A DNA stretch of 64,000 nt from a virus (IMGVR_UViG_3300025133_009964:4146-68145), one strand, 5' to 3'; shown: positions 1 to 64,000, numbered from the stretch's first letter. The notes: a model not told the origin generated them from the sequence alone. Translations and numbers: made by a program.

Positions 1-2
1 CA

Positions 3-131
3 GATAATGATAGAATTACCAGAATAGAAATTGATATTACAGAACTACGAAGAAATATTGATAAAATCGAGTCAGATAGTCGAGAAATTTTACGAATCGT
101 AGGAAGGTTAGAGGGACTAATTGATAAATGA
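3..131 (+). CDS. 3' end of a coiled-coil hypothetical protein (truncated by the window start)
   Basis: Open frame DNDRITRIEIDITELRRNIDKIESDSREILRIVGRLEGLIDK*; its TGA overlaps the next ATG (ATGA at 128-131). Confidence 0.6.
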   Translation, partial: DNDRITRIEIDITELRRNIDKIESDSREILRIVGRLEGLIDK

Positions 132-2041
132 GAAAAAAGCACATACTGCCTGGCACGTTATTAGCAATATTGCTGGGAATGTGTCTAACAGTATGTAGCG
201 ACTCAAATAATCCCGGGATGACCCTGGCACAAGACGTTAGCGAAGATAGTGAAGAAGAAGATGTTAATAATGGACCAGATATTGTTCCTTGGGTAATTGA
301 AGATCCGGAACCTGATCCGGAATGTATTGAATGTGCAATGTATTTTTGTCCTCCATTAGATGCGATATGGAGAAAAGAAATATGTATGAATATTTGCGAT
401 GACCCTCCAACACTTTATTCTGAATCTGAATGTATACAGTATATGGAATGTGATCCAACGCAGTATCTTATTGATGAAGTCGAATGTGTGACAGAAGACG
501 GGTATCCTGGTACTCAGGAAAAAGTCTGTAATAAAGGATTAATCCAATATACAGATTGTACTACGGCCTGTGAAGAAGAATTATGCAATTATGAAGATGA
601 TGACTGCGACGGTGAAATTGATGAAGGACAGCTGAATGATTGTGGTGAATGTGGTATAATTCCCTCAGAAGAATGTAATGGTATTGATGATAATTGTGAC
701 GGGGATACAGATGAAGATTTAATTCAGCCTTGTGCTACAGCTTGTGGCGCTGGATATGAAATGTGTTATGAGGGCAAATGGATATCTTGTACTGCTCCTC
801 CAAAAAATGATGAAATATGTGACGGTTTAGATAATGATTGTGACGGCCAGATAGATGAAGGATTAGAGTGCGTCTGCACTATACAAGACATTGGTGTTTT
901 ATTCCCTTGTCAAGATGATCCTCTTATTTGTGGGCAAGGCTACAAGACTTGTCAATGTTTAGATCCTGATTGTATAAATCTAGCGATGACAGAATGTTAT
1001 GCTTTGTGTTATTGGGCGCCTTCTGGCGATCCAAATGCTATTTGTGATCCTCTTATTGGTATGGAATTAAGTCAAGAAAAATGTAATAATTTTGATGACA
1101 ATTGTAACCAAGAGATTGATGAAGATCTTTTTGGAGCATGCTATACCGGCCCAGAAGGTACTCTTTTAGTTGGTATATGTATACCCGGAGAAATGACCTG
1201 TGATGCAGGAACTTGGGGTAGCTATGATGAAAGCGAAGTTTTCGTCCCCTACTATTGCAAGGGTGAAATAGTCCCACAAGAAGAAATTTGTAATGGCCTC
1301 GACGATGATTGCGATGGTATAGCAGATTGGGGCGAAGAGATGAAAGAGACAGATGTGCTCTTTATTGTCGACTGGTCTGGTTCGATGGGCGACGAAATGA
1401 GTGCTGTAATGATAGCATTAAATCAGTTTGCACAAAATTTCAGTGATGAAGATGTTATTAAGTGGGCATTTATGAGAGGCCCAGTAGCTGTGTTACCTTC
1501 AACTTATGATGAACGTTTGGAACTAGTACAAGATTTAATTGGATTTTCCGATTACTTAGTTTCATTAGCCGGTATGGATACTAGCATGCAATCGATGAGC
1601 ACTGCCTATGAGATGCTGTTGGATGCGATTTATATATCAGTTCAAAATATAACGGCTACACTACCACAACCTATTTCTAGTTTTGTTTGGCCCGGGACAG
1701 CCAACTTTGGTACAAGTGTGGTCGAATCGGAACCTCCATTACAAAATTTTGATATTAGCTGGCGCTCCGGAGCCGATCGTATAATTATTGTTTTTAGTGA
1801 TGAAGTACCTCAAAGTTATTTAGAGCCAAACTTGAGTATAGAAAATGTAAAAACAGCTGTTTCTGGTACGCCACAGCTTAAATTATTTACATTTTCTAGA
1901 ACAGCCGGCTCATCGCAGTGGGAAGATATAGCTGTTGCCGGCAACGGCGCTTGGTATAAATTAACAAATAATCCCACAGAAATGTACGCTAGCTTGATGG
2001 AGATTCTAGATGAGATATGCAAAGGTGGGACAGATGAATGA
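128..2041 (+). CDS. Secreted Cys/Asp-rich repeat protein (MopE-related putative metal-binding repeats) with a C-terminal VWA domain
   Basis: Hydrophobic signal peptide; five repeats of the E.C(D/N)xxDxxCxGxxD type; VWA MIDAS-like DVLFIVDWSGSM and IIVFSDE. Confidence 0.8.
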   Translation: MRKKHILPGTLLAILLGMCLTVCSDSNNPGMTLAQDVSEDSEEEDVNNGPDIVPWVIEDPEPDPECIECAMYFCPPLDAIWRKEICMNICDDPPTLYSESECIQYMECDPTQYLIDEVECVTEDGYPGTQEKVCNKGLIQYTDCTTACEEELCNYEDDDCDGEIDEGQLNDCGECGIIPSEECNGIDDNCDGDTDEDLIQPCATACGAGYEMCYEGKWISCTAPPKNDEICDGLDNDCDGQIDEGLECVCTIQDIGVLFPCQDDPLICGQGYKTCQCLDPDCINLAMTECYALCYWAPSGDPNAICDPLIGMELSQEKCNNFDDNCNQEIDEDLFGACYTGPEGTLLVGICIPGEMTCDAGTWGSYDESEVFVPYYCKGEIVPQEEICNGLDDDCDGIADWGEEMKETDVLFIVDWSGSMGDEMSAVMIALNQFAQNFSDEDVIKWAFMRGPVAVLPSTYDERLELVQDLIGFSDYLVSLAGMDTSMQSMSTAYEMLLDAIYISVQNITATLPQPISSFVWPGTANFGTSVVESEPPLQNFDISWRSGADRIIIVFSDEVPQSYLEPNLSIENVKTAVSGTPQLKLFTFSRTAGSSQWEDIAVAGNGAWYKLTNNPTEMYASLMEILDEICKGGTDE

Positions 2042-2646
2042 TAAAAAAACTTGCCATTTTTTTAATCGTGATATTGTGCAGTATCACCTGCAACAGCCAT
2101 AACTCAACTATTTTTCTCAACAATGATTATAGAGTAGTTTATAAAAGAGCGCAGTGCAAACCAGCTGATAATTTTCCTCAAATGATTATAATTCCTTATT
2201 TTAGTGAAGCAACTCAAATAGTACCAAATTGTAAAACCTATCCAGTACATAAAACTACATTTGCTTTATTTGTTTTTTATCATCAATGGTTAGAATATTT
2301 TGAAGATAAAAATATGGCAGTCAGAGGAATGCTTGAAAAAGTAATGATTCAATGGGATACCGAAAAGCGCACTAGTGGAAAAGGATATGATATACACGGC
2401 GATCGTTATGAAGATCGCAATATCATAGGCTTAGTAGAAACAAATAACATTATATGGGTTTGGCAAGGATACAATCATAGAATTTCTGAAAGCGCTTTAA
2501 TTCATGAATTGGTTCATTTGGCTCTGCGCGCCAAAAATGGTACCGCAGACCCCGACCACGAAGGTCCTAAATATCGTGGCTGGACTAAAATTCACACACA
2601 TATGATAGTAGAAACAAAACAAATGTTACGCGCGTTTGAATTATAA
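2038..2646 (+). CDS. Secreted or lipoprotein zincin-like metallopeptidase
   Basis: N-terminal signal with Cys; ALIHELVH motif followed by DPDH. Confidence 0.6.
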   Translation: MIKKLAIFLIVILCSITCNSHNSTIFLNNDYRVVYKRAQCKPADNFPQMIIIPYFSEATQIVPNCKTYPVHKTTFALFVFYHQWLEYFEDKNMAVRGMLEKVMIQWDTEKRTSGKGYDIHGDRYEDRNIIGLVETNNIIWVWQGYNHRISESALIHELVHLALRAKNGTADPDHEGPKYRGWTKIHTHMIVETKQMLRAFEL

Positions 2647-2659
2647 ACTATTTATATTT

Positions 2660-3082
2660 ATGAATATTTTGTTTGAGCGATGGCGCGCCTATTTATTAAC
2701 AGAGAATAATATGGATACAGATCAGGTATCAAAAGTCGTTCTTCATGATAAGGAAAACAAAATTTTATTATTGAAAAGTGATATGGGAGACTTTAAAGGA
2801 GAATGGGATTTACCGGGTGGACATATCCATAGCGATGAGACCGACGTAGAGGGTCTTTTAAGAGAAGTTAAGGAAGAGACAGGGCTAGATATAAATAATC
2901 CACAAAAGGTCTTTAAAGAGCAGAGAATCACCTATTTTAAAGCTTCTATGCCGTCGGCCAAGATTACATTAAGCCACGAACATTCTGGCTATGATTTTTT
3001 TGAACTTGGTGAAACTCAAAAAGATAATTTCGAAACTTCGAAAAAATTTAAAAAAGCAATTAAAAAAGCAATGAAAATATAG
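2660..3082 (+). CDS. Nudix hydrolase with the shared N-terminal leader (MNILFERWRAYLLTE)
   Basis: Nudix box GGHIHSDETDVEGLLREVKEETGL; start moved to ATG 2660, where the leader begins. Confidence 0.85.
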   Translation: MNILFERWRAYLLTENNMDTDQVSKVVLHDKENKILLLKSDMGDFKGEWDLPGGHIHSDETDVEGLLREVKEETGLDINNPQKVFKEQRITYFKASMPSAKITLSHEHSGYDFFELGETQKDNFETSKKFKKAIKKAMKI

Positions 3083-3091
3083 AGGAAAAAA

Positions 3092-3589
3092 ATGAAACTA
3101 TTACTTGAAAACTGGCGAAAGTATTTGACCGAGGCTATAGGGGCTGATGAAAATCCAGATCTATCTCAAGATCCTGAAGCTTTTCAAACTGCTAAAAAAC
3201 CTATTCCTCTTGATTTTAGATATGCTGAAGAGGGCGAAATAATATACACTCGGGAAAGTCCAGCACCTAAAGGTGTTACTGTCCCTCCCGGCGGCGCAGC
3301 CGTTATGACAGGTACTAGGGGCGAAGAATGGCCTATTCCTCTAGAGCACCCCAAGGATCCTGCGAAAAGTTTTGGAAATACGTATGATATTTTGGAACCC
3401 GGGAAGGCATCAAAGAAAAACATACCAGTTTTTGCTAAAGAAATGCAACAGCCATTTCAAGTAAAAGTTTCTTGGTCTCCCGATTTGTTACAAGGCGAAG
3501 CAGGAGATATCTTGGTGCAATATGGCCCGGGAGATTATGGTGTTGTTGGAGCAGAAATATTTGGAGAAACATATGAAACTATTACTTGA
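3092..3589 (+). CDS. PGDYG-domain protein with the shared leader
   Basis: MKLLLENWRKYLTE leader; GTRGEEWPI and QYGPGDYGVV motifs; GAGG RBS. Confidence 0.8.
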   Translation: MKLLLENWRKYLTEAIGADENPDLSQDPEAFQTAKKPIPLDFRYAEEGEIIYTRESPAPKGVTVPPGGAAVMTGTRGEEWPIPLEHPKDPAKSFGNTYDILEPGKASKKNIPVFAKEMQQPFQVKVSWSPDLLQGEAGDILVQYGPGDYGVVGAEIFGETYETIT

Positions 3590-4217
3590 AAACTGGCGAC
3601 AGTATTTGGAAGAACAAAATACGCCAGTTGCCCAAAATTATTCGTCTGTTAATATTGATAATGATGCTGTACAGCTTTTATTATCTAAAGCAAAAGAACA
3701 TGTCGGTGAAATTCCGGAAGGTTTTAAAGATAAAGAAGGTAAATGGCCGCACCATATGACAATCAATATGGGCCCTTTGTTACAAGGCTGGGAAGAAGGA
3801 AGTGAGCTAGTTTTGGAAATTGATGGATGGGGTATTATTAATGATGAATCCGGACAAGCCATGGCCTTCCGTGTAAATAAGACAAAATTGCCGGCTCCAA
3901 CTAAAAATGCAGCTCCTCATATTACAACATTGGTTGGTCCTGGCGGAAAACCATTTCATTCTAATAAGATTGTAAATTGGGAGCCCATTGAGTCTTTTGG
4001 CGTCAAAGGTACAGTAGTGGCCGCTGCACAGCAAAAGAAAAAAGAAAAACCTAAAAAACAACAGAAGCCACAAGGTCAAGCTAATCCTGTTGAATTTGCT
4101 AAAAGTTTAGCGGCCCGCGGGCTACCGGCAGATAAGATTAAAAATATTATAATGAACAAATTTAATAAACCAGAAGCAGCTGCTTTGGGAATTATGAGAG
4201 GAGCAGGGATACAATGA
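3573..4217 (+). CDS. 2H phosphoesterase (cyclic phosphodiesterase-like) with the shared leader
   Basis: Leader MKLLLENWRQYLEE from ATG 3573; two HxT motifs (HHMTINMG, PHITT), as in tRNA-ligase CPDase-type 2H enzymes. Confidence 0.7.
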   Translation: MKLLLENWRQYLEEQNTPVAQNYSSVNIDNDAVQLLLSKAKEHVGEIPEGFKDKEGKWPHHMTINMGPLLQGWEEGSELVLEIDGWGIINDESGQAMAFRVNKTKLPAPTKNAAPHITTLVGPGGKPFHSNKIVNWEPIESFGVKGTVVAAAQQKKKEKPKKQQKPQGQANPVEFAKSLAARGLPADKIKNIIMNKFNKPEAAALGIMRGAGIQ

Positions 4218-4906
4218 AACTATTACTTGAAAATTGGAGAAAATATTTAACCGAAGGGGAACAAAATAAAAAAATCTTTGTTTTAGTCGGCCCGCCGTCA
4301 ATTGGCAAATCAACTTGGATAAAAAATACGTTTGAAGAAACACCCTACATTATTAATAGAGATGATATTGCAGAAAGTGTTGCTTCTGAATATGGATGGA
4401 CATACGATGATATGTTTTCTTCTCCACCGCCAGGCTCCACAGTGGGTGAAAAAGATTCAAAATATGGCAAAGTAATTGAATCGCCTTCTTGGATGACTTG
4501 GCAGCCTCTTTCTTTTGATAAGGTCATAGAAGCCAACAATAAAGTACAGGATCTTTTTTCACAAAAAGTCGCCGGCGCAGTACCAAGTGGCTTGGATATT
4601 GTTATCGATATGACAAATATGAATTCTGGTGCGCGAGCTAGAGCTTTGGAATCTGTTGAAGGTCGAGAAGAAGAATATGAAAAGATAGCTGTTGATTTTA
4701 AATTTGAAGGTGCTGAAGAATTAATTAAAAAGGTTGCTCATAATAGAACAGAAACTGCAAAGAGAATGGGTAAAAGTAAAACAATACCGCCGGCCGCATT
4801 TGATAGAATGTTTAAAGCTTATGAAAAACCTTCGCCGGCGGAAGGTTTTGATCAAATAGTGGATGTTGATAATCGAGATTTATTAAAAGACTTGGCAAAT
4901 TCCTAG
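4214..4906 (+). CDS. P-loop kinase (AAA_33/polynucleotide kinase-like) with the shared leader
   Basis: Leader; Walker A GPPSIGKST; INRDD; IVIDMTN; C-terminal PSPAEGFD. Confidence 0.8.
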   Translation: MKLLLENWRKYLTEGEQNKKIFVLVGPPSIGKSTWIKNTFEETPYIINRDDIAESVASEYGWTYDDMFSSPPPGSTVGEKDSKYGKVIESPSWMTWQPLSFDKVIEANNKVQDLFSQKVAGAVPSGLDIVIDMTNMNSGARARALESVEGREEEYEKIAVDFKFEGAEELIKKVAHNRTETAKRMGKSKTIPPAAFDRMFKAYEKPSPAEGFDQIVDVDNRDLLKDLANS

Positions 4907-4915
4907 AGGAAACAA

Positions 4916-6196
4916 ATGATACATATACAAGAAAATTGGCGAACTTTTTTAAATGAAGCAGAATTAAAACATTCAGAAGCCGCGGCCAATGCGATATATA
5001 AAATTGCTGTTAATGCAAAAAATAGTGATAAAGAACACAAAGAAATTATAAAAATTCCATCTAGCGAAATTTATTATCTCGATAATAATCTGATCAAAAC
5101 TGGTGCTATACTGGTATATTATGGAAACATAAAAAATGAAGATTTTAAAAAAATAGCAAAACCTATTATAAATTATTGGGATGCAGAGACAAATGCTTTT
5201 AAATCTGACTGGGTAGATAATATATTAAAAAATTATTCCTTTCCTCTTTTAGTAGAAATAGGTAAATTTGATTTTCTAGGAAGAGCAGCTACGGCTATGA
5301 TTACTGGCAAACCAGATCATTTAATTGTACAGCTAAATCCATGGTCTCCAATGTTAAAGAATGATGATCAATTAAAAGACACTATTAGACATGAACTACA
5401 GCATATAACTCAAAAAGTAAATGGCTTGTCATTGAGTTATGGAAAACAAATAGTTAAAAATAAAGGAGATATTACGAATATTGAACCTTTAGATTTAAAA
5501 GATCAAAAATCATTTGGAGAATTTGGCGTTGGTAAAGAAAAAACTGGTCTAAGACAAGGTGCAACAAGCGATAAAGATGCACAGGCCGCCGCCCCTGAAC
5601 CCGGCGAACCGGTCGATCGATCGAGCGAGGATTGGACCTGGAGAGTTTGGAGAGAGAAAAAATATCTTGGAGATGATTTTGAATATGAAACTTGGTTGTC
5701 TGATATATTATCTGATTATGTTAGGTGGATTTTTAATAATGAAAACTTAAAAGATCCTTTAAAGAAAAATCATTTAGTTTTTGCCGGCTTCAAAGAAGCA
5801 TATTCAAATATTTTGATGGAAACCAAAGATGTATCTGAGGGAGTTCTTGATTTTCTCAAGAGAAAGAGAAAAAAGAAATCAAAAGAAAAATCGTCGAAAG
5901 AACCAGCTGGAATGTCAGACAGAAAAAAAATTATTGGATTTGCAAAAGAAATGAATATGAATCCAAGAAAATATATAAATTTTTATAAGAAAAAGCTTTC
6001 GTATAATCAACTAGCTGTAAAATATACTAAAATGCTAATTAGCAATGATGCAATTATAAAACAATTTGATGAAAAAGCAGCGCCAGAAGGAATAGAATAT
6101 TCAAAAGCAATTAAGATACTTTTAGAATTAAGACCAAAAGAATTCCCAGCTGATTTTGTAAAAAATTTAGAAATTCGTTTACGTAAAATAAAATAA
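4916..6196 (+). CDS. Zincin-like metalloprotease with a variant leader (MIHIQENWRTFLNE)
   Basis: IRHELQH motif and downstream FEYE; internal LME..SEGVLD acidic linker. Confidence 0.65.
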   Translation: MIHIQENWRTFLNEAELKHSEAAANAIYKIAVNAKNSDKEHKEIIKIPSSEIYYLDNNLIKTGAILVYYGNIKNEDFKKIAKPIINYWDAETNAFKSDWVDNILKNYSFPLLVEIGKFDFLGRAATAMITGKPDHLIVQLNPWSPMLKNDDQLKDTIRHELQHITQKVNGLSLSYGKQIVKNKGDITNIEPLDLKDQKSFGEFGVGKEKTGLRQGATSDKDAQAAAPEPGEPVDRSSEDWTWRVWREKKYLGDDFEYETWLSDILSDYVRWIFNNENLKDPLKKNHLVFAGFKEAYSNILMETKDVSEGVLDFLKRKRKKKSKEKSSKEPAGMSDRKKIIGFAKEMNMNPRKYINFYKKKLSYNQLAVKYTKMLISNDAIIKQFDEKAAPEGIEYSKAIKILLELRPKEFPADFVKNLEIRLRKIK

Positions 6197-6207
6197 GGAA
6201 ATAAAGA

Positions 6208-6768
6208 ATGGGATCGAAATTTGGAGACTCTGGTGATGACACCTTAATAGATGGTGATGATGATATTATTCTCGATGCTGCCGGTAACAATATATATTTT
6301 GATGCCGCCGGAACTAGAGTTATGAGTATAATGAATATTAGCAGCGACGTTTATCTCCAGCCAACTGTCTCAAACAAAGACCTTTGTTTAGCGACTCAGG
6401 GAGATAACACCGTTCTTACAGTCGATTCTAGTGATAGCGCCCTTAAGATTAATAGAAATTTTGGCTTGACAGTCAACACCCTGATGAATTCTTCTGCTGC
6501 GCTAAGTGCGACTGCGCCATTTAACAAAATGGTTAATACAACAGGCAGCGATATTACTGGCACGTTACCAGATCCCACATTTGAAGGCCAGGTACAGATA
6601 ATTCTTGGTGTACAAACTAGTTCCGGCAACAATATAGTTTCATATAAGAATGCAGCCGATGGTACCACATCAAAAACCTTAACAAACGGCACCGCGATAA
6701 CATTAATTTCATTTGATGCCACCGGTGGTGGCGCATATCGGTGGTGTCCAGTAGGAGACGTCAGCTAA
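6208..6768 (+). CDS. Beta-rich virion/fibre-like hypothetical protein (no leader)
   Basis: G/S/T/D-rich; DIILDAAGNNIYF-type beta repeats; AAGGA RBS. Confidence 0.55.
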   Translation: MGSKFGDSGDDTLIDGDDDIILDAAGNNIYFDAAGTRVMSIMNISSDVYLQPTVSNKDLCLATQGDNTVLTVDSSDSALKINRNFGLTVNTLMNSSAALSATAPFNKMVNTTGSDITGTLPDPTFEGQVQIILGVQTSSGNNIVSYKNAADGTTSKTLTNGTAITLISFDATGGGAYRWCPVGDVS

Positions 6769-7976
6769 TGAAGCTCATAATCGAAAATTGGCGAAAATTC
6801 CTAAATGAAGAGATCACAGATGATATTCTTGATACCATAGCAGATCTTGAAAAGCGTAAAAAAGCAGCACAAGCCGGCTCAAAAACCTGGCAACCAACTG
6901 GTGACGAGACAGACTGGAAAAAATTCAAGCAATGGCGTGATTTTACCCGGGCACACGAAGCCGGCGTGGCTAGCAGCGGCACCGGGCCGTACGACGACGC
7001 GCAGCCGCCAGAACAGCCAGAAGATTTTGAAAAAGCTGTTAAACAAAAAAGTTCACAAAAATATGAAGATATTTTACAATATAATTGTGAAATATTTAGA
7101 AAAGATCTGCGCCGGCTCTTTCATCATTCAATATCTTGTGATGATTTGAAAAATGCTACGCAAGGGCTGAACCCGGGTAAAGGCTCCCCAAGTCAAATAT
7201 TTAGTAATTCTAGATATGTAAAAATAATCGGAACTGGAGGCTTCGGGGTTGCAGCATTGTTTGAAAACGACCATATAGTTAAAATATTTCACGGAGGTGT
7301 CGGCGCCCGGCGAGAAGATCCATTAAAGGGTGAATTAGAAGGTTATCAAGCCCTTTTAGATTCGCAACTTGCAGGAGTTGCTAAATCATATGACCTGGCG
7401 GTATATGAATTTGGTACCATCCCCACCCACCCGGGCTTTGTTGGATACGCAGAAATAGGCAAAGTAATTCCATTTGGAAATTGGTCTAGCGATAATTTTG
7501 ATATGGACGTCCAAGAGGATATTGAAATTTTTTTATGGTCTGATTTAGCCGTCGGGTTGGAAGCTGCCTGGCGCGCAGATAAGGTTAAAACATTTGATCA
7601 GGTTGATGGTGGTGCAAAAGAATATATAGATTATATAATGAACGGGGATCCAAAAAAAGAAAAATATCCTACAGCTGGAGGGCCCTGGGAAGGAATAAAA
7701 GCCGGCGGCTTAAATAACGTTAGCACAAGTGTACATAATTATGGCTGGAGATCGAATCACAAAGATGACCCGGGCTATTATGAAATGCCACCAATTCCGC
7801 CGGCACTTCATCGCGGCAAGGGTAAGAAATTTCTTCATTCTTTATTGACTGCAGTCTATAGAGCTTCGAAACTAAATGGAGGCATATATCTTTATGGGCC
7901 CCAAACAAGTGATATACATGAAGGAAACTTTGGAATTTCTTATCAAACAGGCGAAGTTATAATCTTCGATAGGTAA
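6768..7976 (+). CDS. Protein kinase-like (ePK/APH fold) protein with the shared leader
   Basis: Leader MKLIIENWRKFLNE; Gly loop IGTGGFGVA; VKIF; catalytic loop DIHEGN; Mg-binding IFD at the C-terminus. Confidence 0.7.
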   Translation: MKLIIENWRKFLNEEITDDILDTIADLEKRKKAAQAGSKTWQPTGDETDWKKFKQWRDFTRAHEAGVASSGTGPYDDAQPPEQPEDFEKAVKQKSSQKYEDILQYNCEIFRKDLRRLFHHSISCDDLKNATQGLNPGKGSPSQIFSNSRYVKIIGTGGFGVAALFENDHIVKIFHGGVGARREDPLKGELEGYQALLDSQLAGVAKSYDLAVYEFGTIPTHPGFVGYAEIGKVIPFGNWSSDNFDMDVQEDIEIFLWSDLAVGLEAAWRADKVKTFDQVDGGAKEYIDYIMNGDPKKEKYPTAGGPWEGIKAGGLNNVSTSVHNYGWRSNHKDDPGYYEMPPIPPALHRGKGKKFLHSLLTAVYRASKLNGGIYLYGPQTSDIHEGNFGISYQTGEVIIFDR

Positions 7977-7984
7977 TTATTAAT

Positions 7985-8836
7985 ATGAAACTTATAATGG
8001 AAAATTGGCGCGGCTATCAAGAAAAAGTACTCTTACAAGAAGGTGTAGTTGATTACATAAAATCTGGCTTTGAAAAACTTGTTAACATGCCTAATAAATT
8101 TGATCAGCTCGTACAAGCAATCAAGCAAGAATTTGAAAATACTTATATTGAAAAATTGAATATTTTAGCCCAATCTGATCAAATGCAAGAAATTGGAAAA
8201 GATGTTGCTGATAAGATTATGCAAAATTCTGATATGGAAACGCTGAAAGAAGAGTGGACATCAGATTCCTCTACAAGGCAATTCTCGTTAGAAGACTTAG
8301 CACAAATGGGTGTTGGAAAAGAAACTATTGAGTTAGTTGCTCATACTGTCACAGATACCGGCGCAGAAGCTCTTATAAAATCTGCAGAAAATATCGTAGG
8401 CAAGGCATTGCCGCCTAATATTAAAGATTGGCTAGTAAGGTTTGCTTCAAAATTTGTAGGTAAATTTGTTTTTGGCTTTATTGATAATTTTATAATGGTT
8501 TTAGCAGGAAGCTTCATAGATACACAATTTGCGGGACTAAGTGCCTCACTAGTTAGTGCTGCAAATGCAGGACTTATGTCAGCCGGCTTTGGGAATACTG
8601 TCTCTGATGCTATAGGGGAATTGGCCGGCCAGAAAATCGAAGATGTACTAAAAGATATGGGTTTGGATCCTAAAGATGTAACAGACGAACAAGTTGCTGC
8701 TGGGCCAAAATGGATGAGATTTTTAGACAAGAATGCCAGTGTTATTGGAATTATTTTAGGGTGCTTTGCTGGACTATTTCCATTATTCTTTTTTACGCTG
8801 GGGGAAGAGAAAGAAAAAAATGAAACTATTATTTGA
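7985..8836 (+). CDS. TMEM65-like membrane protein with the shared leader
   Basis: Leader MKLIMENWRGYQE; FGFIDNFIMVLAGSFID, AGFGNTVSDAIG and IGIILGCFAGLFPL resemble the TMEM65 signature. Confidence 0.7.
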   Translation: MKLIMENWRGYQEKVLLQEGVVDYIKSGFEKLVNMPNKFDQLVQAIKQEFENTYIEKLNILAQSDQMQEIGKDVADKIMQNSDMETLKEEWTSDSSTRQFSLEDLAQMGVGKETIELVAHTVTDTGAEALIKSAENIVGKALPPNIKDWLVRFASKFVGKFVFGFIDNFIMVLAGSFIDTQFAGLSASLVSAANAGLMSAGFGNTVSDAIGELAGQKIEDVLKDMGLDPKDVTDEQVAAGPKWMRFLDKNASVIGIILGCFAGLFPLFFFTLGEEKEKNETII

Positions 8837-9449
8837 AAATTGGCGAAAATATCTGATGGAAGGTTTGGAAGAGCTTAAGCATATTTCTGCAAAACCGTGG
8901 GCCGCGGCCGAAGCAAAAAACGAATGGGGTGAAGAAATAAAAACTTCTTTAGATAACGGCGATGAATATATTGGTCAACGTTGGCCTGATTTAAATAAAC
9001 AAGTTATAGAAGAAAAATATCCGTTTATGCTTTCTGCAGAAGATTTTGCAGAAGTTTTATCAAAAGCACCAATAAAAAATCTTTCGCCATCCCAAATGAA
9101 AGATATTCATAATCACGCCCAAGTATATAATATTATTGAAATGTATGAGAAGGATAAAAGCCCTGAAGAAGTTGAAAAGGAAATGTTTGAATTCTTTAAA
9201 GGACATACTACAGATCCGGATGCTGCTGGAAAAACGTATCCCAAGGAATCAAGCTATAAAAGGTGGGTGGATGAATTTGCTAAATCGGATGTGTCAGATA
9301 AACCACCAATAGTTTTAGAATTACCAGATGGAAAATTAGCACACATTGGCGGCCAAACACGACAAACTGGCGCTTTAACAAATAAAAAAATTATTCCATA
9401 TGCCGTTATTTCGCCAGTGCAAGGAGAGAAAGATGAAACTCCTACTTGA
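8820..9449 (+). CDS. ParB/Srx-like domain protein with the shared leader
   Basis: Leader MKLLFENWRKYLME from ATG 8820; PPIVLELPDGKLAHIGGQTR resembles the ParB/Srx PIV...GxxR motif. Confidence 0.55.
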   Translation: MKLLFENWRKYLMEGLEELKHISAKPWAAAEAKNEWGEEIKTSLDNGDEYIGQRWPDLNKQVIEEKYPFMLSAEDFAEVLSKAPIKNLSPSQMKDIHNHAQVYNIIEMYEKDKSPEEVEKEMFEFFKGHTTDPDAAGKTYPKESSYKRWVDEFAKSDVSDKPPIVLELPDGKLAHIGGQTRQTGALTNKKIIPYAVISPVQGEKDETPT

Positions 9450-10026
9450 AAATTGGCGACAGTATCTCAATGAAATTGAATCTATAACTCCGATATTAGA
9501 CAAAGATGACATAGAAAAGACAATAACTGGCCCAGAATTTAGTTTTAACTCTTTAAAGACCTCATATCATCGATGGGGATACCAGCGCCCAAAAATTGAT
9601 TATTATTTTGATGAGCAAAGTAAGGATTGGAAGTATATGGCCTATATTTTAAATAATCCGGATAAACCAGACCTAGAGTCCGAAGAAAATGAAACTCTTG
9701 AAAACTTTTTGGGCCGTGTAAGAGATTTTCCTCGTCAATTAAAATTCAAATTTGGAGAATCTCTTTATTATGGTACCTCAACCACTTTTCAACAAGAAAT
9801 TACCGAAAACGGTATAAAAGCACCTAGTAAATGGGGAAGTTACGGCTTGGCAGAAGAAAATGCGATGAAAATCGTTGAAAAACACGGCGGGGAGCCAATG
9901 GTTATCCAAATACCCTGTTCAGAGTTCAAAAATGATTTTTTACTTGACGAAGCTAGTGAAAATGGTATAATTTATACTGAGGATTTTTTTATTAATTTAG
10001 AAAAACAAGAAAAAACGTTAGTATGA
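9433..10026 (+). CDS. Leader-bearing protein with a C-terminal ADP-ribosyltransferase-fold (KptA/Tpt1-like, degenerate) domain
   Basis: Leader MKLLLENWRQYLNE from ATG 9433; LYYGTS....ITENGIKAP...GGEPMVIQI resembles LYHGT...I...GL...PVVL.I. Confidence 0.5.
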   Translation: MKLLLENWRQYLNEIESITPILDKDDIEKTITGPEFSFNSLKTSYHRWGYQRPKIDYYFDEQSKDWKYMAYILNNPDKPDLESEENETLENFLGRVRDFPRQLKFKFGESLYYGTSTTFQQEITENGIKAPSKWGSYGLAEENAMKIVEKHGGEPMVIQIPCSEFKNDFLLDEASENGIIYTEDFFINLEKQEKTLV

Positions 10027-10033
10027 GTAAAAA

Positions 10034-10609
10034 ATGGTTAAAAATGAAGAAAAAACACTTCCATATGTGATTTATTGTGATATGGACGGCGTTTTGGTTG
10101 ATTTATTCGAGAATGGAGTGTATTTAGAGGCAAAAGATCCAAAAATACGCAAAAACCTTCAAAAGATCATCAAAATGAACTGGAAATGGTCAAAAGACCA
10201 CGAAGATCCCGATATTCAAGAGACTTTGGTCTGGATTCGGCAATTATTGGGCGATAATCGTCAATTTTGGGCCAATTTAAGGCCTCTTCCGGGTATTTTA
10301 CCCTTCTGGAAGCATTTGAATAGTGTCGGAACAGTAAAAATCCTTTCTCACCCTTGGGATGAGGCCTCTGCAGAGGGCAAAAGAGACTGGATTAAGAGAT
10401 ATTTGCTTCCAAATCTTAAAAATGAGGATATTTTGCTTCCATTAGACGGAAAAAAGGAAATTTGGGCTCAAAATGGTGGAAAACCTTGTGTTTTAATTGA
10501 TGATTTTACCACATATACGGAGAAATGGGAAGAAAATGGAGGTATTGCTATCTTGCATACATCAAATCAAACAACAATTCAAGCTTTAAAGAAGCTTGAA
10601 ACTACTTAA
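10034..10609 (+). CDS. HAD-family 5'(3')-deoxyribonucleotidase (NT5C-like)
   Basis: DMDGVLVD motif I; ILS; GKRDW; LIDD motif IV; W...GGIAILH. Confidence 0.85.
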   Translation: MVKNEEKTLPYVIYCDMDGVLVDLFENGVYLEAKDPKIRKNLQKIIKMNWKWSKDHEDPDIQETLVWIRQLLGDNRQFWANLRPLPGILPFWKHLNSVGTVKILSHPWDEASAEGKRDWIKRYLLPNLKNEDILLPLDGKKEIWAQNGGKPCVLIDDFTTYTEKWEENGGIAILHTSNQTTIQALKKLETT

Positions 10610-10621
10610 TAAAGGAATAAA

Positions 10622-10816
10622 ATGAATAAAATGAACGTAAATATTAATGATGCCGAAGATATGAAATGTCCAGAATGTGAAAATGAGTATTTTAAGCCTG
10701 TTTTCAGGGTTAAGAGGATAAGTGCCTTCATTTCGCCCTCCGGAGAAGAAACAATGATACCAGTTCAGCTTTTAGCGTGCACAAAATGTGACCATGTAGT
10801 GAGTGATATAGAATAA
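10622..10816 (+). CDS. Small zinc-ribbon protein
   Basis: CPEC ... CTKC; AAGGA RBS. Confidence 0.75.
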   Translation: MNKMNVNINDAEDMKCPECENEYFKPVFRVKRISAFISPSGEETMIPVQLLACTKCDHVVSDIE

Positions 10817-11812
10817 ATGCAACTTCAATACAAGAAATTATGGGAAGAATTCCAAAAAGATGCTCAAAAAATAGATTTGAGTAGTTTAAAGATTAAAAAT
10901 ACCTTAAATTCTAGTTTTTGGAGTGAAAATAACGACTTTGATCTTTACATTAGGGAAAGATTACTAGAAATAGCACAAGAATTCTTTGAAAATTTGGGGC
11001 TAGAGGGTGTTGAAATTGAAGATATAACACTAACTGGCTCATTAGCTAGCTATAATTGGTCTGAATATTCTGATATAGATCTTCATATTGTTATAGATTT
11101 TAAAAAAGTTGATGAAAATTTTGATTTAGTGCGTGAATATTTCAACGGAAAGACATTTATTTGGAATAATAAACATAAAATTGAGATTTTAGGCTATGAA
11201 GTAGAGATTTATGTACAAGATCCGAGCGAAACACACCATTCATTGGGAATTTTTTCCCTTTTAAGCAACGAATGGGTATCAGAGCCAACGAAAACAGACA
11301 AAAAGATCGATTTTGAAGGTACAAAAAAGAAAGCTATACAAGCTATAGACTGTATTGAGCGTGTTTTTGATCTTTTTGAGGATAAAAAGTATAAAAAAAC
11401 ACTAGAATGTGGTAAAAATATTAAAGAAAAGATTAAAAATATGCGAAAAACTGGTCTAGAAACTACCGGAGTTTTTTCAATTGAGAATTTAACGTTCAAA
11501 ATACTACGAAGAATGGATTACTTAGGGGATTTGAACGAAATAATTGATAAATCTTACGACAGAATACACTCTTTGGCAAAGAAATTCACAAAAAAGTTAA
11601 AAATATATGTTTCAGAGCCAGAAAAGAACGAAAAACCAGGTTTTTTTGCTTTAAATGAGCTTGAAAAATATCAAAAAAAGCTAAAAAGACGCCATAAAAG
11701 GCAGAAAAAACGCCTAATTGGACTGGGAAAACAGAAAAATAAGCCCCCATATAGCCATAAACCGGCCTATAAGAGGGCAAAATCAGCCCCTTCGGGGGCT
11801 GGCGGAGCTTAA
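10817..11812 (+). CDS. Pol-beta-superfamily nucleotidyltransferase with a basic tail
   Basis: TGSLASYNWSEYSDIDLHI (GS...DxD); EVEIYVQD. Confidence 0.8.
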   Translation: MQLQYKKLWEEFQKDAQKIDLSSLKIKNTLNSSFWSENNDFDLYIRERLLEIAQEFFENLGLEGVEIEDITLTGSLASYNWSEYSDIDLHIVIDFKKVDENFDLVREYFNGKTFIWNNKHKIEILGYEVEIYVQDPSETHHSLGIFSLLSNEWVSEPTKTDKKIDFEGTKKKAIQAIDCIERVFDLFEDKKYKKTLECGKNIKEKIKNMRKTGLETTGVFSIENLTFKILRRMDYLGDLNEIIDKSYDRIHSLAKKFTKKLKIYVSEPEKNEKPGFFALNELEKYQKKLKRRHKRQKKRLIGLGKQKNKPPYSHKPAYKRAKSAPSGAGGA

Positions 11813-11905
11813 AAAAGTACTCAAAAATATAGGTATTTATCTTTCTTAGATAAACAAAACTAATTATTTTTGAGTATTTTTTTAAAAAAGGGAATAAGAC
11901 AGAAA

Positions 11906-12961
11906 ATGACCTCTGCAAAATATAAAAATCGTATTAAAAATATCATTCTTAGTGAAACAAAGTCTTATTTCAAGAAATTAAAAGAAGAAGAAGGTGAAGA
12001 AGAGGAAGTATCTCCTGCAGAACCAGAAGCCGAACCAGACGAAGATGCCATGGCTGCGCAAGCGGAAAAAGAAACAGAAAAGAAAGCAGCTGAAACTGGC
12101 GAACAAGGGGGTGAAGGACAGCCTGCTGAAAAAGCAGGAAAATCTGGTTCTGGAGATTTTATGGCTAAACTTCTTGGTATGCATGTACCTACAACTGGTG
12201 GTGGATATTATGGAAGTGAAGAATACTTAAAAAAGTATTATGGTTCGACAGGTTCCGGACCAAAGTCAGCAGATATCGGTGGATCTGCAGGAGATACTCG
12301 TTCTCAAGGATCAACTTCTGGAGGATCGGGTGGTTCATCGACCGGCGGATCCGCTGGCGGTGATCGCTCTCAAAAATCAACTTCTAAGGGAAAAGACGCC
12401 GGCGATCGCGCACTCTCGGACACGCCGAAAACACCTAGAGGCGCTGTACTTAATCAGTTCGAGTGGGTCTCCATTGATAAGAGATCCAAGAGAACTAAAA
12501 AAGATTTGTTTTGGAATAGCGCGTCAGATGTACATTTAGATGATATTATGTTTGTAACACCAGAGGAGAGATACAAAATTTTTGAAGAGCTTATGGGTCG
12601 GTCTCATCCACAAGCAGATTCTGAACAAAAATTAAATCGTTTTATGACACTCCCTCGACTTTTTCATGACGCACCGGCAGAAGTTATTGGGGCAGTACTT
12701 CTTAGTTTCAATAGATATGGTACACAAGATGTTGCGGACGCCTTTAGGAAATATCATACAAACTATGAGCCTGGAAAAACCGATGACGAGTGGAAAAGCA
12801 AAGAAATGGCACGAAAGAAGGTATTATATCAAAAATACAAACAGATGGTATATAAAAGATATCTTGAAATTAAGGCCGAGCGAGATCGCGCCAGAGAAGA
12901 TCCGAGTGATCCCTTCGCATCAAACCCCTATGCGAAGGAAGATTTTTTTATAGAGGATTAG
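11906..12961 (+). CDS. Acidic, Gly/Ser-rich hypothetical protein (possible internal head protein)
   Basis: N-terminal RIKNIILSE...LKEEE; poly-E tract; duplicated GGSAG(D/G)xRSQxSTS. Confidence 0.65.
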   Translation: MTSAKYKNRIKNIILSETKSYFKKLKEEEGEEEEVSPAEPEAEPDEDAMAAQAEKETEKKAAETGEQGGEGQPAEKAGKSGSGDFMAKLLGMHVPTTGGGYYGSEEYLKKYYGSTGSGPKSADIGGSAGDTRSQGSTSGGSGGSSTGGSAGGDRSQKSTSKGKDAGDRALSDTPKTPRGAVLNQFEWVSIDKRSKRTKKDLFWNSASDVHLDDIMFVTPEERYKIFEELMGRSHPQADSEQKLNRFMTLPRLFHDAPAEVIGAVLLSFNRYGTQDVADAFRKYHTNYEPGKTDDEWKSKEMARKKVLYQKYKQMVYKRYLEIKAERDRAREDPSDPFASNPYAKEDFFIED

Positions 12962-12985
12962 GGGATTTTTAAGGAAATACACAAA

Positions 12986-13672
12986 TTGGAATATTCAATA
13001 CAAAATAATTCGAATAAAGATATGGAAAGCGTTACAAATATGGCTGGTAGTTTGTTACCATATGCCCAAAAGCGTTTGGGGTATAATCGTCCCGTAAGCA
13101 TTGTTTTTGAATCTGATTTTGAAAATTCTGAAAACATATTGGGAAAAACAGCTTATTATAATCCTTCTAGTGATCAAATTACTATTTTTGTTGACCAAAG
13201 ACATCCAAAAGATATTTTGAGATCTATTTCCCACGAATTAGTACATCATACACAAAATTGTAGAGGTGAATTTGATGGGAATAAGAGTGTTGGTGAAGGA
13301 TACGCTCAAGTCGACGAACATTTGAGAGAAATGGAAAGAGAAGCCTATTTAGAGGGACAATTACTTCTCAGAGATTGGGAAGACGGAATAAAAAAGGAGA
13401 ATTCTAGGATGAATGAACAAAAAGTTAGGGAGTTGGCTCGTAGTATTTTAAAGAAGCTTAATGAAAAGTTTGATAATAAGCTGGTTTTAAAACAAGAAGA
13501 ACAACAAATCGAAGAAGAAGATATTTCTGAAACAGAGGCTGTTGAAGAAGAGGTTATTGAGGAAGAAGAAGTCGTTGAGGAAGATTCTCAAAATGAAAAC
13601 CTCAATGAAAGCTTTACCTCAAAGAAAGAACAAAGACTTTTTAAAGCCCTTATGGGCAAGTGGTGCAAATAA
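12986..13672 (+). CDS. Zincin metallopeptidase domain fused to an acidic head/scaffold-like tail
   Basis: LGKTAYY, SHELVHHTQ, MEREAY; E-rich tail with LNE motifs; TTG start uncertain. Confidence 0.75.
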   Translation: MEYSIQNNSNKDMESVTNMAGSLLPYAQKRLGYNRPVSIVFESDFENSENILGKTAYYNPSSDQITIFVDQRHPKDILRSISHELVHHTQNCRGEFDGNKSVGEGYAQVDEHLREMEREAYLEGQLLLRDWEDGIKKENSRMNEQKVRELARSILKKLNEKFDNKLVLKQEEQQIEEEDISETEAVEEEVIEEEEVVEEDSQNENLNESFTSKKEQRLFKALMGKWCK

Positions 13673-13921
13673 ATGGAAGATGATGGTAGAGGTATCGATA
13701 AAGATTTTGTAATTCGCCGTCATGAAATTGTTAATTCTGAATGGAAGGCTGATGATACATCAATGCGAACTTATTTAGGAGCAAATTGTCGCCGATGTTG
13801 GGGACTTGCTTCTGCTTCAGAATTAGATACTCCCAGAGGAGTTCAACAAGTACCTATCATAAAATCTGTGCCTGGTGTTGTAAATTTGCATATGTCAGGA
13901 TACGCAGTTGTTAGAAGCTAA
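13673..13921 (+). CDS. Hypothetical protein
   Basis: ATG immediately after the previous TAA; 82-aa open frame. Confidence 0.5.
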   Translation: MEDDGRGIDKDFVIRRHEIVNSEWKADDTSMRTYLGANCRRCWGLASASELDTPRGVQQVPIIKSVPGVVNLHMSGYAVVRS

Positions 13922-13939
13922 AAAAAAGGAGAAAATATT

Positions 13940-14119
13940 ATGGCTAGCCCAAGATTAAGAAGAGCAAGAAAATTAGCAGCGCTTCGCGCAAGAAGAACAA
14001 CCGAAACAGTTGTAGTAACGCCGCCGGTAGTTGAAGAAACAGTTGTAGTAACGCCGCCGGTAGTTGAAGAAACACCTAAAGCTAAAGTAAAGAAAAAAAT
14101 GAGTAAAGCTAAAAAATAA
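13940..14119 (+). CDS. Small basic protein with a tandem repeat (59 aa; missed by the ORF track)
   Basis: AGGAGA RBS at 13927; MASPRLRRARKLAALRARRTT(ETVVVTPPVVE)x2ETPKAKVKKKMSKAKK*. Confidence 0.75.
   Translation: MASPRLRRARKLAALRARRTTETVVVTPPVVEETVVVTPPVVEETPKAKVKKKMSKAKK
14003..14074 (+). repeat. Perfect 33-bp tandem repeat (2 copies plus a partial copy)
   Basis: gaaacagttgtagtaacgccgccggtagttgaa at 14003 and 14036. Confidence 0.95.
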
Positions 14120-14130
14120 GGATTTAAACG

Positions 14131-17121
14131 ATGGGCTATAAACATATGTCCCACATATACGAGAATCCAGATCTCAAATTCTCTGAGATAAAGGATATCT
14201 TTATAAAGGCGTCAGAAGGAAAGTTGGAAGGAACTGAGAAAACTGATGGCCAAAATATGCACGTTTCTTTTTCTGTTGTAGACGGAAAAGCACGAGCTTC
14301 TAGAAATGATTCTATGCTTAAAGGCGTGTATGCTGTTAAAGATATGGGAAAGGTTCGCAAACACCCTCCCGGCGGCGTCGACGCAGTTGGCTGGGCTGAA
14401 AAATGGGCCGAGCATCCTTCAAAAACCGTTAGGGCTGCTTTTGCGGAGGCTTTTGAGATCTTTGAAACGGCAGCAAAATCTTTATCTCCAGAAGAGCAAG
14501 AAAAGATATTCGGTGATGGTGTCAATTACTTGATTTTTTATAATTGCGAAGTTCAAGATCCTAGAAATATGAACACAATTCGCTATGATAAAAAAACCCT
14601 AACAGTTCATAGGGTTGGACACCTATACATTGATTTAAAAGATGGTACGGTAAATGAAAATATAAGTGTAGAAAACTATGCATATGCTTTACAAAATTCT
14701 TTAAGAACAATGCAGAAAAGTATCGAAAATAGTGAATTTGCTTTCGAAATAAATGCGATTAGGCAACTCAAAGCCTTAACAGATAAAAAACCACTAGATA
14801 CTGCTCTCCGCGGATTAGAAAGTGTAATTAACGATGCAGGAGTGGCCGATTCTGGCACTGTTGGAGATTATACAATTGTAAGATTATTAGGAATGATTAG
14901 ACCTTACGTTAGTTTACCAGAAGAAAAAGAAAAATTATTATTAAAGAAGATATTAGGACACAAAGGTCTCAAGATTAATTTAGTTAAAAAAGATTTATCG
15001 CCTGAAGATAGAGAAGCAGTTGGCCAACTATATTCTGATCGTCGGAAGCTGTTAAATAATGCCATTAGACCAGTTGAGAATGTAATACATGATTTTGCTG
15101 TTGAAATGTTAAAGAGCTTTGAAAGTGCGTTTGTATTAAATCAAAAAGAAGAAGTTCAAAGATTAAGAAAAGCCGTTGAAAAAGAAAGAAAAGAAATTGA
15201 AAAATCCGGCAGTGAAGAAAAGATGGCCATATTGCTAAGGCATATGGAAAAAATTAAAGATATTGAAAATATTTCATCAGCTGCCGAAGGATTTGTTTTT
15301 GATTATGATGGAAAAACTTATAAATTTACCGGCAATTTCGCACCAATAAATCAAATTCTCGGAATTCAAAAATATGATAGAGTATCTACTCCACAAGAAG
15401 GAATGGAATATAAGCGTGATGATTCCAATAAAGAATTATCAGAACACGAAGAATATCAAGAAGAAACACTGTATGCTATATTTCCAGGAAAATTTAAGCC
15501 CCCGCAACGCGGTCACTTAAATGCTGTTGAGCATTATAGTAGAATTGTCGATAGTATGGCTGGTTCGAATGGAAAAGTTGTTATTATGGTTTCACCAAAA
15601 GAAAAAGAATATGGTGAAAATAATGAAAAGAAAATTACCTGGGATCAATCAATTGCAATTTGGAAACTTTATATAGAAGACGCGCACCTGAATAATGTCG
15701 ACATAATTAAATCCCCAAAAATGTCTCCAGTGGCCGCGGCCATTGATTTCGCTTCAGATATCGCAGAACCAGGCGATCGAATAATATTGGCCGGGAGTAC
15801 CAAAGGCGGCGATCACCAAAGATTTGCCGGAGATGTTAAAAAACACGCAGCTTTTGGAGTTGAAGTTTTAGATCCTATGGAATTTATTTATAAACCAGAA
15901 GAAATGGGTGGTGATCCAGATATGCACGCTACTGGTTTTCGTGATGCTTTAGCTGCTGGCGAAAATATAATAGGCTTTATACCAGAAACCTCAGCTTTTA
16001 GAGAAGAAGAGATAAGAAATATTTTGTCAGGAGAAGAAAAAAAAAGTCTGACTATGGAGTCCCTATTTTCTTTGGTTGAAGAGGCTCTAAGTGAAGATAA
16101 AAAACCAAATCCTTGGGCTATATGTACTTCAAAAGTCGGCAGAGAGGACAAAGATAAATATGAAAGATGTGTTAAAAGTATAAAATCAAAACATAATATT
16201 GACGAAGATCAATTAGAAGAAGAAGAATTAGAAGAAATTTCTGCAGTTTCTGGAGGGGGTATGCAAGGATCTCCTGGCACAAGAAAAAATAAGGAAACAC
16301 TAATTAGAGAAATACTACAGACAGGAGTAGCAACAATGTATAATGACAGAGAAGCATTAGTTCAAGAAACGCGTTTAAGAGGACTAATTCGTAAAGGCAT
16401 AAAAATAGTTTTAGAAAGACAAGATAAAGAAAAACAAAAATCTCTTTTAGAAGAAAAAAAGTTAAGAAAAGTTATTCGTGATTTGATTCTTGAAACCGCT
16501 ACAGGCGATAATGATCCTACTCCTCATGCATCTACTGGAATTAATGTCTTGGAAGATCTTCTTAAAAAGATTATTCCTGTCATAGAAATGGATTTTAAAA
16601 AATTAACCTCTAGTGATGACCAGAGAGTTTCATACAGAGCACATATGATACAAGCAGTTGAAGATACATTGGCGCCAGCAATTGCTTTGACCCACACTGG
16701 TCAAGAAGAAACACAAGAATTAGAAGAGCAGGAAGTTGATATTAATGTAGGGGAGACTCCACAAAATGATCCATCTTTTATTGATATTCGAACCGATAAA
16801 GAAAAATCTGCCGAAGAAGAGATTGAAGAGCCTGATGAAAAAGACGATTTTGGGATTGAAGGACAAGACCAAACAGGCAGAAATGTTGCTTTTGATACTT
16901 TTAAGAAAATTGGTACAAATATTGTCGATGCATATGATATTTTATCGGCCGATGAAGATAGAGAACTATTTTATGATTATTTAATCACAAATCTCAAGCT
17001 TTATTTTGATAAATTTGAAAACGATATGGGAGTCGTACAAGAACCTACTACTGATGAATACGAAGCTGAAGTCGGCCAGAAAGCTGAACCAGAAGCTGAA
17101 TTGTCTCAACTGCCTCTATAA
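14131..17121 (+). CDS. Multidomain protein: ATP-dependent ligase-like nucleotidyltransferase, HxGH-type cytidylyltransferase-like domain and acidic head/scaffold-like C-terminus
   Basis: EKTDGQN (motif I), NCEV, EGFVF, YKFTG; FPGKFKPPQRGH and MHATGFR; NPWAICT; LEEKKLRKVIRDLILE. Confidence 0.7.
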   Translation: MGYKHMSHIYENPDLKFSEIKDIFIKASEGKLEGTEKTDGQNMHVSFSVVDGKARASRNDSMLKGVYAVKDMGKVRKHPPGGVDAVGWAEKWAEHPSKTVRAAFAEAFEIFETAAKSLSPEEQEKIFGDGVNYLIFYNCEVQDPRNMNTIRYDKKTLTVHRVGHLYIDLKDGTVNENISVENYAYALQNSLRTMQKSIENSEFAFEINAIRQLKALTDKKPLDTALRGLESVINDAGVADSGTVGDYTIVRLLGMIRPYVSLPEEKEKLLLKKILGHKGLKINLVKKDLSPEDREAVGQLYSDRRKLLNNAIRPVENVIHDFAVEMLKSFESAFVLNQKEEVQRLRKAVEKERKEIEKSGSEEKMAILLRHMEKIKDIENISSAAEGFVFDYDGKTYKFTGNFAPINQILGIQKYDRVSTPQEGMEYKRDDSNKELSEHEEYQEETLYAIFPGKFKPPQRGHLNAVEHYSRIVDSMAGSNGKVVIMVSPKEKEYGENNEKKITWDQSIAIWKLYIEDAHLNNVDIIKSPKMSPVAAAIDFASDIAEPGDRIILAGSTKGGDHQRFAGDVKKHAAFGVEVLDPMEFIYKPEEMGGDPDMHATGFRDALAAGENIIGFIPETSAFREEEIRNILSGEEKKSLTMESLFSLVEEALSEDKKPNPWAICTSKVGREDKDKYERCVKSIKSKHNIDEDQLEEEELEEISAVSGGGMQGSPGTRKNKETLIREILQTGVATMYNDREALVQETRLRGLIRKGIKIVLERQDKEKQKSLLEEKKLRKVIRDLILETATGDNDPTPHASTGINVLEDLLKKIIPVIEMDFKKLTSSDDQRVSYRAHMIQAVEDTLAPAIALTHTGQEETQELEEQEVDINVGETPQNDPSFIDIRTDKEKSAEEEIEEPDEKDDFGIEGQDQTGRNVAFDTFKKIGTNIVDAYDILSADEDRELFYDYLITNLKLYFDKFENDMGVVQEPTTDEYEAEVGQKAEPEAELSQLPL

Positions 17122-17483
17122 TGTGGGAGCCGAAACGAAGAACATATTCGAAGCCAAATCAAGAATATTATTCAGTATCTAATAAATTAAAATCAGAGGG
17201 TAAAATTACTAATGATTTTGAAGTTATGTTGTCTTCTCTGACACTAGAAGATATTATAGCCCTTCGTTTGGAGCTAGCCGCAAAAGCGGTTAATGGAAAG
17301 CTTTATGGTTTAAAAATTTGGGAGTCAATTCCCAAGATTGTCAAAGAATCGGTTTTAAAATACACATATTCAGCCGCTAGAACTAAAAATGAAGCAGCTG
17401 CTTTTCTTGGAATAAACAAGAATGATTTTCGAAAATTACTTAAGCAGTTCGATATTACTAATTTTTTTCAAAAAAATACTTGA
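17121..17483 (+). CDS. HTH (Fis-like) DNA-binding protein
   Basis: C-terminal RTKNEAAAFLGINKNDFRKLLKQF. Confidence 0.6.
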   Translation: MWEPKRRTYSKPNQEYYSVSNKLKSEGKITNDFEVMLSSLTLEDIIALRLELAAKAVNGKLYGLKIWESIPKIVKESVLKYTYSAARTKNEAAAFLGINKNDFRKLLKQFDITNFFQKNT

Positions 17484-17507
17484 CTTTATATATTATATTC
17501 TTATAAT
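17480..17507 (+). promoter_or_regulatory. Sigma70-type promoter for the tmRNA
   Basis: TTGACT (17480), 16-nt spacer, TATAAT (17502); A-tract upstream. Confidence 0.75.
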
Positions 17508-17530
17508 TAAAAACAGCTCTTTAAAATTAT

Positions 17531-17843
17531 GGGGATGAATTGGTATCGACTGGATATCGAGAATATTAAGTGCAAGACTGTGTGGGTAGGCACAGTAAAA
17601 AAACCCAAACTTAAAAACGCCAACGATAATAGCGTTAATTTTGATTACGCCCTAGCGGCATAATCACGGGGCGGCAACAGCCTTGTTAATAAAAGTTGCA
17701 TTTAGTGTTTAACAATTTGAGAAAAAATGGTTATCCTGTTTGCAACAGGTGGGTGTTGAAAGGCTGGTAATTCAACTATTCTTGTGAATGACTTAATATT
17801 TAAAATATTTAGGACTCGGGTTCGACTCCCGACATCTCCACCA
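17531..17843 (+). ncRNA. ssrA: tmRNA
   Basis: 5' GGGGATG pairs with CATCTCC-ACCA 3', including the G3-U wobble; T-arm tcgggTTCGACTcccga; tag ORF 17619-17663 ANDNSVNFDYALAA*. Confidence 0.95.
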
Positions 17844-17867
17844 AGTACAAATTAAATGGAGGCCAAA

Positions 17868-18056
17868 ATGGCAACAGTAAAAACTACGAATGAGAACAAT
17901 AAAGAATTAAGCGAGACAGTCAACAAACTAAGTACTAGAATAAGTGTCTTAAGAGATGAGTTAGCTAGTATGAAAAATGATGTACATCTGTTCAAGGAAT
18001 CTGTTAGCAAAGATCTTAAAAATATTGTAACATTTCTTGGTAAGAATAAAAAATAA
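17868..18056 (+). CDS. Small coiled-coil protein
   Basis: GGAGG RBS before ATG 17868; heptad pattern. Confidence 0.7.
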   Translation: MATVKTTNENNKELSETVNKLSTRISVLRDELASMKNDVHLFKESVSKDLKNIVTFLGKNKK

Positions 18057-18367
18057 TGACAAATACAGAAGAAAAGCCTATTATAAACAAGCCCTGGAAA
18101 AATGAATCTTTTCATTCATCTTATGAATCTGCAGATGCTAAAAGAAATAAATTAATACGCATATGGGATGACGATGAAAAACACAAAGGAATGCAGGTAA
18201 AAGTAAAGCGTCTTTCTTCTAGAAATCAATTTGTTGTTAAAACAAGATTACATCCGGATTTTGAACAGAAGCAAGATAAGGAGAAAAAAAAGAAAAATGC
18301 CAAACGTAATAAAAAAAATAAAAGAGCTAATGAGGGAGGAAAATATGACCCTCAAGCAACTTCTTAA
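18056..18367 (+). CDS. Basic hypothetical protein
   Basis: TAATG coupling to the upstream gene; Lys-rich tail. Confidence 0.7.
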   Translation: MTNTEEKPIINKPWKNESFHSSYESADAKRNKLIRIWDDDEKHKGMQVKVKRLSSRNQFVVKTRLHPDFEQKQDKEKKKKNAKRNKKNKRANEGGKYDPQATS

Positions 18368-18491
18368 AAAATATCCACATTTGGCAGAAATGCACATAGA
18401 AGAATCTATGGATTTGGATGAAATACAAGAAAAACAAAGTTGCGCTAGCGGCAGAAAACAAAATAAAAAGAAAAAATTGCTATTGGATTAA
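18345..18491 (+). CDS. Small hypothetical protein
   Basis: GGAGG RBS; MTLKQLLKKYPHL...KKKKLLLD. Confidence 0.6.
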   Translation: MTLKQLLKKYPHLAEMHIEESMDLDEIQEKQSCASGRKQNKKKKLLLD

Positions 18492-18492
18492 A

Positions 18493-18693
18493 ATGAAAAC
18501 TAAAATATATTATTTCACCTTTTTTGACTCGTTTACACAACGAAGTGAAAATCTTAAAGTGGAAGCAAAAACATTTGCAGAAGCTGTTAGTCCAGCTTAT
18601 ATACATCGTCAAACCTTGAATAGACAACATACCAAAAGTAATTGGGATATAATTAGGCTAAAGAGCAAAGATATCAAAGCTAAACAAACCTAA
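18493..18693 (+). CDS. Small hypothetical protein
   Basis: ATG 1 nt after the previous stop; MKTKIYYFTF. Confidence 0.55.
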   Translation: MKTKIYYFTFFDSFTQRSENLKVEAKTFAEAVSPAYIHRQTLNRQHTKSNWDIIRLKSKDIKAKQT

Positions 18694-18834
18694 ATTATAG
18701 TCTTTAGGCCCAGGTACCAGAAAACACCCCAAAAATCGATTTTTATAAAAAAGCAGGTATATCCTTGAGTTAACAAATAGAATCGATTAAAGATACCTTA
18801 AATATCAAGGATAAGGCATTAGAGCGACGCTACC

Positions 18835-19128
18835 ATGACATCTAGGCAAGAATTAGATCGTTTAAAACAAATCTATAAAGAAGAATCGATCAAGATCTTA
18901 ATGGACCACGATGTAATTTTTCATATGAAAGGGCTTGATTCGGATATAAAAATAGTTTTTGTTGAACAAGATGAATATTCGCCCGAAGAGGTTACGTTTG
19001 AGATGTTGGAAAATTTTAAGCAAAGAATACAAAAAGAGATTAACCCCACGTGGTATGTGGGAATATTTTTTACAGATATTGAGGCCGCGGATACAGCTAA
19101 TAGATCAGAAGAAGAATATCAATTATAA
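18835..19128 (+). CDS. Hypothetical protein
   Basis: 97-aa ORF whose stop abuts the convergent protease gene. Confidence 0.6.
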   Translation: MTSRQELDRLKQIYKEESIKILMDHDVIFHMKGLDSDIKIVFVEQDEYSPEEVTFEMLENFKQRIQKEINPTWYVGIFFTDIEAADTANRSEEEYQL

Positions 19129-19887
19129 TTAATGTAAAAAATTCCACAAAGCTTTATACGTTGATGATACAGAAATATGATGGAAATATATCAAAACAGA
19201 ATGTGTAACGCCAACAATTCTACCTTCACTATTTAATAGTGGTGATCCGCTAGATCCACCAGCTGCTGGTACTGTATAGTAAGCACGATTAAACTTGTTC
19301 CCAGCAAAGCGGCCTTCTAAGATCGGCACCATTCCCTCCTCTGCTACTCCGATCGGCGAGGCAACTGAATATATATGTTCTGCATATTCAGGCTCTCTGC
19401 TGCTAATTTTTAGTATTGGATCCCCTACCATATCCAAATAATCAACGCTCTTCAATAAGCACAGATCGTTCTCTTTATCTATTTTTACTACGGCAAGATC
19501 ATACTTATCGCTACTATAGCCTTCCTTAAGGCTAAAAAGATCATAATTAACAGTTGCAGCTGCCAACATAGCTTTAAATTCTAATTCTTCGTTGGAACAG
19601 ACGTGTGCAACTGTTAAGATGTGCTTTTTACCTCTATATTTAACAATAGATCCAGATCCTGATGCAGTACCAACTAATTGTTTAATACATTCTTTTTTCC
19701 CATTATCTTCTTCTGTACAATGTGTGAGAAAAGCAGAAACCTCTATTTTAACAAAAGATCTTTTCGCCTCTCTTAGCATATTATCAATACCGGCAGCAGA
19801 AGTAATTTGTGTTTTAGTTCCTGTTACGCAACTAGTTATTAACATAAACAGAATTAAAGAGAGAGAAATATAGTATCTCCTTGCCAT
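19129..19887 (-). CDS. Trypsin-like serine protease, lipoprotein
   Basis: Lipobox-like LITSC; catalytic triad LTVAHVC, NDLCLL, GGSSGSP. Confidence 0.85.
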   Translation of the reverse strand: MARRYYISLSLILFMLITSCVTGTKTQITSAAGIDNMLREAKRSFVKIEVSAFLTHCTEEDNGKKECIKQLVGTASGSGSIVKYRGKKHILTVAHVCSNEELEFKAMLAAATVNYDLFSLKEGYSSDKYDLAVVKIDKENDLCLLKSVDYLDMVGDPILKISSREPEYAEHIYSVASPIGVAEEGMVPILEGRFAGNKFNRAYYTVPAAGGSSGSPLLNSEGRIVGVTHSVLIYFHHISVSSTYKALWNFLH

Positions 19888-19919
19888 ATTATTAACTACT
19901 TTAAATTATAGGAAAACGA

Positions 19920-21230
19920 ATGAAAAAAATTTATGTTTTGGACACAAATGTGTTTTTGACGAATGCTGAGTCGATATTTTCCTTCAAAAATAATGATGTT
20001 ATTATACCTCTTAAGGTCCTGGAAGAAATTGATAAACATAAAAAAAGACAAGATGGAGTTGGCTTAAACGCACGCCACACAATTCGCCTTCTTGACGATT
20101 TAAGAAGCAAAGGCTCATTGTACAAGGGAGTAAGAATAGCTAAAGGCAAGGGAATATTATCTGTTCGAGGATATGATCCCGAAGATCTTCCTAGGGGCGT
20201 CGATATACAGAGCCCAGATAATGAAATTATTACAACAGCAATAACTGAGCATAGAAAAAACCCCAAAAGAAAAGTGATTGTTGTTACACGCGATATTAAT
20301 ATGCGCGTAAAATGTGATGCCTTACAGATGCCAACAGAAGATTATGTGTCTGAACACATTGTGACAGATACAAATGAACTTTATACTGGTTTTACAAAAT
20401 GTCTCGTGGATGATCAAATAATAGATAGATTTTATTCCGATGAGGAGGTTATCCTAGAAGAAGAAGAGCACGAAAAATTATTTCCAAATGAATTCATTAT
20501 TTTAGTATCGAGTACCGACCAGAAAAAAACTGGGTTGGCAAGATATTATGGACGCAATAAACCAATTGGAAAAGCAAAAGATTATAAAAAAGGTATATGG
20601 GGTCTTTTCCCCAGAAACAAAGAACAATCATTTGGTTTAAACTTATTATTAGATAAAAATATATCAGTAATTACTATGATAGGAAAAGCAGGTTGTGGCA
20701 AAACACTCTTGGCTATAGCGGCCGGCTTAGAGCAGGTTTTGGAAACACATATTTATAAAAAATTAATTGTTTCTAGACCGGTCCAGCCCCTTGGCAAAGA
20801 TATAGGATATCTTCCTGGCACTTTAGAGGAAAAAATGAAGCCTTGGCTGGCGCCAATACAAGATAATATTGATTTTCTTTTAAATGGTAAAAAAAGCCAT
20901 ATGGAAATGTTTTTTGAAGATGGCACAATTGAAATAGAAGCCCTGACTTATATCAGGGGACGTTCTATATCCAATGCTTTCATCATCATTGATGAAGCTC
21001 AAAATCTCACGGTTCACGAATTAAAAACCATTATTACAAGAGTTGGAGAAAATACAAAAATTATTTTGACTGGAGATATAGAGCAAATTGATAATACCTA
21101 TTTGGATTCAACCTCTAATGGTCTTTCCTATGCGATAGAGAAATTAAAAAATTACGAAATCTCCGGACATATAACCTTGATGAAAGGGGAAAGATCGAAA
21201 GTTGCGACGTTAGCAGCAAAAATATTGTGA
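19920..21230 (+). CDS. phoH: PIN-PhoH ATPase (PhoH2/YlaK-like)
   Basis: PIN motifs VLDTNV and VTRDINMR; GKAGCGKT; IGYLPG; RGRS; IIDEAQN; GDIEQID. Confidence 0.92.
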   Translation: MKKIYVLDTNVFLTNAESIFSFKNNDVIIPLKVLEEIDKHKKRQDGVGLNARHTIRLLDDLRSKGSLYKGVRIAKGKGILSVRGYDPEDLPRGVDIQSPDNEIITTAITEHRKNPKRKVIVVTRDINMRVKCDALQMPTEDYVSEHIVTDTNELYTGFTKCLVDDQIIDRFYSDEEVILEEEEHEKLFPNEFIILVSSTDQKKTGLARYYGRNKPIGKAKDYKKGIWGLFPRNKEQSFGLNLLLDKNISVITMIGKAGCGKTLLAIAAGLEQVLETHIYKKLIVSRPVQPLGKDIGYLPGTLEEKMKPWLAPIQDNIDFLLNGKKSHMEMFFEDGTIEIEALTYIRGRSISNAFIIIDEAQNLTVHELKTIITRVGENTKIILTGDIEQIDNTYLDSTSNGLSYAIEKLKNYEISGHITLMKGERSKVATLAAKIL

Positions 21231-21323
21231 TTAAAGAGATTTTAGGCTTTACAATTATGTTACTTGCTTCTATATTAATAATAATGATTTTTATAGATTT
21301 AGTCATATTTGGAGGAAAAATCA

Positions 21324-21626
21324 ATGGATATTACAGAGCCAACGGGCATCGAGGAAAACACTACATTAAAAGAAACGGTAGAGCCAGAAAACGATCTAAA
21401 AAATCTATTAGTTGAATATGTAGGAGAAAAACTCAATCCAGAGAATTTGGATATTACGGTCGAAATGATTGTGGAAATTGTAGCAAAAGAATTTCCAGAA
21501 TTTTTATTAGCCATAGCAGAAGAAAATTTTATAAGAGGATATCAACAGGCACTAGAAGATGCCGAAATTGGTAGAAAATTATTTGAAGAAGATATGAAGA
21601 GGCTAGCCGATGACAAATCAGAATAA
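21324..21626 (+). CDS. Conserved phage hypothetical protein
   Basis: GGAGG RBS; EFPEFLLAIAEENFIRGYQQAL. Confidence 0.75.
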   Translation: MDITEPTGIEENTTLKETVEPENDLKNLLVEYVGEKLNPENLDITVEMIVEIVAKEFPEFLLAIAEENFIRGYQQALEDAEIGRKLFEEDMKRLADDKSE

Positions 21627-22290
21627 AATAGTTAATCTTATTAAAGAATCTTCAGAAAACAAAAGAGAATATAAATTATATAATATTTCGATATGGATAA
21701 AAGATTCTCTACCAAAAAACATAAGAATAGAAAATATAATATCTTCTCTGCAGGAAAGATTGCCTAGGCATACTCTAGGGCACGTCGATATAATTTATAT
21801 TGGTCAATTTGATCACCTTAAGTCTAGACAGGTTAATTCATCTTATATGGATGCATCAATATATGTAACCAACGAACAAGACAATGAAGGTGATATTATT
21901 GATGATATTGTTCACGAAATAGCACATTCTTTAGAAGAAAAATACAATTATGAGATTTATTCCGATGATCAGATTAGAGATGAATTTCTTAGGAAAAGAA
22001 AAAGAATGAAAAGAGTATTAAGTTTCCAAGGAGTGGAGACAGAAACTCAAGATTTTTTCAATACTGAATACAGTATTGAATTTGATAAATATTTGTATAA
22101 AGACACAGGCTATGAGACATTACACAGGCTAGTTGGAAGAATATTTAATTCTCCTTATGCAGCCACTTCTTTACGAGAATATTTTGCCAATGGCTTCGAA
22201 GCATATTATTTGGGTAATAGAGAAAGACTGTTAAAAATTAGCCCACTATTATTTGCAAAAATAAAAGAAATAGACGAGATAGGAGAATAA
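21610..22290 (+). CDS. Zinc metallopeptidase-like protein
   Basis: VHEIAH plus downstream YAATSLREYFANGFEAY (gluzincin-like). Confidence 0.7.
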   Translation: MTNQNKIVNLIKESSENKREYKLYNISIWIKDSLPKNIRIENIISSLQERLPRHTLGHVDIIYIGQFDHLKSRQVNSSYMDASIYVTNEQDNEGDIIDDIVHEIAHSLEEKYNYEIYSDDQIRDEFLRKRKRMKRVLSFQGVETETQDFFNTEYSIEFDKYLYKDTGYETLHRLVGRIFNSPYAATSLREYFANGFEAYYLGNRERLLKISPLLFAKIKEIDEIGE

Positions 22291-22291
22291 A

Positions 22292-23077
22292 ATGTCACAT
22301 ATATCATTTTCAGAGCTTAAGATTTGGGATGAATGTTCTTTTAAACATAAATTAGTTTATGAGGATAACATAAAAGAATTTTTAGGAAATGAACACACTG
22401 CCTTTGGTACAGCGGTACACGAAGTCTGCGAAAAGTCTGTATTGGGCGAAATTGACACAAGCTTTGCTGTGTTAAATGATTGCTTCAATAACAAGTTTTT
22501 AAAAGAAATAAAAAGCTTAACTGAAAAAAATGTAAATTTAAATAAAAACCTTATAAAGGATATGAGAACTCAAGCTTATACATTGCTGCCTTATGTCATT
22601 CCATCCCTTGTAACTTATTTTGGTGAATACGAGGTTTTTTCGGCAGAAGAAAAGCTCTATGAAACTATTGAAAATTCTAAAAAAATGTATAAAGGCTACA
22701 TCGATCTTGTTTTAAAAACAAAAGATGGCAAGTACCATATTATTGATTGGAAAACTTGTTCTTGGGGATGGAATTCCAAAAGAAAGGCCGATCGAATGAC
22801 AACATATCAGCTGACATTCTACAAATATTTCTTTGCAGCGAAGCACAACATAGATCCAAAAAATATTGAAACTCATTTTGCTTTATTAAAAAGAACAGCC
22901 AAAACAAATAAAGTAGAAATATTTCGTGTTACCAGTGGCGCGCGAAAAACTGAAAATGCCCTTAACTTACTGGATAAAGCAGTATATAATATTTCGAAGA
23001 AGAGGTCTATTAAAAATAGACTTAGCTGTACAGCTGGTTATGGCTGCGAGTTCTATAAAACAAAACATTGTCCGTAG
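22292..23077 (+). CDS. PD-(D/E)XK exonuclease (Cas4/AddB-like)
   Basis: ISFS; FGTAVH; GYIDLV; IIDWKT; QLTFY; one N-terminal and three C-terminal Cys. Confidence 0.85.
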   Translation: MSHISFSELKIWDECSFKHKLVYEDNIKEFLGNEHTAFGTAVHEVCEKSVLGEIDTSFAVLNDCFNNKFLKEIKSLTEKNVNLNKNLIKDMRTQAYTLLPYVIPSLVTYFGEYEVFSAEEKLYETIENSKKMYKGYIDLVLKTKDGKYHIIDWKTCSWGWNSKRKADRMTTYQLTFYKYFFAAKHNIDPKNIETHFALLKRTAKTNKVEIFRVTSGARKTENALNLLDKAVYNISKKRSIKNRLSCTAGYGCEFYKTKHCP

Positions 23078-23086
23078 GAGGAAAAA

Positions 23087-24346
23087 TTGGATAAAATAAA
23101 GATTTTTACTATATCAGATCATCCATTATCGCCCTCTGGAGTAGGCATCCAGACGCGTAATATGATTAAATATTTACTTGAGACCGGAAAATATAAATTT
23201 ATATGTTTCGGTGGAGCAATCAAACATAGAGATTATCAGCCCGTCAAGGTGGAACCATATGGAGATGATTGGGTTATATATCCCATCGATGGATATGGAA
23301 ATCACGATATGGTGCGTTCATTATTACGCAATGAAAAACCAGATATGTTGTGGTTTATGACAGATCCTAGATTCTATACTTGGTTATGGGAAATTGAAGA
23401 CGAGATTCGGCCCCTGGTACCAATGGTTTATTACCATGTATGGGATAACTATCCATATCCAAATTATAATGCAAATTATTATAACTCTACAGATGCGATC
23501 GCATCTATTTCAAAAGTTACATATGATATTGTTTCCACAGTGGCCCCCGGCGTAAAAGGTGCCTATCTTCCACACTCAGTAGATTCGAGTATTTTTAAAA
23601 TTCTAGAGCAGGAAGAGATAGAAGAAATTAGAAAAGAACATTTTCCGGAAGATGAAGAAAATAAAAAATATTTGTGTTTTTGGAATAGCAGAAATGCCCG
23701 CCGCAAACAAAGTGGATGTTTGATATTCTGGTTTAAGGAATTTTTAGATAAAGTAGGACATGATAACGCTAGGCTAGTAATGCATACAGATATTAGAGAT
23801 CCCAATGGACAAGACTTAATGGCTATTGTTGAAAATCTAGGCCTCACGGACGGTCAGGTACTTTTTTCACAAAAGAAGCTTCCACCAGAAGCTATGTCTG
23901 TGATGTATAATATGGCTGATTGCACAATAAGCATTTCAGACGCAGAAGGTTTTGGATTATCTACTTTAGAATCGCTTTCTTGCGGTACACCAATAATTGT
24001 GAATATGACGGGTGGCCTACAAGAACAAGTTACGGATGGCGAAGAGTGGTTTGGTATAGGAATTGAACCAACATCAAAATCTATAATTGGATCGCTAGAC
24101 GTACCATACATTTATGAGGATAGGATGTCTAAAGAAGATTTTCTCGATGCAATGATGAAAATGTATAATATGTCAGACGAAGAAAGAAAATCTCTCGGTC
24201 AAAGAGGGAGAGCCCATGTGGAAAAAAATTATAATTTTGAAGATTATGGAAAAAAATGGGATGAACTGTTAACACAAATTTATGAAGAGATGGGTTCTTG
24301 GGATAATAGAAAAGGATATAAATCTTGGGAGTTATTAGAGGTATAA
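23087..24346 (+). CDS. Glycosyltransferase, GT-B (GT4-like)
   Basis: RNARRK; EGFGLSTLESLSCGTP. Confidence 0.9.
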   Translation: MDKIKIFTISDHPLSPSGVGIQTRNMIKYLLETGKYKFICFGGAIKHRDYQPVKVEPYGDDWVIYPIDGYGNHDMVRSLLRNEKPDMLWFMTDPRFYTWLWEIEDEIRPLVPMVYYHVWDNYPYPNYNANYYNSTDAIASISKVTYDIVSTVAPGVKGAYLPHSVDSSIFKILEQEEIEEIRKEHFPEDEENKKYLCFWNSRNARRKQSGCLIFWFKEFLDKVGHDNARLVMHTDIRDPNGQDLMAIVENLGLTDGQVLFSQKKLPPEAMSVMYNMADCTISISDAEGFGLSTLESLSCGTPIIVNMTGGLQEQVTDGEEWFGIGIEPTSKSIIGSLDVPYIYEDRMSKEDFLDAMMKMYNMSDEERKSLGQRGRAHVEKNYNFEDYGKKWDELLTQIYEEMGSWDNRKGYKSWELLEV

Positions 24347-24347
24347 A

Positions 24348-26324
24348 ATGAAGAAAAAATTATTAGTTAGAGGGCCGGCCCTTTCACGATCTGGATATGG
24401 TGAACATTGTAGATTCTTGTTGCGATCATTAAGAGAATATAGCGAATATTTTGAAATATTTCTTTTTAATACCAATTGGGGACAGACTAATTGGCTTCAT
24501 GAGGACAATGAAGAGAGAAGATGGCTAGATGGTATCATAGGAAAAACTTCTGCCTATCTTCAGCATTGCAAAACAATAAATCAAAATCCAGACTTTGATA
24601 TGTCTGCACAAGTTACCATTCCAAATGAATGGGAGAAATATGCTCCCGTAAATATTGGAGTAACTGCCGGTATTGAAACAACACAAGTAGCTCCGGAATG
24701 GTTGCAGAAGGCTAACATAATGGACAAAATTATTGTAGTCTCAAATCATGCAAAAGAAATCTTTGAAAGAACGGTTTATGAAACAGAAAACAAAGGAACG
24801 AAAGAAAGTGGACCAAACTTAACTTGTGAAGTACCGATTGAAGTTATACATTATCCGGTAAAAAACATTCTTTTAGAAGAAACTAATATTGATTTAGAAA
24901 ATGATTTTAATTTTCTTACTGTAGCACAATGGGGCCCGAGAAAAAATCTAGATAATACCATCCGCTGGTTTGTCGAAGAATTTATTGATATCAATGTAGG
25001 ATTGATTGTGAAAGTTTCCATTGCTAGAAACAATATCACAGATCGGTCTTTCGCTAAAAAACGCCTGGAAAATATATTAAATGATTATCCCAACAGAAAA
25101 TGCAAGGTGTACTTGCTTCACGGAAATATGTCTGAAGGAGAGATGGCATCACTATATAAGCATCCAAAAATAAAAGCTTTGATATCATTATCCCACGGTG
25201 AAGGATTTGGATTACCTTTATTCGAGGCAGCTTATAGTGGTATGCCCGTGATTTCAACAGAATGGAGCGGCCAAATCGACTTTTTGACTGCGCCAGTAAA
25301 AGATAAAAAAGGAAAAGTAAAAAATAAAAATCTTTTTGCTGATGTTAAATTTAGTATTATGCCAATTCAAACAGAGGCTGTATGGGAAGGAGTACTCCAG
25401 GCAGAATCTTCTTGGGCATATGCAGATCAAGGTTCATATAAAATTACCTTAAGAGAAATATACAAAGATTATGGAAGATTCAAAAAACAAGCCAAGACCT
25501 TACAAAAACATATATTAGAAAATTTTGAACAAAATGGTCAATATAAGAAATTTGTACAAGCAATTTTGGGACAAGATGTCAAAAAGATCAATATAGAAGA
25601 AATACCAAAAGTTTCTATCATAACATCTGTATATAATGGAGATGAATATATAAGACCATTCCTAGAAGATATCACGCGACAGACAATTTTCGAAGATAAA
25701 TGTGAATTAGTTATAATAAACGCCAATTCACCGGGAAATGAAGAAGAAGTCATCTTGGAATATAAGGAAAAATATCCAGACAATATTGTATATCGCAGGC
25801 TAGAAGAAGATCCTGGAATTTATGGAGTTTGGAATATGGGTGTTGAAATGGCATCCGGAGAATATTTGACTAATGCCAATTTGGATGACAGAAAGGCGCC
25901 TTGGGCCCTGGAGCTGCATGCAAAAAGCCTATATATGAATGAATCGATTGATTTGGTTTATGCTGATATGTTTATAACAGATCAGCCAAATGAAACTTGG
26001 GAAGTTAATTCTGCAAAAGATAGAAGATATAATTTTCCAGAATTTTCATATGAAAATCTCAAGATGGCCAATATGCCCCATGCTTCTCCTATGTGGCGGC
26101 GCCAAATCCATGAAAAATATGGCTTTTTTGATGCAAAATATAGATCCGCCGGCGATTGGGAGATGTGGCTTAGGGCCGCCTCACAAGGATCGAAATTTAA
26201 GAAAATTGATGGCGCCCTAGGTCTATACTATTTCAATCCGACTGGCATCTCTACAAATCCGGATAATTTCTCTTGGAAGCAAGAGGAAGAAAGTGAGATT
26301 TATGAGAAATATGCAGAAAAATAA
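24348..26324 (+). CDS. Bifunctional glycosyltransferase (GT4 + GT2)
   Basis: EGFGLPLFEAA; then VSIITSVYN, NANLDD, GDWEMWLR. Confidence 0.88.
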   Translation: MKKKLLVRGPALSRSGYGEHCRFLLRSLREYSEYFEIFLFNTNWGQTNWLHEDNEERRWLDGIIGKTSAYLQHCKTINQNPDFDMSAQVTIPNEWEKYAPVNIGVTAGIETTQVAPEWLQKANIMDKIIVVSNHAKEIFERTVYETENKGTKESGPNLTCEVPIEVIHYPVKNILLEETNIDLENDFNFLTVAQWGPRKNLDNTIRWFVEEFIDINVGLIVKVSIARNNITDRSFAKKRLENILNDYPNRKCKVYLLHGNMSEGEMASLYKHPKIKALISLSHGEGFGLPLFEAAYSGMPVISTEWSGQIDFLTAPVKDKKGKVKNKNLFADVKFSIMPIQTEAVWEGVLQAESSWAYADQGSYKITLREIYKDYGRFKKQAKTLQKHILENFEQNGQYKKFVQAILGQDVKKINIEEIPKVSIITSVYNGDEYIRPFLEDITRQTIFEDKCELVIINANSPGNEEEVILEYKEKYPDNIVYRRLEEDPGIYGVWNMGVEMASGEYLTNANLDDRKAPWALELHAKSLYMNESIDLVYADMFITDQPNETWEVNSAKDRRYNFPEFSYENLKMANMPHASPMWRRQIHEKYGFFDAKYRSAGDWEMWLRAASQGSKFKKIDGALGLYYFNPTGISTNPDNFSWKQEEESEIYEKYAEK

Positions 26325-26340
26325 TTTAAGGAAAAAATTT

Positions 26341-27141
26341 ATGAATTTAGTTGATGCCCGGACACTTAATACAGAGACTAAAAGAGAGGTACCTTCGGGC
26401 CTGTATTTGGATCTTAAAGATGGTCCAATTTTAAAAAAATATCTAGAAGCAATTGATGTTGAAAATCATTTTTATATTGATATTGGTGCTAGCTACCATT
26501 TCAATATGCCCGAAGAGACAGTTAAAAAATCAGATTTGACAATTTTTTTTGAAGCTGATCTAGAAAAGATATCGCGTTATAATAACTGGAATTTAGATAA
26601 TTTTCATTTAATAACAGAAAAAGCTACTCCGGATAATGTAGTTGGATTAATCAGAAATATAACAAATAATTCAAATCCAAAATTGCTTGATTTAGATATT
26701 GATGGATATGATTTTTTTGTTTTAGAATCTTTATTAAAAGAAATAACTCCTTCGTTGATCGTTGCAGAAATTAATGAAAAAATTCCTCCACCTATAAAAT
26801 TTTCTGTTAAATACGATCCAGATTATTGGTGGGATACTTCTCATTTTTATGGTATGAGTTTATCGAAATGTTGTGAATTATTAAATGAACACGGATATGA
26901 ATTAATAAATTTGACTTTTAATAATGTATACGCGGTACGAAAAGATAAAAATCCCGGCTTTAAGGCCTATAGTGCTTCTGAGGCATATAACTTGTTTTAT
27001 CGATATGCCGGCTGGGAAACATATTTTCATAGTAATGAAAATATGCGTCCTCTTTTAAGGCTCGGTCCAGAAAAAGGCGTAGAATGGCTGCAGGATTTTT
27101 TTAAAGATTATGATAAAGATAAATACGATTTATATATCTAA
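26341..27141 (+). CDS. FkbM-like SAM methyltransferase
   Basis: IDIGA; LDLDIDGYD; IVAEIN; start could be 26311. Confidence 0.7.
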   Translation: MNLVDARTLNTETKREVPSGLYLDLKDGPILKKYLEAIDVENHFYIDIGASYHFNMPEETVKKSDLTIFFEADLEKISRYNNWNLDNFHLITEKATPDNVVGLIRNITNNSNPKLLDLDIDGYDFFVLESLLKEITPSLIVAEINEKIPPPIKFSVKYDPDYWWDTSHFYGMSLSKCCELLNEHGYELINLTFNNVYAVRKDKNPGFKAYSASEAYNLFYRYAGWETYFHSNENMRPLLRLGPEKGVEWLQDFFKDYDKDKYDLYI

Positions 27142-27809
27142 TGAGATTAATAGCATTTACAGTTTGGGGAAATGATCCAAAATATCTTTTAGGCGCTACC
27201 AAAAATGCTATTTTGGCCAAAGAAATATATCCAGGCTGGATATGTAGATTTTATGTTTCGCAAGAGACACCATATCCCTGGAAATATAATTTAAAAAAAT
27301 TACATAATGTTGAGGTAGTAGAAGTACCAAAAATAGGTGATTGGACTTTTTCTTTTAATCGCTTTCTCGCGATGTCAGAAGATGAGGTAGAAGTCGTGGT
27401 TTCTAGAGATACTGATTCTAGACTAACTTTGAGAGAAAAAGCTGCTGTTGATGAGTGGCTAGCTAGCGATAAGAATTTTCATATTATGAAAGATCATCCC
27501 TGGCACTATACATATCCTATTTTAGCTGGTATGTTTGGGTGTAAGAGGGGCACTATTAAAAATATATCTGCAGATATTGATTCTTTTAAAAAAACTGATT
27601 GGTATCATTCGGATCAAGAATTTTTGAAACAAGTCATATATCCACAAATACAAAATAATATAATGATTCACGATGATTTTAACCAGAGGCCATTTCCAAC
27701 TAAGAGAATTGGATATGAATTTATCGGTCAAGTTTTTGATGAATATGACAATACAATAATGGAACATGTAGAAATATTGAAAACAAAATTAATAAAAGAT
27801 AAAATATGA
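27141..27809 (+). CDS. Putative GT-A-type glycosyltransferase
   Basis: SRDTDSRL (DxD); DHPWH; ILAGMFG; DQEFL; lies within the glycosylation island. Confidence 0.55.
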   Translation: MRLIAFTVWGNDPKYLLGATKNAILAKEIYPGWICRFYVSQETPYPWKYNLKKLHNVEVVEVPKIGDWTFSFNRFLAMSEDEVEVVVSRDTDSRLTLREKAAVDEWLASDKNFHIMKDHPWHYTYPILAGMFGCKRGTIKNISADIDSFKKTDWYHSDQEFLKQVIYPQIQNNIMIHDDFNQRPFPTKRIGYEFIGQVFDEYDNTIMEHVEILKTKLIKDKI

Positions 27810-27837
27810 ATTATATATATGAAAAAAAGGTAAAAAG

Positions 27838-28470
27838 ATGGGTGGACAAATAAACCGCGGTACAGAATTCGGGGAAATAATATATCAGTTAGCATGCAAC
27901 CGAAATTTCAATACATATGTTGAAATTGGCACCTGGAACGGGCAAGGAAGCACAAAATGTTTTATTGATGGTTTATTCTCTAGAGATGATATTTCGAAAT
28001 TAATTTCTTTAGAAACAGATCCAAAATTTTATAAACAAGCTAAAGATTATTGGAAAATGCAGTCTCTTGTTTATAAGAATCTGTCTAAAAAATTAATATT
28101 AATCCACGGCAGAATTGTTGAAAATGATGAAATTTTCGATGAAAAAGATATACAAAATTTCAACAAGCCCTTATATTCTGATGAACAATATTATCAATGG
28201 CTAGATAACGATAAAGAAAATTATAGATTATGTGAAAATATTTTAGACAAAATACCTAGCAATATAGACGTTCTATTATTGGACGGTGGTGAGTTTTCTA
28301 CATATAAAGAATTTTTAATTTTGAAAGATCGTGCAAAGATTATTTTACTGGATGATACGAAAGAATTAAAATGTGAAAAAGTTGTAGTTGATTTAGAATC
28401 TAGTGATGAGTGGGTATGCGCGCATTCTTCTAACTCAAGAAATGGTTGGGCGGTATACGAAAAGAAATGA
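27838..28470 (+). CDS. Class I SAM-dependent methyltransferase-like protein
   Basis: VEIGTWNGQGST; LLLDGG; LLDD. Confidence 0.7.
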   Translation: MGGQINRGTEFGEIIYQLACNRNFNTYVEIGTWNGQGSTKCFIDGLFSRDDISKLISLETDPKFYKQAKDYWKMQSLVYKNLSKKLILIHGRIVENDEIFDEKDIQNFNKPLYSDEQYYQWLDNDKENYRLCENILDKIPSNIDVLLLDGGEFSTYKEFLILKDRAKIILLDDTKELKCEKVVVDLESSDEWVCAHSSNSRNGWAVYEKK

Positions 28471-29552
28471 AATTTTTTAATATAGATTTACACATAGCTG
28501 TCATCGCAGACATAAAGAAAATATTTAATGATCTTGGGCACCAAGTTGATGATTGGACTTTATCTGGACATAGCTGGGCGTTTGGTAGAGAAAGAGATAA
28601 AGTTGATATCATAGATCATACAAATTGGCAGAATTTAGATAAAAATATGTGTGACGCTTTTTATGAGCGCTATAAAGATGAATTAAGTCATTATGACGGC
28701 TTTATTTGTACTTATGCTCCAAGTTTTTGTTTATTATATGAAAAATTTAAAAAACCAATAATAACAGTGGCTCCTATAAGATATGAGACTCCCTTTTGGA
28801 ACGATAAACAAAAGTGGCTATGGCTGAACAACTACCTACAGAAAGGTATTGATAGTAATCTCATAATACCAATTGCAAACAGTAAGCTTGATAAGAAATA
28901 TTGCGAAATTCACACTGATCGAGAATGGAAACACATCCCCAGTTTATGTGAATATACAAATTCTTCATATGATCCAAGACAAAATATATTTATTTATTCT
29001 TCCTTGTTTCCAATGCAAACAATGCATTATGACGTAATGATTGAAGAAAAACGAAAAGTCTTGAAGCCGGGTTATGATTGGCAAGACATAGCAGAATTTA
29101 AAGGAATTATACATATTCCTTACAATGGTTCATTGATGTCAATATTTGAACAATATACTGCCAATATCCCTTTATTTTTCCCTTCATATGAATTTATGTT
29201 AAAATTGAGAAAATCTTTCGGACCCAGAGGCGTATTAAATCAACTTTCCTGGAGGGAGGTATATGGTCTTTCTTCTGGTAAAATTATTGAATATGATGAT
29301 AACAATAAAACAATTGGTGATATTAATAACTATGGAAACATCGAAGACGAAAAAGAGTGGATAAAATTATCTGATTTCTATGATCAAGAGTGGATGCCAT
29401 ATGTACAATATTTCGACTCCTTTCAACATCTTTCGTATATACTGAGAGCGCTAGACACTGATGATATTAGTCGTAAAATGAGTGATTTTAACAAAACAAG
29501 AAAACAAAAAATTTATGATTTATGGAAAGAAGTATTGAGAGATCTTGCATGA
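28467..29552 (+). CDS. Putative glycosyltransferase (GT-B-like)
   Basis: HIPYNGSLMSIFEQYTANIPLFFP; cluster context; ATGA overlaps. Confidence 0.55.
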   Translation: MKFFNIDLHIAVIADIKKIFNDLGHQVDDWTLSGHSWAFGRERDKVDIIDHTNWQNLDKNMCDAFYERYKDELSHYDGFICTYAPSFCLLYEKFKKPIITVAPIRYETPFWNDKQKWLWLNNYLQKGIDSNLIIPIANSKLDKKYCEIHTDREWKHIPSLCEYTNSSYDPRQNIFIYSSLFPMQTMHYDVMIEEKRKVLKPGYDWQDIAEFKGIIHIPYNGSLMSIFEQYTANIPLFFPSYEFMLKLRKSFGPRGVLNQLSWREVYGLSSGKIIEYDDNNKTIGDINNYGNIEDEKEWIKLSDFYDQEWMPYVQYFDSFQHLSYILRALDTDDISRKMSDFNKTRKQKIYDLWKEVLRDLA

Positions 29553-30505
29553 AAACTGCCTTTATAACTGGAATTAACGGACAGGATGGCTACTATCTTT
29601 CTGAGTTTTTATTATTGAAGGGGTATAGAGTATATGGAATGTCACAAAGTGGTTTGGGATCCCGCAGGCTAAACAAGAGTATCATATGCTTAAAGGGAAA
29701 TTTGACAGATAAGGATTCTTTAACTAGATGTATAGAAGAATCTAACCCGGATGAAGTTTATAATTTGGGTGGAATTTCTTCAGTGAAGGAAAGCTGGCGC
29801 CTCCCAGAGCTTACAAATGATATTAATGGTGTGGCTGTCCTGCGATTACTTGAGGCGATAAAAAAATATAATAAAACAATAAAGTTCTATCAAGCCTCCA
29901 CCAGCGAAATGTATGGAAAACCTGCTACTGCGCCACAGAATGAAACAACACAGTTTTATCCAAGAAGTCCTTACGGGGCATCGAAATTATTTGGTCATTG
30001 GATAACAAAAAATTATAGAGAATCTTATGGCATATATGCTTGCAGCGGAATCCTGTTCAATCATGAATCAGAGATAAGACCAGAAAAATTTGTTACTAGA
30101 AAAATATCAAAAGGGGTGGCTAAAATATTTTTAGAATTGGAGGATTATATTGTCTTGGGAAATATCGATGGCCACCGTGATTGGGGCTATGCTCCTGATT
30201 TTGTTGAAGCAATGTGGTTGATGCTACAGCAAGATAAGCCAGATGATTATGTGATTGCTACTGAAAAAAGCAGATCTATCAAGGATTTTGTGATCGCTGC
30301 CTTTTCAAGTGTTGGAATTGATGATTGGGAAAAGCACGTTAAGCAAGATAAAAAATATATGCGCCCGCTAGACATTGATAATGTAGTTGGTGATTGTACA
30401 AAGGCAAAAAAAAATTTGGGCTGGAAACCTAAAGTTACTTTTGAAGCCATGGCCGCAAGAATGGTTATAAATGATATAAAACTATTAAAACAAAAAATAT
30501 TTTGA
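29549..30505 (+). CDS. gmd: GDP-mannose 4,6-dehydratase (copy 1)
   Basis: TGINGQDG; QASTSEMYG; SPYGASK; GILFNHES; RDWG. Confidence 0.88.
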   Translation: MKTAFITGINGQDGYYLSEFLLLKGYRVYGMSQSGLGSRRLNKSIICLKGNLTDKDSLTRCIEESNPDEVYNLGGISSVKESWRLPELTNDINGVAVLRLLEAIKKYNKTIKFYQASTSEMYGKPATAPQNETTQFYPRSPYGASKLFGHWITKNYRESYGIYACSGILFNHESEIRPEKFVTRKISKGVAKIFLELEDYIVLGNIDGHRDWGYAPDFVEAMWLMLQQDKPDDYVIATEKSRSIKDFVIAAFSSVGIDDWEKHVKQDKKYMRPLDIDNVVGDCTKAKKNLGWKPKVTFEAMAARMVINDIKLLKQKIF

Positions 30506-30521
30506 GGTCGAGAATTTAATA

Positions 30522-31391
30522 ATGCTAAAATATATTTGCTACAACTGGATGCCATTGGCTGCAGATCACATTCTAGACCATCCGGAAGACTATTATAAAG
30601 AAGCCGGCACCAGCCGGCTCCACACAAAAAACAATTTTAATCCTTTTGATGTGAAAGAGAATGAACTAATATTTGTCAAAACAGATTTTATTTATTGTAA
30701 GCTTTTTCAACTATTTCATTTATCTAAAATTTCTAAAAAGTTTAATCTTATAACTGGTATATCCGACTACCAGTTAAAGAAAAATGATTATGAGACGATA
30801 TTAAATCACCCTAAACTAAATAAATGGTTTTGTGCTAACCCTCCGGATGTTCAAGATTCTAGAATTATTCCAATACCAATTGGTTTTACAGAGCCGGATA
30901 GACCTTGTGGAAAACAGGATGCTTTGAAACAACAGTGTAAAAAAAGACTACAATTCGGACAAAAAGAGGATTTGATATTTTTACCTTATCATAATTTCAA
31001 AACAAACACAGATAGGAAAGAAACATATAACTATTTGAAAACATTACCTTTTGTGCATGCCGCTACGGAAAAACAGGATTTCAAAGAATATTTAGATACA
31101 ATCAGCAAATACAAATTTGTCATAAGTCTAGAAGGCAATGGCCCAGATGCGCATAGAAATTACGAAATTATGTTAATGAATTCAATACCAGTTGGTATAA
31201 AGAATGTAATATCTTCGATGTTCGAATACCATAATCTAGAGGGGATATTTTTGAATAGTTGGAAAGAACTAGATTCTTCTTATTTCAAGAAAATTTGTAA
31301 TAAAGACTACTCTCTAGATAATAATTTAGATTTTCTCTCCTTGCAGAGAAATATAGATTTTGTAAGAAATGCTATTTTAGAGGATAAATGA
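30522..31391 (+). CDS. Exostosin/GT47-like glycosyltransferase
   Basis: IPIG; KFVISLEGNGPDAHRNYE. Confidence 0.65.
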   Translation: MLKYICYNWMPLAADHILDHPEDYYKEAGTSRLHTKNNFNPFDVKENELIFVKTDFIYCKLFQLFHLSKISKKFNLITGISDYQLKKNDYETILNHPKLNKWFCANPPDVQDSRIIPIPIGFTEPDRPCGKQDALKQQCKKRLQFGQKEDLIFLPYHNFKTNTDRKETYNYLKTLPFVHAATEKQDFKEYLDTISKYKFVISLEGNGPDAHRNYEIMLMNSIPVGIKNVISSMFEYHNLEGIFLNSWKELDSSYFKKICNKDYSLDNNLDFLSLQRNIDFVRNAILEDK

Positions 31392-32116
31392 TTAAAGTAA
31401 ATTATATGGGAAGAATGGGAAACAATATGTTTCAATATTCCTTTGGAAGAATTCTGGCCGAAGAGCTAGGAATGCATTTAGTTTCTAACCCCATTCCAGG
31501 ATTTCGCACAACTTATCAGAGCGTGTTTGGAAAAAGTAATAATGCTGATGTTCTAACAGTTGATGATTCTAACTGTAGGAATATTTTGAACCAAAAGGAG
31601 CTTTTAAAAGATAAGTCTTTATTTTTAAATGGCTTTTTTCAATACTATGATCTGTATAAACCTTATAAGAAAAGATTGCGGCAATGGTTTAAGCCAAAAA
31701 ATATGTTTGAAGAGGCAAGAGAAGCAGACATCGTAATTCATATTAGACTAACTGATTATATGAATATGCCTGATTATTGGGCTTTACCGGCAAAATATTA
31801 CCTAAACTGCATAGAAATGAGTAATGCCAAAAATATTCATATTGTTACTGATGATCCAGATCATTCGTTTTTAAACAATTTTTCTAAATTTAATCCAAAA
31901 ATTATCAATGGCGATATGATACGAGATTTTACTTACTTGACATCTGCGAAAAAAATGATTTTATCTAGAAGCAGCTTTTCTTTTTGGGCTGGTTTCCTAT
32001 CAGACGCCGAAGAGATATATTTCCCCAATCCAAATAAGGGTTTTTTGTCTGAAGGCAACCAAGATCTTTTTGTGGAAGATGAAGAAAGATATAAATCAGT
32101 CTCAGTAGAGGTATAA
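31388..32116 (+). CDS. GT11 alpha-1,2-fucosyltransferase-like protein
   Basis: GRMGNNMFQY; HIRLTDY; VTDD; SSFSFWA. Confidence 0.8.
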   Translation: MIKVNYMGRMGNNMFQYSFGRILAEELGMHLVSNPIPGFRTTYQSVFGKSNNADVLTVDDSNCRNILNQKELLKDKSLFLNGFFQYYDLYKPYKKRLRQWFKPKNMFEEAREADIVIHIRLTDYMNMPDYWALPAKYYLNCIEMSNAKNIHIVTDDPDHSFLNNFSKFNPKIINGDMIRDFTYLTSAKKMILSRSSFSFWAGFLSDAEEIYFPNPNKGFLSEGNQDLFVEDEERYKSVSVEV

Positions 32117-32743
32117 ATGTTAATTTCTCTCAAAGAAATAAAAGAAAAATACAATTTAGAATTTAAAAATATTATTCACATAGGCGCACACAAAGCAGAA
32201 GAATTAAATGATTATGTGTCTGCTGGTATTAAAAAAGTAGTTTGGGTTGAAGCTAATCCTACTTTGGTGAATTATTTAAAAACTATTTTAAGAGGACCAT
32301 ATGCCACTGTTTTGCATGCTGCAGTTTCGAACAAAGACGATGAAGAGATACATTTCAAAATAACGAACAATGGACAATCTTCTTCGATATTAGAATTGGG
32401 AATTCATAAGAGTCTATTTCCAGGCGTATCTGTTGCTGAAACGATCATGATGAAGACGAAGACACTGAAGACTCTTTTCGAAGAAAATAAGATAGATATT
32501 CGAAACTATGATTTCATGAATATCGATATTCAAGGTGCAGAGCTAATGGCCTTACAGGGCCTGGGAGAAGATTTAAAACATCTAAAAGCAATATATACTG
32601 AAGTTAACACAGATTATGTATATAAAGATTGTTCTTTAATAAATGAAATTGATGATTATCTTAGTTTATATGGCTTTAAAAGAATTGCAACAGAAATGTG
32701 GCCAGGTCATCCTTGGGGCGACGCCCTATACGTAAAGGAATAA
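32117..32743 (+). CDS. FkbM-family methyltransferase
   Basis: HIGAH; VEANP; NIDIQGAEL; YTEVN; WGDALY. Confidence 0.88.
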   Translation: MLISLKEIKEKYNLEFKNIIHIGAHKAEELNDYVSAGIKKVVWVEANPTLVNYLKTILRGPYATVLHAAVSNKDDEEIHFKITNNGQSSSILELGIHKSLFPGVSVAETIMMKTKTLKTLFEENKIDIRNYDFMNIDIQGAELMALQGLGEDLKHLKAIYTEVNTDYVYKDCSLINEIDDYLSLYGFKRIATEMWPGHPWGDALYVKE

Positions 32744-32745
32744 AT

Positions 32746-33642
32746 ATGAAAGCGTTAGTAACTGGGGGAGCTGGATTTATTGGCAGCAACTTAGTTGATC
32801 AATTGCTGGAAGAAGGTAATCAAGTAGTTGTAATAGATAATGAATCTGCTGATTCAAATGAACAATTTTATTGGAATAATTTAGCAGAGAACTATAAATA
32901 TGATATTTGTGATTATGAAAGAATCGCGCCTTTGTTCGAAGGAATAGATGTTGTTTTTCATTTGGCAGCTGAAGCTAGAATTCAAATAGCAATAAAAAAT
33001 CCTCTTTTGGCTACAAGAACAAATGTTTTAGGAACTTGTAATGTATTACAAGCTTCACGAGAAGCTGGAGTTAAGAGAGTTATCTATTCGTCGACGTCTT
33101 CAGCATACGGCTTGGCCAATAAGCCTCCACTTAAAGAAAACATGCAGAGAGATTGCTTAAATCTCTATTCTGTAACCAAATGTGCCGGAGAGGATCTAAG
33201 TCTCATGTATAACAGAATATATGGTTTAGAAACTGTCGTATTGAGATATTTTAACGTTTATGGAGAAAGACAGCCGCTCAAGGGACAGTATGCCCCTGTA
33301 ATAGGTATTTTTATGCGCCAGAGCGCCGTTAACGAGCCGATGACTATAGTTGGTGACGGAGAGCAAAGAAGGGATTTTACGCACATCTCTGATGCTGTCA
33401 GAGCAAACGTTTTAGCTGCTAATTTAGAAAATAGTAGATGTGTAGGGGAAGTGTTTAACATTGGCACTAGTATAAATTATAATATGTTTGATTTGGTAAA
33501 GATTATTGGTGGAGATCACATACATATTCCACCTAGAATTGGAGAATCCAGAGAGACTTTAGCGGATATCCATAAGGCCAAAAAAATATTAGATTGGAAA
33601 CCAAGGATTAATTTAGAAAAATGGATAAAACAGCAATTGTAA
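32746..33642 (+). CDS. NAD-dependent sugar epimerase/dehydratase
   Basis: TGGAGFIG; YSVTK; LRYFNVYG; RDF. Confidence 0.9.
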   Translation: MKALVTGGAGFIGSNLVDQLLEEGNQVVVIDNESADSNEQFYWNNLAENYKYDICDYERIAPLFEGIDVVFHLAAEARIQIAIKNPLLATRTNVLGTCNVLQASREAGVKRVIYSSTSSAYGLANKPPLKENMQRDCLNLYSVTKCAGEDLSLMYNRIYGLETVVLRYFNVYGERQPLKGQYAPVIGIFMRQSAVNEPMTIVGDGEQRRDFTHISDAVRANVLAANLENSRCVGEVFNIGTSINYNMFDLVKIIGGDHIHIPPRIGESRETLADIHKAKKILDWKPRINLEKWIKQQL

Positions 33643-34625
33643 CGGGTGTTACGGGACAAGATGGGTCTTATCTTTCAGAGCTTTTGTTATCGAAAGGATA
33701 CAAAGTTATTGGCTTAAAAAGAAGAACGTCTTTAATAAACACGGATAGAGTCGATCACATATACGATCATAAGAATTTTAAATTAGAATATTTTGATTTA
33801 AATGATACCGGAAGCATATACAAAATGTTGCTTACTTATAAGCCAGATGAATTTTATAATTTAGCTGCGCAGTCACATGTGAGAGTCTCTTTTGATATTC
33901 CAGAACATACTGTAGATGGTATTGCTATGGGTACTTTGAGAATTTTGGAAGCCATAAGAAATACCAATCCGGAAATAAAATTTTATCAAGCATCTTCTTC
34001 GGAAATGTTTGGTGACAATCCAGATTGTGAAAACGGATTCAATGAGGAGTCTAGATTAATGCCTGCTTCGCCATATGCTTGTGCAAAAGTATTCGCTCAC
34101 AATTTGGTTAGAAACTATAGAAAATCATATAATCTATTTGCATCGTCTGGAATCTTGTTTAATCATGAATCGCCAAGAAGGGGCGAGACTTTTGTAACAA
34201 GAAAAATTACAATGGCAGCTGCCAGAATTAAGCTAGGAATACAGGATAAATTATTTTTAGGTAATTTAGAGGCAAAGAGAGATTGGGGATTTGCTGGCGA
34301 TTATGTAAGCGTAATGTGGCTAATGTTACAGCAAAAAAAAGCAGATGATTTCGTAATTTCAACTGGCGAAACACATACAGTAAGAGAATTTTTAGAATAT
34401 GTTTTTGAATATGCTGGATTAGGATCTTATGAAAAATATGTAGAAATTGATCCTAGATTTTATCGACCTCAAGAAGTACCATTTCTTTTGGGTGATTCTA
34501 CAAAGGCTCAGAAGACTTTAAATTGGGAGCCAGAGGTAAAATTTAAAGATTTGGCAAAGATGATGTATGATTATGATTACAGATTAATAAAAGGAGATAA
34601 AAATGACGTTGCAAAGTGGCTTTAA
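33621..34625 (+). CDS. gmd: GDP-mannose 4,6-dehydratase (copy 2)
   Basis: TGVTGQDG; LAAQSHV; SPYACAK; NHESPRRGETFVTRK. Confidence 0.93.
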   Translation: MDKTAIVTGVTGQDGSYLSELLLSKGYKVIGLKRRTSLINTDRVDHIYDHKNFKLEYFDLNDTGSIYKMLLTYKPDEFYNLAAQSHVRVSFDIPEHTVDGIAMGTLRILEAIRNTNPEIKFYQASSSEMFGDNPDCENGFNEESRLMPASPYACAKVFAHNLVRNYRKSYNLFASSGILFNHESPRRGETFVTRKITMAAARIKLGIQDKLFLGNLEAKRDWGFAGDYVSVMWLMLQQKKADDFVISTGETHTVREFLEYVFEYAGLGSYEKYVEIDPRFYRPQEVPFLLGDSTKAQKTLNWEPEVKFKDLAKMMYDYDYRLIKGDKNDVAKWL

Positions 34626-34791
34626 ACTATCCAACGAGGCTTTAACATGCCTTATGATGTGTTTACAAAAATCATTATTAGAACAAACAGACATTGTACC
34701 GGTTTTGAAAAATTTAAAATTTAGTACTTTGGATGGAGAACTATTTGTGCTTAACCCGCCAATAGTAAAAATTCCAGAAGAAGATCTTTAA
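34603..34791 (+). CDS. Small hypothetical protein
   Basis: AGGAG RBS; LQKSLLEQTDIVPVL. Confidence 0.7.
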   Translation: MTLQSGFKLSNEALTCLMMCLQKSLLEQTDIVPVLKNLKFSTLDGELFVLNPPIVKIPEEDL

Positions 34792-34794
34792 AAG

Positions 34795-35052
34795 ATGCCA
34801 AGGTACGTATATAGATGCCAAAAGTGTGAAAATATTTTTTATGCAACACATTCTATAAAAGACAAGTTAACAGATTGTCAAGAATGTAAATTAACGGGCT
34901 CATTAGAGCGTTTGCCGACAAATTTTAATATTAAAAGTAATAATATTCAAGAAAAACACAAAGTTGGCGATATCGTAAAATCGAGCATTGAAGACATCAA
35001 AGAAGAGCTTAAAGAAGAAAAGAAGAGATTAAAAACGACGGAGCACAAATAA
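34795..35052 (+). CDS. FmdB-like zinc-ribbon protein
   Basis: MPRYVYRCQKC...CQEC. Confidence 0.8.
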   Translation: MPRYVYRCQKCENIFYATHSIKDKLTDCQECKLTGSLERLPTNFNIKSNNIQEKHKVGDIVKSSIEDIKEELKEEKKRLKTTEHK

Positions 35053-35423
35053 TGAAAGTAATGCAATATGGTCTGGCAATTTCAATGTTAGCCAATGGTG
35101 TCTTGTTGGCGACCGTCGTTGGCGTGCTGCCATTTTTTTTATACTTATCGACAATAATAATTATTGCAATGGGCTGGTATGTGGGTGTATCGTTGCGAGA
35201 ATTAAATCAATATAATAATGATATGGTGGGGCTATTAAACTCTTTTTCCGATTTACAAACTCATTTAAATTCGATTTATGAAATGGAGATGTTTTATGGA
35301 GAGCCAACTTTACAAGATCTGATTAACCATATTAAAGACATGAGCATCGAAATAGACTTTTATATACAAAAATATTCCTTGTTGGAAGAAGAAGATATTG
35401 AGGAAAAAGTTGGCACCACCTAA
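35052..35423 (+). CDS. Membrane protein
   Basis: Two N-terminal hydrophobic segments; EMFYGEPTLQ. Confidence 0.7.
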   Translation: MKVMQYGLAISMLANGVLLATVVGVLPFFLYLSTIIIIAMGWYVGVSLRELNQYNNDMVGLLNSFSDLQTHLNSIYEMEMFYGEPTLQDLINHIKDMSIEIDFYIQKYSLLEEEDIEEKVGTT

Positions 35424-36096
35424 ACAAAAGAAAAAAAGATATTTTACTATTGATCATGAGAATGCAATCATCGCATATACATCAACTGATGATATCAAGG
35501 TGAGAACTGATTTATATATTATATATATACAGCCAGCCTTTAATGAGATGGTAGATAAGATAGTATACACATATAAGTTTACAAATCTTCCAAATATAGA
35601 TTATTTAAAAGATGAATGCAAAATTTGGCTTACCACAATTCTAGAAAAATATAATCCTGATACCGGCTCAAAAGCTTTTTCATATTTTAGTGTTATCACT
35701 AAAAATTGGTTTATTGCCAAAGTAAAGAAGAACTCCAAAAGAACAAAAAAAGAAGTTCAATATGATGATCTCCCTCTAAATTTAGAAGAGGAATATTTAT
35801 CTGTTGAGAATAATTATATTAGAAGAAGAGAGCAAGAGGAATTTTGGCAACACTTACAAAAAGAAATAGATTCCTGGAAAAAACTTAAATTAAAAGAAAA
35901 CGAGAGAAGAGTTTTACAAGCAATCGATATTCTTTTCGAGAATGCCCAAGAGATAGAAATTTTTAATAAAAAAGCTATATATTTATATGTCCGCGAAATT
36001 ACCGGCTTGAACACAAAACAAGTTGTTAATAATTTAAACAAGATACGAATAAAATATCGCGTATTTAGAAAACAATGGCAAAACGAAATAAAATAG
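35398..36096 (+). CDS. Phage RNA polymerase sigma factor-like protein (probable late sigma)
   Basis: Region-2-like EKYNPDTGSKAFSYFSVITKNWF; C-terminal HTH-like IYLYVREITGLNTKQV; start may be TTG 35410. Confidence 0.65.
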   Translation: MRKKLAPPKQKKKRYFTIDHENAIIAYTSTDDIKVRTDLYIIYIQPAFNEMVDKIVYTYKFTNLPNIDYLKDECKIWLTTILEKYNPDTGSKAFSYFSVITKNWFIAKVKKNSKRTKKEVQYDDLPLNLEEEYLSVENNYIRRREQEEFWQHLQKEIDSWKKLKLKENERRVLQAIDILFENAQEIEIFNKKAIYLYVREITGLNTKQVVNNLNKIRIKYRVFRKQWQNEIK

Positions 36097-36377
36097 AAAA
36101 ATTAGAAAATTTTATACAAGAAAGTATTGAAAATATCAGAAACGATAGGGCTATAGCTTCTGATTTATTGTATGATTTGCTAGCACATATTAAAGAATCA
36201 AACGATAGACATGAAAGAAGTGGACCAGTTGCAGCCAAATATTTAGAAACCTTACAGAGATCAAATGAACAATTGGTTAAAATAACCGCTCTTTTGCATA
36301 AAAAGAATTCCTCGACGGCCAACTTAACAGAATCTGATAAAAATGAAATTTATGATTTAATTGGAGGAAAGAAGTGA
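36075..36377 (+). CDS. Hypothetical helical protein
   Basis: AAKYLETLQRSNEQLVK; overlaps the upstream gene. Confidence 0.7.
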   Translation: MAKRNKIEKLENFIQESIENIRNDRAIASDLLYDLLAHIKESNDRHERSGPVAAKYLETLQRSNEQLVKITALLHKKNSSTANLTESDKNEIYDLIGGKK

Positions 36378-36378
36378 A

Positions 36379-39300
36379 ATGCCTAAATTTGACTATCCCG
36401 CGGGATCATTAAACGACATTCAGATAGAATCGATAAGAAGATCTTTCGATCCAAATCAAACTAGCTTGTGGGGCTCTATAGGACAGGCTATTAACGAATT
36501 ATTCACACCAGATATAACAAAAAATACTGGACCCTATAAAGCCGTTATTCTTCGAGTTGAAGATATTAATGCAGAAGACCCGCCCGCAGAAGGATTTTTA
36601 AATTTTTTAAAAGATATGGTTGGGCTTGGGGCCGACGGGGATGCCACAACAACAGGCGCCTTAAAGAAAATGGTGGCGATTAAGGCAAGAATACCAGAAT
36701 TGCATGGTCATCTGCCGATACCAACAGAAGTTGGCGACCCACAAGGTCAATCTTATCCAGATCACTATAAAATTGATGCTTATCCAACATTTACTGCTCA
36801 GAGTGATAGGCAAGAGTTTTCAAAAGTAAAGCCCGGCGACGTCGTTGTTGTAGATTATGTTGATAAAAAGAATTTTCTAGAACCAATATTTGTAACGCCA
36901 ATTGCAGTACAACAATTTATGCCTGTCCCCGGCGCTCACGGCCCGGGCTCTGGTTTGTTTAATCCAAATTGTCCTCCTTTCGCCGGTACCAAATTGGCAG
37001 GAAATGGTCTAGCGGACGCTGCTCTTACTAATTTGCACACAGGATTAAGCGCTGCAAATACTAGAGCCCGCAACTCTGGTGCAAAAGCAGTTTTATTTGG
37101 CGACAGTCAGTGCGCGGGTAATCTTGGTGCAGCCCTAGAAGAGTATATAACAAAAAGCTTGGGATATATAATGATTAAACCAGCCAGCTGGGCAAAAAAA
37201 AATAATAAACGAATGGGACAATCTGGTGCAAGTATGAGTTCTTGGCTTCTCGACGGCCGCGGAAGCTTGGCCGAGATTGGTGCTGGAAAATTTGGATATT
37301 TAGAAGATGCCCTCTCTAAAGAAGTTGATCTTGTTGTTGCCGTTGGTAGTGCCAATGGAGGATATGATAATGATACTCCTGCAAAATTAGTAAAAAGAAT
37401 TAGAAATAGGGCTCCAAATGCTAGCATAGTTTGGATTGGTCCTCCTCCTGCGGTGATGGTTACAAGGAAAACAGGAGCGGGATGGAGTTTGGAGCACCTC
37501 GCCGCAAATCACTGGTTAGTAAAGAAACGCAGAAATGGTATGCTATATGCCGATTGGCGCCAGGCGGTAAATTCAAAAATTAGAGCTTCAGTTTCTTCTT
37601 TACCTGGTGTAACTTTTGTTAATCCAAAAGATTTAGTACCTAGATATATCTCTTCTCCAGGAAAATCCTGCGATGGTATCCATATGTCTTTAGAAGGTTC
37701 TATTGAATTTATTAATAATTTGAAAAAAACGGCTAGCCCCGCCCCCGGCGGAAAAAATATGGAAGAGTTAAACGCTCAAATAAAAGTTGCTGAGGACAAG
37801 GTGGCTGCTGCACTTTCTAAAGCTAAGGAAGGATTATCCAACTTATTAAGCCCGATATCTAAACAAGTACAAGATATGGCAAAAATCGCATATGAGTCAT
37901 TCATTACAACATACGAAAATTCAGAGATAGCAACTGAATTTTTAAAAGAAAGGGCGGCTCTTTTGTATGATACAGGCTATGTTCCTTATGCCCTCCCGGG
38001 CGAACCCCAGCCAGAAAGTACCGGTACAGATAAAGAACAAGGCATCAATGCGATATTTGTTAGTTTTTTAGTGAGAGATTGGGTTAGTGGTTTTTTGCTA
38101 GAAGATGGGCATATTTCAGCAATGACTGTGGATGAGTCATTGTGGATGCCAGGCCGCGCCGAGGAAATGCAGGTATGGGGTAACTTTTCATCGATACCTC
38201 ATACAACCTTAGATCCCGAAAGGGATCCATATGGCCCAGAAACGCTCAATCTCATACCGCAGCTTTACGGCGTTGCCTTGGGCCCCGGTCCGCCAGCAGA
38301 CGCCTCGTTTGTTGATGATAATCCATTTCCCCCGGGCCAAGAGGGTGTGGATATACTCAAGCAGGTTAGTTATGAAATGGCTGCAGCAGTATATATGCAA
38401 AAATATGGTACAGCGCAGCCCACACCAGATACCACATCGCCATCCAGCGCACCGACAACGCCAAAGCCGTATTGTCCACCAGCCGGAACTGGTGCATATG
38501 CCGGCTTAGGTGGAGTAGGAGGAGGACCTATTGAGCTTCCTGCAGATGGAGTAGTATATTTTATACCGTCTATAGAAGATGCGATCAACAAAGCAGCAAC
38601 AGCAGTATCTCCTCTGATTGGAATGGATTATTTGGAACTAAAAACATATTTGCGCATGAGTTGTAAAATCGAATCAAACGGTACTTTTAATTCAACAAAT
38701 TGGGGTGGATATTCTGGCTTGTTTGCAATAGGTGCTTATGTGTGGGCTGAATATAGTCAAAAAACTACTGGAAAATTATACCAGCAGGCAACAAATGAAG
38801 TAATGGGTCCATATATTAGAGACTATAATTATGCTTATGATCCATACAAGCAAGCAATGGTGGTCGCCTGTGCTACGCTTGGTAAGATAAATGCGCTTAA
38901 GAGAGCGGGTATACCGCCCACATTACAGCATTTATATATGTGTCATAATCAAGGATTGGCCGGATTTAAAAATATTTATAAAAGAGCCAAGGCCGGCACC
39001 GGTTGGGGCCAAACATCCTGGACTCCAAAAATAAAAGATGTCAACAGCTCCAATCCTAAAGCTACCATTACATTAAGTCTGTCGCTCACATCACCCGGCG
39101 GCTCTATACCGCCGAAGCCAGGATGGTCAGACTGGAACAACGCTTGGTCCAATGCAGCTGGAAATAAAAGACTTGGAGGCACGAGGCTTCGTGAACTCTT
39201 CCATGGAAATTATTATGCCAATCCACAAGCTCAGCGTCCATGGGAAATTGTTACACCAAAGGTTTTTTATGATATTTGGGCAAGAATCACCAGAAATCAA

Positions 39301-39567
39301 ATAAGCAATGTCGGGAAAACACAAGCAACTCCAGTTGGAGGCTGGTCAACAAGGGCCAAATATAGATATAAAATGTCCGGCGCGCCGCCCCATGAAGAAA
39401 ACGGAAATAAAGGAGGATCTGGCTGGGGTAGGACAAGCGGATACCGCGCAAAAGAAGATCCACTTGATTCACCGGGCGGCCCAAATGGGGGAGGCCCAGC
39501 GCTGATGGGCTATTGGAATCCTGGGGGCCCACCCGACAACCCCATTTTTCCCAAGAAAAAACGCTAA
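36379..39567 (+). CDS. Baseplate hub/spike-associated protein: gp5-like OB region, SGNH esterase and lysozyme/lytic-transglycosylase-like domain
   Basis: KARIPELH...KPGDVVVVDY; FGDSQ...DGIH; CKIESNG...GLFAI...YMCHNQG. Confidence 0.65.
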   Translation: MPKFDYPAGSLNDIQIESIRRSFDPNQTSLWGSIGQAINELFTPDITKNTGPYKAVILRVEDINAEDPPAEGFLNFLKDMVGLGADGDATTTGALKKMVAIKARIPELHGHLPIPTEVGDPQGQSYPDHYKIDAYPTFTAQSDRQEFSKVKPGDVVVVDYVDKKNFLEPIFVTPIAVQQFMPVPGAHGPGSGLFNPNCPPFAGTKLAGNGLADAALTNLHTGLSAANTRARNSGAKAVLFGDSQCAGNLGAALEEYITKSLGYIMIKPASWAKKNNKRMGQSGASMSSWLLDGRGSLAEIGAGKFGYLEDALSKEVDLVVAVGSANGGYDNDTPAKLVKRIRNRAPNASIVWIGPPPAVMVTRKTGAGWSLEHLAANHWLVKKRRNGMLYADWRQAVNSKIRASVSSLPGVTFVNPKDLVPRYISSPGKSCDGIHMSLEGSIEFINNLKKTASPAPGGKNMEELNAQIKVAEDKVAAALSKAKEGLSNLLSPISKQVQDMAKIAYESFITTYENSEIATEFLKERAALLYDTGYVPYALPGEPQPESTGTDKEQGINAIFVSFLVRDWVSGFLLEDGHISAMTVDESLWMPGRAEEMQVWGNFSSIPHTTLDPERDPYGPETLNLIPQLYGVALGPGPPADASFVDDNPFPPGQEGVDILKQVSYEMAAAVYMQKYGTAQPTPDTTSPSSAPTTPKPYCPPAGTGAYAGLGGVGGGPIELPADGVVYFIPSIEDAINKAATAVSPLIGMDYLELKTYLRMSCKIESNGTFNSTNWGGYSGLFAIGAYVWAEYSQKTTGKLYQQATNEVMGPYIRDYNYAYDPYKQAMVVACATLGKINALKRAGIPPTLQHLYMCHNQGLAGFKNIYKRAKAGTGWGQTSWTPKIKDVNSSNPKATITLSLSLTSPGGSIPPKPGWSDWNNAWSNAAGNKRLGGTRLRELFHGNYYANPQAQRPWEIVTPKVFYDIWARITRNQISNVGKTQATPVGGWSTRAKYRYKMSGAPPHEENGNKGGSGWGRTSGYRAKEDPLDSPGGPNGGGPALMGYWNPGGPPDNPIFPKKKR

Positions 39568-39677
39568 GGAAAGGATTTAAGTTTCCATAAGCTATCGCAA
39601 TATTAGCCCGGAATCAAATGTTTGGATGGAAATCTTTTTAATTTTAATAAATATTTATTGTAAAATAGGAAAATATT

Positions 39678-40862
39678 ATGCACGAAGGTAAAATACACGA
39701 CAAGCATGCTAAAAAATTTGGAATGACACAATCCGAACTTGATGCGGCCCGTTTGGATCAAGATCCAGGAACTCCAGGCATTCAACATGAACCAGCTGAT
39801 ATTCAGGCTAGCCCAGAATTTGATAAAGTCAAGGCACAGATAGAGGCTCAACAGAATGCCTCACGCGCAAAAGAATCGGCCTGGGCCAAGAAAAAATTAA
39901 AAAACTATGATGTAGAAAATTTAGATGAAAGTCTAAGTGCCTCCTTAAAAAGACTAACAGAAGAAGAAAGAATTCTTTCTACGTCTGGTTTGGGCGGAAG
40001 TCCTTTAATCGAATCCAATCCAGAATTTCGTAAATTAAAGGGGGAAAATATAATAAAAACCCCCAATAATGCATATATTGTTTTAGGCCGCGACCGCCCC
40101 GGACAAACAATATATGATTTAGAAAGAGATGATCCAGAAGAGGATAAAAGTGGTTATGGCGGCCGCGGCCACACAAGTAGTGCTGCTATTGATCTTGTTG
40201 TCGGCCGAAAAGGACCCCCAGAATATTCTGGAGATCCTCCTGGTCAAAATAAGGTTAATCCTAATTTTATATCAGACTCTGCTAGAATCTATATAAGTCA
40301 AAAAACAGATATTGATGAGAATTTTGACTTATTACCTGGACCAGGAAGTCCTGCAACTGAAGCTAAATCTGGCATTGGTCTCAAGGCAGATACTATTAGA
40401 ATCATAGGTCGCGAAAGCATTCGTTTGGTTACGATGGGCCCGGGAACAAGAACTTCTTTTGATAGCGAAATAGTTAGCACAGGCGGTATTGATTTGATGG
40501 CGGGAAATGATGATGAAGATATGCAGCCACTAGTAAAGGGAGATAATTTATCTGAGGCTTTGGAAGCTATGGTTGATTTAATTAGCGATACTGCAGGCAT
40601 AATAAGTGGTTTTTTGCAGCATCAAATGGAACTAGATAATGCACTAACAACGCACTTTCATAATTCACCGTTCTTTGGGTTACCGACAACCCCATCTCAG
40701 ACTATTTTACCAGTTGGTAATAAAACTATGATGAATCTTTTTAGCAAAACTAAGTTAGACTTGGTTATGTTTAAGTTGTCTTTGGTCGAATATAAATTTA
40801 AATATTTAAGCCCAAATAATGAAAAAGATTATATTAATAGTAAATTTAACAGTACGAATTAA
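39678..40862 (+). CDS. Baseplate spike (gp5 C-terminal-like) protein
   Basis: IVLGRDR; DSARIYISQKTD; beta-helix-like IGLKADTIRIIGRESIRLVT; PLVKG; THFH tip-like motif. Confidence 0.55.
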   Translation: MHEGKIHDKHAKKFGMTQSELDAARLDQDPGTPGIQHEPADIQASPEFDKVKAQIEAQQNASRAKESAWAKKKLKNYDVENLDESLSASLKRLTEEERILSTSGLGGSPLIESNPEFRKLKGENIIKTPNNAYIVLGRDRPGQTIYDLERDDPEEDKSGYGGRGHTSSAAIDLVVGRKGPPEYSGDPPGQNKVNPNFISDSARIYISQKTDIDENFDLLPGPGSPATEAKSGIGLKADTIRIIGRESIRLVTMGPGTRTSFDSEIVSTGGIDLMAGNDDEDMQPLVKGDNLSEALEAMVDLISDTAGIISGFLQHQMELDNALTTHFHNSPFFGLPTTPSQTILPVGNKTMMNLFSKTKLDLVMFKLSLVEYKFKYLSPNNEKDYINSKFNSTN

Positions 40863-40884
40863 TTATATATAATAGAGAGAATAA

Positions 40885-43800
40885 ATGCCAATTAAAGACT
40901 ATAATGCAATAGATAATTTTTATGTCACAGTAACTGCCGATTCGGGTATAAAGTACTCCGGCCTTGAAGCCAACGACGCCGGCGCACAAGCGACCATTGA
41001 TGCCACAAGAAGATCTGTATGGCTGCATACTCTCAATGAAGAGTTTCAGGATTTTTTGCAGGATGGAGAATCACTTAATCCGTGGCTATTTCTCTCCGAC
41101 TCTCAGGGTAACCCTCACTGGAAAATGAATGGAGCACTTGAAACTCTCTTGCAAACTTCAGCGGCTGAATATCCGGATATCTTTACGTTTGAAGACATCG
41201 GTATCGGTGACGAAGGCGCGCAGGTGATCTGGGATGAGGACACCGGTAAATTTAGTGCAATTATAACTTATGTCGTACAAACAGAGGCATTTCGTGGAAA
41301 GTTGGCAGAATGGTCAGCTGAATTAAATAATGCGGCGAACTGGCCCGAAGATCCACCACCAGGTTGGATTGAGCAATTTTGTCCGGACCCGACAATAGAT
41401 TGTACTTGGCCACCCCCAACGGGCTGGAATATAATAATTCCTGCCGACGACGGTATTCCTGCTTCTCAAGCGGCGATGACTACGGAGGCGCCCCAGTCTG
41501 CTGAAATTTATGATGGGATTCCTTTACCGGACGATGATCCCGCCATGACTCCAACTGCAATGGCGATTCGCGGCGCGCTAGCTAACGTTACAACGGTTGT
41601 AGAGAAGGACGATAAAAAAATTGCTTTTGTAGCCAAAACTGATGTTTTAGCACAGTTGGCGGATCACGTTGTAAAAGCTATTACCGGTACTGGCTCCGGC
41701 CAAATCCCAGTGGGTACCATGGCCAAACTGAGATCAAAGCCAAAATATTCTGGTGCAGAATCAAAACCCTGGACTAATTTGCCTAATGGAACTTTGGTTA
41801 AAGTACTTAATCATGTACCTAAATCTAGATTTTATAAAATAAAAGTTCATGCCGGCCCTAATGATGGAAAAATTGGATTTATTAGATCTGCATTTATTAA
41901 ACCTTTGTGGGAAGGTACGATGCTGCCGGCTATAGTAATCAATTCCAGCGGCGAATTAAGATCGGGAATTGATGTAAGTGTGCCAAGTGATTGGAAAAAA
42001 AGAGAACCATTTCTTCCAGTCCCTATTGTAAATAGTGCCGAGCCCGGTGACAGTCGTTATGAAATTGTTATAAAAAAAGATTGGTCTAAACCCACAGGCG
42101 CTGATTCACAAAAAAATGCAGTACTTAATACTGCTTTGGAAGAAGCAGTTGTAGAGGGTATTTTAAGGACTCTTAGATATTATAATAAAGATTTTAAAGG
42201 GCCGTCCGAGACCGAATTGGATATGGCGCGCCATCTTGCATCCCGCGGCATGGCAGATTTGCCACTGTCACCCGATTGGGTACCACCCGATGCATCCACC
42301 CCAGATAATTTTTCGATGGCGCTTGCAGAACAGGGATCCGTACTCCCAGCTGGTATTGTCCTGCGGCCAAATTGGCAGTTAGATACCAGAACAAAACAAT
42401 CAAATCTTCTTGTTTTGGTTAGTATGCCCATAGCTTATGTTGATAGATATCCTAAAAAATTAGAAACGTTTGAATTTGACAAGGTTTTAGAAGGCGTCGA
42501 AATTAGTGATTTTGTTCCTTTATATACTAGTACTTTTTCATTTGGCCAATTGAAAGAAAATATTGTTTCTTTGAAAAAAATACTTGTTCACTATGATAAG
42601 GCTATAAAATCAGATTCGCAGAAGCGTGTAGTAACTTTTCCACGCGGACCTCTGCGCGCCCCGCTAGATTTAAAAAAGGAAAGTCAAAATCTTGAAAGCT
42701 GGAAAACATCTTTTATAAACTTTTTATCCATCAATGATTATGATTATAGAGGAGAAGCCTGCGCAACTCCGGAACAGACATCCCGGCCTAATGATCCCAA
42801 GGATGACGATATTCTAGAAATAGGGTGGAATGAAGGTTTTCAAATTTTATATATTCTTTTTAATGGGCAGCCCTTACACATAGGAATAGAATATTTTGCT
42901 GAAAAAAGCTATCTAAACCTAAGAAGAATAAATAGTTTTATTCATTATTCGCTCGACGCTCCAGTGAGAGATCCGTCAGGAAAAATTATAAGACATGACC
43001 CGGGCCTAATAACAGAATTTGCCGCCGAATCGAGTCAAAAAACGTGGACACAGTGGGTTATGGCTCGTGTTTATAAAAATCCAGTGATTATGCCTTCTGA
43101 TGCAAAAGCAGACCAAAACAGGGAGAATGACAAGCCTCCCCAACCAGCTGCGTCTAAAGAAAAAAAACCAGATCTTCTTGCGGAAAAGAAAAAAGCTTCT
43201 ACTGAGGCAAAAACATCAACATTTTTTTCGACTGATGGTTTTATAGAAAATGTTGAGTGGTCTGCAAGACAAATAAAAGACATAGAAGATGCATATAATT
43301 ATATAATGAATAAAATCGGCATCCAGGCGCTGGTTGACGCTGCGATGAATTGTATAATGAAGTCTATTCCCGACTGGGAAGCTTTTTTCTGGGAAATAGG
43401 TCTTGGCGAAGCGTTTAAAGCCTATGAAGACGTCTCCGAAGTCCTTGTGCCCATTCTTGAAGAAATGGATGATGCTCTTGATTGTATATATCCTATTTTG
43501 AGGAAAAATTTTGTATTGGTATATTCCACCCCCGATACTTATTTGCCCGAGACCACGTTCGATCTTGGTGACGCTGGCGAACTGCAAGGCGCTCTGGCTG
43601 CAGTCGCCCCACCGGCCGCGGCACCCGAGGAGGAAGCCGCCGATGAAGCCGGCACACCAGATACTAATAAACAGATTATTGCTATGCGAAAGTCTAAAAT
43701 TAAAGTATATTTTCCGAAGGAAGAGGATGCGAAAGCATGGGGAATAGATTATAAATTTAAAAATGATAAAGAAAAAGTTAAGATATGGCAACAGATTTTA

Positions 43801-46800
43801 ATCGATGCACCGGGGAACGCTTATACTTTGGCCGGCGGCATCGGCTCTGGTGAGGTTGATGGTCTTTTCTACAATAAAACAGAAAAAGCAACAGCGAAGT
43901 ACTTGAATGATATATTGTATGCAGATATAGACGAGCCGCCCGAGCACCCGGCAAACGGCCAAGCTGTAACACAATATGATTTTGATCAAGCGCAAGGCGG
44001 CACAGATCCCCTTGAATCGGATACAGCACCTCCAGACCCCAAAGATCCTTGGGCTATTCTTCTTAAAAAAGGCAGCAAAGACAAAAAAGCCGGCCTTAAA
44101 GATGAAGTAAGAACTTGGCAAAAATTCTTAACATCAACTGGTTTTGCGCTTTTGCATGCACAATCAGAAAGTTATGTAATACCTATAAAAAATACCGGCA
44201 TTAAGGATGAAGATGGGACGTTATATTTTTATAAAGATTTCACTCCATCTGGTGATATGACTTCGGGAGGCACCCATTCTGGTCAAAAAACAAAATTTCC
44301 TATCGATGGTATATTTGGCTGGAGAACAGAAGGTGCTACTAAATTCTGGCTTGATTTTATGTATGAGGCACTAGTGACGCCCGGCATCGATCCTGACGGC
44401 GGCGACGAGTTGTCCCTTTGGCCTCCAAATGTCGGCTCTGAAAATGTGGTAACAAACGGTCAGTATAAGCTGGCTAAACGATTTGTTCAAGAAACAGAAA
44501 GTCAAATCGGCGCATTTGATGTTAATGAATTGGCAAATCCAGATATTGCCAACCGCATAAGATTTTTGGGCCCCCGCCCGCCCGCGGGATTTTATTGTAA
44601 GTTAGGAAAGCCCGGGAAATGCGATAAACTATATTCAGATCTTTTGAGAGAAGGCCGCCGTCTGGCAATAATAGAGATGTCTGACCAGGGGGGAGATATA
44701 GGCCCAATTATACAAAAACAAAATGAATTAAAAATTAAATATTCAGATTGTATGAAGGCGGTTGCAGATGAGCCAGTCACGGGCGAAGGTGGAACTCACT
44801 ATTCAGGAAAAGATCCTAGTTCAGAAGAGGCTATTGAGGAGCGCGCAAGAGAAAGAGTTTCAGCGAAAGGATTGTGTGGTGATGAACAGAAGAATTTGCT
44901 CGCTGCAATGCAAGAAGGTAAATTGGTTCGCAAAGAGCTTACCATATGGGCAATACTCGACAAAGCAAGCAATGGTGCAAATAGCCATGGAATACGATTG
45001 GCTGAACTAATCGATAAAGCTGCAGAAACGAATGATGATTCTATCGTTCCGGTAGAATATAGAAATTTGATAAACTTGCATAAAACTGGTCCAAATTCAG
45101 TAAAACTTCCTCTAGCTCCCGGGCTCACCCCCGCAGCTATAGGAGGAGATGCAGATCAGTGGAAATATCCAGGTAATTTATTTGCTACGAAAACCGAAAG
45201 AGAGGCGCTATCGGCATATACTAGTTGTCTGGATCTGCAAATAACAAACGAAAGAGGTAATATTACAATTTCAGCCGGCGCAGCCGGGGCAGTTGAAGAG
45301 GGAACGACGGAAATATATCCATTTCCAAAGTCCCTGGAGGAAGCTTGGCAACTCTTTAAGCAAACAAAAACCTGGCCGTCAACTGTGAGCGTAAAAGATG
45401 ATGTTACCGCTGCATCATTTTACAAACATATGGTTGCTCTGCCAGCTTGTCAAGAATTGATGGCAAAAATTTTAGAAGAAGTTGTGATGAAGCATATACC
45501 GGTCGGCGCTCGTGCAATAATGGATGGAATGATGACACGAATATTTGGCGCCGATACGAAGGCCTTCATGACAACCCCCAGACTCCCCCAGGTCGTCGAT
45601 GAAATATCACAGGCGGTTCAAGCGCCTTGGGATCCCGAAAGAGCAACCTACAAAAATCTTGAAAAAACATTCTTTAAAGTTTTGGACGATGTGGTTAAAG
45701 AACTCATTAAATCGTTAGTACAATTGATAAACGATGCTTGTGCAGACAATGAATCAGATGGAGACGGTCGAAATTATGGCGCTATATCTGCATCTGAAAT
45801 ATTTGCCGGGACAACTCAAGATGATATAAATGGTAGATTCCCAGATCTTGGAGCAATTCAACAACAATTGAACAGCTTGCAAGATGCTGTAAATAATTGG
45901 AATTTGCCATTAGATGTCACCCCGGGTGGCTCAACAACATCTGAATTTTCAATAGATTTTTGGAAACTAGCAGATGATATATCTAGTATTTTGACACCTA
46001 TGCATGCCTGTTCAGTCTTTAATGGAGAGGCTAGCTTATCTATGAAGGTGATTGTTAAGGATTACTTAGAAAAAAAATATCCAGAATTAATGTTTTATTT
46101 TGTTGTTGACGAGGATTTATTTGAATTTTTGACATTAATTGGCCAGTATGCAGATCCAACCTTGTGTATGGAAATCAATGATGGTAAACATTCAAAACCA
46201 CTTCTGGATCCAACCCAAAAGGTGTGCATATCAGATGTAATCACCCTTCAGTGTGTGGAAAAAGCCATTGAGGCTGGCTTGACAGAACAAGAAGCAGAAG
46301 ATATGTGCAAAAGAAAAGCTAATGAATCTAAAGATTTAGCAACAAAAGTTATGAATCCACCGACGACCGTGATACCTGATTTGTGTTTACAAATGGCAAA
46401 AGCAAAAACAGACCTTCCAGCCGTAAATCATATGCTTGATCAAGTGTTGGATGGTTTATTCACTTCAGTATCAATGATTTTCAATGGAGATACGGGCTAT
46501 TTTATTCCTGCTTTGTTAGATGCAAATAAGGTTACAGATATAAATTCTCTTGAATCTATGACGAAAGTTGCATCCACAGAGGAGGATGTTCTTGACCGCA
46601 TTCTCGCCGCGAGCGAAAATGAAGACGTCCCCGCCTTAAAGCAGGCTTTTGGTACTTGGGATGATATCTTAAGTATGCTGGGAGGTCTTTTTTCTCATAT
46701 GGGTCAATCTAGTAGCGAATTGGCCGAGATGATGAATCCGGGAAGCCAGAACGACGACGACCACGCGGTGAATTTGGAAACATTTAAGGACAGAATGTCC

Positions 46801-49800
46801 GGTAAAATGGAGGAAATTTCACTCGGCAAGGCTAGCGGTAAGCAATATATAGCGCATGCCGTGAAGGAGCACCTACGCGACCCGGCACGAGTTTTTACTA
46901 ATTTAGATCAATCTTCTGCTAATTTTGGAAAAGTTAGTTTTATGAAGGCGCTGAAAGATCCGAACCTCACAGGCCCGGGCGAGACAGCAACCACTGCGAT
47001 TAATTTGATATATACTCAGCCTGATATTGATATGTTGGCAGATTCTTACAAAGTGAACATTTTTGAATCTGGAGAAACGATTATTTTAGAAAATTCAAAA
47101 TTTGTTGAGGAAGAAGTTGAAATATATGCGACAAAAGAGCTTTTAGAAAATGAAGAAGCTCTAGAGGGTGCCGAGTCACCACAAGAAATACTTTTTCAGT
47201 TATATATGGCTAAAAAATTAGATTTAGCAGAAGAAGGGTTTCAATCCCCAGGCATTAAACAACTATATCATCAGATTAAATCAGATTTAATACAAAAGTT
47301 TAGAAGACAAATATCTGCTTCGATTTTATTTGAAATAGATCAGATAAGTAAACTTAAAATAACACCAGGTGTTCAAGAGACGAAAGATGAATGTGGTATA
47401 CCTTTGAATGTCTTCGGCGATGTAGAGGCGTCCAACTTGCTAAACACAAGAGGCTTCATGAGCGAGGCGAAAGAAGAATATAAAAAGCTAACACGAGAAC
47501 AATGTACAGATGATGATAACCCGTCTGAAAATCCCCTACAAGATGCACTAAAAGAAGCGATACTCAGAATGTTGGTAAGAGTTTATGCTATTGAACATGT
47601 ATTAAATTCAATATTTGTATTATCTTCTTTTCACGCGAAAGATTGTTTTAGTGATGATTCGTTACTTGAATATGTAATAACGGCTTTCAAAAGAGAAATG
47701 TTAGATAGAAAGTTATATAAAATAACAAAAGACATAGCAAAGGGTTATGTTGCGAAGAGAATGAAGCGAGGAGATAAAGTTTATTCAGGCCTGTCGTCGG
47801 ATAAAATTACGTCAGAGCCAACGGGAATTCACTCTGGCTTTGAGTGCTTGAAATATATAATGAAGGAACAGATAGACAATGTTTCGAAAGAATTTGATAA
47901 AATTATAAAGTCGACCATTGATATGAGTCTTTTTCCAGATCAAGATAAAGATGGGTTTTTCAGCGCTACTTCTTTACCTGGCATAATGGATGTATTTCCA
48001 TATGATCAATATTACAATATGATGCAATCTGCAAGGTCCGATCTAAGCCACCATGGTACTTTTTGGAATTGGGAGAATTACGATGAGGCCTGGGCGTCGC
48101 ACTTCAGTATCAATGATGAATTCAATTTCTGGTACGGAAGTGGCGGCTCCCAAGCAGATGGCCAGATGTTTTGGGTCGCTTCGCATGCCCGTGAGTATGC
48201 TACCGAAGTCAATCCGGATACCGGTGTCGCAACAGGTTGGAAAACGTTTCCAACACCAATAGTAGCACTTAACACTCGTATCCCATCATATATTGCTGAA
48301 AAATTGACTAACGAGACCTTCCTCCCCGCGGCCATTGGAAATGTATTGGACGAGTTCGGCGGCGGCACCGGCGGGGCCGGGTACTGGCAGACCGGCCGGA
48401 ATAGCAGAAATTTTAGATTTATGCAAGAGTTTCCAGATTATAAAATCAAGCACCCGGCGCGCCAAGCACGTTATTCGCGATCGCTGAAAAATTTGGGATT
48501 TAGTGATGTTGCTGAGGCCTCAAATTTTTATGGAATCGTTCCAGATTCTGTCGAAGCCATCGAAGCCGAGACCGAGTTGGTTTTTAACAAAGCAGTAAGG
48601 CTAGGAGATACTATTAATAGACACGGATCTTTTAGGTTAGAGAGGTTCCTTGCTGTTGATGATATACTTGGATCGTGGGCAGCTGCAGCGACCTCCTTTG
48701 CCGATACTATCCCCACAGCCGTGCGAGATCCCTATTATGGGAGCGTCATCAGCCAAGACAGTCATCCCGTCGCGTTGACCGACTTACAGGGGAATAATGG
48801 GTTTATCAAAAGGCCCGGCACTAACGATTTCAAACTTCCTGGTATAATACATGATATGGTTAGCCACTTTAAGGATACTCATGACATCGGCCCGGGCGAC
48901 GAGGCCGCTGTTATAGCACCCCTGATGGCCGGCTGCGCAACGCTTTGGAATCCTACTCACCATGAGGCATTCAGGGGTCTAGATGGTTATGTTAATATCG
49001 AGTCTTATCTGAGTTTTATTAGGGGATTAATAGGGGTATATATGGCTGCCCATGGCTTAGTCGTGGGTGATGTAAGTTATGACACCGACTTCATCACAGA
49101 AGTTCAAAACAATTGGCAGCACTGGGCCGATCAGTCATCAAACACATCCGCTGCTTGGAAAGTAGATCCCGACCCTAGGTCTTGGGGCGGATTTGTTCTT
49201 GATGCCGCGCCAAGTGCATATTTCGGCACTCAGCAGGGAACGGTAGTTATAAATGGAGAAGAAGTTCAGGTACCAAATTCTTCTATGATTGCAGACTGCT
49301 TTAATATAACTTGGGGTGAATATAAAAAATTCTGGCAATCTTATTGCAAGGGGGATTGGGAAGAGATCGGTCAGGGTGAAAATTTATACCCCCCCGGCGC
49401 CTCGGCTGGCTTCGAGGCCTCGTTGAAAGTGGGCATCTCCACTAAACAATATCCCGGGATTGAACCGGTAGACGCCCCAGGCGGTTCGCACGTCGATCAT
49501 AGCTTCCAGCAGTGGATAGATCTCGCAGCCGGCTTCGGCCACTCTTCCGCTGCAGAGTGGATGGACAGCGGCGACACGACCGGGGGTTGGTCGGCGGCCG
49601 GCGCCATTTGGACTGGCAAGGTTCACCACGATGCAGCCCGCGCGTGGGCGTATTTAGCGCAGGTGAAAAATAAGTTTATTTTTCATGACCCCGGACAGGG
49701 CCCCCTCACCGCCGCGCACTATTCGGGATATATATATACCGAAGGCAGCACCTGGGGCGGTGAAGATAGCGGCTTCTCCATCTCGATCGACGGGAACGTG

Positions 49801-52245
49801 CACCCGGAACTCGGCGGCGCCGGATTGACACTGTGGGGCACGGCCACGTCGCATGGCGGCCCCGGCCTTAAATGGCCATCTATCGGTATTCAAGGATCAT
49901 ATACGGGTGAAATGTTTTATGATTATGGACCAGCCTCGACCGCGGTCAATCGACCCAATGAGGGCTTCGCCGGCCTAGGTATCAGCCCGGCCTCCTCTCT
50001 TGAAGCTGCATACGGCTCCGGCGTCACCGCCACCGGCCATAAGATAGATTATGCAAGTTGGCTTCCAAGTATTTTTGGACTTCAGTATTATAAGCCTCCA
50101 TCCTGGGTTCAGGGGATGAAGGACTGGCATACACAAACGCCCGGGTTTTTTAATGGAAATCATTATGATGGCGGTAAGTGGAAGTGGGAGGTTGATTTTG
50201 CATACGGCGACGCAGCTGCCGAGTTGAATTTGTCGTCAGAAGAGTACTACCGCACCGTCGTCGCGCCGGCATCGTCCTATATGCACAATTGGGATGATTA
50301 CCATCATGCTATGATGCAAGGCACATTCGACGCCGGATCGGCGTGGGGCGGCAACGGCGGCCTGGCCGCCACAACGCCGCAGCCCCACTGGGTCCATTCA
50401 GACGTCATGAAAGTTTATAATCTTCAATGGAGCAAGTCCTATTGGGAAACTTTTGAGGAATGGGCCCATGCTCTTTTTACTCATCGCTATGGCGCCGAGG
50501 GCGTCGAGGTTGGCTCACCCGGGTCAATTATGGAAGCATTCAACTCTATGGTAGTACAATCCCAAGAACGTTATACACGTTATATGGAGGCCGCCCGGGC
50601 CTTTTTATATCCAATAATTCAACATAAATTAGATAAAATTAATCCTTGGAAGAGTTACCCCAGCGAGATACTCGATGACTCGACCAGCTTGACCAGCGAG
50701 CACGGCCTCGCCTTCCAGATTGCTTTGTACGAAGAGCAGGCCGACGCGGAGATGACAGCGGCCTTATGGGCTGAAAGCGCTTTGAGTGCCATTGAGGGCG
50801 GTACTGCCACCTCCACGCAGCTGTCGGTGTTACCTCCGGTATTAAGATCACCACTGAAGACTTTAACTTGCTACAATTCATTAAAAGTGGGCTTAAGAAT
50901 AATATATATTCCTTCAAAAGAGGATTTAATACAAAATAAGGAATTAAAAGCTAGATTAAACTTTTTGGCACATCAAGAACACATGTCGACTTCAAAATTT
51001 AAGCAACACTATAAAGAATCTAATTTTACGACCTCACAAGTTAACAACGACGACTACGAGAACGAAAACTTTCCAACATACTACTACGAGGCCAACGACA
51101 AGGCCCTCGCGATGGACCCGTACTCGACGACGCGCTTGCTGGGTGGATATGAAGATATTTATATGATTCCGCTGATGGAAATATCAAAAGAGATAAGCAC
51201 CACTGATATAGCATCAGATTCGTGGCAAAAGCTTGCTTTTTCCACCGGAACTAGTATGGCGGAGAAAGTCGATGTCGTTGATCAAGAAATATTACAAGAA
51301 ATGAAAACTTCTGAAGAATATGTAACTTTAATGAATTATATATTCACACCACAGCGCTATGTTTCTTTGAATTCTTTAAATATTATAGCGGCAATGAAAG
51401 AGATTGGCCCGGGCCCGCAATTATATAAAAGTACTAAAGACCATCTAGAGTCTATGCTGTTGACAGCTCTCTACGGAATGGGGGAAAATTATGCCTATAA
51501 AGATCCATTGATTACATCTCTGGGCGATGTAGATGGTATGTTCCAAGATTCTATTAATCCATCTGATAGTTTCAATCCAAGAAGTATGCCCTTGGGCACA
51601 ATGATTCTTCGAATGTTTTTGGAGACACCTTTCTTAATCTTGAAAGGCCTTACAGAAGCTTTTGATCCTGTGATAGGAATAGTAAAAACACTAATGAACG
51701 TGATTAAGGTGGTCGTCGAGGCATTACCAGAAAAAACTCCCGTTGAAATAGTTGATCAACAGCGAACCATAATTACACAGACAATGGTGGGCGACGACCC
51801 CGCCGGCGTAGATCCACAAAAAATGAAAGAAATTGAAGCCGCAATTGATGAAAAAATAGCGGAATTAGATCAAGGATTCTTAGACACAAAAAATGAAGCT
51901 AGAGAATTTCTTCTAGATTTAAATGATTATTTCCCGCTATTATGTGTGGCGATGCTGCCGAACATGCTGCCATTTGGCGTTGGTTTTCCGCCGCCCATTA
52001 TGCTCCCTGTGTTTATGGGTGGAATTGGTATTGGGCCACCGATGACACCTTTCGGTGCAGCATATTTGGTGCTGCAGCTTTATAAAGATCGACAGCTTCT
52101 TTATGATCCGGCGAGGATGAGAAAAGAACCAGAACTACCAGCAGTATTTGATGAATTATGCAAAGAAAAACTACAAAACTGGCAAGAAACAAAAGCCTTG
52201 GGCCTAATTGGTAGTGGCCCGGGAGAAACAGATACAGATTCTTAA
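40885..52245 (+). CDS. Giant virion structural protein (3786 aa) with an SH3b-like and two peptidoglycan-binding-like domains
   Basis: LRSKP...NLPNGTLVKVL...GKIGFI; VKIWQQIL..VDGLFYNKTEKAT; VRTWQKFL..IDGIFGWRTEGAT; sits upstream of the gp25-like gene. Confidence 0.75.
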   Translation: MPIKDYNAIDNFYVTVTADSGIKYSGLEANDAGAQATIDATRRSVWLHTLNEEFQDFLQDGESLNPWLFLSDSQGNPHWKMNGALETLLQTSAAEYPDIFTFEDIGIGDEGAQVIWDEDTGKFSAIITYVVQTEAFRGKLAEWSAELNNAANWPEDPPPGWIEQFCPDPTIDCTWPPPTGWNIIIPADDGIPASQAAMTTEAPQSAEIYDGIPLPDDDPAMTPTAMAIRGALANVTTVVEKDDKKIAFVAKTDVLAQLADHVVKAITGTGSGQIPVGTMAKLRSKPKYSGAESKPWTNLPNGTLVKVLNHVPKSRFYKIKVHAGPNDGKIGFIRSAFIKPLWEGTMLPAIVINSSGELRSGIDVSVPSDWKKREPFLPVPIVNSAEPGDSRYEIVIKKDWSKPTGADSQKNAVLNTALEEAVVEGILRTLRYYNKDFKGPSETELDMARHLASRGMADLPLSPDWVPPDASTPDNFSMALAEQGSVLPAGIVLRPNWQLDTRTKQSNLLVLVSMPIAYVDRYPKKLETFEFDKVLEGVEISDFVPLYTSTFSFGQLKENIVSLKKILVHYDKAIKSDSQKRVVTFPRGPLRAPLDLKKESQNLESWKTSFINFLSINDYDYRGEACATPEQTSRPNDPKDDDILEIGWNEGFQILYILFNGQPLHIGIEYFAEKSYLNLRRINSFIHYSLDAPVRDPSGKIIRHDPGLITEFAAESSQKTWTQWVMARVYKNPVIMPSDAKADQNRENDKPPQPAASKEKKPDLLAEKKKASTEAKTSTFFSTDGFIENVEWSARQIKDIEDAYNYIMNKIGIQALVDAAMNCIMKSIPDWEAFFWEIGLGEAFKAYEDVSEVLVPILEEMDDALDCIYPILRKNFVLVYSTPDTYLPETTFDLGDAGELQGALAAVAPPAAAPEEEAADEAGTPDTNKQIIAMRKSKIKVYFPKEEDAKAWGIDYKFKNDKEKVKIWQQILIDAPGNAYTLAGGIGSGEVDGLFYNKTEKATAKYLNDILYADIDEPPEHPANGQAVTQYDFDQAQGGTDPLESDTAPPDPKDPWAILLKKGSKDKKAGLKDEVRTWQKFLTSTGFALLHAQSESYVIPIKNTGIKDEDGTLYFYKDFTPSGDMTSGGTHSGQKTKFPIDGIFGWRTEGATKFWLDFMYEALVTPGIDPDGGDELSLWPPNVGSENVVTNGQYKLAKRFVQETESQIGAFDVNELANPDIANRIRFLGPRPPAGFYCKLGKPGKCDKLYSDLLREGRRLAIIEMSDQGGDIGPIIQKQNELKIKYSDCMKAVADEPVTGEGGTHYSGKDPSSEEAIEERARERVSAKGLCGDEQKNLLAAMQEGKLVRKELTIWAILDKASNGANSHGIRLAELIDKAAETNDDSIVPVEYRNLINLHKTGPNSVKLPLAPGLTPAAIGGDADQWKYPGNLFATKTEREALSAYTSCLDLQITNERGNITISAGAAGAVEEGTTEIYPFPKSLEEAWQLFKQTKTWPSTVSVKDDVTAASFYKHMVALPACQELMAKILEEVVMKHIPVGARAIMDGMMTRIFGADTKAFMTTPRLPQVVDEISQAVQAPWDPERATYKNLEKTFFKVLDDVVKELIKSLVQLINDACADNESDGDGRNYGAISASEIFAGTTQDDINGRFPDLGAIQQQLNSLQDAVNNWNLPLDVTPGGSTTSEFSIDFWKLADDISSILTPMHACSVFNGEASLSMKVIVKDYLEKKYPELMFYFVVDEDLFEFLTLIGQYADPTLCMEINDGKHSKPLLDPTQKVCISDVITLQCVEKAIEAGLTEQEAEDMCKRKANESKDLATKVMNPPTTVIPDLCLQMAKAKTDLPAVNHMLDQVLDGLFTSVSMIFNGDTGYFIPALLDANKVTDINSLESMTKVASTEEDVLDRILAASENEDVPALKQAFGTWDDILSMLGGLFSHMGQSSSELAEMMNPGSQNDDDHAVNLETFKDRMSGKMEEISLGKASGKQYIAHAVKEHLRDPARVFTNLDQSSANFGKVSFMKALKDPNLTGPGETATTAINLIYTQPDIDMLADSYKVNIFESGETIILENSKFVEEEVEIYATKELLENEEALEGAESPQEILFQLYMAKKLDLAEEGFQSPGIKQLYHQIKSDLIQKFRRQISASILFEIDQISKLKITPGVQETKDECGIPLNVFGDVEASNLLNTRGFMSEAKEEYKKLTREQCTDDDNPSENPLQDALKEAILRMLVRVYAIEHVLNSIFVLSSFHAKDCFSDDSLLEYVITAFKREMLDRKLYKITKDIAKGYVAKRMKRGDKVYSGLSSDKITSEPTGIHSGFECLKYIMKEQIDNVSKEFDKIIKSTIDMSLFPDQDKDGFFSATSLPGIMDVFPYDQYYNMMQSARSDLSHHGTFWNWENYDEAWASHFSINDEFNFWYGSGGSQADGQMFWVASHAREYATEVNPDTGVATGWKTFPTPIVALNTRIPSYIAEKLTNETFLPAAIGNVLDEFGGGTGGAGYWQTGRNSRNFRFMQEFPDYKIKHPARQARYSRSLKNLGFSDVAEASNFYGIVPDSVEAIEAETELVFNKAVRLGDTINRHGSFRLERFLAVDDILGSWAAAATSFADTIPTAVRDPYYGSVISQDSHPVALTDLQGNNGFIKRPGTNDFKLPGIIHDMVSHFKDTHDIGPGDEAAVIAPLMAGCATLWNPTHHEAFRGLDGYVNIESYLSFIRGLIGVYMAAHGLVVGDVSYDTDFITEVQNNWQHWADQSSNTSAAWKVDPDPRSWGGFVLDAAPSAYFGTQQGTVVINGEEVQVPNSSMIADCFNITWGEYKKFWQSYCKGDWEEIGQGENLYPPGASAGFEASLKVGISTKQYPGIEPVDAPGGSHVDHSFQQWIDLAAGFGHSSAAEWMDSGDTTGGWSAAGAIWTGKVHHDAARAWAYLAQVKNKFIFHDPGQGPLTAAHYSGYIYTEGSTWGGEDSGFSISIDGNVHPELGGAGLTLWGTATSHGGPGLKWPSIGIQGSYTGEMFYDYGPASTAVNRPNEGFAGLGISPASSLEAAYGSGVTATGHKIDYASWLPSIFGLQYYKPPSWVQGMKDWHTQTPGFFNGNHYDGGKWKWEVDFAYGDAAAELNLSSEEYYRTVVAPASSYMHNWDDYHHAMMQGTFDAGSAWGGNGGLAATTPQPHWVHSDVMKVYNLQWSKSYWETFEEWAHALFTHRYGAEGVEVGSPGSIMEAFNSMVVQSQERYTRYMEAARAFLYPIIQHKLDKINPWKSYPSEILDDSTSLTSEHGLAFQIALYEEQADAEMTAALWAESALSAIEGGTATSTQLSVLPPVLRSPLKTLTCYNSLKVGLRIIYIPSKEDLIQNKELKARLNFLAHQEHMSTSKFKQHYKESNFTTSQVNNDDYENENFPTYYYEANDKALAMDPYSTTRLLGGYEDIYMIPLMEISKEISTTDIASDSWQKLAFSTGTSMAEKVDVVDQEILQEMKTSEEYVTLMNYIFTPQRYVSLNSLNIIAAMKEIGPGPQLYKSTKDHLESMLLTALYGMGENYAYKDPLITSLGDVDGMFQDSINPSDSFNPRSMPLGTMILRMFLETPFLILKGLTEAFDPVIGIVKTLMNVIKVVVEALPEKTPVEIVDQQRTIITQTMVGDDPAGVDPQKMKEIEAAIDEKIAELDQGFLDTKNEAREFLLDLNDYFPLLCVAMLPNMLPFGVGFPPPIMLPVFMGGIGIGPPMTPFGAAYLVLQLYKDRQLLYDPARMRKEPELPAVFDELCKEKLQNWQETKALGLIGSGPGETDTDS

Positions 52246-52265
52246 TTTAAAAAGGAGGGCAAAAA

Positions 52266-52664
52266 ATGCCAGGATATTCACCAGTTTTACCGCTAACTCT
52301 TGATCCAAAAGATGGTATACTTCTCAATAAGACGTATGCCAGTGTTGGTAAACAAAATTTAAAAATGTTAATTTTAACGGTCCCGGGCGAGAGAGTAATG
52401 GATCCTGAATTTGGTGTTGGCGCTGCCACATTTTTATTTGATAACGATAATCCAAGTTATTTGAAAAAAATTAATGCAACTATACGAACACAGGTTTCAA
52501 AATATTTACCATATATTACAATTGTAGATATTAGAGGATCCAGCGACGCTGCAGCAACTGGCGATCCTAATAGTTATAGTTTACAAATTGAATATATAAT
52601 TCAATCACTTAATATTTCCGATATAGTAAAAATTAATTTTGATTTAATGCCAAATTTATTATGA
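52266..52664 (+). CDS. Baseplate wedge subunit, gp25/GPW-like
   Basis: KQNLKMLILTVPGERVMDPEFGVG...FLFD...YLPYI. Confidence 0.88.
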   Translation: MPGYSPVLPLTLDPKDGILLNKTYASVGKQNLKMLILTVPGERVMDPEFGVGAATFLFDNDNPSYLKKINATIRTQVSKYLPYITIVDIRGSSDAAATGDPNSYSLQIEYIIQSLNISDIVKINFDLMPNLL

Positions 52665-52724
52665 TAGTTAATCAAAATATTATTTAAAACTAATTATTTA
52701 GGAATATTTTAAAGGATTAGTATT

Positions 52725-54515
52725 ATGCCAAAAAGAATTGTTCCTATTAAGTACACCGACCGCGATTTTGATTCTATCAAACGAGGCTTGGTAGAACATA
52801 TAAAAAGATATTATCCCGAAACGTTTCAAGATTTTAATGAAGCTTCCTTCGGATCGCTTATGTTAGATATGGTTTCTTACGTCGGCGATGTATTATCATT
52901 TTATTTAGATTATCAAGCAAATGAATGTTTTTTAGACACAGCAATTGAATATAATAATATTGTTAAAATATCAAAACAGCTGGGATACAAGTTTAGAACG
53001 GCAGCATCGTCAACTGGAATTTTATCGTTTTATGCAGTTGTTCCAGCCACAGCAACTGGCTATGGGCCAGATCCAGATTATATACCAATTTTAAAAAAAG
53101 GTAGCGAAATTTTAAGCACTGGCGGCGCAAAATATCTTCTTAATGAAGACATTGACTTTTCAAGAGAAAATAATGAAATAATTGTTGCTCGTACCGATTC
53201 GGATTCTGGCGCCCCCCTAGAATATGCTATTAAAACATATGGCCAGGTTGTTTCTGGAATTATATCAGTAGAAGAGGTAACTGTTGGAAACTTCCAAAAA
53301 TTATTAAGAATTCCCCTTGAAAGTAACAGAATAGTAGAAATCATATCTGTTTTTGATTCTGAAGGTCATGAATATTATGAAGTTGATTATTTATCACAAG
53401 ACGTGATATATAGAGAAATTTTGAATCCTACTTCGGATACAACTGAACCAACGGTTAGATTACGCCCTCAAGTAGTTCCTAGAAGATTTATTGTTGAAGA
53501 GGCCGACGGCGTGTTATATTTACAATTTGGATATGGTTCTGAATCATCCATAAGGGAAGAAACTTTGACACGAGCATCAGAAATTACATTAAAATTCCAT
53601 GGAAAAAATTATTCAACTTCTACTAATTTTGATCCATCAAATTTAAATGAAATGGATAAACTGGGTGTTGCCCCCGCAAGTACAACATTAAGAATAGTTT
53701 ATAGAGTCAATACTGCTACTAATGTTAATTCTGCCACCGGTACTGTCACAATAATAACAAATCCAATTGTAGACTTTCCAGAAACTGGCTTGGTGCAAAA
53801 TAAAATTGGAGCAGTAGTTAATTCTTTAGAGTGCAATAACGAAGAGCCAATTTTAGGACAAGTAGCCAGAATGACGGCCGGAGAAATAAAACGATATGCA
53901 ATTGATGCATATGCAAGTCAGAATAGGGCAGTCACTGCACAGGATTATGAAAGTGTTGTTTATCGCTTACCTCCGAAATATGGAAAAGTTTCAAGATGTA
54001 GAGCCCTGCAGGATACGAGATCTTTAAAAAGAAATATAAATTTGTTTGTTGTTTCTACAAATGATAGGGGACTTCTTACACAGACGAATCGAGCAGTAAA
54101 AGAAAATTTAAAATTTTGGGTTAATGATTATAAAATGATTAATGACACGCTTGATATATTAGATGCTAAAATATTAAATATTGGAATTGATTATGTGGTA
54201 AAATCAGAGTATGGGTTTGATAAATTTCAAGTTTTAGAAAAAACCAGATCCGGACTGGCTAAATATTTTGAGGACTTGTTTGATATTGGCGAGCCGCTTT
54301 ATATAACAAAATTACAAAAAATCCTAAAAGACGTTCCTGGAGTATTAGACGTAATGAGTTTAAAAATTAAATCAAAACAAGGAAGTGGCTATGCAACCAC
54401 TTACTTTAGTATTGAAGCTTCGACTTCTGATGATGGAAGAATTTTATACGTTCCGGAGGATTCTATTTTGGAAGTAAGGTACGGTGCAATTGATATTGCA
54501 GGAACAGTTAAATAA
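52725..54515 (+). CDS. Baseplate wedge subunit, gp6/baseplate J-like
   Basis: DRDFDSIK; LDMVSYVGDVLSFYLD; LGYK; FGYG; QNRAVTAQDY. Confidence 0.88.
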   Translation: MPKRIVPIKYTDRDFDSIKRGLVEHIKRYYPETFQDFNEASFGSLMLDMVSYVGDVLSFYLDYQANECFLDTAIEYNNIVKISKQLGYKFRTAASSTGILSFYAVVPATATGYGPDPDYIPILKKGSEILSTGGAKYLLNEDIDFSRENNEIIVARTDSDSGAPLEYAIKTYGQVVSGIISVEEVTVGNFQKLLRIPLESNRIVEIISVFDSEGHEYYEVDYLSQDVIYREILNPTSDTTEPTVRLRPQVVPRRFIVEEADGVLYLQFGYGSESSIREETLTRASEITLKFHGKNYSTSTNFDPSNLNEMDKLGVAPASTTLRIVYRVNTATNVNSATGTVTIITNPIVDFPETGLVQNKIGAVVNSLECNNEEPILGQVARMTAGEIKRYAIDAYASQNRAVTAQDYESVVYRLPPKYGKVSRCRALQDTRSLKRNINLFVVSTNDRGLLTQTNRAVKENLKFWVNDYKMINDTLDILDAKILNIGIDYVVKSEYGFDKFQVLEKTRSGLAKYFEDLFDIGEPLYITKLQKILKDVPGVLDVMSLKIKSKQGSGYATTYFSIEASTSDDGRILYVPEDSILEVRYGAIDIAGTVK

Positions 54516-56515
54516 TGGCAATTAAAAGATATTTTTCCAACAAGGACAATACAATAACAAATGCTTATAAACAAGATTTAGCCACCAGAGGTACCGGCTC
54601 AAATATGGGCGAAGCAGATGTTTTAGAAGTATTTTCTGTTTATGGACAAACTTTTACATCTGCTTCACACAATGCAACGCTTTATTCTACCGAGCTATCG
54701 AGAGCATTGATACAATTTCCCGTTTCCGGAACCGCGGCCGGCGAAATTAAGGCAGATAGATTAGCTGGTACAATACCAGATTCTGGGAGTGTTAAGTTTT
54801 TCTTAAGGCTCTTTAATGCGAAGCACGGCCAAACAGTACCCGAACAAGCAATATTTAATATTTTAGCAGTATCATCATCTTGGAGAGAAGGCCGCGGCCT
54901 CGATATGGATGAATATATAGATAAAGATTCTTCTAATTGGATAGATGCCAAAAATATTTCTAGCTGGACTGCAGCAACTGCAACAATAAAAGTTATTTCT
55001 GCAGATCCTGCTGATTATGAATCCGGTGGGGTGACAGCCTTTACACTAGTTTCTGCTGATGGCACAACAAGAACTTACCAATTTGCCAATGGCGGAGCTT
55101 TGGCCAACGGCGCTGTTGTTTCTGGTACAACAATTCGTGTACAAGTTAGTGGAGATTCTACTCAAGGAGAAATCGCTGCCAAGATTAAAGATGCCATTGA
55201 AAATTCCAATGGCCATGGCACTGCTAAACTAATTTGTGCTTTAAGTACAGTTAGTCAGACGAATGATACGATTACGATAACTCAAGTTACAATCGGTACC
55301 GACGGAAATACTACAATTCCTGCCGTAGCAAATGGAAACACTGGTGATTTGACGATAAACGGAGGAATTGTTGAAACTTCATTTTTTGGAGGTAGTGGTA
55401 CTTGGACATCTCCAGGTGGCGATTATCATACTAGTCTTTATGTTCCTGACACAACCATGCCGCTGTATACAACATCCTTAACCACCGCAGATCAAGATAT
55501 TGAAGTTGACGTTACTAGTACAATTGAAGAATGGATAACAGGAACTAAAGAAAATTATGGATTTGGTATATTTTTAACCGCCAGTCACGAAGCTTATTTT
55601 TCCTCTTCAAGTGGACTAAATTCAGGATCCGTTTTACATAATATTGAAGGTGCTACAAAATCGTATTTTACAAAGAAGTTTTTTGGTAGAGGAACAGAGT
55701 TTTTCTTTAAAAAGCCGACTATAGAGGCAAGGTGGGATTCTTCTATTAAAGATGATAGAGGAAACTTTTATTTAAGCAATTCTTTAGCTCCGGCTTCAGA
55801 TAACGTTAATAGTTTGTATATGTATAATTTTGTCCGAGGCCAACTTCAAGATATTGGAGGTAACTCTAGTACAGTTCCAACCTTGAAGTTGTATGGTGGC
55901 ACTAGTGCAGTTCCAGATAATAGTATTACGCTGCAAATGAAGCATACTTCAACTGATGCGCTCGTTTCCAGTGTACAGGCGAACAGGATAGAAAAAGGAA
56001 TTTATAGTGCATCTTTTGCCATTACATCTTCATCAGATACGGGATATTTATGGGATGTTTGGGAGGTTGCCGGCACACAAGCACATACTGGTTCTGTTAT
56101 AATTCCTAAAATATATGGTTCATCTGATTATAATCCATACACAAACTGTATAACAAAAATTACTAATTTAAAATCAGCGTATTCTACAGATGAAAAAGCC
56201 GCTAGATTTAAGTTATTCGTAAGATTAAAAGATTGGCTACCAAATAATTATACAGTTGCTTCAGGTGATATAGAGAATCTTATAATTGAAAATGCTTTTT
56301 ATAAACTTTTTAGAGTATACGATAATGAAGAAATTATAGCATATGGTACAGGAAGCGACTCTTATACTAGAATGTCTCATGACGTATCCGGAAATTACTT
56401 TGATTTAGATATATCTCTTTTGGAATCCGATCGAATGTATGGTTTAAAATTTATATATAAAATTAATGATACTTATAAAGAACAAAAACAAATATTTAAA
56501 TTTAGAGTAGAATAA
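54515..56515 (+). CDS. Baseplate/tail structural protein with an inserted beta-sandwich module
   Basis: KDNTI, SRALIQF, W.EG.G, WTSPGGDY, ENYGF, KPTIEARW; module insert at ~54970-55393. Confidence 0.7.
   Translation: MAIKRYFSNKDNTITNAYKQDLATRGTGSNMGEADVLEVFSVYGQTFTSASHNATLYSTELSRALIQFPVSGTAAGEIKADRLAGTIPDSGSVKFFLRLFNAKHGQTVPEQAIFNILAVSSSWREGRGLDMDEYIDKDSSNWIDAKNISSWTAATATIKVISADPADYESGGVTAFTLVSADGTTRTYQFANGGALANGAVVSGTTIRVQVSGDSTQGEIAAKIKDAIENSNGHGTAKLICALSTVSQTNDTITITQVTIGTDGNTTIPAVANGNTGDLTINGGIVETSFFGGSGTWTSPGGDYHTSLYVPDTTMPLYTTSLTTADQDIEVDVTSTIEEWITGTKENYGFGIFLTASHEAYFSSSSGLNSGSVLHNIEGATKSYFTKKFFGRGTEFFFKKPTIEARWDSSIKDDRGNFYLSNSLAPASDNVNSLYMYNFVRGQLQDIGGNSSTVPTLKLYGGTSAVPDNSITLQMKHTSTDALVSSVQANRIEKGIYSASFAITSSSDTGYLWDVWEVAGTQAHTGSVIIPKIYGSSDYNPYTNCITKITNLKSAYSTDEKAARFKLFVRLKDWLPNNYTVASGDIENLIIENAFYKLFRVYDNEEIIAYGTGSDSYTRMSHDVSGNYFDLDISLLESDRMYGLKFIYKINDTYKEQKQIFKFRVE
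54986..55393 (+). repeat. ~410-bp dispersed repeat, copy A
   Basis: Homologous to 61961-62374; 54 identical nt at 55034-55087 and 62009-62062. Confidence 0.9.
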
Positions 56516-56533
56516 AATCGAAGTGGAAAAAAT

Positions 56534-59500
56534 ATGAGCATTAAAAAATTATTTGATCAAGAAAAAGATTTAAGAATAGTCTCTTCTACTGACGCTATCT
56601 CTATCAAGGAAGAATTGGAATCTCTTGATTTTGTGGCGGAAAAAAATATAGATATAAGTCGTTTTGTTCCGGCTATTGATTATGGTTTTCCGAAAGAGTT
56701 TGCCCATTACGGTCTAGCGGAAGAATATTATGAAAAATCTTTTGACTATATCCGGCAATCTTATCCATATGATGGTTCTTTCTCAGAAAGACAAAAATGG
56801 CACAATAGTGCTAATAATTTAGATATTTTTATTTTTGATAAAAAATATCCAAGATCAACTGGTTATGTAAGTTTTTCGAGCGGTGCGGCCGGAAATAGTG
56901 GATGGTCAGCGCGCTCCAACTCAATGAGGCCAACGTCTTATGGCGGCATAACTATTGCTGAACCTACTTCTAAAGAATATATTTTAATAAAAGGTGGCCC
57001 AAATACAGATCCAGACTATAACTACAAGTCAATTCTTTCCAAAGCGAACATTTATGAAGATGATAAATTAAGAAGTACGAATCTAGATTTAGATTTTGAT
57101 AGGGGCGTTACTGTAGAATTTTGGTATAAAGGTCCAGAAGATAATTGGCCTACTGGTTCTGAAACAACAGATATTCCTGTTATTTTTGACGTATGGAATG
57201 GAATAACAGGATCGAGTAGATCATATGGGAGAATGACTATTTTCTTCAAAAACTATAAGGATTCAGCGAATCCAGGTGGTTTTATGATCAATTGTGTTAG
57301 CGGTACCACGAATCCCGCCGTTGGACAGATAAATGGTTGTGATCTGACTTCTTCCCTTGACAAGGGCATCGGCACATTTAATTTGTTCCTCTCTTCGTCG
57401 ATTTTGGATAACGAGTGGCATCACTACGCTTTTACTGTACAAAATTACCTCAATAATTTAAACTTAATCGCGTATAAAGATGGCCATTTCGTCCAGGACC
57501 GAACCATCGCCGGCGGCGCAGTGGGCCCAATCACCCTAGATGGATCTCCAACTAGTTCAGGAATGATTGCAACAATTGGTGCTTCTGTTGCTCATCCTTT
57601 CGCCACAAGCGACACAGATCCCGGCACCCTTACATCTACAAATGGCCTAGGCTGGAATAAAATTTCTGGTTCCATTGATGAATTCAGATTTTGGAAAGTA
57701 GCCAGAACAGCTAAACAAATTGGTAGAAATTTCTTTTCTCAAGTTGGAGGGGGCACTAATACAGATATTAACAATGTTGGTTTGGGCGTATATTACAAAT
57801 TCAACGAAGGGATTTCAGAAAATATTTCTTTAGATGCATCTATATTAGATTATTCTGGTCGAATAACTAATGGTTTATTTGTTGGGTATAACACCTCTTC
57901 CTATGTTCAAAGAAATACGGGCTCCGCGATTGTTGATTCTGGCTATCTTGAAAAAACAGATCCAATTATTTATTCTTCACATCCGGATTTCAAAGCCATT
58001 AAAGCCGAGATGATGGCTTCTGGAAGCTTGTGGGATAAAGTAAATGTTAGCTCTATGTATAATCATTTTCCCGAGTGGGTTGTATCTGAAGATGATGGTA
58101 ACAAAAATTTAAGAAATATAACCCAAACCATGGCATCATATATGGATTCTTTGGTTGCTTATATGAAAGCGCTGCCAAATTTAAGAAATATGGAATATTC
58201 CAGCGGCAGCACAAAACCAATACCGTTTACAAACAAAAAATTAGAATCTTTAGGATTCAGTGTTTATGATTTATTTGATCATGCTACGATAATTGAAAGA
58301 TTTTTGGATAAAGATGAAAAGACTACATACTCTGAAAAGCTTCACAATATAAAGAACTTTATATATGATAATATTTATAATAATTTAACCACAATTTATA
58401 AATCAAAGGGCAACCAACGATCTTTAGAAAAACTTCTACACTCGATGGGCTTAGATGAAGATTTATTTAAAATTAATTTATATGTAAATGACATTACTTA
58501 TGAACTTAAAGATACCTTCAGAGACACGTATGTAAAGAAAAAATCAATTGATTTTAATCGCCAAGCCAATTATGAGGCCACCATATATCAGTGGACGTCA
58601 TCTGCAGATGTAAGTTCTCTTTCTTATATTTCGGGCGCAACCATCAACGCGGAAACAGGATACGTAGCGGGAGAAAGAACGTATGAAGCAAACGTATATT
58701 TTCCAAAATTAATTGATATTTCCACTCCCCCATATAGAAACTTTAGGCAGCTTACATCATCAGTTTTTGGTGGCCACACTCACAAGGATGGTTCTGTTGC
58801 AACTGATGCAACCTGGAATAATCCGGATATTGCTAATTTTCAAATCTATACCGTAAGAAATGTAGTAAATTCTGAAAAAGCAAGATTTGTGTTAACTAGT
58901 TCTCTGGGCGGCGTAATATCCGAGCTGACAAGTAGTCTTTTTAGAGTTTATAATAATGAAAAGTGGAATTTATCTTTTGCGATGCATCCGACAAAACACG
59001 AAGTATATGATTTTGTAGAAGGCGCAACAAAAGTCGACGATTCAGCAAATAATGTATTTAAATATACATTTAGAGGCTATAATATAAATTCTAATATACT
59101 AGAAAATAGTTTTAATTTAACAGGTACAATATCACTAACAAACGGAAATAATTTTTTAACCAGTTCGATTCGCTTATATGCCGGCGCCGAGCTACAAAAT
59201 TTCACTGGGAGTACACTTAATCAATCTGATGTTAGGGTTTCTTCTTTAAGGGCGTACGCCAAGCGCCTGTCTGATGATGAGCTGAAATATCATGCTTATA
59301 GTATGGAAAATTATGGCACAATTAATGTTTTAGAAAATATTGCATCTAAAAACAAAGCATACCAAGATTCTTATTTATCTTCATTCGATACACTTTTATT
59401 GAATTGGGAATTTTCAAAATTATCTGGCTCTGATTCAAGCGGCGAGTTTTCTTTTGATGATGTTTCCTCGGGATCATTGAGCAAATATTCGCTCTATGGT

Positions 59501-62500
59501 GGTACTGGTAGTATTTTTTATCGTCATTATGCCGGCTATGGAAGAAACTTTCCCGCAAACTCTGAAAAAATATATGATATTGATTATATCCCTGTTGCAA
59601 AACAGCGGTTGCCAGAAGTCCTAAATAGCATTGATATGGTTCAAATTCTTAACGAAGATGATGAGAATTTTCCATCGAGTAAGAATATACCAATTACATA
59701 TTTGTTGGCGATCGAAAAAAGTATGTATCAAACAGTATCAGAAGAAATTTTAAATGCATTTGGTACTATAAAAGAATTTAATAATTTTATTGGCCATCCT
59801 GTAAGTCGCTATCGTCAAGAGTACAAAGATTTAGAAAAACTTAGACAAATGTTTTTCGAAAAAGTCGAAAATACTCCAGATATAGAGAAATACCTTTCAT
59901 TTTATAAGTGGTTTGATTCTTCTATCAATAAGATGTTAGGACAATTTATTCCGGCCACTACTCTGCAAATAAGTGGATATGGGGATACAATCGAAAGTCA
60001 CATATTGGAAAGAAACAAAGTTTGGAATAAATTTCCCACACTAGAGAATAAGTTTTCTGATATAGAAGGCTCTTTGTTTGGAATTAATGAAAAGTTATAT
60101 GATTTTAATTGTGGATCCCCTCCGGTCGAATATTGGAACGATGGTACCGCCGCGACAGCAAAAAATGTTATAAACACAGTTGGTTTAACCACTCCTACTT
60201 CTGCCTCTCTTACTCTTGTTTTTCAAGATCCTCATGACCTCGACGGCGCACCAGCACCTAATTTGGATGGTGCCGTTATTATCCTTAGAGATACTGTAGG
60301 AAAATCTGTTATATTTGAATTTGATGACGGCGGCGATGGCACCGGCGACGGAATTCATTCTGATAGTGATATAGCAGTCACTAATCGTGCATTTTCTGGC
60401 GGCGGCGCCGTAGCCGGCTCAATGACCAACGCACATCTGGCTGCGTCTTTGGGATACGCGATTAATGCGAAAGAAGCCGCCGGCGATTTGAATGTTACGG
60501 CATCGATTGGTGGAACTTCAGAGACTCTTGTTATAAAGCAAACTGCTGCCGGCACCGAAGGCAACATACTTCTCGACGTCATGAATCCGGATTGGCCGTT
60601 TGTGCCCGACGACATCGTCGACGCCATCGCCGCTCTCGCCGCCGACCTCCCGGGCGCCGACCTCATCGGCGTCGCCGGGCAGCATACTATATTTCACAGT
60701 TTCTTTAATTGGTTTGTGGCATTAGGCTGGGTCTATTACGACGCCGACGGCGCTCTGCAGGATATGACTTATCCTTGCCCGGGCAACCCAGGCGATATTC
60801 CGGGTGCCAACTGTGTTCCTGTGATACTAAATCAAGAGGGCGAGTCCGTGGGTGTATCCTTTCTCGGAGGGTCCGGTAATCCATCGGAAATCAGAACATA
60901 CCAAACTATGTACTTCAAGGCGCCTGGTATAGCCGGCGGAAGTGATGAAGAAATATTTTTATTCCTGAACGAAGACAGCTCAGAGTGGAACCTCGCCGGA
61001 CAAAAAACAATATATGTGATCCGCGATGCATCCGAGGCAACAACCGCTACTAGAATTAAAGCAGTAATTAATGGAACTGATGATGCAGATTGGGATAGTG
61101 ACTATATGGCATATAGCTCTGGTATGTCAACCACAGTCGATGGCGGAACTGCTGGAATACTTGGTGTTACGGCTACGGTATCTGGTACGAGAATAACTTT
61201 AACATCAGATAAACTTGGTATTGTTGGAAACAGTATATATGTATCTAATTCCACACGAATGAGACCACACGGCCCGGGCACGAGCCCCACACCAGTCGGC
61301 GGCGGGTGGGGAGAAATTGGTGCTAACTCAACGCTTGTTAAAATTGGTAGCGCCGGCGGCCAGTATGTCCCGGCAGCTTTGTTTAATAAACAACACTTGA
61401 GAGGAGGAAGCGATCTTAGCGAATTAGAGAAATGTTTATGGTGGAAAGAGAGAGCACCTCGAAATGAGTTGCTTGCATCAAAAAATCACTATGTTAATGA
61501 AAACAAAAATAAAATTTTAGAAGTTTTAACTACAAACACAACTGCATCAGCACCTCTTTTTTCCACTGTCGATAAACAAACTTATTATGGATCTACATAT
61601 GCACTTAGAAAATTCACCAAACCATATAGATTTGATGTTGAAAGAAAAAAGATAATCCATGGCGGCCCCAATTTTGATGATAATTTAGCCCATCGCGATG
61701 TTTTCACACCAATAGCCAGAGCTGTTGATAGGCCCAACGATTACGTACAGTTTTCGTTAGATATACCATCTAGCGCCTCATATTGTGAGTGTGGCGATCC
61801 AACCCCAACAAAGAGAAAATTACCGGCTTTATTAGAAAAATATGCTAACAATATCAAAATAGAATCTGAAAGTGGTAAGTTGGATCTATTGGGGCATTTT
61901 AGTGCTTTTAGTGGTTCTTCTATCGGTGGCTATAAGAGTGGCTTTCCCGCATCTGCAAGAATAAAAGTTATTTCTGCAACCCCTGCTGATTATGAATCTG
62001 GTGATCAAACAGCCTTTACACTAGTTTCTGCTGATGGCACAACAAGAACTTACCAATTTGCCGTCGGCGGCGCCCTGGACACTGGCGATCAGCTTTCGGC
62101 AGGTTCAGCCACCATTCGCATCCAGGTCAAGGACTTGACCAGCCAAGGGGCAATTGCTACAGAAGTTAAAGATGCCATTGAAAATTCTAATGGTCATAGT
62201 ACCGCCAAGCTAACTTGTGCTTTAAGTACAGCCAGCCATGCGAGCGATACAATTATAGTGACTCAAGTTGCGCGCGGCGTTAGTGGAAATACAACAATTC
62301 CTGCTATAACAAATGGAAGTGTTAGCGAATTAACTATAAATGGTGGGATTACCGAAACTAGTTTTGCCGGAGGCGTAGGTACGAGTCTGCCTGAAAATCT
62401 AGATATAACTGATTTTCACCATGATATATATGGTCCTGATTATGAAGTTCCTATGCAGGGGCCATTCACAGAAAAATATGTTGGCGGATATCAGTATAGG

Positions 62501-64000
62501 CATGCCAATTTAAATATTGGTGCACAGGACACTTCTTATACTAGACCAGAATTCTTTTCTGCCAGTGTGGAAGCATACAAAATAAAGTTTTATAGCCCTA
62601 CCCCTTCTTTATCGGAAGCTCGACCCCCGGGTTATTGGACAAGAGAAGGGCTTGCAAAACGCCCTGTAAATATTAAGAATATTAAAAGTGTGGCTGGTAT
62701 TAATGGCACTTATGCTGCAGCAGTATTTTCAGCATCAACTTCATTAAACGCTCAAAATGGCACAGAATTGATCTTAACTGATGCTAGCGGAAAACAATGG
62801 ATATTAACAACTAAAAGTAGCCAAAGTTATGCTTTTGGCTCCGCCGGCTTCATCGGAACTGGCGCCACAATAGATACAGCAGCAAAAGCGGCCCGGGCTC
62901 TTTGGGAAGGTTTCAACGCAACGATTATCTTATCCGGTATGCCATTTGCTTTGAGTCCCGCTACATATACCGATGAGACGACGATTACATTGACCCAAAA
63001 TATGATTGGTCTTCGCGGAAACGCTTCAATAATCCTGCCGGCTCATATTACAGCAAACGGTATTGCCGGCGCCGGCCCGGGATCTTTTCAAGGTGGTACG
63101 AATGGTACTGGCTTTACAACAATGGGTAATTATAAACAAAATTATCAGGTTGTCAGTATGGTGGGCCGAGATGTTAATAATCTTTGGTATAGGGAAGAAA
63201 ATTTTGATTTTCTTGGATCGTTTTGGCCTTCATATGCACGGGCTGTTGATGTTTTGGATACTTCTACTCCCGTTGTCGGTACCGGGGTTCTTTTTAGAAT
63301 CGACGTCCCGGTAGTTGCTTGGGGTGCCGGCGTTGATATCAGTCTAATAAGATCGACAGACGCATCAGCCGAGACCGCCACGTCCGCCCAAATATATGTA
63401 ACAAAAGGTGCATCCGCCGCGGTAGATAAAACAAATATTATGTTAGCCATTAACGGATCGGGCGGCTCATCATTGGTTAAATATGGCTCTAACGCAGGAG
63501 ATATTCATACTGGTATTCATGGCGTTACCGCCATTGATGGTACTGATGATAATTTAATTACATTAGTTGCAGATCGCGGAAGCCCTGCTGGTTCTGATAT
63601 AACACTAGCTCAAGGCGATGGTAGTATCTACCAGGAAGTTGATTTTTCCGGAGGTTCTGGCGGCTCTAAATACGTTAGCAAGATAATGGATCGTACTTTA
63701 CCCTCTAGAGATACCCTAAAAGATGGAAGCAAGAATAGAACTGTTTTTGCGGAGCGATTTTCCTCTCCCGGAGGCCCCGAGACTCTTTCGCGAGGATATT
63801 TAGATCCAACTTCAGAAACCTATTCTGTGTATAATGCAATGAACTATCGCAACTCTATTGTGCGAAACCCCCTAAATCGACTGATGAGGGTTGTTGGAGA
63901 TAAATATGGAGCAGCAAATGTTAAATATGAATCATCAATAATGATTAATCAGCCACAAGATAGTCACTATGCAGAATCAGGATCATGGGGTTCTTCTTTT
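56534..64000 (+). CDS. Giant baseplate/tail protein with LamG (ConA-like) domains, >2489 aa, truncated by the window end
   Basis: Absent from the ORF track because no stop is reached; starts MSIKKLFDQ; GVTVEFWYK, WHHYAFTV, GSIDEFRFWK, LGVYYKFNEG, IYKSKG, ESHILERNK; spot checks show the frame open to the last codon. Confidence 0.8.
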   Translation, partial: MSIKKLFDQEKDLRIVSSTDAISIKEELESLDFVAEKNIDISRFVPAIDYGFPKEFAHYGLAEEYYEKSFDYIRQSYPYDGSFSERQKWHNSANNLDIFIFDKKYPRSTGYVSFSSGAAGNSGWSARSNSMRPTSYGGITIAEPTSKEYILIKGGPNTDPDYNYKSILSKANIYEDDKLRSTNLDLDFDRGVTVEFWYKGPEDNWPTGSETTDIPVIFDVWNGITGSSRSYGRMTIFFKNYKDSANPGGFMINCVSGTTNPAVGQINGCDLTSSLDKGIGTFNLFLSSSILDNEWHHYAFTVQNYLNNLNLIAYKDGHFVQDRTIAGGAVGPITLDGSPTSSGMIATIGASVAHPFATSDTDPGTLTSTNGLGWNKISGSIDEFRFWKVARTAKQIGRNFFSQVGGGTNTDINNVGLGVYYKFNEGISENISLDASILDYSGRITNGLFVGYNTSSYVQRNTGSAIVDSGYLEKTDPIIYSSHPDFKAIKAEMMASGSLWDKVNVSSMYNHFPEWVVSEDDGNKNLRNITQTMASYMDSLVAYMKALPNLRNMEYSSGSTKPIPFTNKKLESLGFSVYDLFDHATIIERFLDKDEKTTYSEKLHNIKNFIYDNIYNNLTTIYKSKGNQRSLEKLLHSMGLDEDLFKINLYVNDITYELKDTFRDTYVKKKSIDFNRQANYEATIYQWTSSADVSSLSYISGATINAETGYVAGERTYEANVYFPKLIDISTPPYRNFRQLTSSVFGGHTHKDGSVATDATWNNPDIANFQIYTVRNVVNSEKARFVLTSSLGGVISELTSSLFRVYNNEKWNLSFAMHPTKHEVYDFVEGATKVDDSANNVFKYTFRGYNINSNILENSFNLTGTISLTNGNNFLTSSIRLYAGAELQNFTGSTLNQSDVRVSSLRAYAKRLSDDELKYHAYSMENYGTINVLENIASKNKAYQDSYLSSFDTLLLNWEFSKLSGSDSSGEFSFDDVSSGSLSKYSLYGGTGSIFYRHYAGYGRNFPANSEKIYDIDYIPVAKQRLPEVLNSIDMVQILNEDDENFPSSKNIPITYLLAIEKSMYQTVSEEILNAFGTIKEFNNFIGHPVSRYRQEYKDLEKLRQMFFEKVENTPDIEKYLSFYKWFDSSINKMLGQFIPATTLQISGYGDTIESHILERNKVWNKFPTLENKFSDIEGSLFGINEKLYDFNCGSPPVEYWNDGTAATAKNVINTVGLTTPTSASLTLVFQDPHDLDGAPAPNLDGAVIILRDTVGKSVIFEFDDGGDGTGDGIHSDSDIAVTNRAFSGGGAVAGSMTNAHLAASLGYAINAKEAAGDLNVTASIGGTSETLVIKQTAAGTEGNILLDVMNPDWPFVPDDIVDAIAALAADLPGADLIGVAGQHTIFHSFFNWFVALGWVYYDADGALQDMTYPCPGNPGDIPGANCVPVILNQEGESVGVSFLGGSGNPSEIRTYQTMYFKAPGIAGGSDEEIFLFLNEDSSEWNLAGQKTIYVIRDASEATTATRIKAVINGTDDADWDSDYMAYSSGMSTTVDGGTAGILGVTATVSGTRITLTSDKLGIVGNSIYVSNSTRMRPHGPGTSPTPVGGGWGEIGANSTLVKIGSAGGQYVPAALFNKQHLRGGSDLSELEKCLWWKERAPRNELLASKNHYVNENKNKILEVLTTNTTASAPLFSTVDKQTYYGSTYALRKFTKPYRFDVERKKIIHGGPNFDDNLAHRDVFTPIARAVDRPNDYVQFSLDIPSSASYCECGDPTPTKRKLPALLEKYANNIKIESESGKLDLLGHFSAFSGSSIGGYKSGFPASARIKVISATPADYESGDQTAFTLVSADGTTRTYQFAVGGALDTGDQLSAGSATIRIQVKDLTSQGAIATEVKDAIENSNGHSTAKLTCALSTASHASDTIIVTQVARGVSGNTTIPAITNGSVSELTINGGITETSFAGGVGTSLPENLDITDFHHDIYGPDYEVPMQGPFTEKYVGGYQYRHANLNIGAQDTSYTRPEFFSASVEAYKIKFYSPTPSLSEARPPGYWTREGLAKRPVNIKNIKSVAGINGTYAAAVFSASTSLNAQNGTELILTDASGKQWILTTKSSQSYAFGSAGFIGTGATIDTAAKAARALWEGFNATIILSGMPFALSPATYTDETTITLTQNMIGLRGNASIILPAHITANGIAGAGPGSFQGGTNGTGFTTMGNYKQNYQVVSMVGRDVNNLWYREENFDFLGSFWPSYARAVDVLDTSTPVVGTGVLFRIDVPVVAWGAGVDISLIRSTDASAETATSAQIYVTKGASAAVDKTNIMLAINGSGGSSLVKYGSNAGDIHTGIHGVTAIDGTDDNLITLVADRGSPAGSDITLAQGDGSIYQEVDFSGGSGGSKYVSKIMDRTLPSRDTLKDGSKNRTVFAERFSSPGGPETLSRGYLDPTSETYSVYNAMNYRNSIVRNPLNRLMRVVGDKYGAANVKYESSIMINQPQDSHYAESGSWGSSF
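61961..62374 (+). repeat. ~410-bp dispersed repeat, copy B
   Basis: IKVISAxPADYESG..TAFTLVSADGTTRTYQFA...KDAIENSNGH...F.GG is shared with copy A. Confidence 0.9.

Follow-up and report, generated by a model that had tools for sequence, protein, structure and literature searches.

The closest known systems to the locus described here are the internal-protein (IP) loci of T-even phages and PeSL shuffling. The former are reportedly the subject of Repoila et al. 1994 (EMBO J 13:4181). In the sections of the literature cited here, T-even IP loci are polymorphic loci of unrelated small genes that have only a short N-terminal leader in common; gene number, order and identity vary among related phages, and the internal proteins are injected and counter host defences (PMC3012670, PMC12373910, PMC2839356). 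According to the passage in PMC9026906 (citing Mullaney & Black 1996), proteins are guided into the head by the T-even capsid targeting sequence (CTS), which gp21 then cuts off after L/I-x-E. IP genes are flanked by early-promoter/stem-loop elements, which the relevant part of PMC2839356 presents as thought to mediate shuffling. PeSLs are described as short repeats in T4-type hyperplastic regions that serve as homologous recombination sites (Arbiol et al. 2010, PMC2839356; Comeau et al. 2014, PMC4122927), and the same sections state that this recombination excises, inserts and replaces single non-essential genes without an integrase (PMC2839356, PMC4122927). The PeSL authors themselves draw the comparison with integrons in the part cited (PMC2839356; for the integron, Mazel 2006, via PMC2839356).

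The window analysed here, a stretch of 64,000 nucleotides, is a fragment of the genome, about 180–200 kb long, of an uncultured marine T4-like myovirus. Region 2660–10026 may be read as a hyperplastic cassette array on three levels, those of peptide, DNA and stop codons. Taken as a whole, this reading, in which a capsid propeptide coincides with a recombination core and stop codons arise as a by-product, seems to us fairly probable.

The locus resembles the T-even IP loci in that unrelated genes share a short N-terminal leader and gene content varies among relatives. Unlike the T-even CTS, its leader is another, 14-residue sequence: BLAST of the 42-nt leader DNA and 21-aa leader peptide against 50,697 records of deposited phages, T-even phages included, found nothing, at a sensitivity that is limited for queries this short, and no cultured phage carrying the leader came to light. 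The leader is therefore an analogue rather than a member of the T-even CTS family. The array is also longer (nine genes), and its cargoes, several of which are enzymes, are larger for the most part; whereas T-even IP genes are flanked by promoter/stem-loop elements, the genes here abut or overlap and the crossovers of relatives lie inside the coding leader. Neither promoter-like sites (41; shuffles, 35.6±5.8) nor terminator-like sites (8; shuffles, 8.7) are in excess in the array. As at PeSL and IP loci, indels and replacements among relatives end in the repeat, but a PeSL is an intergenic promoter and stem-loop cassette, whereas the leader is the first 27 nt of a coding sequence and has neither promoter nor terminator. 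Packaging and cleavage are known for the T-even CTS and are putative for the leader here.

A tandem array of leader genes

Nine tandem genes on the + strand (2660–10026) open with the leader peptide M-K-L-[LI]-[LMF]-E-N-W-R-x-[YF]-[LI]-x-E and carry unrelated cargoes; the first-pass annotation had recognized five of them, to which those at 2660, 4916, 6768 and 7985 are added. Gaps between array genes measure 0–11 nt, or the genes overlap. The motif ACTATTTA (2647–2654, + strand), 6 nt before the first leader gene, is a putative promoter at the array head. Of 160 non-redundant leaders, 27 are preceded by CTATTTA at a distance of no more than 40 nt, where 0.9 would be expected. Upstream of the window there is a tubulin/FtsZ-like gene, which in G001 comes immediately after a leader gene.

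Cassette 1 (2660–3082, ATG at 2660) has a degenerate leader, MNILFERWRAYLLTE, and encodes a NUDIX hydrolase (PF00293, 5.2e-14; match computed from 2657, one codon before the ATG). Cassette 2 (3092–3589, leader MKLLLENWRKYLTE) encodes a PGDYG-domain protein (PF14083, 7.5e-13) and stops at a TGA within the leader of cassette 3, giving an overlap of 17 nt. The 214-aa product of cassette 3 (3573–4217, leader MKLLLENWRQYLEE) has just a weak tRNA_lig_CPD match in Pfam, under the cut-off, and homologues in G006 (66–71%) and G009 (60–66%); the gene meets cassette 4 in an ATGA overlap at 4214. Cassette 4 (4214–4906, leader MKLLLENWRKYLTE) encodes a P-loop kinase-like protein (AAA_33; PF13671, 1.9e-10) that also matches a polynucleotide kinase PHROG (3.8e-12). 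It is followed by cassette 5 (4916–6196, 426 aa, diverged leader MIHIQENWRTFLNE) and by a leaderless 186-aa gene (6208–6768), whose TAA overlaps the ATG of cassette 6 by 1 nt. Cassette 6 (6768–7976, 402 aa, leader MKLIIENWRKFLNE) has a homologue in G007/L013 (47%), in a different context there. The product of cassette 7 (7985–8836, leader MKLIMENWRGYQEK) is TMEM65-like (PF10507, 2e-20); its leader lacks [LI]-x-E at positions 12–14, and the gene stops within the leader of cassette 8 (8820–9449, 209 aa, MKLLFENWRKYLME), which itself stops within that of cassette 9 (9433–10026, 197 aa, MKLLLENWRQYLNE). No family was matched by cassettes 5, 6 and 8 or by the leaderless gene. The cassette 9 protein and a 260-aa leader protein of G006 have matching C-terminal halves (74% identity) and different N-terminal halves. 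At the downstream edge lies a leaderless NT5C/HAD 5'-nucleotidase gene (10034–10609, + strand; PF06941, 4.7e-08). Homologues elsewhere start with the leader (L075:5018, L034, L050), so this family is found both with and without it.

At the DNA level, the 27-nt sequence ATGAAACTATTACTTGAAAACTGGCGA recurs on the + strand, exactly at 3092–3118 and 3573–3599, with two mismatches at 4214–4240 and 8820–8846, and with three at 9433–9459; no matches arose in 100 dinucleotide-preserving shuffles. Over the first 36 bases, 35 are identical between the copies at 3092 and 3573. Together with a purine-rich ribosome-site stretch, the leader forms the sole repeat family in the array, and it is a direct repeat. 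Coordinates and mismatch counts agree with the first-pass description of copies identical at 3092 and 3573 and nearly so at 4214, 8820 and 9433. Its account of the junctions holds as well: upstream genes end inside the leader as ETIT-stop (3589), ETII-stop (8836) and ETPT-stop (9449), each through a 17-nt overlap, and other junctions use ATGA at 4214 (gene 3573–4217) or TAATG at 6768 (gene 6208–6768).

Cassette exchange at the leader

The 26–27-nt leader core is a site of cassette deletion, insertion and exchange, as seen directly in relatives, and we hold this with high confidence. Nucleotide alignment of L056 and L077 gave two blocks (1–1928/108–2036, 96.5%; 2596–7199/1985–6621, 91.5%) that overlap by 52 nt in the single leader of L077, where L056 carries two extra cassettes between two leaders. 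Three L056 cassettes are missing from L028 and L046, and here the flanking blocks overlap by 31 nt, corresponding to the leader. One cassette (L056 1878–2274) is common to L056 and L069, at 97% identity from leader to leader and with unlike flanks. That crossovers fall inside the 27-nt core in these relatives bears out the earlier proposal that the repeat is a recombination handle. They come from sister lineages whose flanking genes are shared with the window at 45–60% protein identity; the window's own array differs from its relatives at the level of genes, the relatives being too distant for a nucleotide-level breakpoint.

Homology end points are concentrated at the leader, as the first-pass annotation had anticipated. 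Leader windows, 1.3% of the sequence, hold 37 of 253 internal end points (11-fold excess), compared with a 2-fold excess in other ORF-start windows, and an end point occurs at 28/59 leader starts versus 47/295 other gene starts (odds ratio 4.8), in related contigs that were picked for having the leader and are not independent samples. Gene order and content also vary among relatives: G006, G001, L108 and L070 differ from the window, and array content varies among G006, G001, G007 and G009. The PGDYG cassette occupies four different neighbourhoods, its orthologues in G001, L108 and L070 differing in their neighbours and C-terminal ends.

The phage's ordinary RecA/UvsX-type recombination probably uses the short homology of the leader core, both within one genome and between co-infecting relatives, and such exchanges also homogenise synonymous sites of the leader. 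A RecA-family recombinase is present in all five complete relatives. A tyrosine recombinase (PF00589) was found neither in the window's record nor in any of these five genomes, while the control genomes all matched. The array had earlier been called integron-like and integrase-free; the second term stands, and the first holds as an analogy only. Like an integron, this is a tandem, same-strand array of mostly promoterless, unrelated cassettes, whose content varies and whose junction element is repeated. Unlike an integron, it has no IntI tyrosine recombinase, attC-type inverted repeats or attI/Pc, and its junction is translated. Indeed, a search for attC-like repeats in 2500–10200 found two short palindromes only, both within genes and neither at a junction.

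Stop codons within the leader

Among 157 junctions, the upstream gene stops inside the leader in 77 cases; ATGA serves in 64 of them and the 17-nt overlap in the other 13. The ATGA at the leader start follows from Met-Lys, and the TGA at nt 15–17, spanning codons 5 and 6 (CTT/TTT and GAA), follows from Leu/Phe(NNT)-Glu; together they close an out-of-frame upstream gene within 17 nt. Such closure makes room for junction indels, yet any AT-rich gene start provides as much. Indeed, other gene starts have off-frame stops in their first 27 nt as often (467/778, 60%) as leaders do (65/120, 54%), which speaks against design behind the built-in terminator of the first-pass annotation. The leader stop codons are thus, with good confidence, a by-product. 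Translational coupling at leader junctions is plausible.

One could nevertheless suppose that selection acts on the repeat as DNA, for its use as an integrase-free, integron-like junction device by which the gene before it is closed and translation of the next is coupled, the peptide being incidental. The 77 stops inside leaders fit this idea, as do the crossovers in the leader, the choice of CTT for Leu at codon 5 (73/75), which preserves the TGA, and the excess of ATGA overlaps at leaders (49/120) over other genes (117/778). Such a device is improbable given that 67 of 176 leaders have ATG (Met) at codon 5 and hence no TGA there, that 13 of the 85 leaders with a TGA use it as the upstream stop, and that off-frame stops are no commoner than elsewhere. 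Moreover, the defining parts of an integron are missing, and residues 10–14 are conserved as amino acids despite varied synonymous codons. Save for four short 'solo' leaders, none was seen in which the DNA is kept and the peptide abolished.

The leader as a peptide

The first-pass annotation overlooked the likely peptide role of the leader, which is foremost a conserved peptide and probably a capsid-targeting propeptide. With a search pattern that left positions 10–14 free, 120 of 176 leaders have [LI]-x-E at 12–14 and 154 have Y/F at 11, each with many synonymous codons. Since these residues are kept through many synonymous codons, the peptide is under selection. The remaining 56 leaders have no [LI]-x-E at 12–14. 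In the window the motif is in place in seven of nine leaders, shifted by one residue in the gene at 2660 and absent in that at 7985. PGDYG orthologues have a six-residue insertion immediately behind E14.

T4 gp21 cleaves after L/I-x-E, and T4 capsid-targeting propeptides measure 10–20 residues, in the sections cited (PMC9026906, PMC5694885). By analogy, and from a motif of three residues that often arises by chance, we marginally favour a capsid-targeting role for the 14-residue N-terminal leader, as a propeptide that closes with the T4 prohead-protease motif [LI]-x-E. The leader would dock its cargo to the prohead core, a gp21-type (Peptidase_S77) head maturation protease would then cut it off after [LI]-x-E, and the cargo would ride in the head and be delivered into the host along with the DNA, like T4 internal proteins and Alt. 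Parallels exist in the giant phages phiKZ and SPN3US, for which the section cited describes many head-internal proteins with N-terminal propeptides, cut by a gp21-related protease after x-x-E, and ejection-protein paralogues with identical N-terminal residues (PMC5694885). Propeptides there mostly exceed 100 residues and, in that section, are not described as a common cassette junction (PMC5694885), whereas the leader here has 14 residues.

Of 25 leader-bearing records, 11 have Peptidase_S77, among them all seven that are at least 77% complete, and a gp23-type capsid protein occurs in 5 of 5; in the window's 68-kb record (34% complete), head genes and an S77 match are both absent. In G001 a 182-aa protein beginning MKLLLEHWNRYLQE sits between the portal and head maturation protease, and the ORF 3' of the protease contains ...TWRTFLNE.... 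A leader-like protein adjoins the protease in one of the five complete relatives examined.

The cargoes include a TMEM65-like membrane protein and proteins of up to 719 aa, unlike the small basic internal proteins of T4. Enzyme-rich cargo with a membrane protein would suit a different role, in which the leader serves to dock or localise proteins at a non-capsid target (a cytoplasmic hub protein, a phage-encoded tubulin-like filament system, a membrane site or a shared chaperone) and ends in [LI]-x-E incidentally; DNA-level cassette exchange would be unchanged. One conserved peptide on unrelated cargoes is consistent with this, as are the tubulin/FtsZ-like gene, next after a leader gene in G001, and a low-confidence prediction of the leader as a single helix. 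We consider a docking tag rather unlikely. It would not account for the constant spacing, in 120 of 176 leaders, between a hydrophobic residue and the acidic one after it, which matches the T4-type protease motif, or for the leader-like start of the G001 head-module protein, and the hub protein is itself postulated.

Conservation and distribution of the leader

The leader opens at least 166 genes on 120 IMG/VR loci. One 26-mer allele, with which cassette 9 of the window begins, is the commonest, present in 45 of 177 leaders and on 31 of 121 sequences; five of the nine leaders of G001 are identical 26-mers. Shared ancestry by plain tandem duplication, the common start being a remnant with no role in recombination, would account for genes that are tandem, tightly packed and on the same strand. 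This is scarcely credible, since the cargoes belong to different Pfam families, cargo starts (nt 43–90) are 29% identical with no pair above 60%, and one cassette is common to unlike contexts. Indeed, 119 distinct leader proteins match 16 Pfam families, each in at most two proteins.

Conservation of the leader at synonymous sites exceeds what the protein needs, a check that the first-pass annotation had called for. Rare codons are fixed (CTC, CTA and CTT, the last in 73/75 Leu at codon 5), CGA is used in 93 of 176 leaders against a background of 14%, and 483 of 672 leader codon pairs are equal where contig codon usage predicts 276.6. Within contigs, synonymous codon identity is 0.719, compared with 0.552±0.029 when leaders are shuffled among contigs; the observed identity is reached in none of 2,000 shuffles of these related, leader-selected contigs. 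Part of this conservation could stem from selection on the mRNA start region instead of recombination. Fixed rare codons, conservation beyond codon usage and the spanning of the start codon would also be expected if the translation starts of co-regulated mRNAs held an RNA operator to which a phage regulator binds much as T4 RegA does, with the peptide as by-product. Such an operator is highly improbable: codon 3 shows all six Leu codons, and the Y/F, L/I and E of positions 11–14 are kept with free codon choice. Moreover, conservation is greater within genomes than between them, and conversion therefore fits better than a common operator.

A possible, tentative extension is that the leader is a dual-coded element selected at two levels, as a capsid ticket in the peptide and as a translated recombination site in the DNA. 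The near-universal 26-nt allele, with the rare codons that its copies have in common, would then be the coding counterpart of an integron attC, through which distantly related marine myoviruses would trade ready-to-package effector cassettes in co-infection. If so, the leader would mark a pool of injected proteins exchanged across viruses, more than 100 in number and mostly unknown, whose members could be found by searching the first nine codons alone. The whole genome_contigs collection yielded 11 leader-type matches, and the leader is nearly confined to viral DNA.

A single leader opens nine tandem genes

A mismatch search of the window placed the 27-nt leader repeat at 3092 and 3573 with no mismatches, at 4214 and 8820 with two and at 9433 with three, in agreement with the first-pass annotation; shuffled windows contained no match to the 27-mer in 100 shuffles. 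A six-frame motif scan showed nine tandem plus-strand genes between 2660 and 10026, all beginning with the leader, whose peptide consensus is M-K-L-[LI]-[LMF]-E-N-W-R-x-[YF]-[LI]-x-E. The leaders at 2660 and 4916 are degenerate versions, and 6208–6768 is the one array gene that has none. The array contains no repeat family besides the leader; no hairpins were found at the array junctions, and promoter- or terminator-like sites are not in excess there. The proteins carried behind the leader (cargoes) are unrelated in the window: NUDIX, PGDYG, AAA_33 kinase-like, TMEM65-like and five proteins without a family. Among run contigs mapped on window positions 1–14000, one of 2607 nt from metagenome run X3 spans 3533–6139 with one difference, and hence the assembly of a separate run repeats the gene order over leaders 3573, 4214 and 4916.

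The 68-kb IMG/VR record that holds the window, as its bases 4146–68145, is rated 34% complete. Window genes include T4-type baseplate wedge proteins and PhoH, the closest deposited phages are distant (Microcystis phage Mel-JY01 and Flavobacterium phage immuto; wedge protein ~30%) and the runs that contain this stretch are marine metagenomes; runs X1–X3 share 0.8–0.97 of the words of window positions 2600–10100. Judged by the terminase of G001, the genome of a relative, the nearest cultured relative is Flavobacterium phage vB_FspM_immuto (46%). Two very long ORFs adjoin the baseplate genes, at 40885–52245 (3786 aa) and 56534–64000 (>2489 aa, running off the window end).

We surveyed IMG/VR with a degenerate pattern over the first nine codons that left positions 10–14 free, and obtained at least 166 matches at no fewer than 120 loci; among the matches listed, nearly all leaders stand at ORF starts, many in arrays of 3–6. 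Homologues of the conserved downstream genes at 13022–13672, 14131–17121 and 17121–17483 are common to many leader loci, and the array therefore has a conserved position within one phage group. Across the whole collection of prokaryote genomes (genome_contigs) the pattern matched 52 times, with only 11 leader-type matches, on short low-GC MAG contigs that allow no host inference. Most of the others come from a motif inside a cellular enzyme, ...IENWRWxGVPFYxRxGKR..., the enzyme probably being glucose-6-phosphate dehydrogenase. Two of the sequences with leader-type genes are L157 (CP070664.1), the 2.8-Mb 'chromosome' of a WOR-3 MAG, and L168 (NHHP01000006.1), a contig of 116 kb assigned to a Pelagibacter bin; binned phage DNA or a prophage may explain them. 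The leader was not found in the phage collection with 42-nt blastn and 21-aa tblastn, short BLAST queries of limited reach, and we found no description of it in the literature.

Homology breaks at the leader in related arrays

Alignments of related loci show that the leader DNA is a recombination junction in those relatives close enough for reading at the nucleotide level. Loci L056 and L077 align at 96.5% identity as far as L056:1928, and again at 91.5% from L056:2596 on; the two homology blocks overlap by 52 nt inside the single L077 leader, and between two leaders L056 has two cassettes (leader-headed genes) more than L077. L028 and L046 likewise lack three L056 cassettes, with a block overlap of 31 nt. 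L056 and L069 have exactly one cassette in common, 97% identical within unlike surrounding DNA, and its ends are one leader's ATG and base 26 of the following leader. Throughout these alignments, the homology on the upstream side extends to about leader base 27, and that on the downstream side begins at the leader ATG. The earlier proposal that the repeat is a recombination handle for cassettes is borne out in relatives by these comparisons of L056.

Of the 253 homology end points that lie within the 121 sequences, 37 fall in leader windows, which make up 1.3% of the DNA, an 11-fold excess compared with 2-fold at other ORF starts. An end point is present at 28 of 59 leader starts versus 47 of 295 other gene starts, a comparison whose p-value is only indicative because the samples are related and were chosen for leaders.

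At the gene level the window's array is unlike that of every relative. The closest, G006, whose flanking genes are 68–71% identical, retains only homologues of the gene at 3573, the C-terminal half of that at 9433, the genes at 10034 and 10622 and the NUDIX gene (2660–3082), and their order differs. The genes on either side of the PGDYG cassette (3092–3589) differ among the window, G001, L108 and L070, and the PGDYG gene ends in ...TYK-stop (ATGA overlap), ...TYKA-stop or ...TYET[IP]T-stop (stop within the leader). Since array content and PGDYG neighbours vary in this way, the relatives do not have the fixed gene order and content that would speak against shuffling. The protein of 9433–10026 and its G006 homologue, a 260-aa leader protein (L126, reverse complement, 7071–7853), are homologous in the C-terminal 95 residues only (74%) and differ in the N-terminal halves behind the leader, which points to exchange inside cargo genes also. 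Related-locus searches with 10817–11812 and 6768–7976 found no close relatives of the window cassettes, and the gene at 3573 gave no alignment in metagenome_contigs and only G006 and G009 in viral_contigs.

Some leaders have no cargo. These 'solo' ORFs of 10–11 codons, MKLLLENWRG[LI]-stop, lie between other genes (L075:3537–3572, L059:2167, L062:5885 and, on the minus strand, L102:3866) and resemble scars left by the loss of a cassette or by an insertion behind the leader. Contigs of metagenome runs X3–X6 contain leader-to-leader joints over window positions 1–14000, every listed joint having sides of 20–34 nt; we do not count these as evidence of deletion variants, because the depth peaks at leaders stem from the leaders of other organisms.

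Leader codons are shared beyond protein need

Synonymous conservation in the leader exceeds what the protein requires, as the first-pass annotation had anticipated, both by codon counts and by leader shuffles. Leaders of one contig agree in codon at 483 of 672 comparable positions, where contig codon usage predicts 276.6, and their within-contig codon identity is 0.719 versus 0.552±0.029 with leaders shuffled among contigs (0 of 2000 shuffles reached 0.719). The first 48 nt of cargo directly after the leader (nt 43–90) are 29% identical. Rare codons (CTC, CTA and CGA) are fixed in leaders; among the matches listed, CGA occurs in 93 of 176 leaders versus 14% of Arg codons elsewhere. In the same listed matches, 45 of 177 leaders, spread over 31 of 121 sequences, carry a single 26-mer; the window copy at 9433 is among them, and so are five of the nine G001 leaders. 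We infer that this sameness was left by leaders repeatedly exchanging with, or converting, one another, to which some selection on the mRNA start may add.

A RecA-family recombinase is encoded in all five complete relatives; a tyrosine recombinase was found in none of the five, nor in the window's record. The description of the locus as an integrase-free, integron-like array holds for the missing recombinase, but attC is absent too and the resemblance to an integron is one of outline alone. The leader array works like T-even internal protein (IP) loci, although by sequence the leader is not a member of the T-even capsid targeting sequence family. Its shuffling is like that of promoter-early stem-loops (PeSL), but the array has neither the promoter nor the terminator between genes that defines them. 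New here are the leader family and its spread in uncultured marine myoviruses, a cargo that is enzyme-rich and mostly of unknown family, and a crossover site that is a translated leader. The alignments provide an unusually clean natural case in which a translated repeat of 27 nt lets cassettes move by homologous recombination, without a site-specific recombinase, and extend the ideas developed for T-even IP loci and PeSL to a different lineage and a coding junction.

Upstream stop codons as a probable by-product of the peptide

Genes 3092–3589, 7985–8836 and 8820–9449 end in ...ETIT-stop, ...ETII-stop and ...ETPT-stop, respectively, the stop in each case being a TGA from codons 5 and 6 of the next leader within a 17-nt overlap. 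Gene 3573–4217 ends by ATGA and 6208–6768 by TAATG, so the ORF table confirms both kinds of junction described previously. Among 157 non-redundant leaders from the matches listed, the upstream stop lies in an ATGA overlap in 64, a 17-nt overlap in 13, a 1-nt overlap in 13 and across a short gap in 49; the remaining 18 have no upstream ORF. The pattern is real and recurrent, but the idea of a built-in terminator device is not supported by comparison with other genes: the first 27 nt contain an off-frame stop in 65 of 120 leaders versus 467 of 778 other gene starts. The stops follow from the peptide, since Met-Lys yields ATGA and Leu/Phe (NNT) followed by Glu yields TGA; codon 5 is Met in 67 of 176 leaders, where the TGA is absent. 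In our reading the stops are a side effect that lets the junction absorb small indels. CTT is nearly fixed at codon 5 (73 of 75), so some selection may act there.

The motif CTATTTA occurs at 2647–2654, 6 nt ahead of the first array gene. Of 160 non-redundant leader ATGs, 27 have it in the 40 nt before them (0.9 expected), with cases in L001, L024, L028, L046, L049, L050, L054, L056, L057, L067, L069, L077 and other loci, and it may serve this phage group as a promoter. The motif differs from the T4 late-promoter consensus, TATAAATA, which is itself without excess in the window (9 matches versus 9.6 expected, an uninformative count).

The leader as a candidate capsid-targeting peptide

Positions 10–14 are kept even though they were free in the search pattern: among the matches listed, position 11 is Y/F in 154 of 176 leaders and positions 12–14 are [LI]-x-E in 120 of 176, in both cases with many synonymous codons. 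The peptide itself is therefore under selection. By analogy with T4, the leader is, on balance, probably a capsid-targeting peptide. Peptidase_S77, the gp21-type head maturation protease, is present in 7 of 7 leader-bearing records that are at least 77% complete (11 of 25 overall), in G001 at L132:15380–15988, and all five relatives have a Gp23-type capsid protein with several L-x-E motifs in its N-terminal region. G001 encodes a 182-aa protein that starts MKLLLEHWNRYLQE between portal and protease; the prohead core genes of T4 occupy the same place on its map, the portal–protease interval. Passages in PMC9026906, PMC5694885 and PMC10229621 describe gp21, the T4 prohead protease, as cleaving after L/I-x-E, and T4 internal proteins and Alt as having N-terminal capsid-targeting sequences of 10–20 residues, which carry their own proteins, or foreign ones, into the scaffolding core before being cut off. 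Moreover, passages in PMC3012670, PMC12373910 and PMC2839356 describe the capsid-targeting leader of T-even phages as the sole common part of their IP genes, the loci being polymorphic.

Against capsid targeting, a leader-like protein lies beside the protease in only one of five relatives, about one-third of leaders lack [LI]-x-E at the canonical place and some cargoes are large or membrane proteins; the main alternative is that the leader docks cargo to something other than the capsid. Complex prediction for the G001 head maturation protease and residues 1–45 of its PGDYG leader protein scored 0.00, which gives no verdict either way. The predicted structure of the window PGDYG protein (mean pLDDT 49.8, too weak to use) models the leader as a helix over residues 2–15 at pLDDT <50.

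A second shared N-terminal leader, MK[IV]TK.QL..IIKEE...[LM].E, begins many small ORFs of the same phages (L132:5208, 5554 and 9225; L070:4408, 4974, 5500 and 7546; L127, reverse complement, 3482 and 4239; and genome bases 2–457, upstream of the window). It resembles the start of a small conserved ORF after the head maturation protease in five of five relatives and may be a second targeting class.

Cargo of the leader proteins

A Pfam search (E≤1e-4) of at least 119 distinct leader proteins, among the matches listed, matched 16 families, each in at most two proteins, and about a hundred listed leader proteins are therefore without a family. The families include GNAT, HAD_SAK_1, PGDYG, M23 peptidase, NUDIX, 2H/CPD phosphoesterase, Zeta-toxin-like and other P-loop kinases, and RNase T and RNase H-like exonucleases. 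One family occurs with or without the leader: NT5C at 10034 lacks it, and homologues in L075, L034 and L050 carry it. If the leader is a capsid-targeting tag, the proteins found by the nine-codon search are probably those that an abundant uncultured marine phage group injects. The at least 119 distinct proteins from at least 120 loci, ~100 of no known family, would then form a catalogue of candidate host-takeover or anti-defence effectors, and the leader would be a packaging tag for engineered phages of marine hosts.

Two neighbouring genes deserve mention. Just upstream of the array, 128–2041 encodes a cysteine-rich protein of 637 aa that starts like a lipoprotein, contains MopE-type metal-binding repeats and is kept in six relatives at 39–71%. 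A tubulin/FtsZ-like gene with GGGGG...GGGGGTGS motifs and a weak PhuZ PHROG hit (E 0.005) lies upstream of the window at bases 677–1717 of its own genome, and also at L132:3915–5042 in G001, directly 3' of a leader gene.
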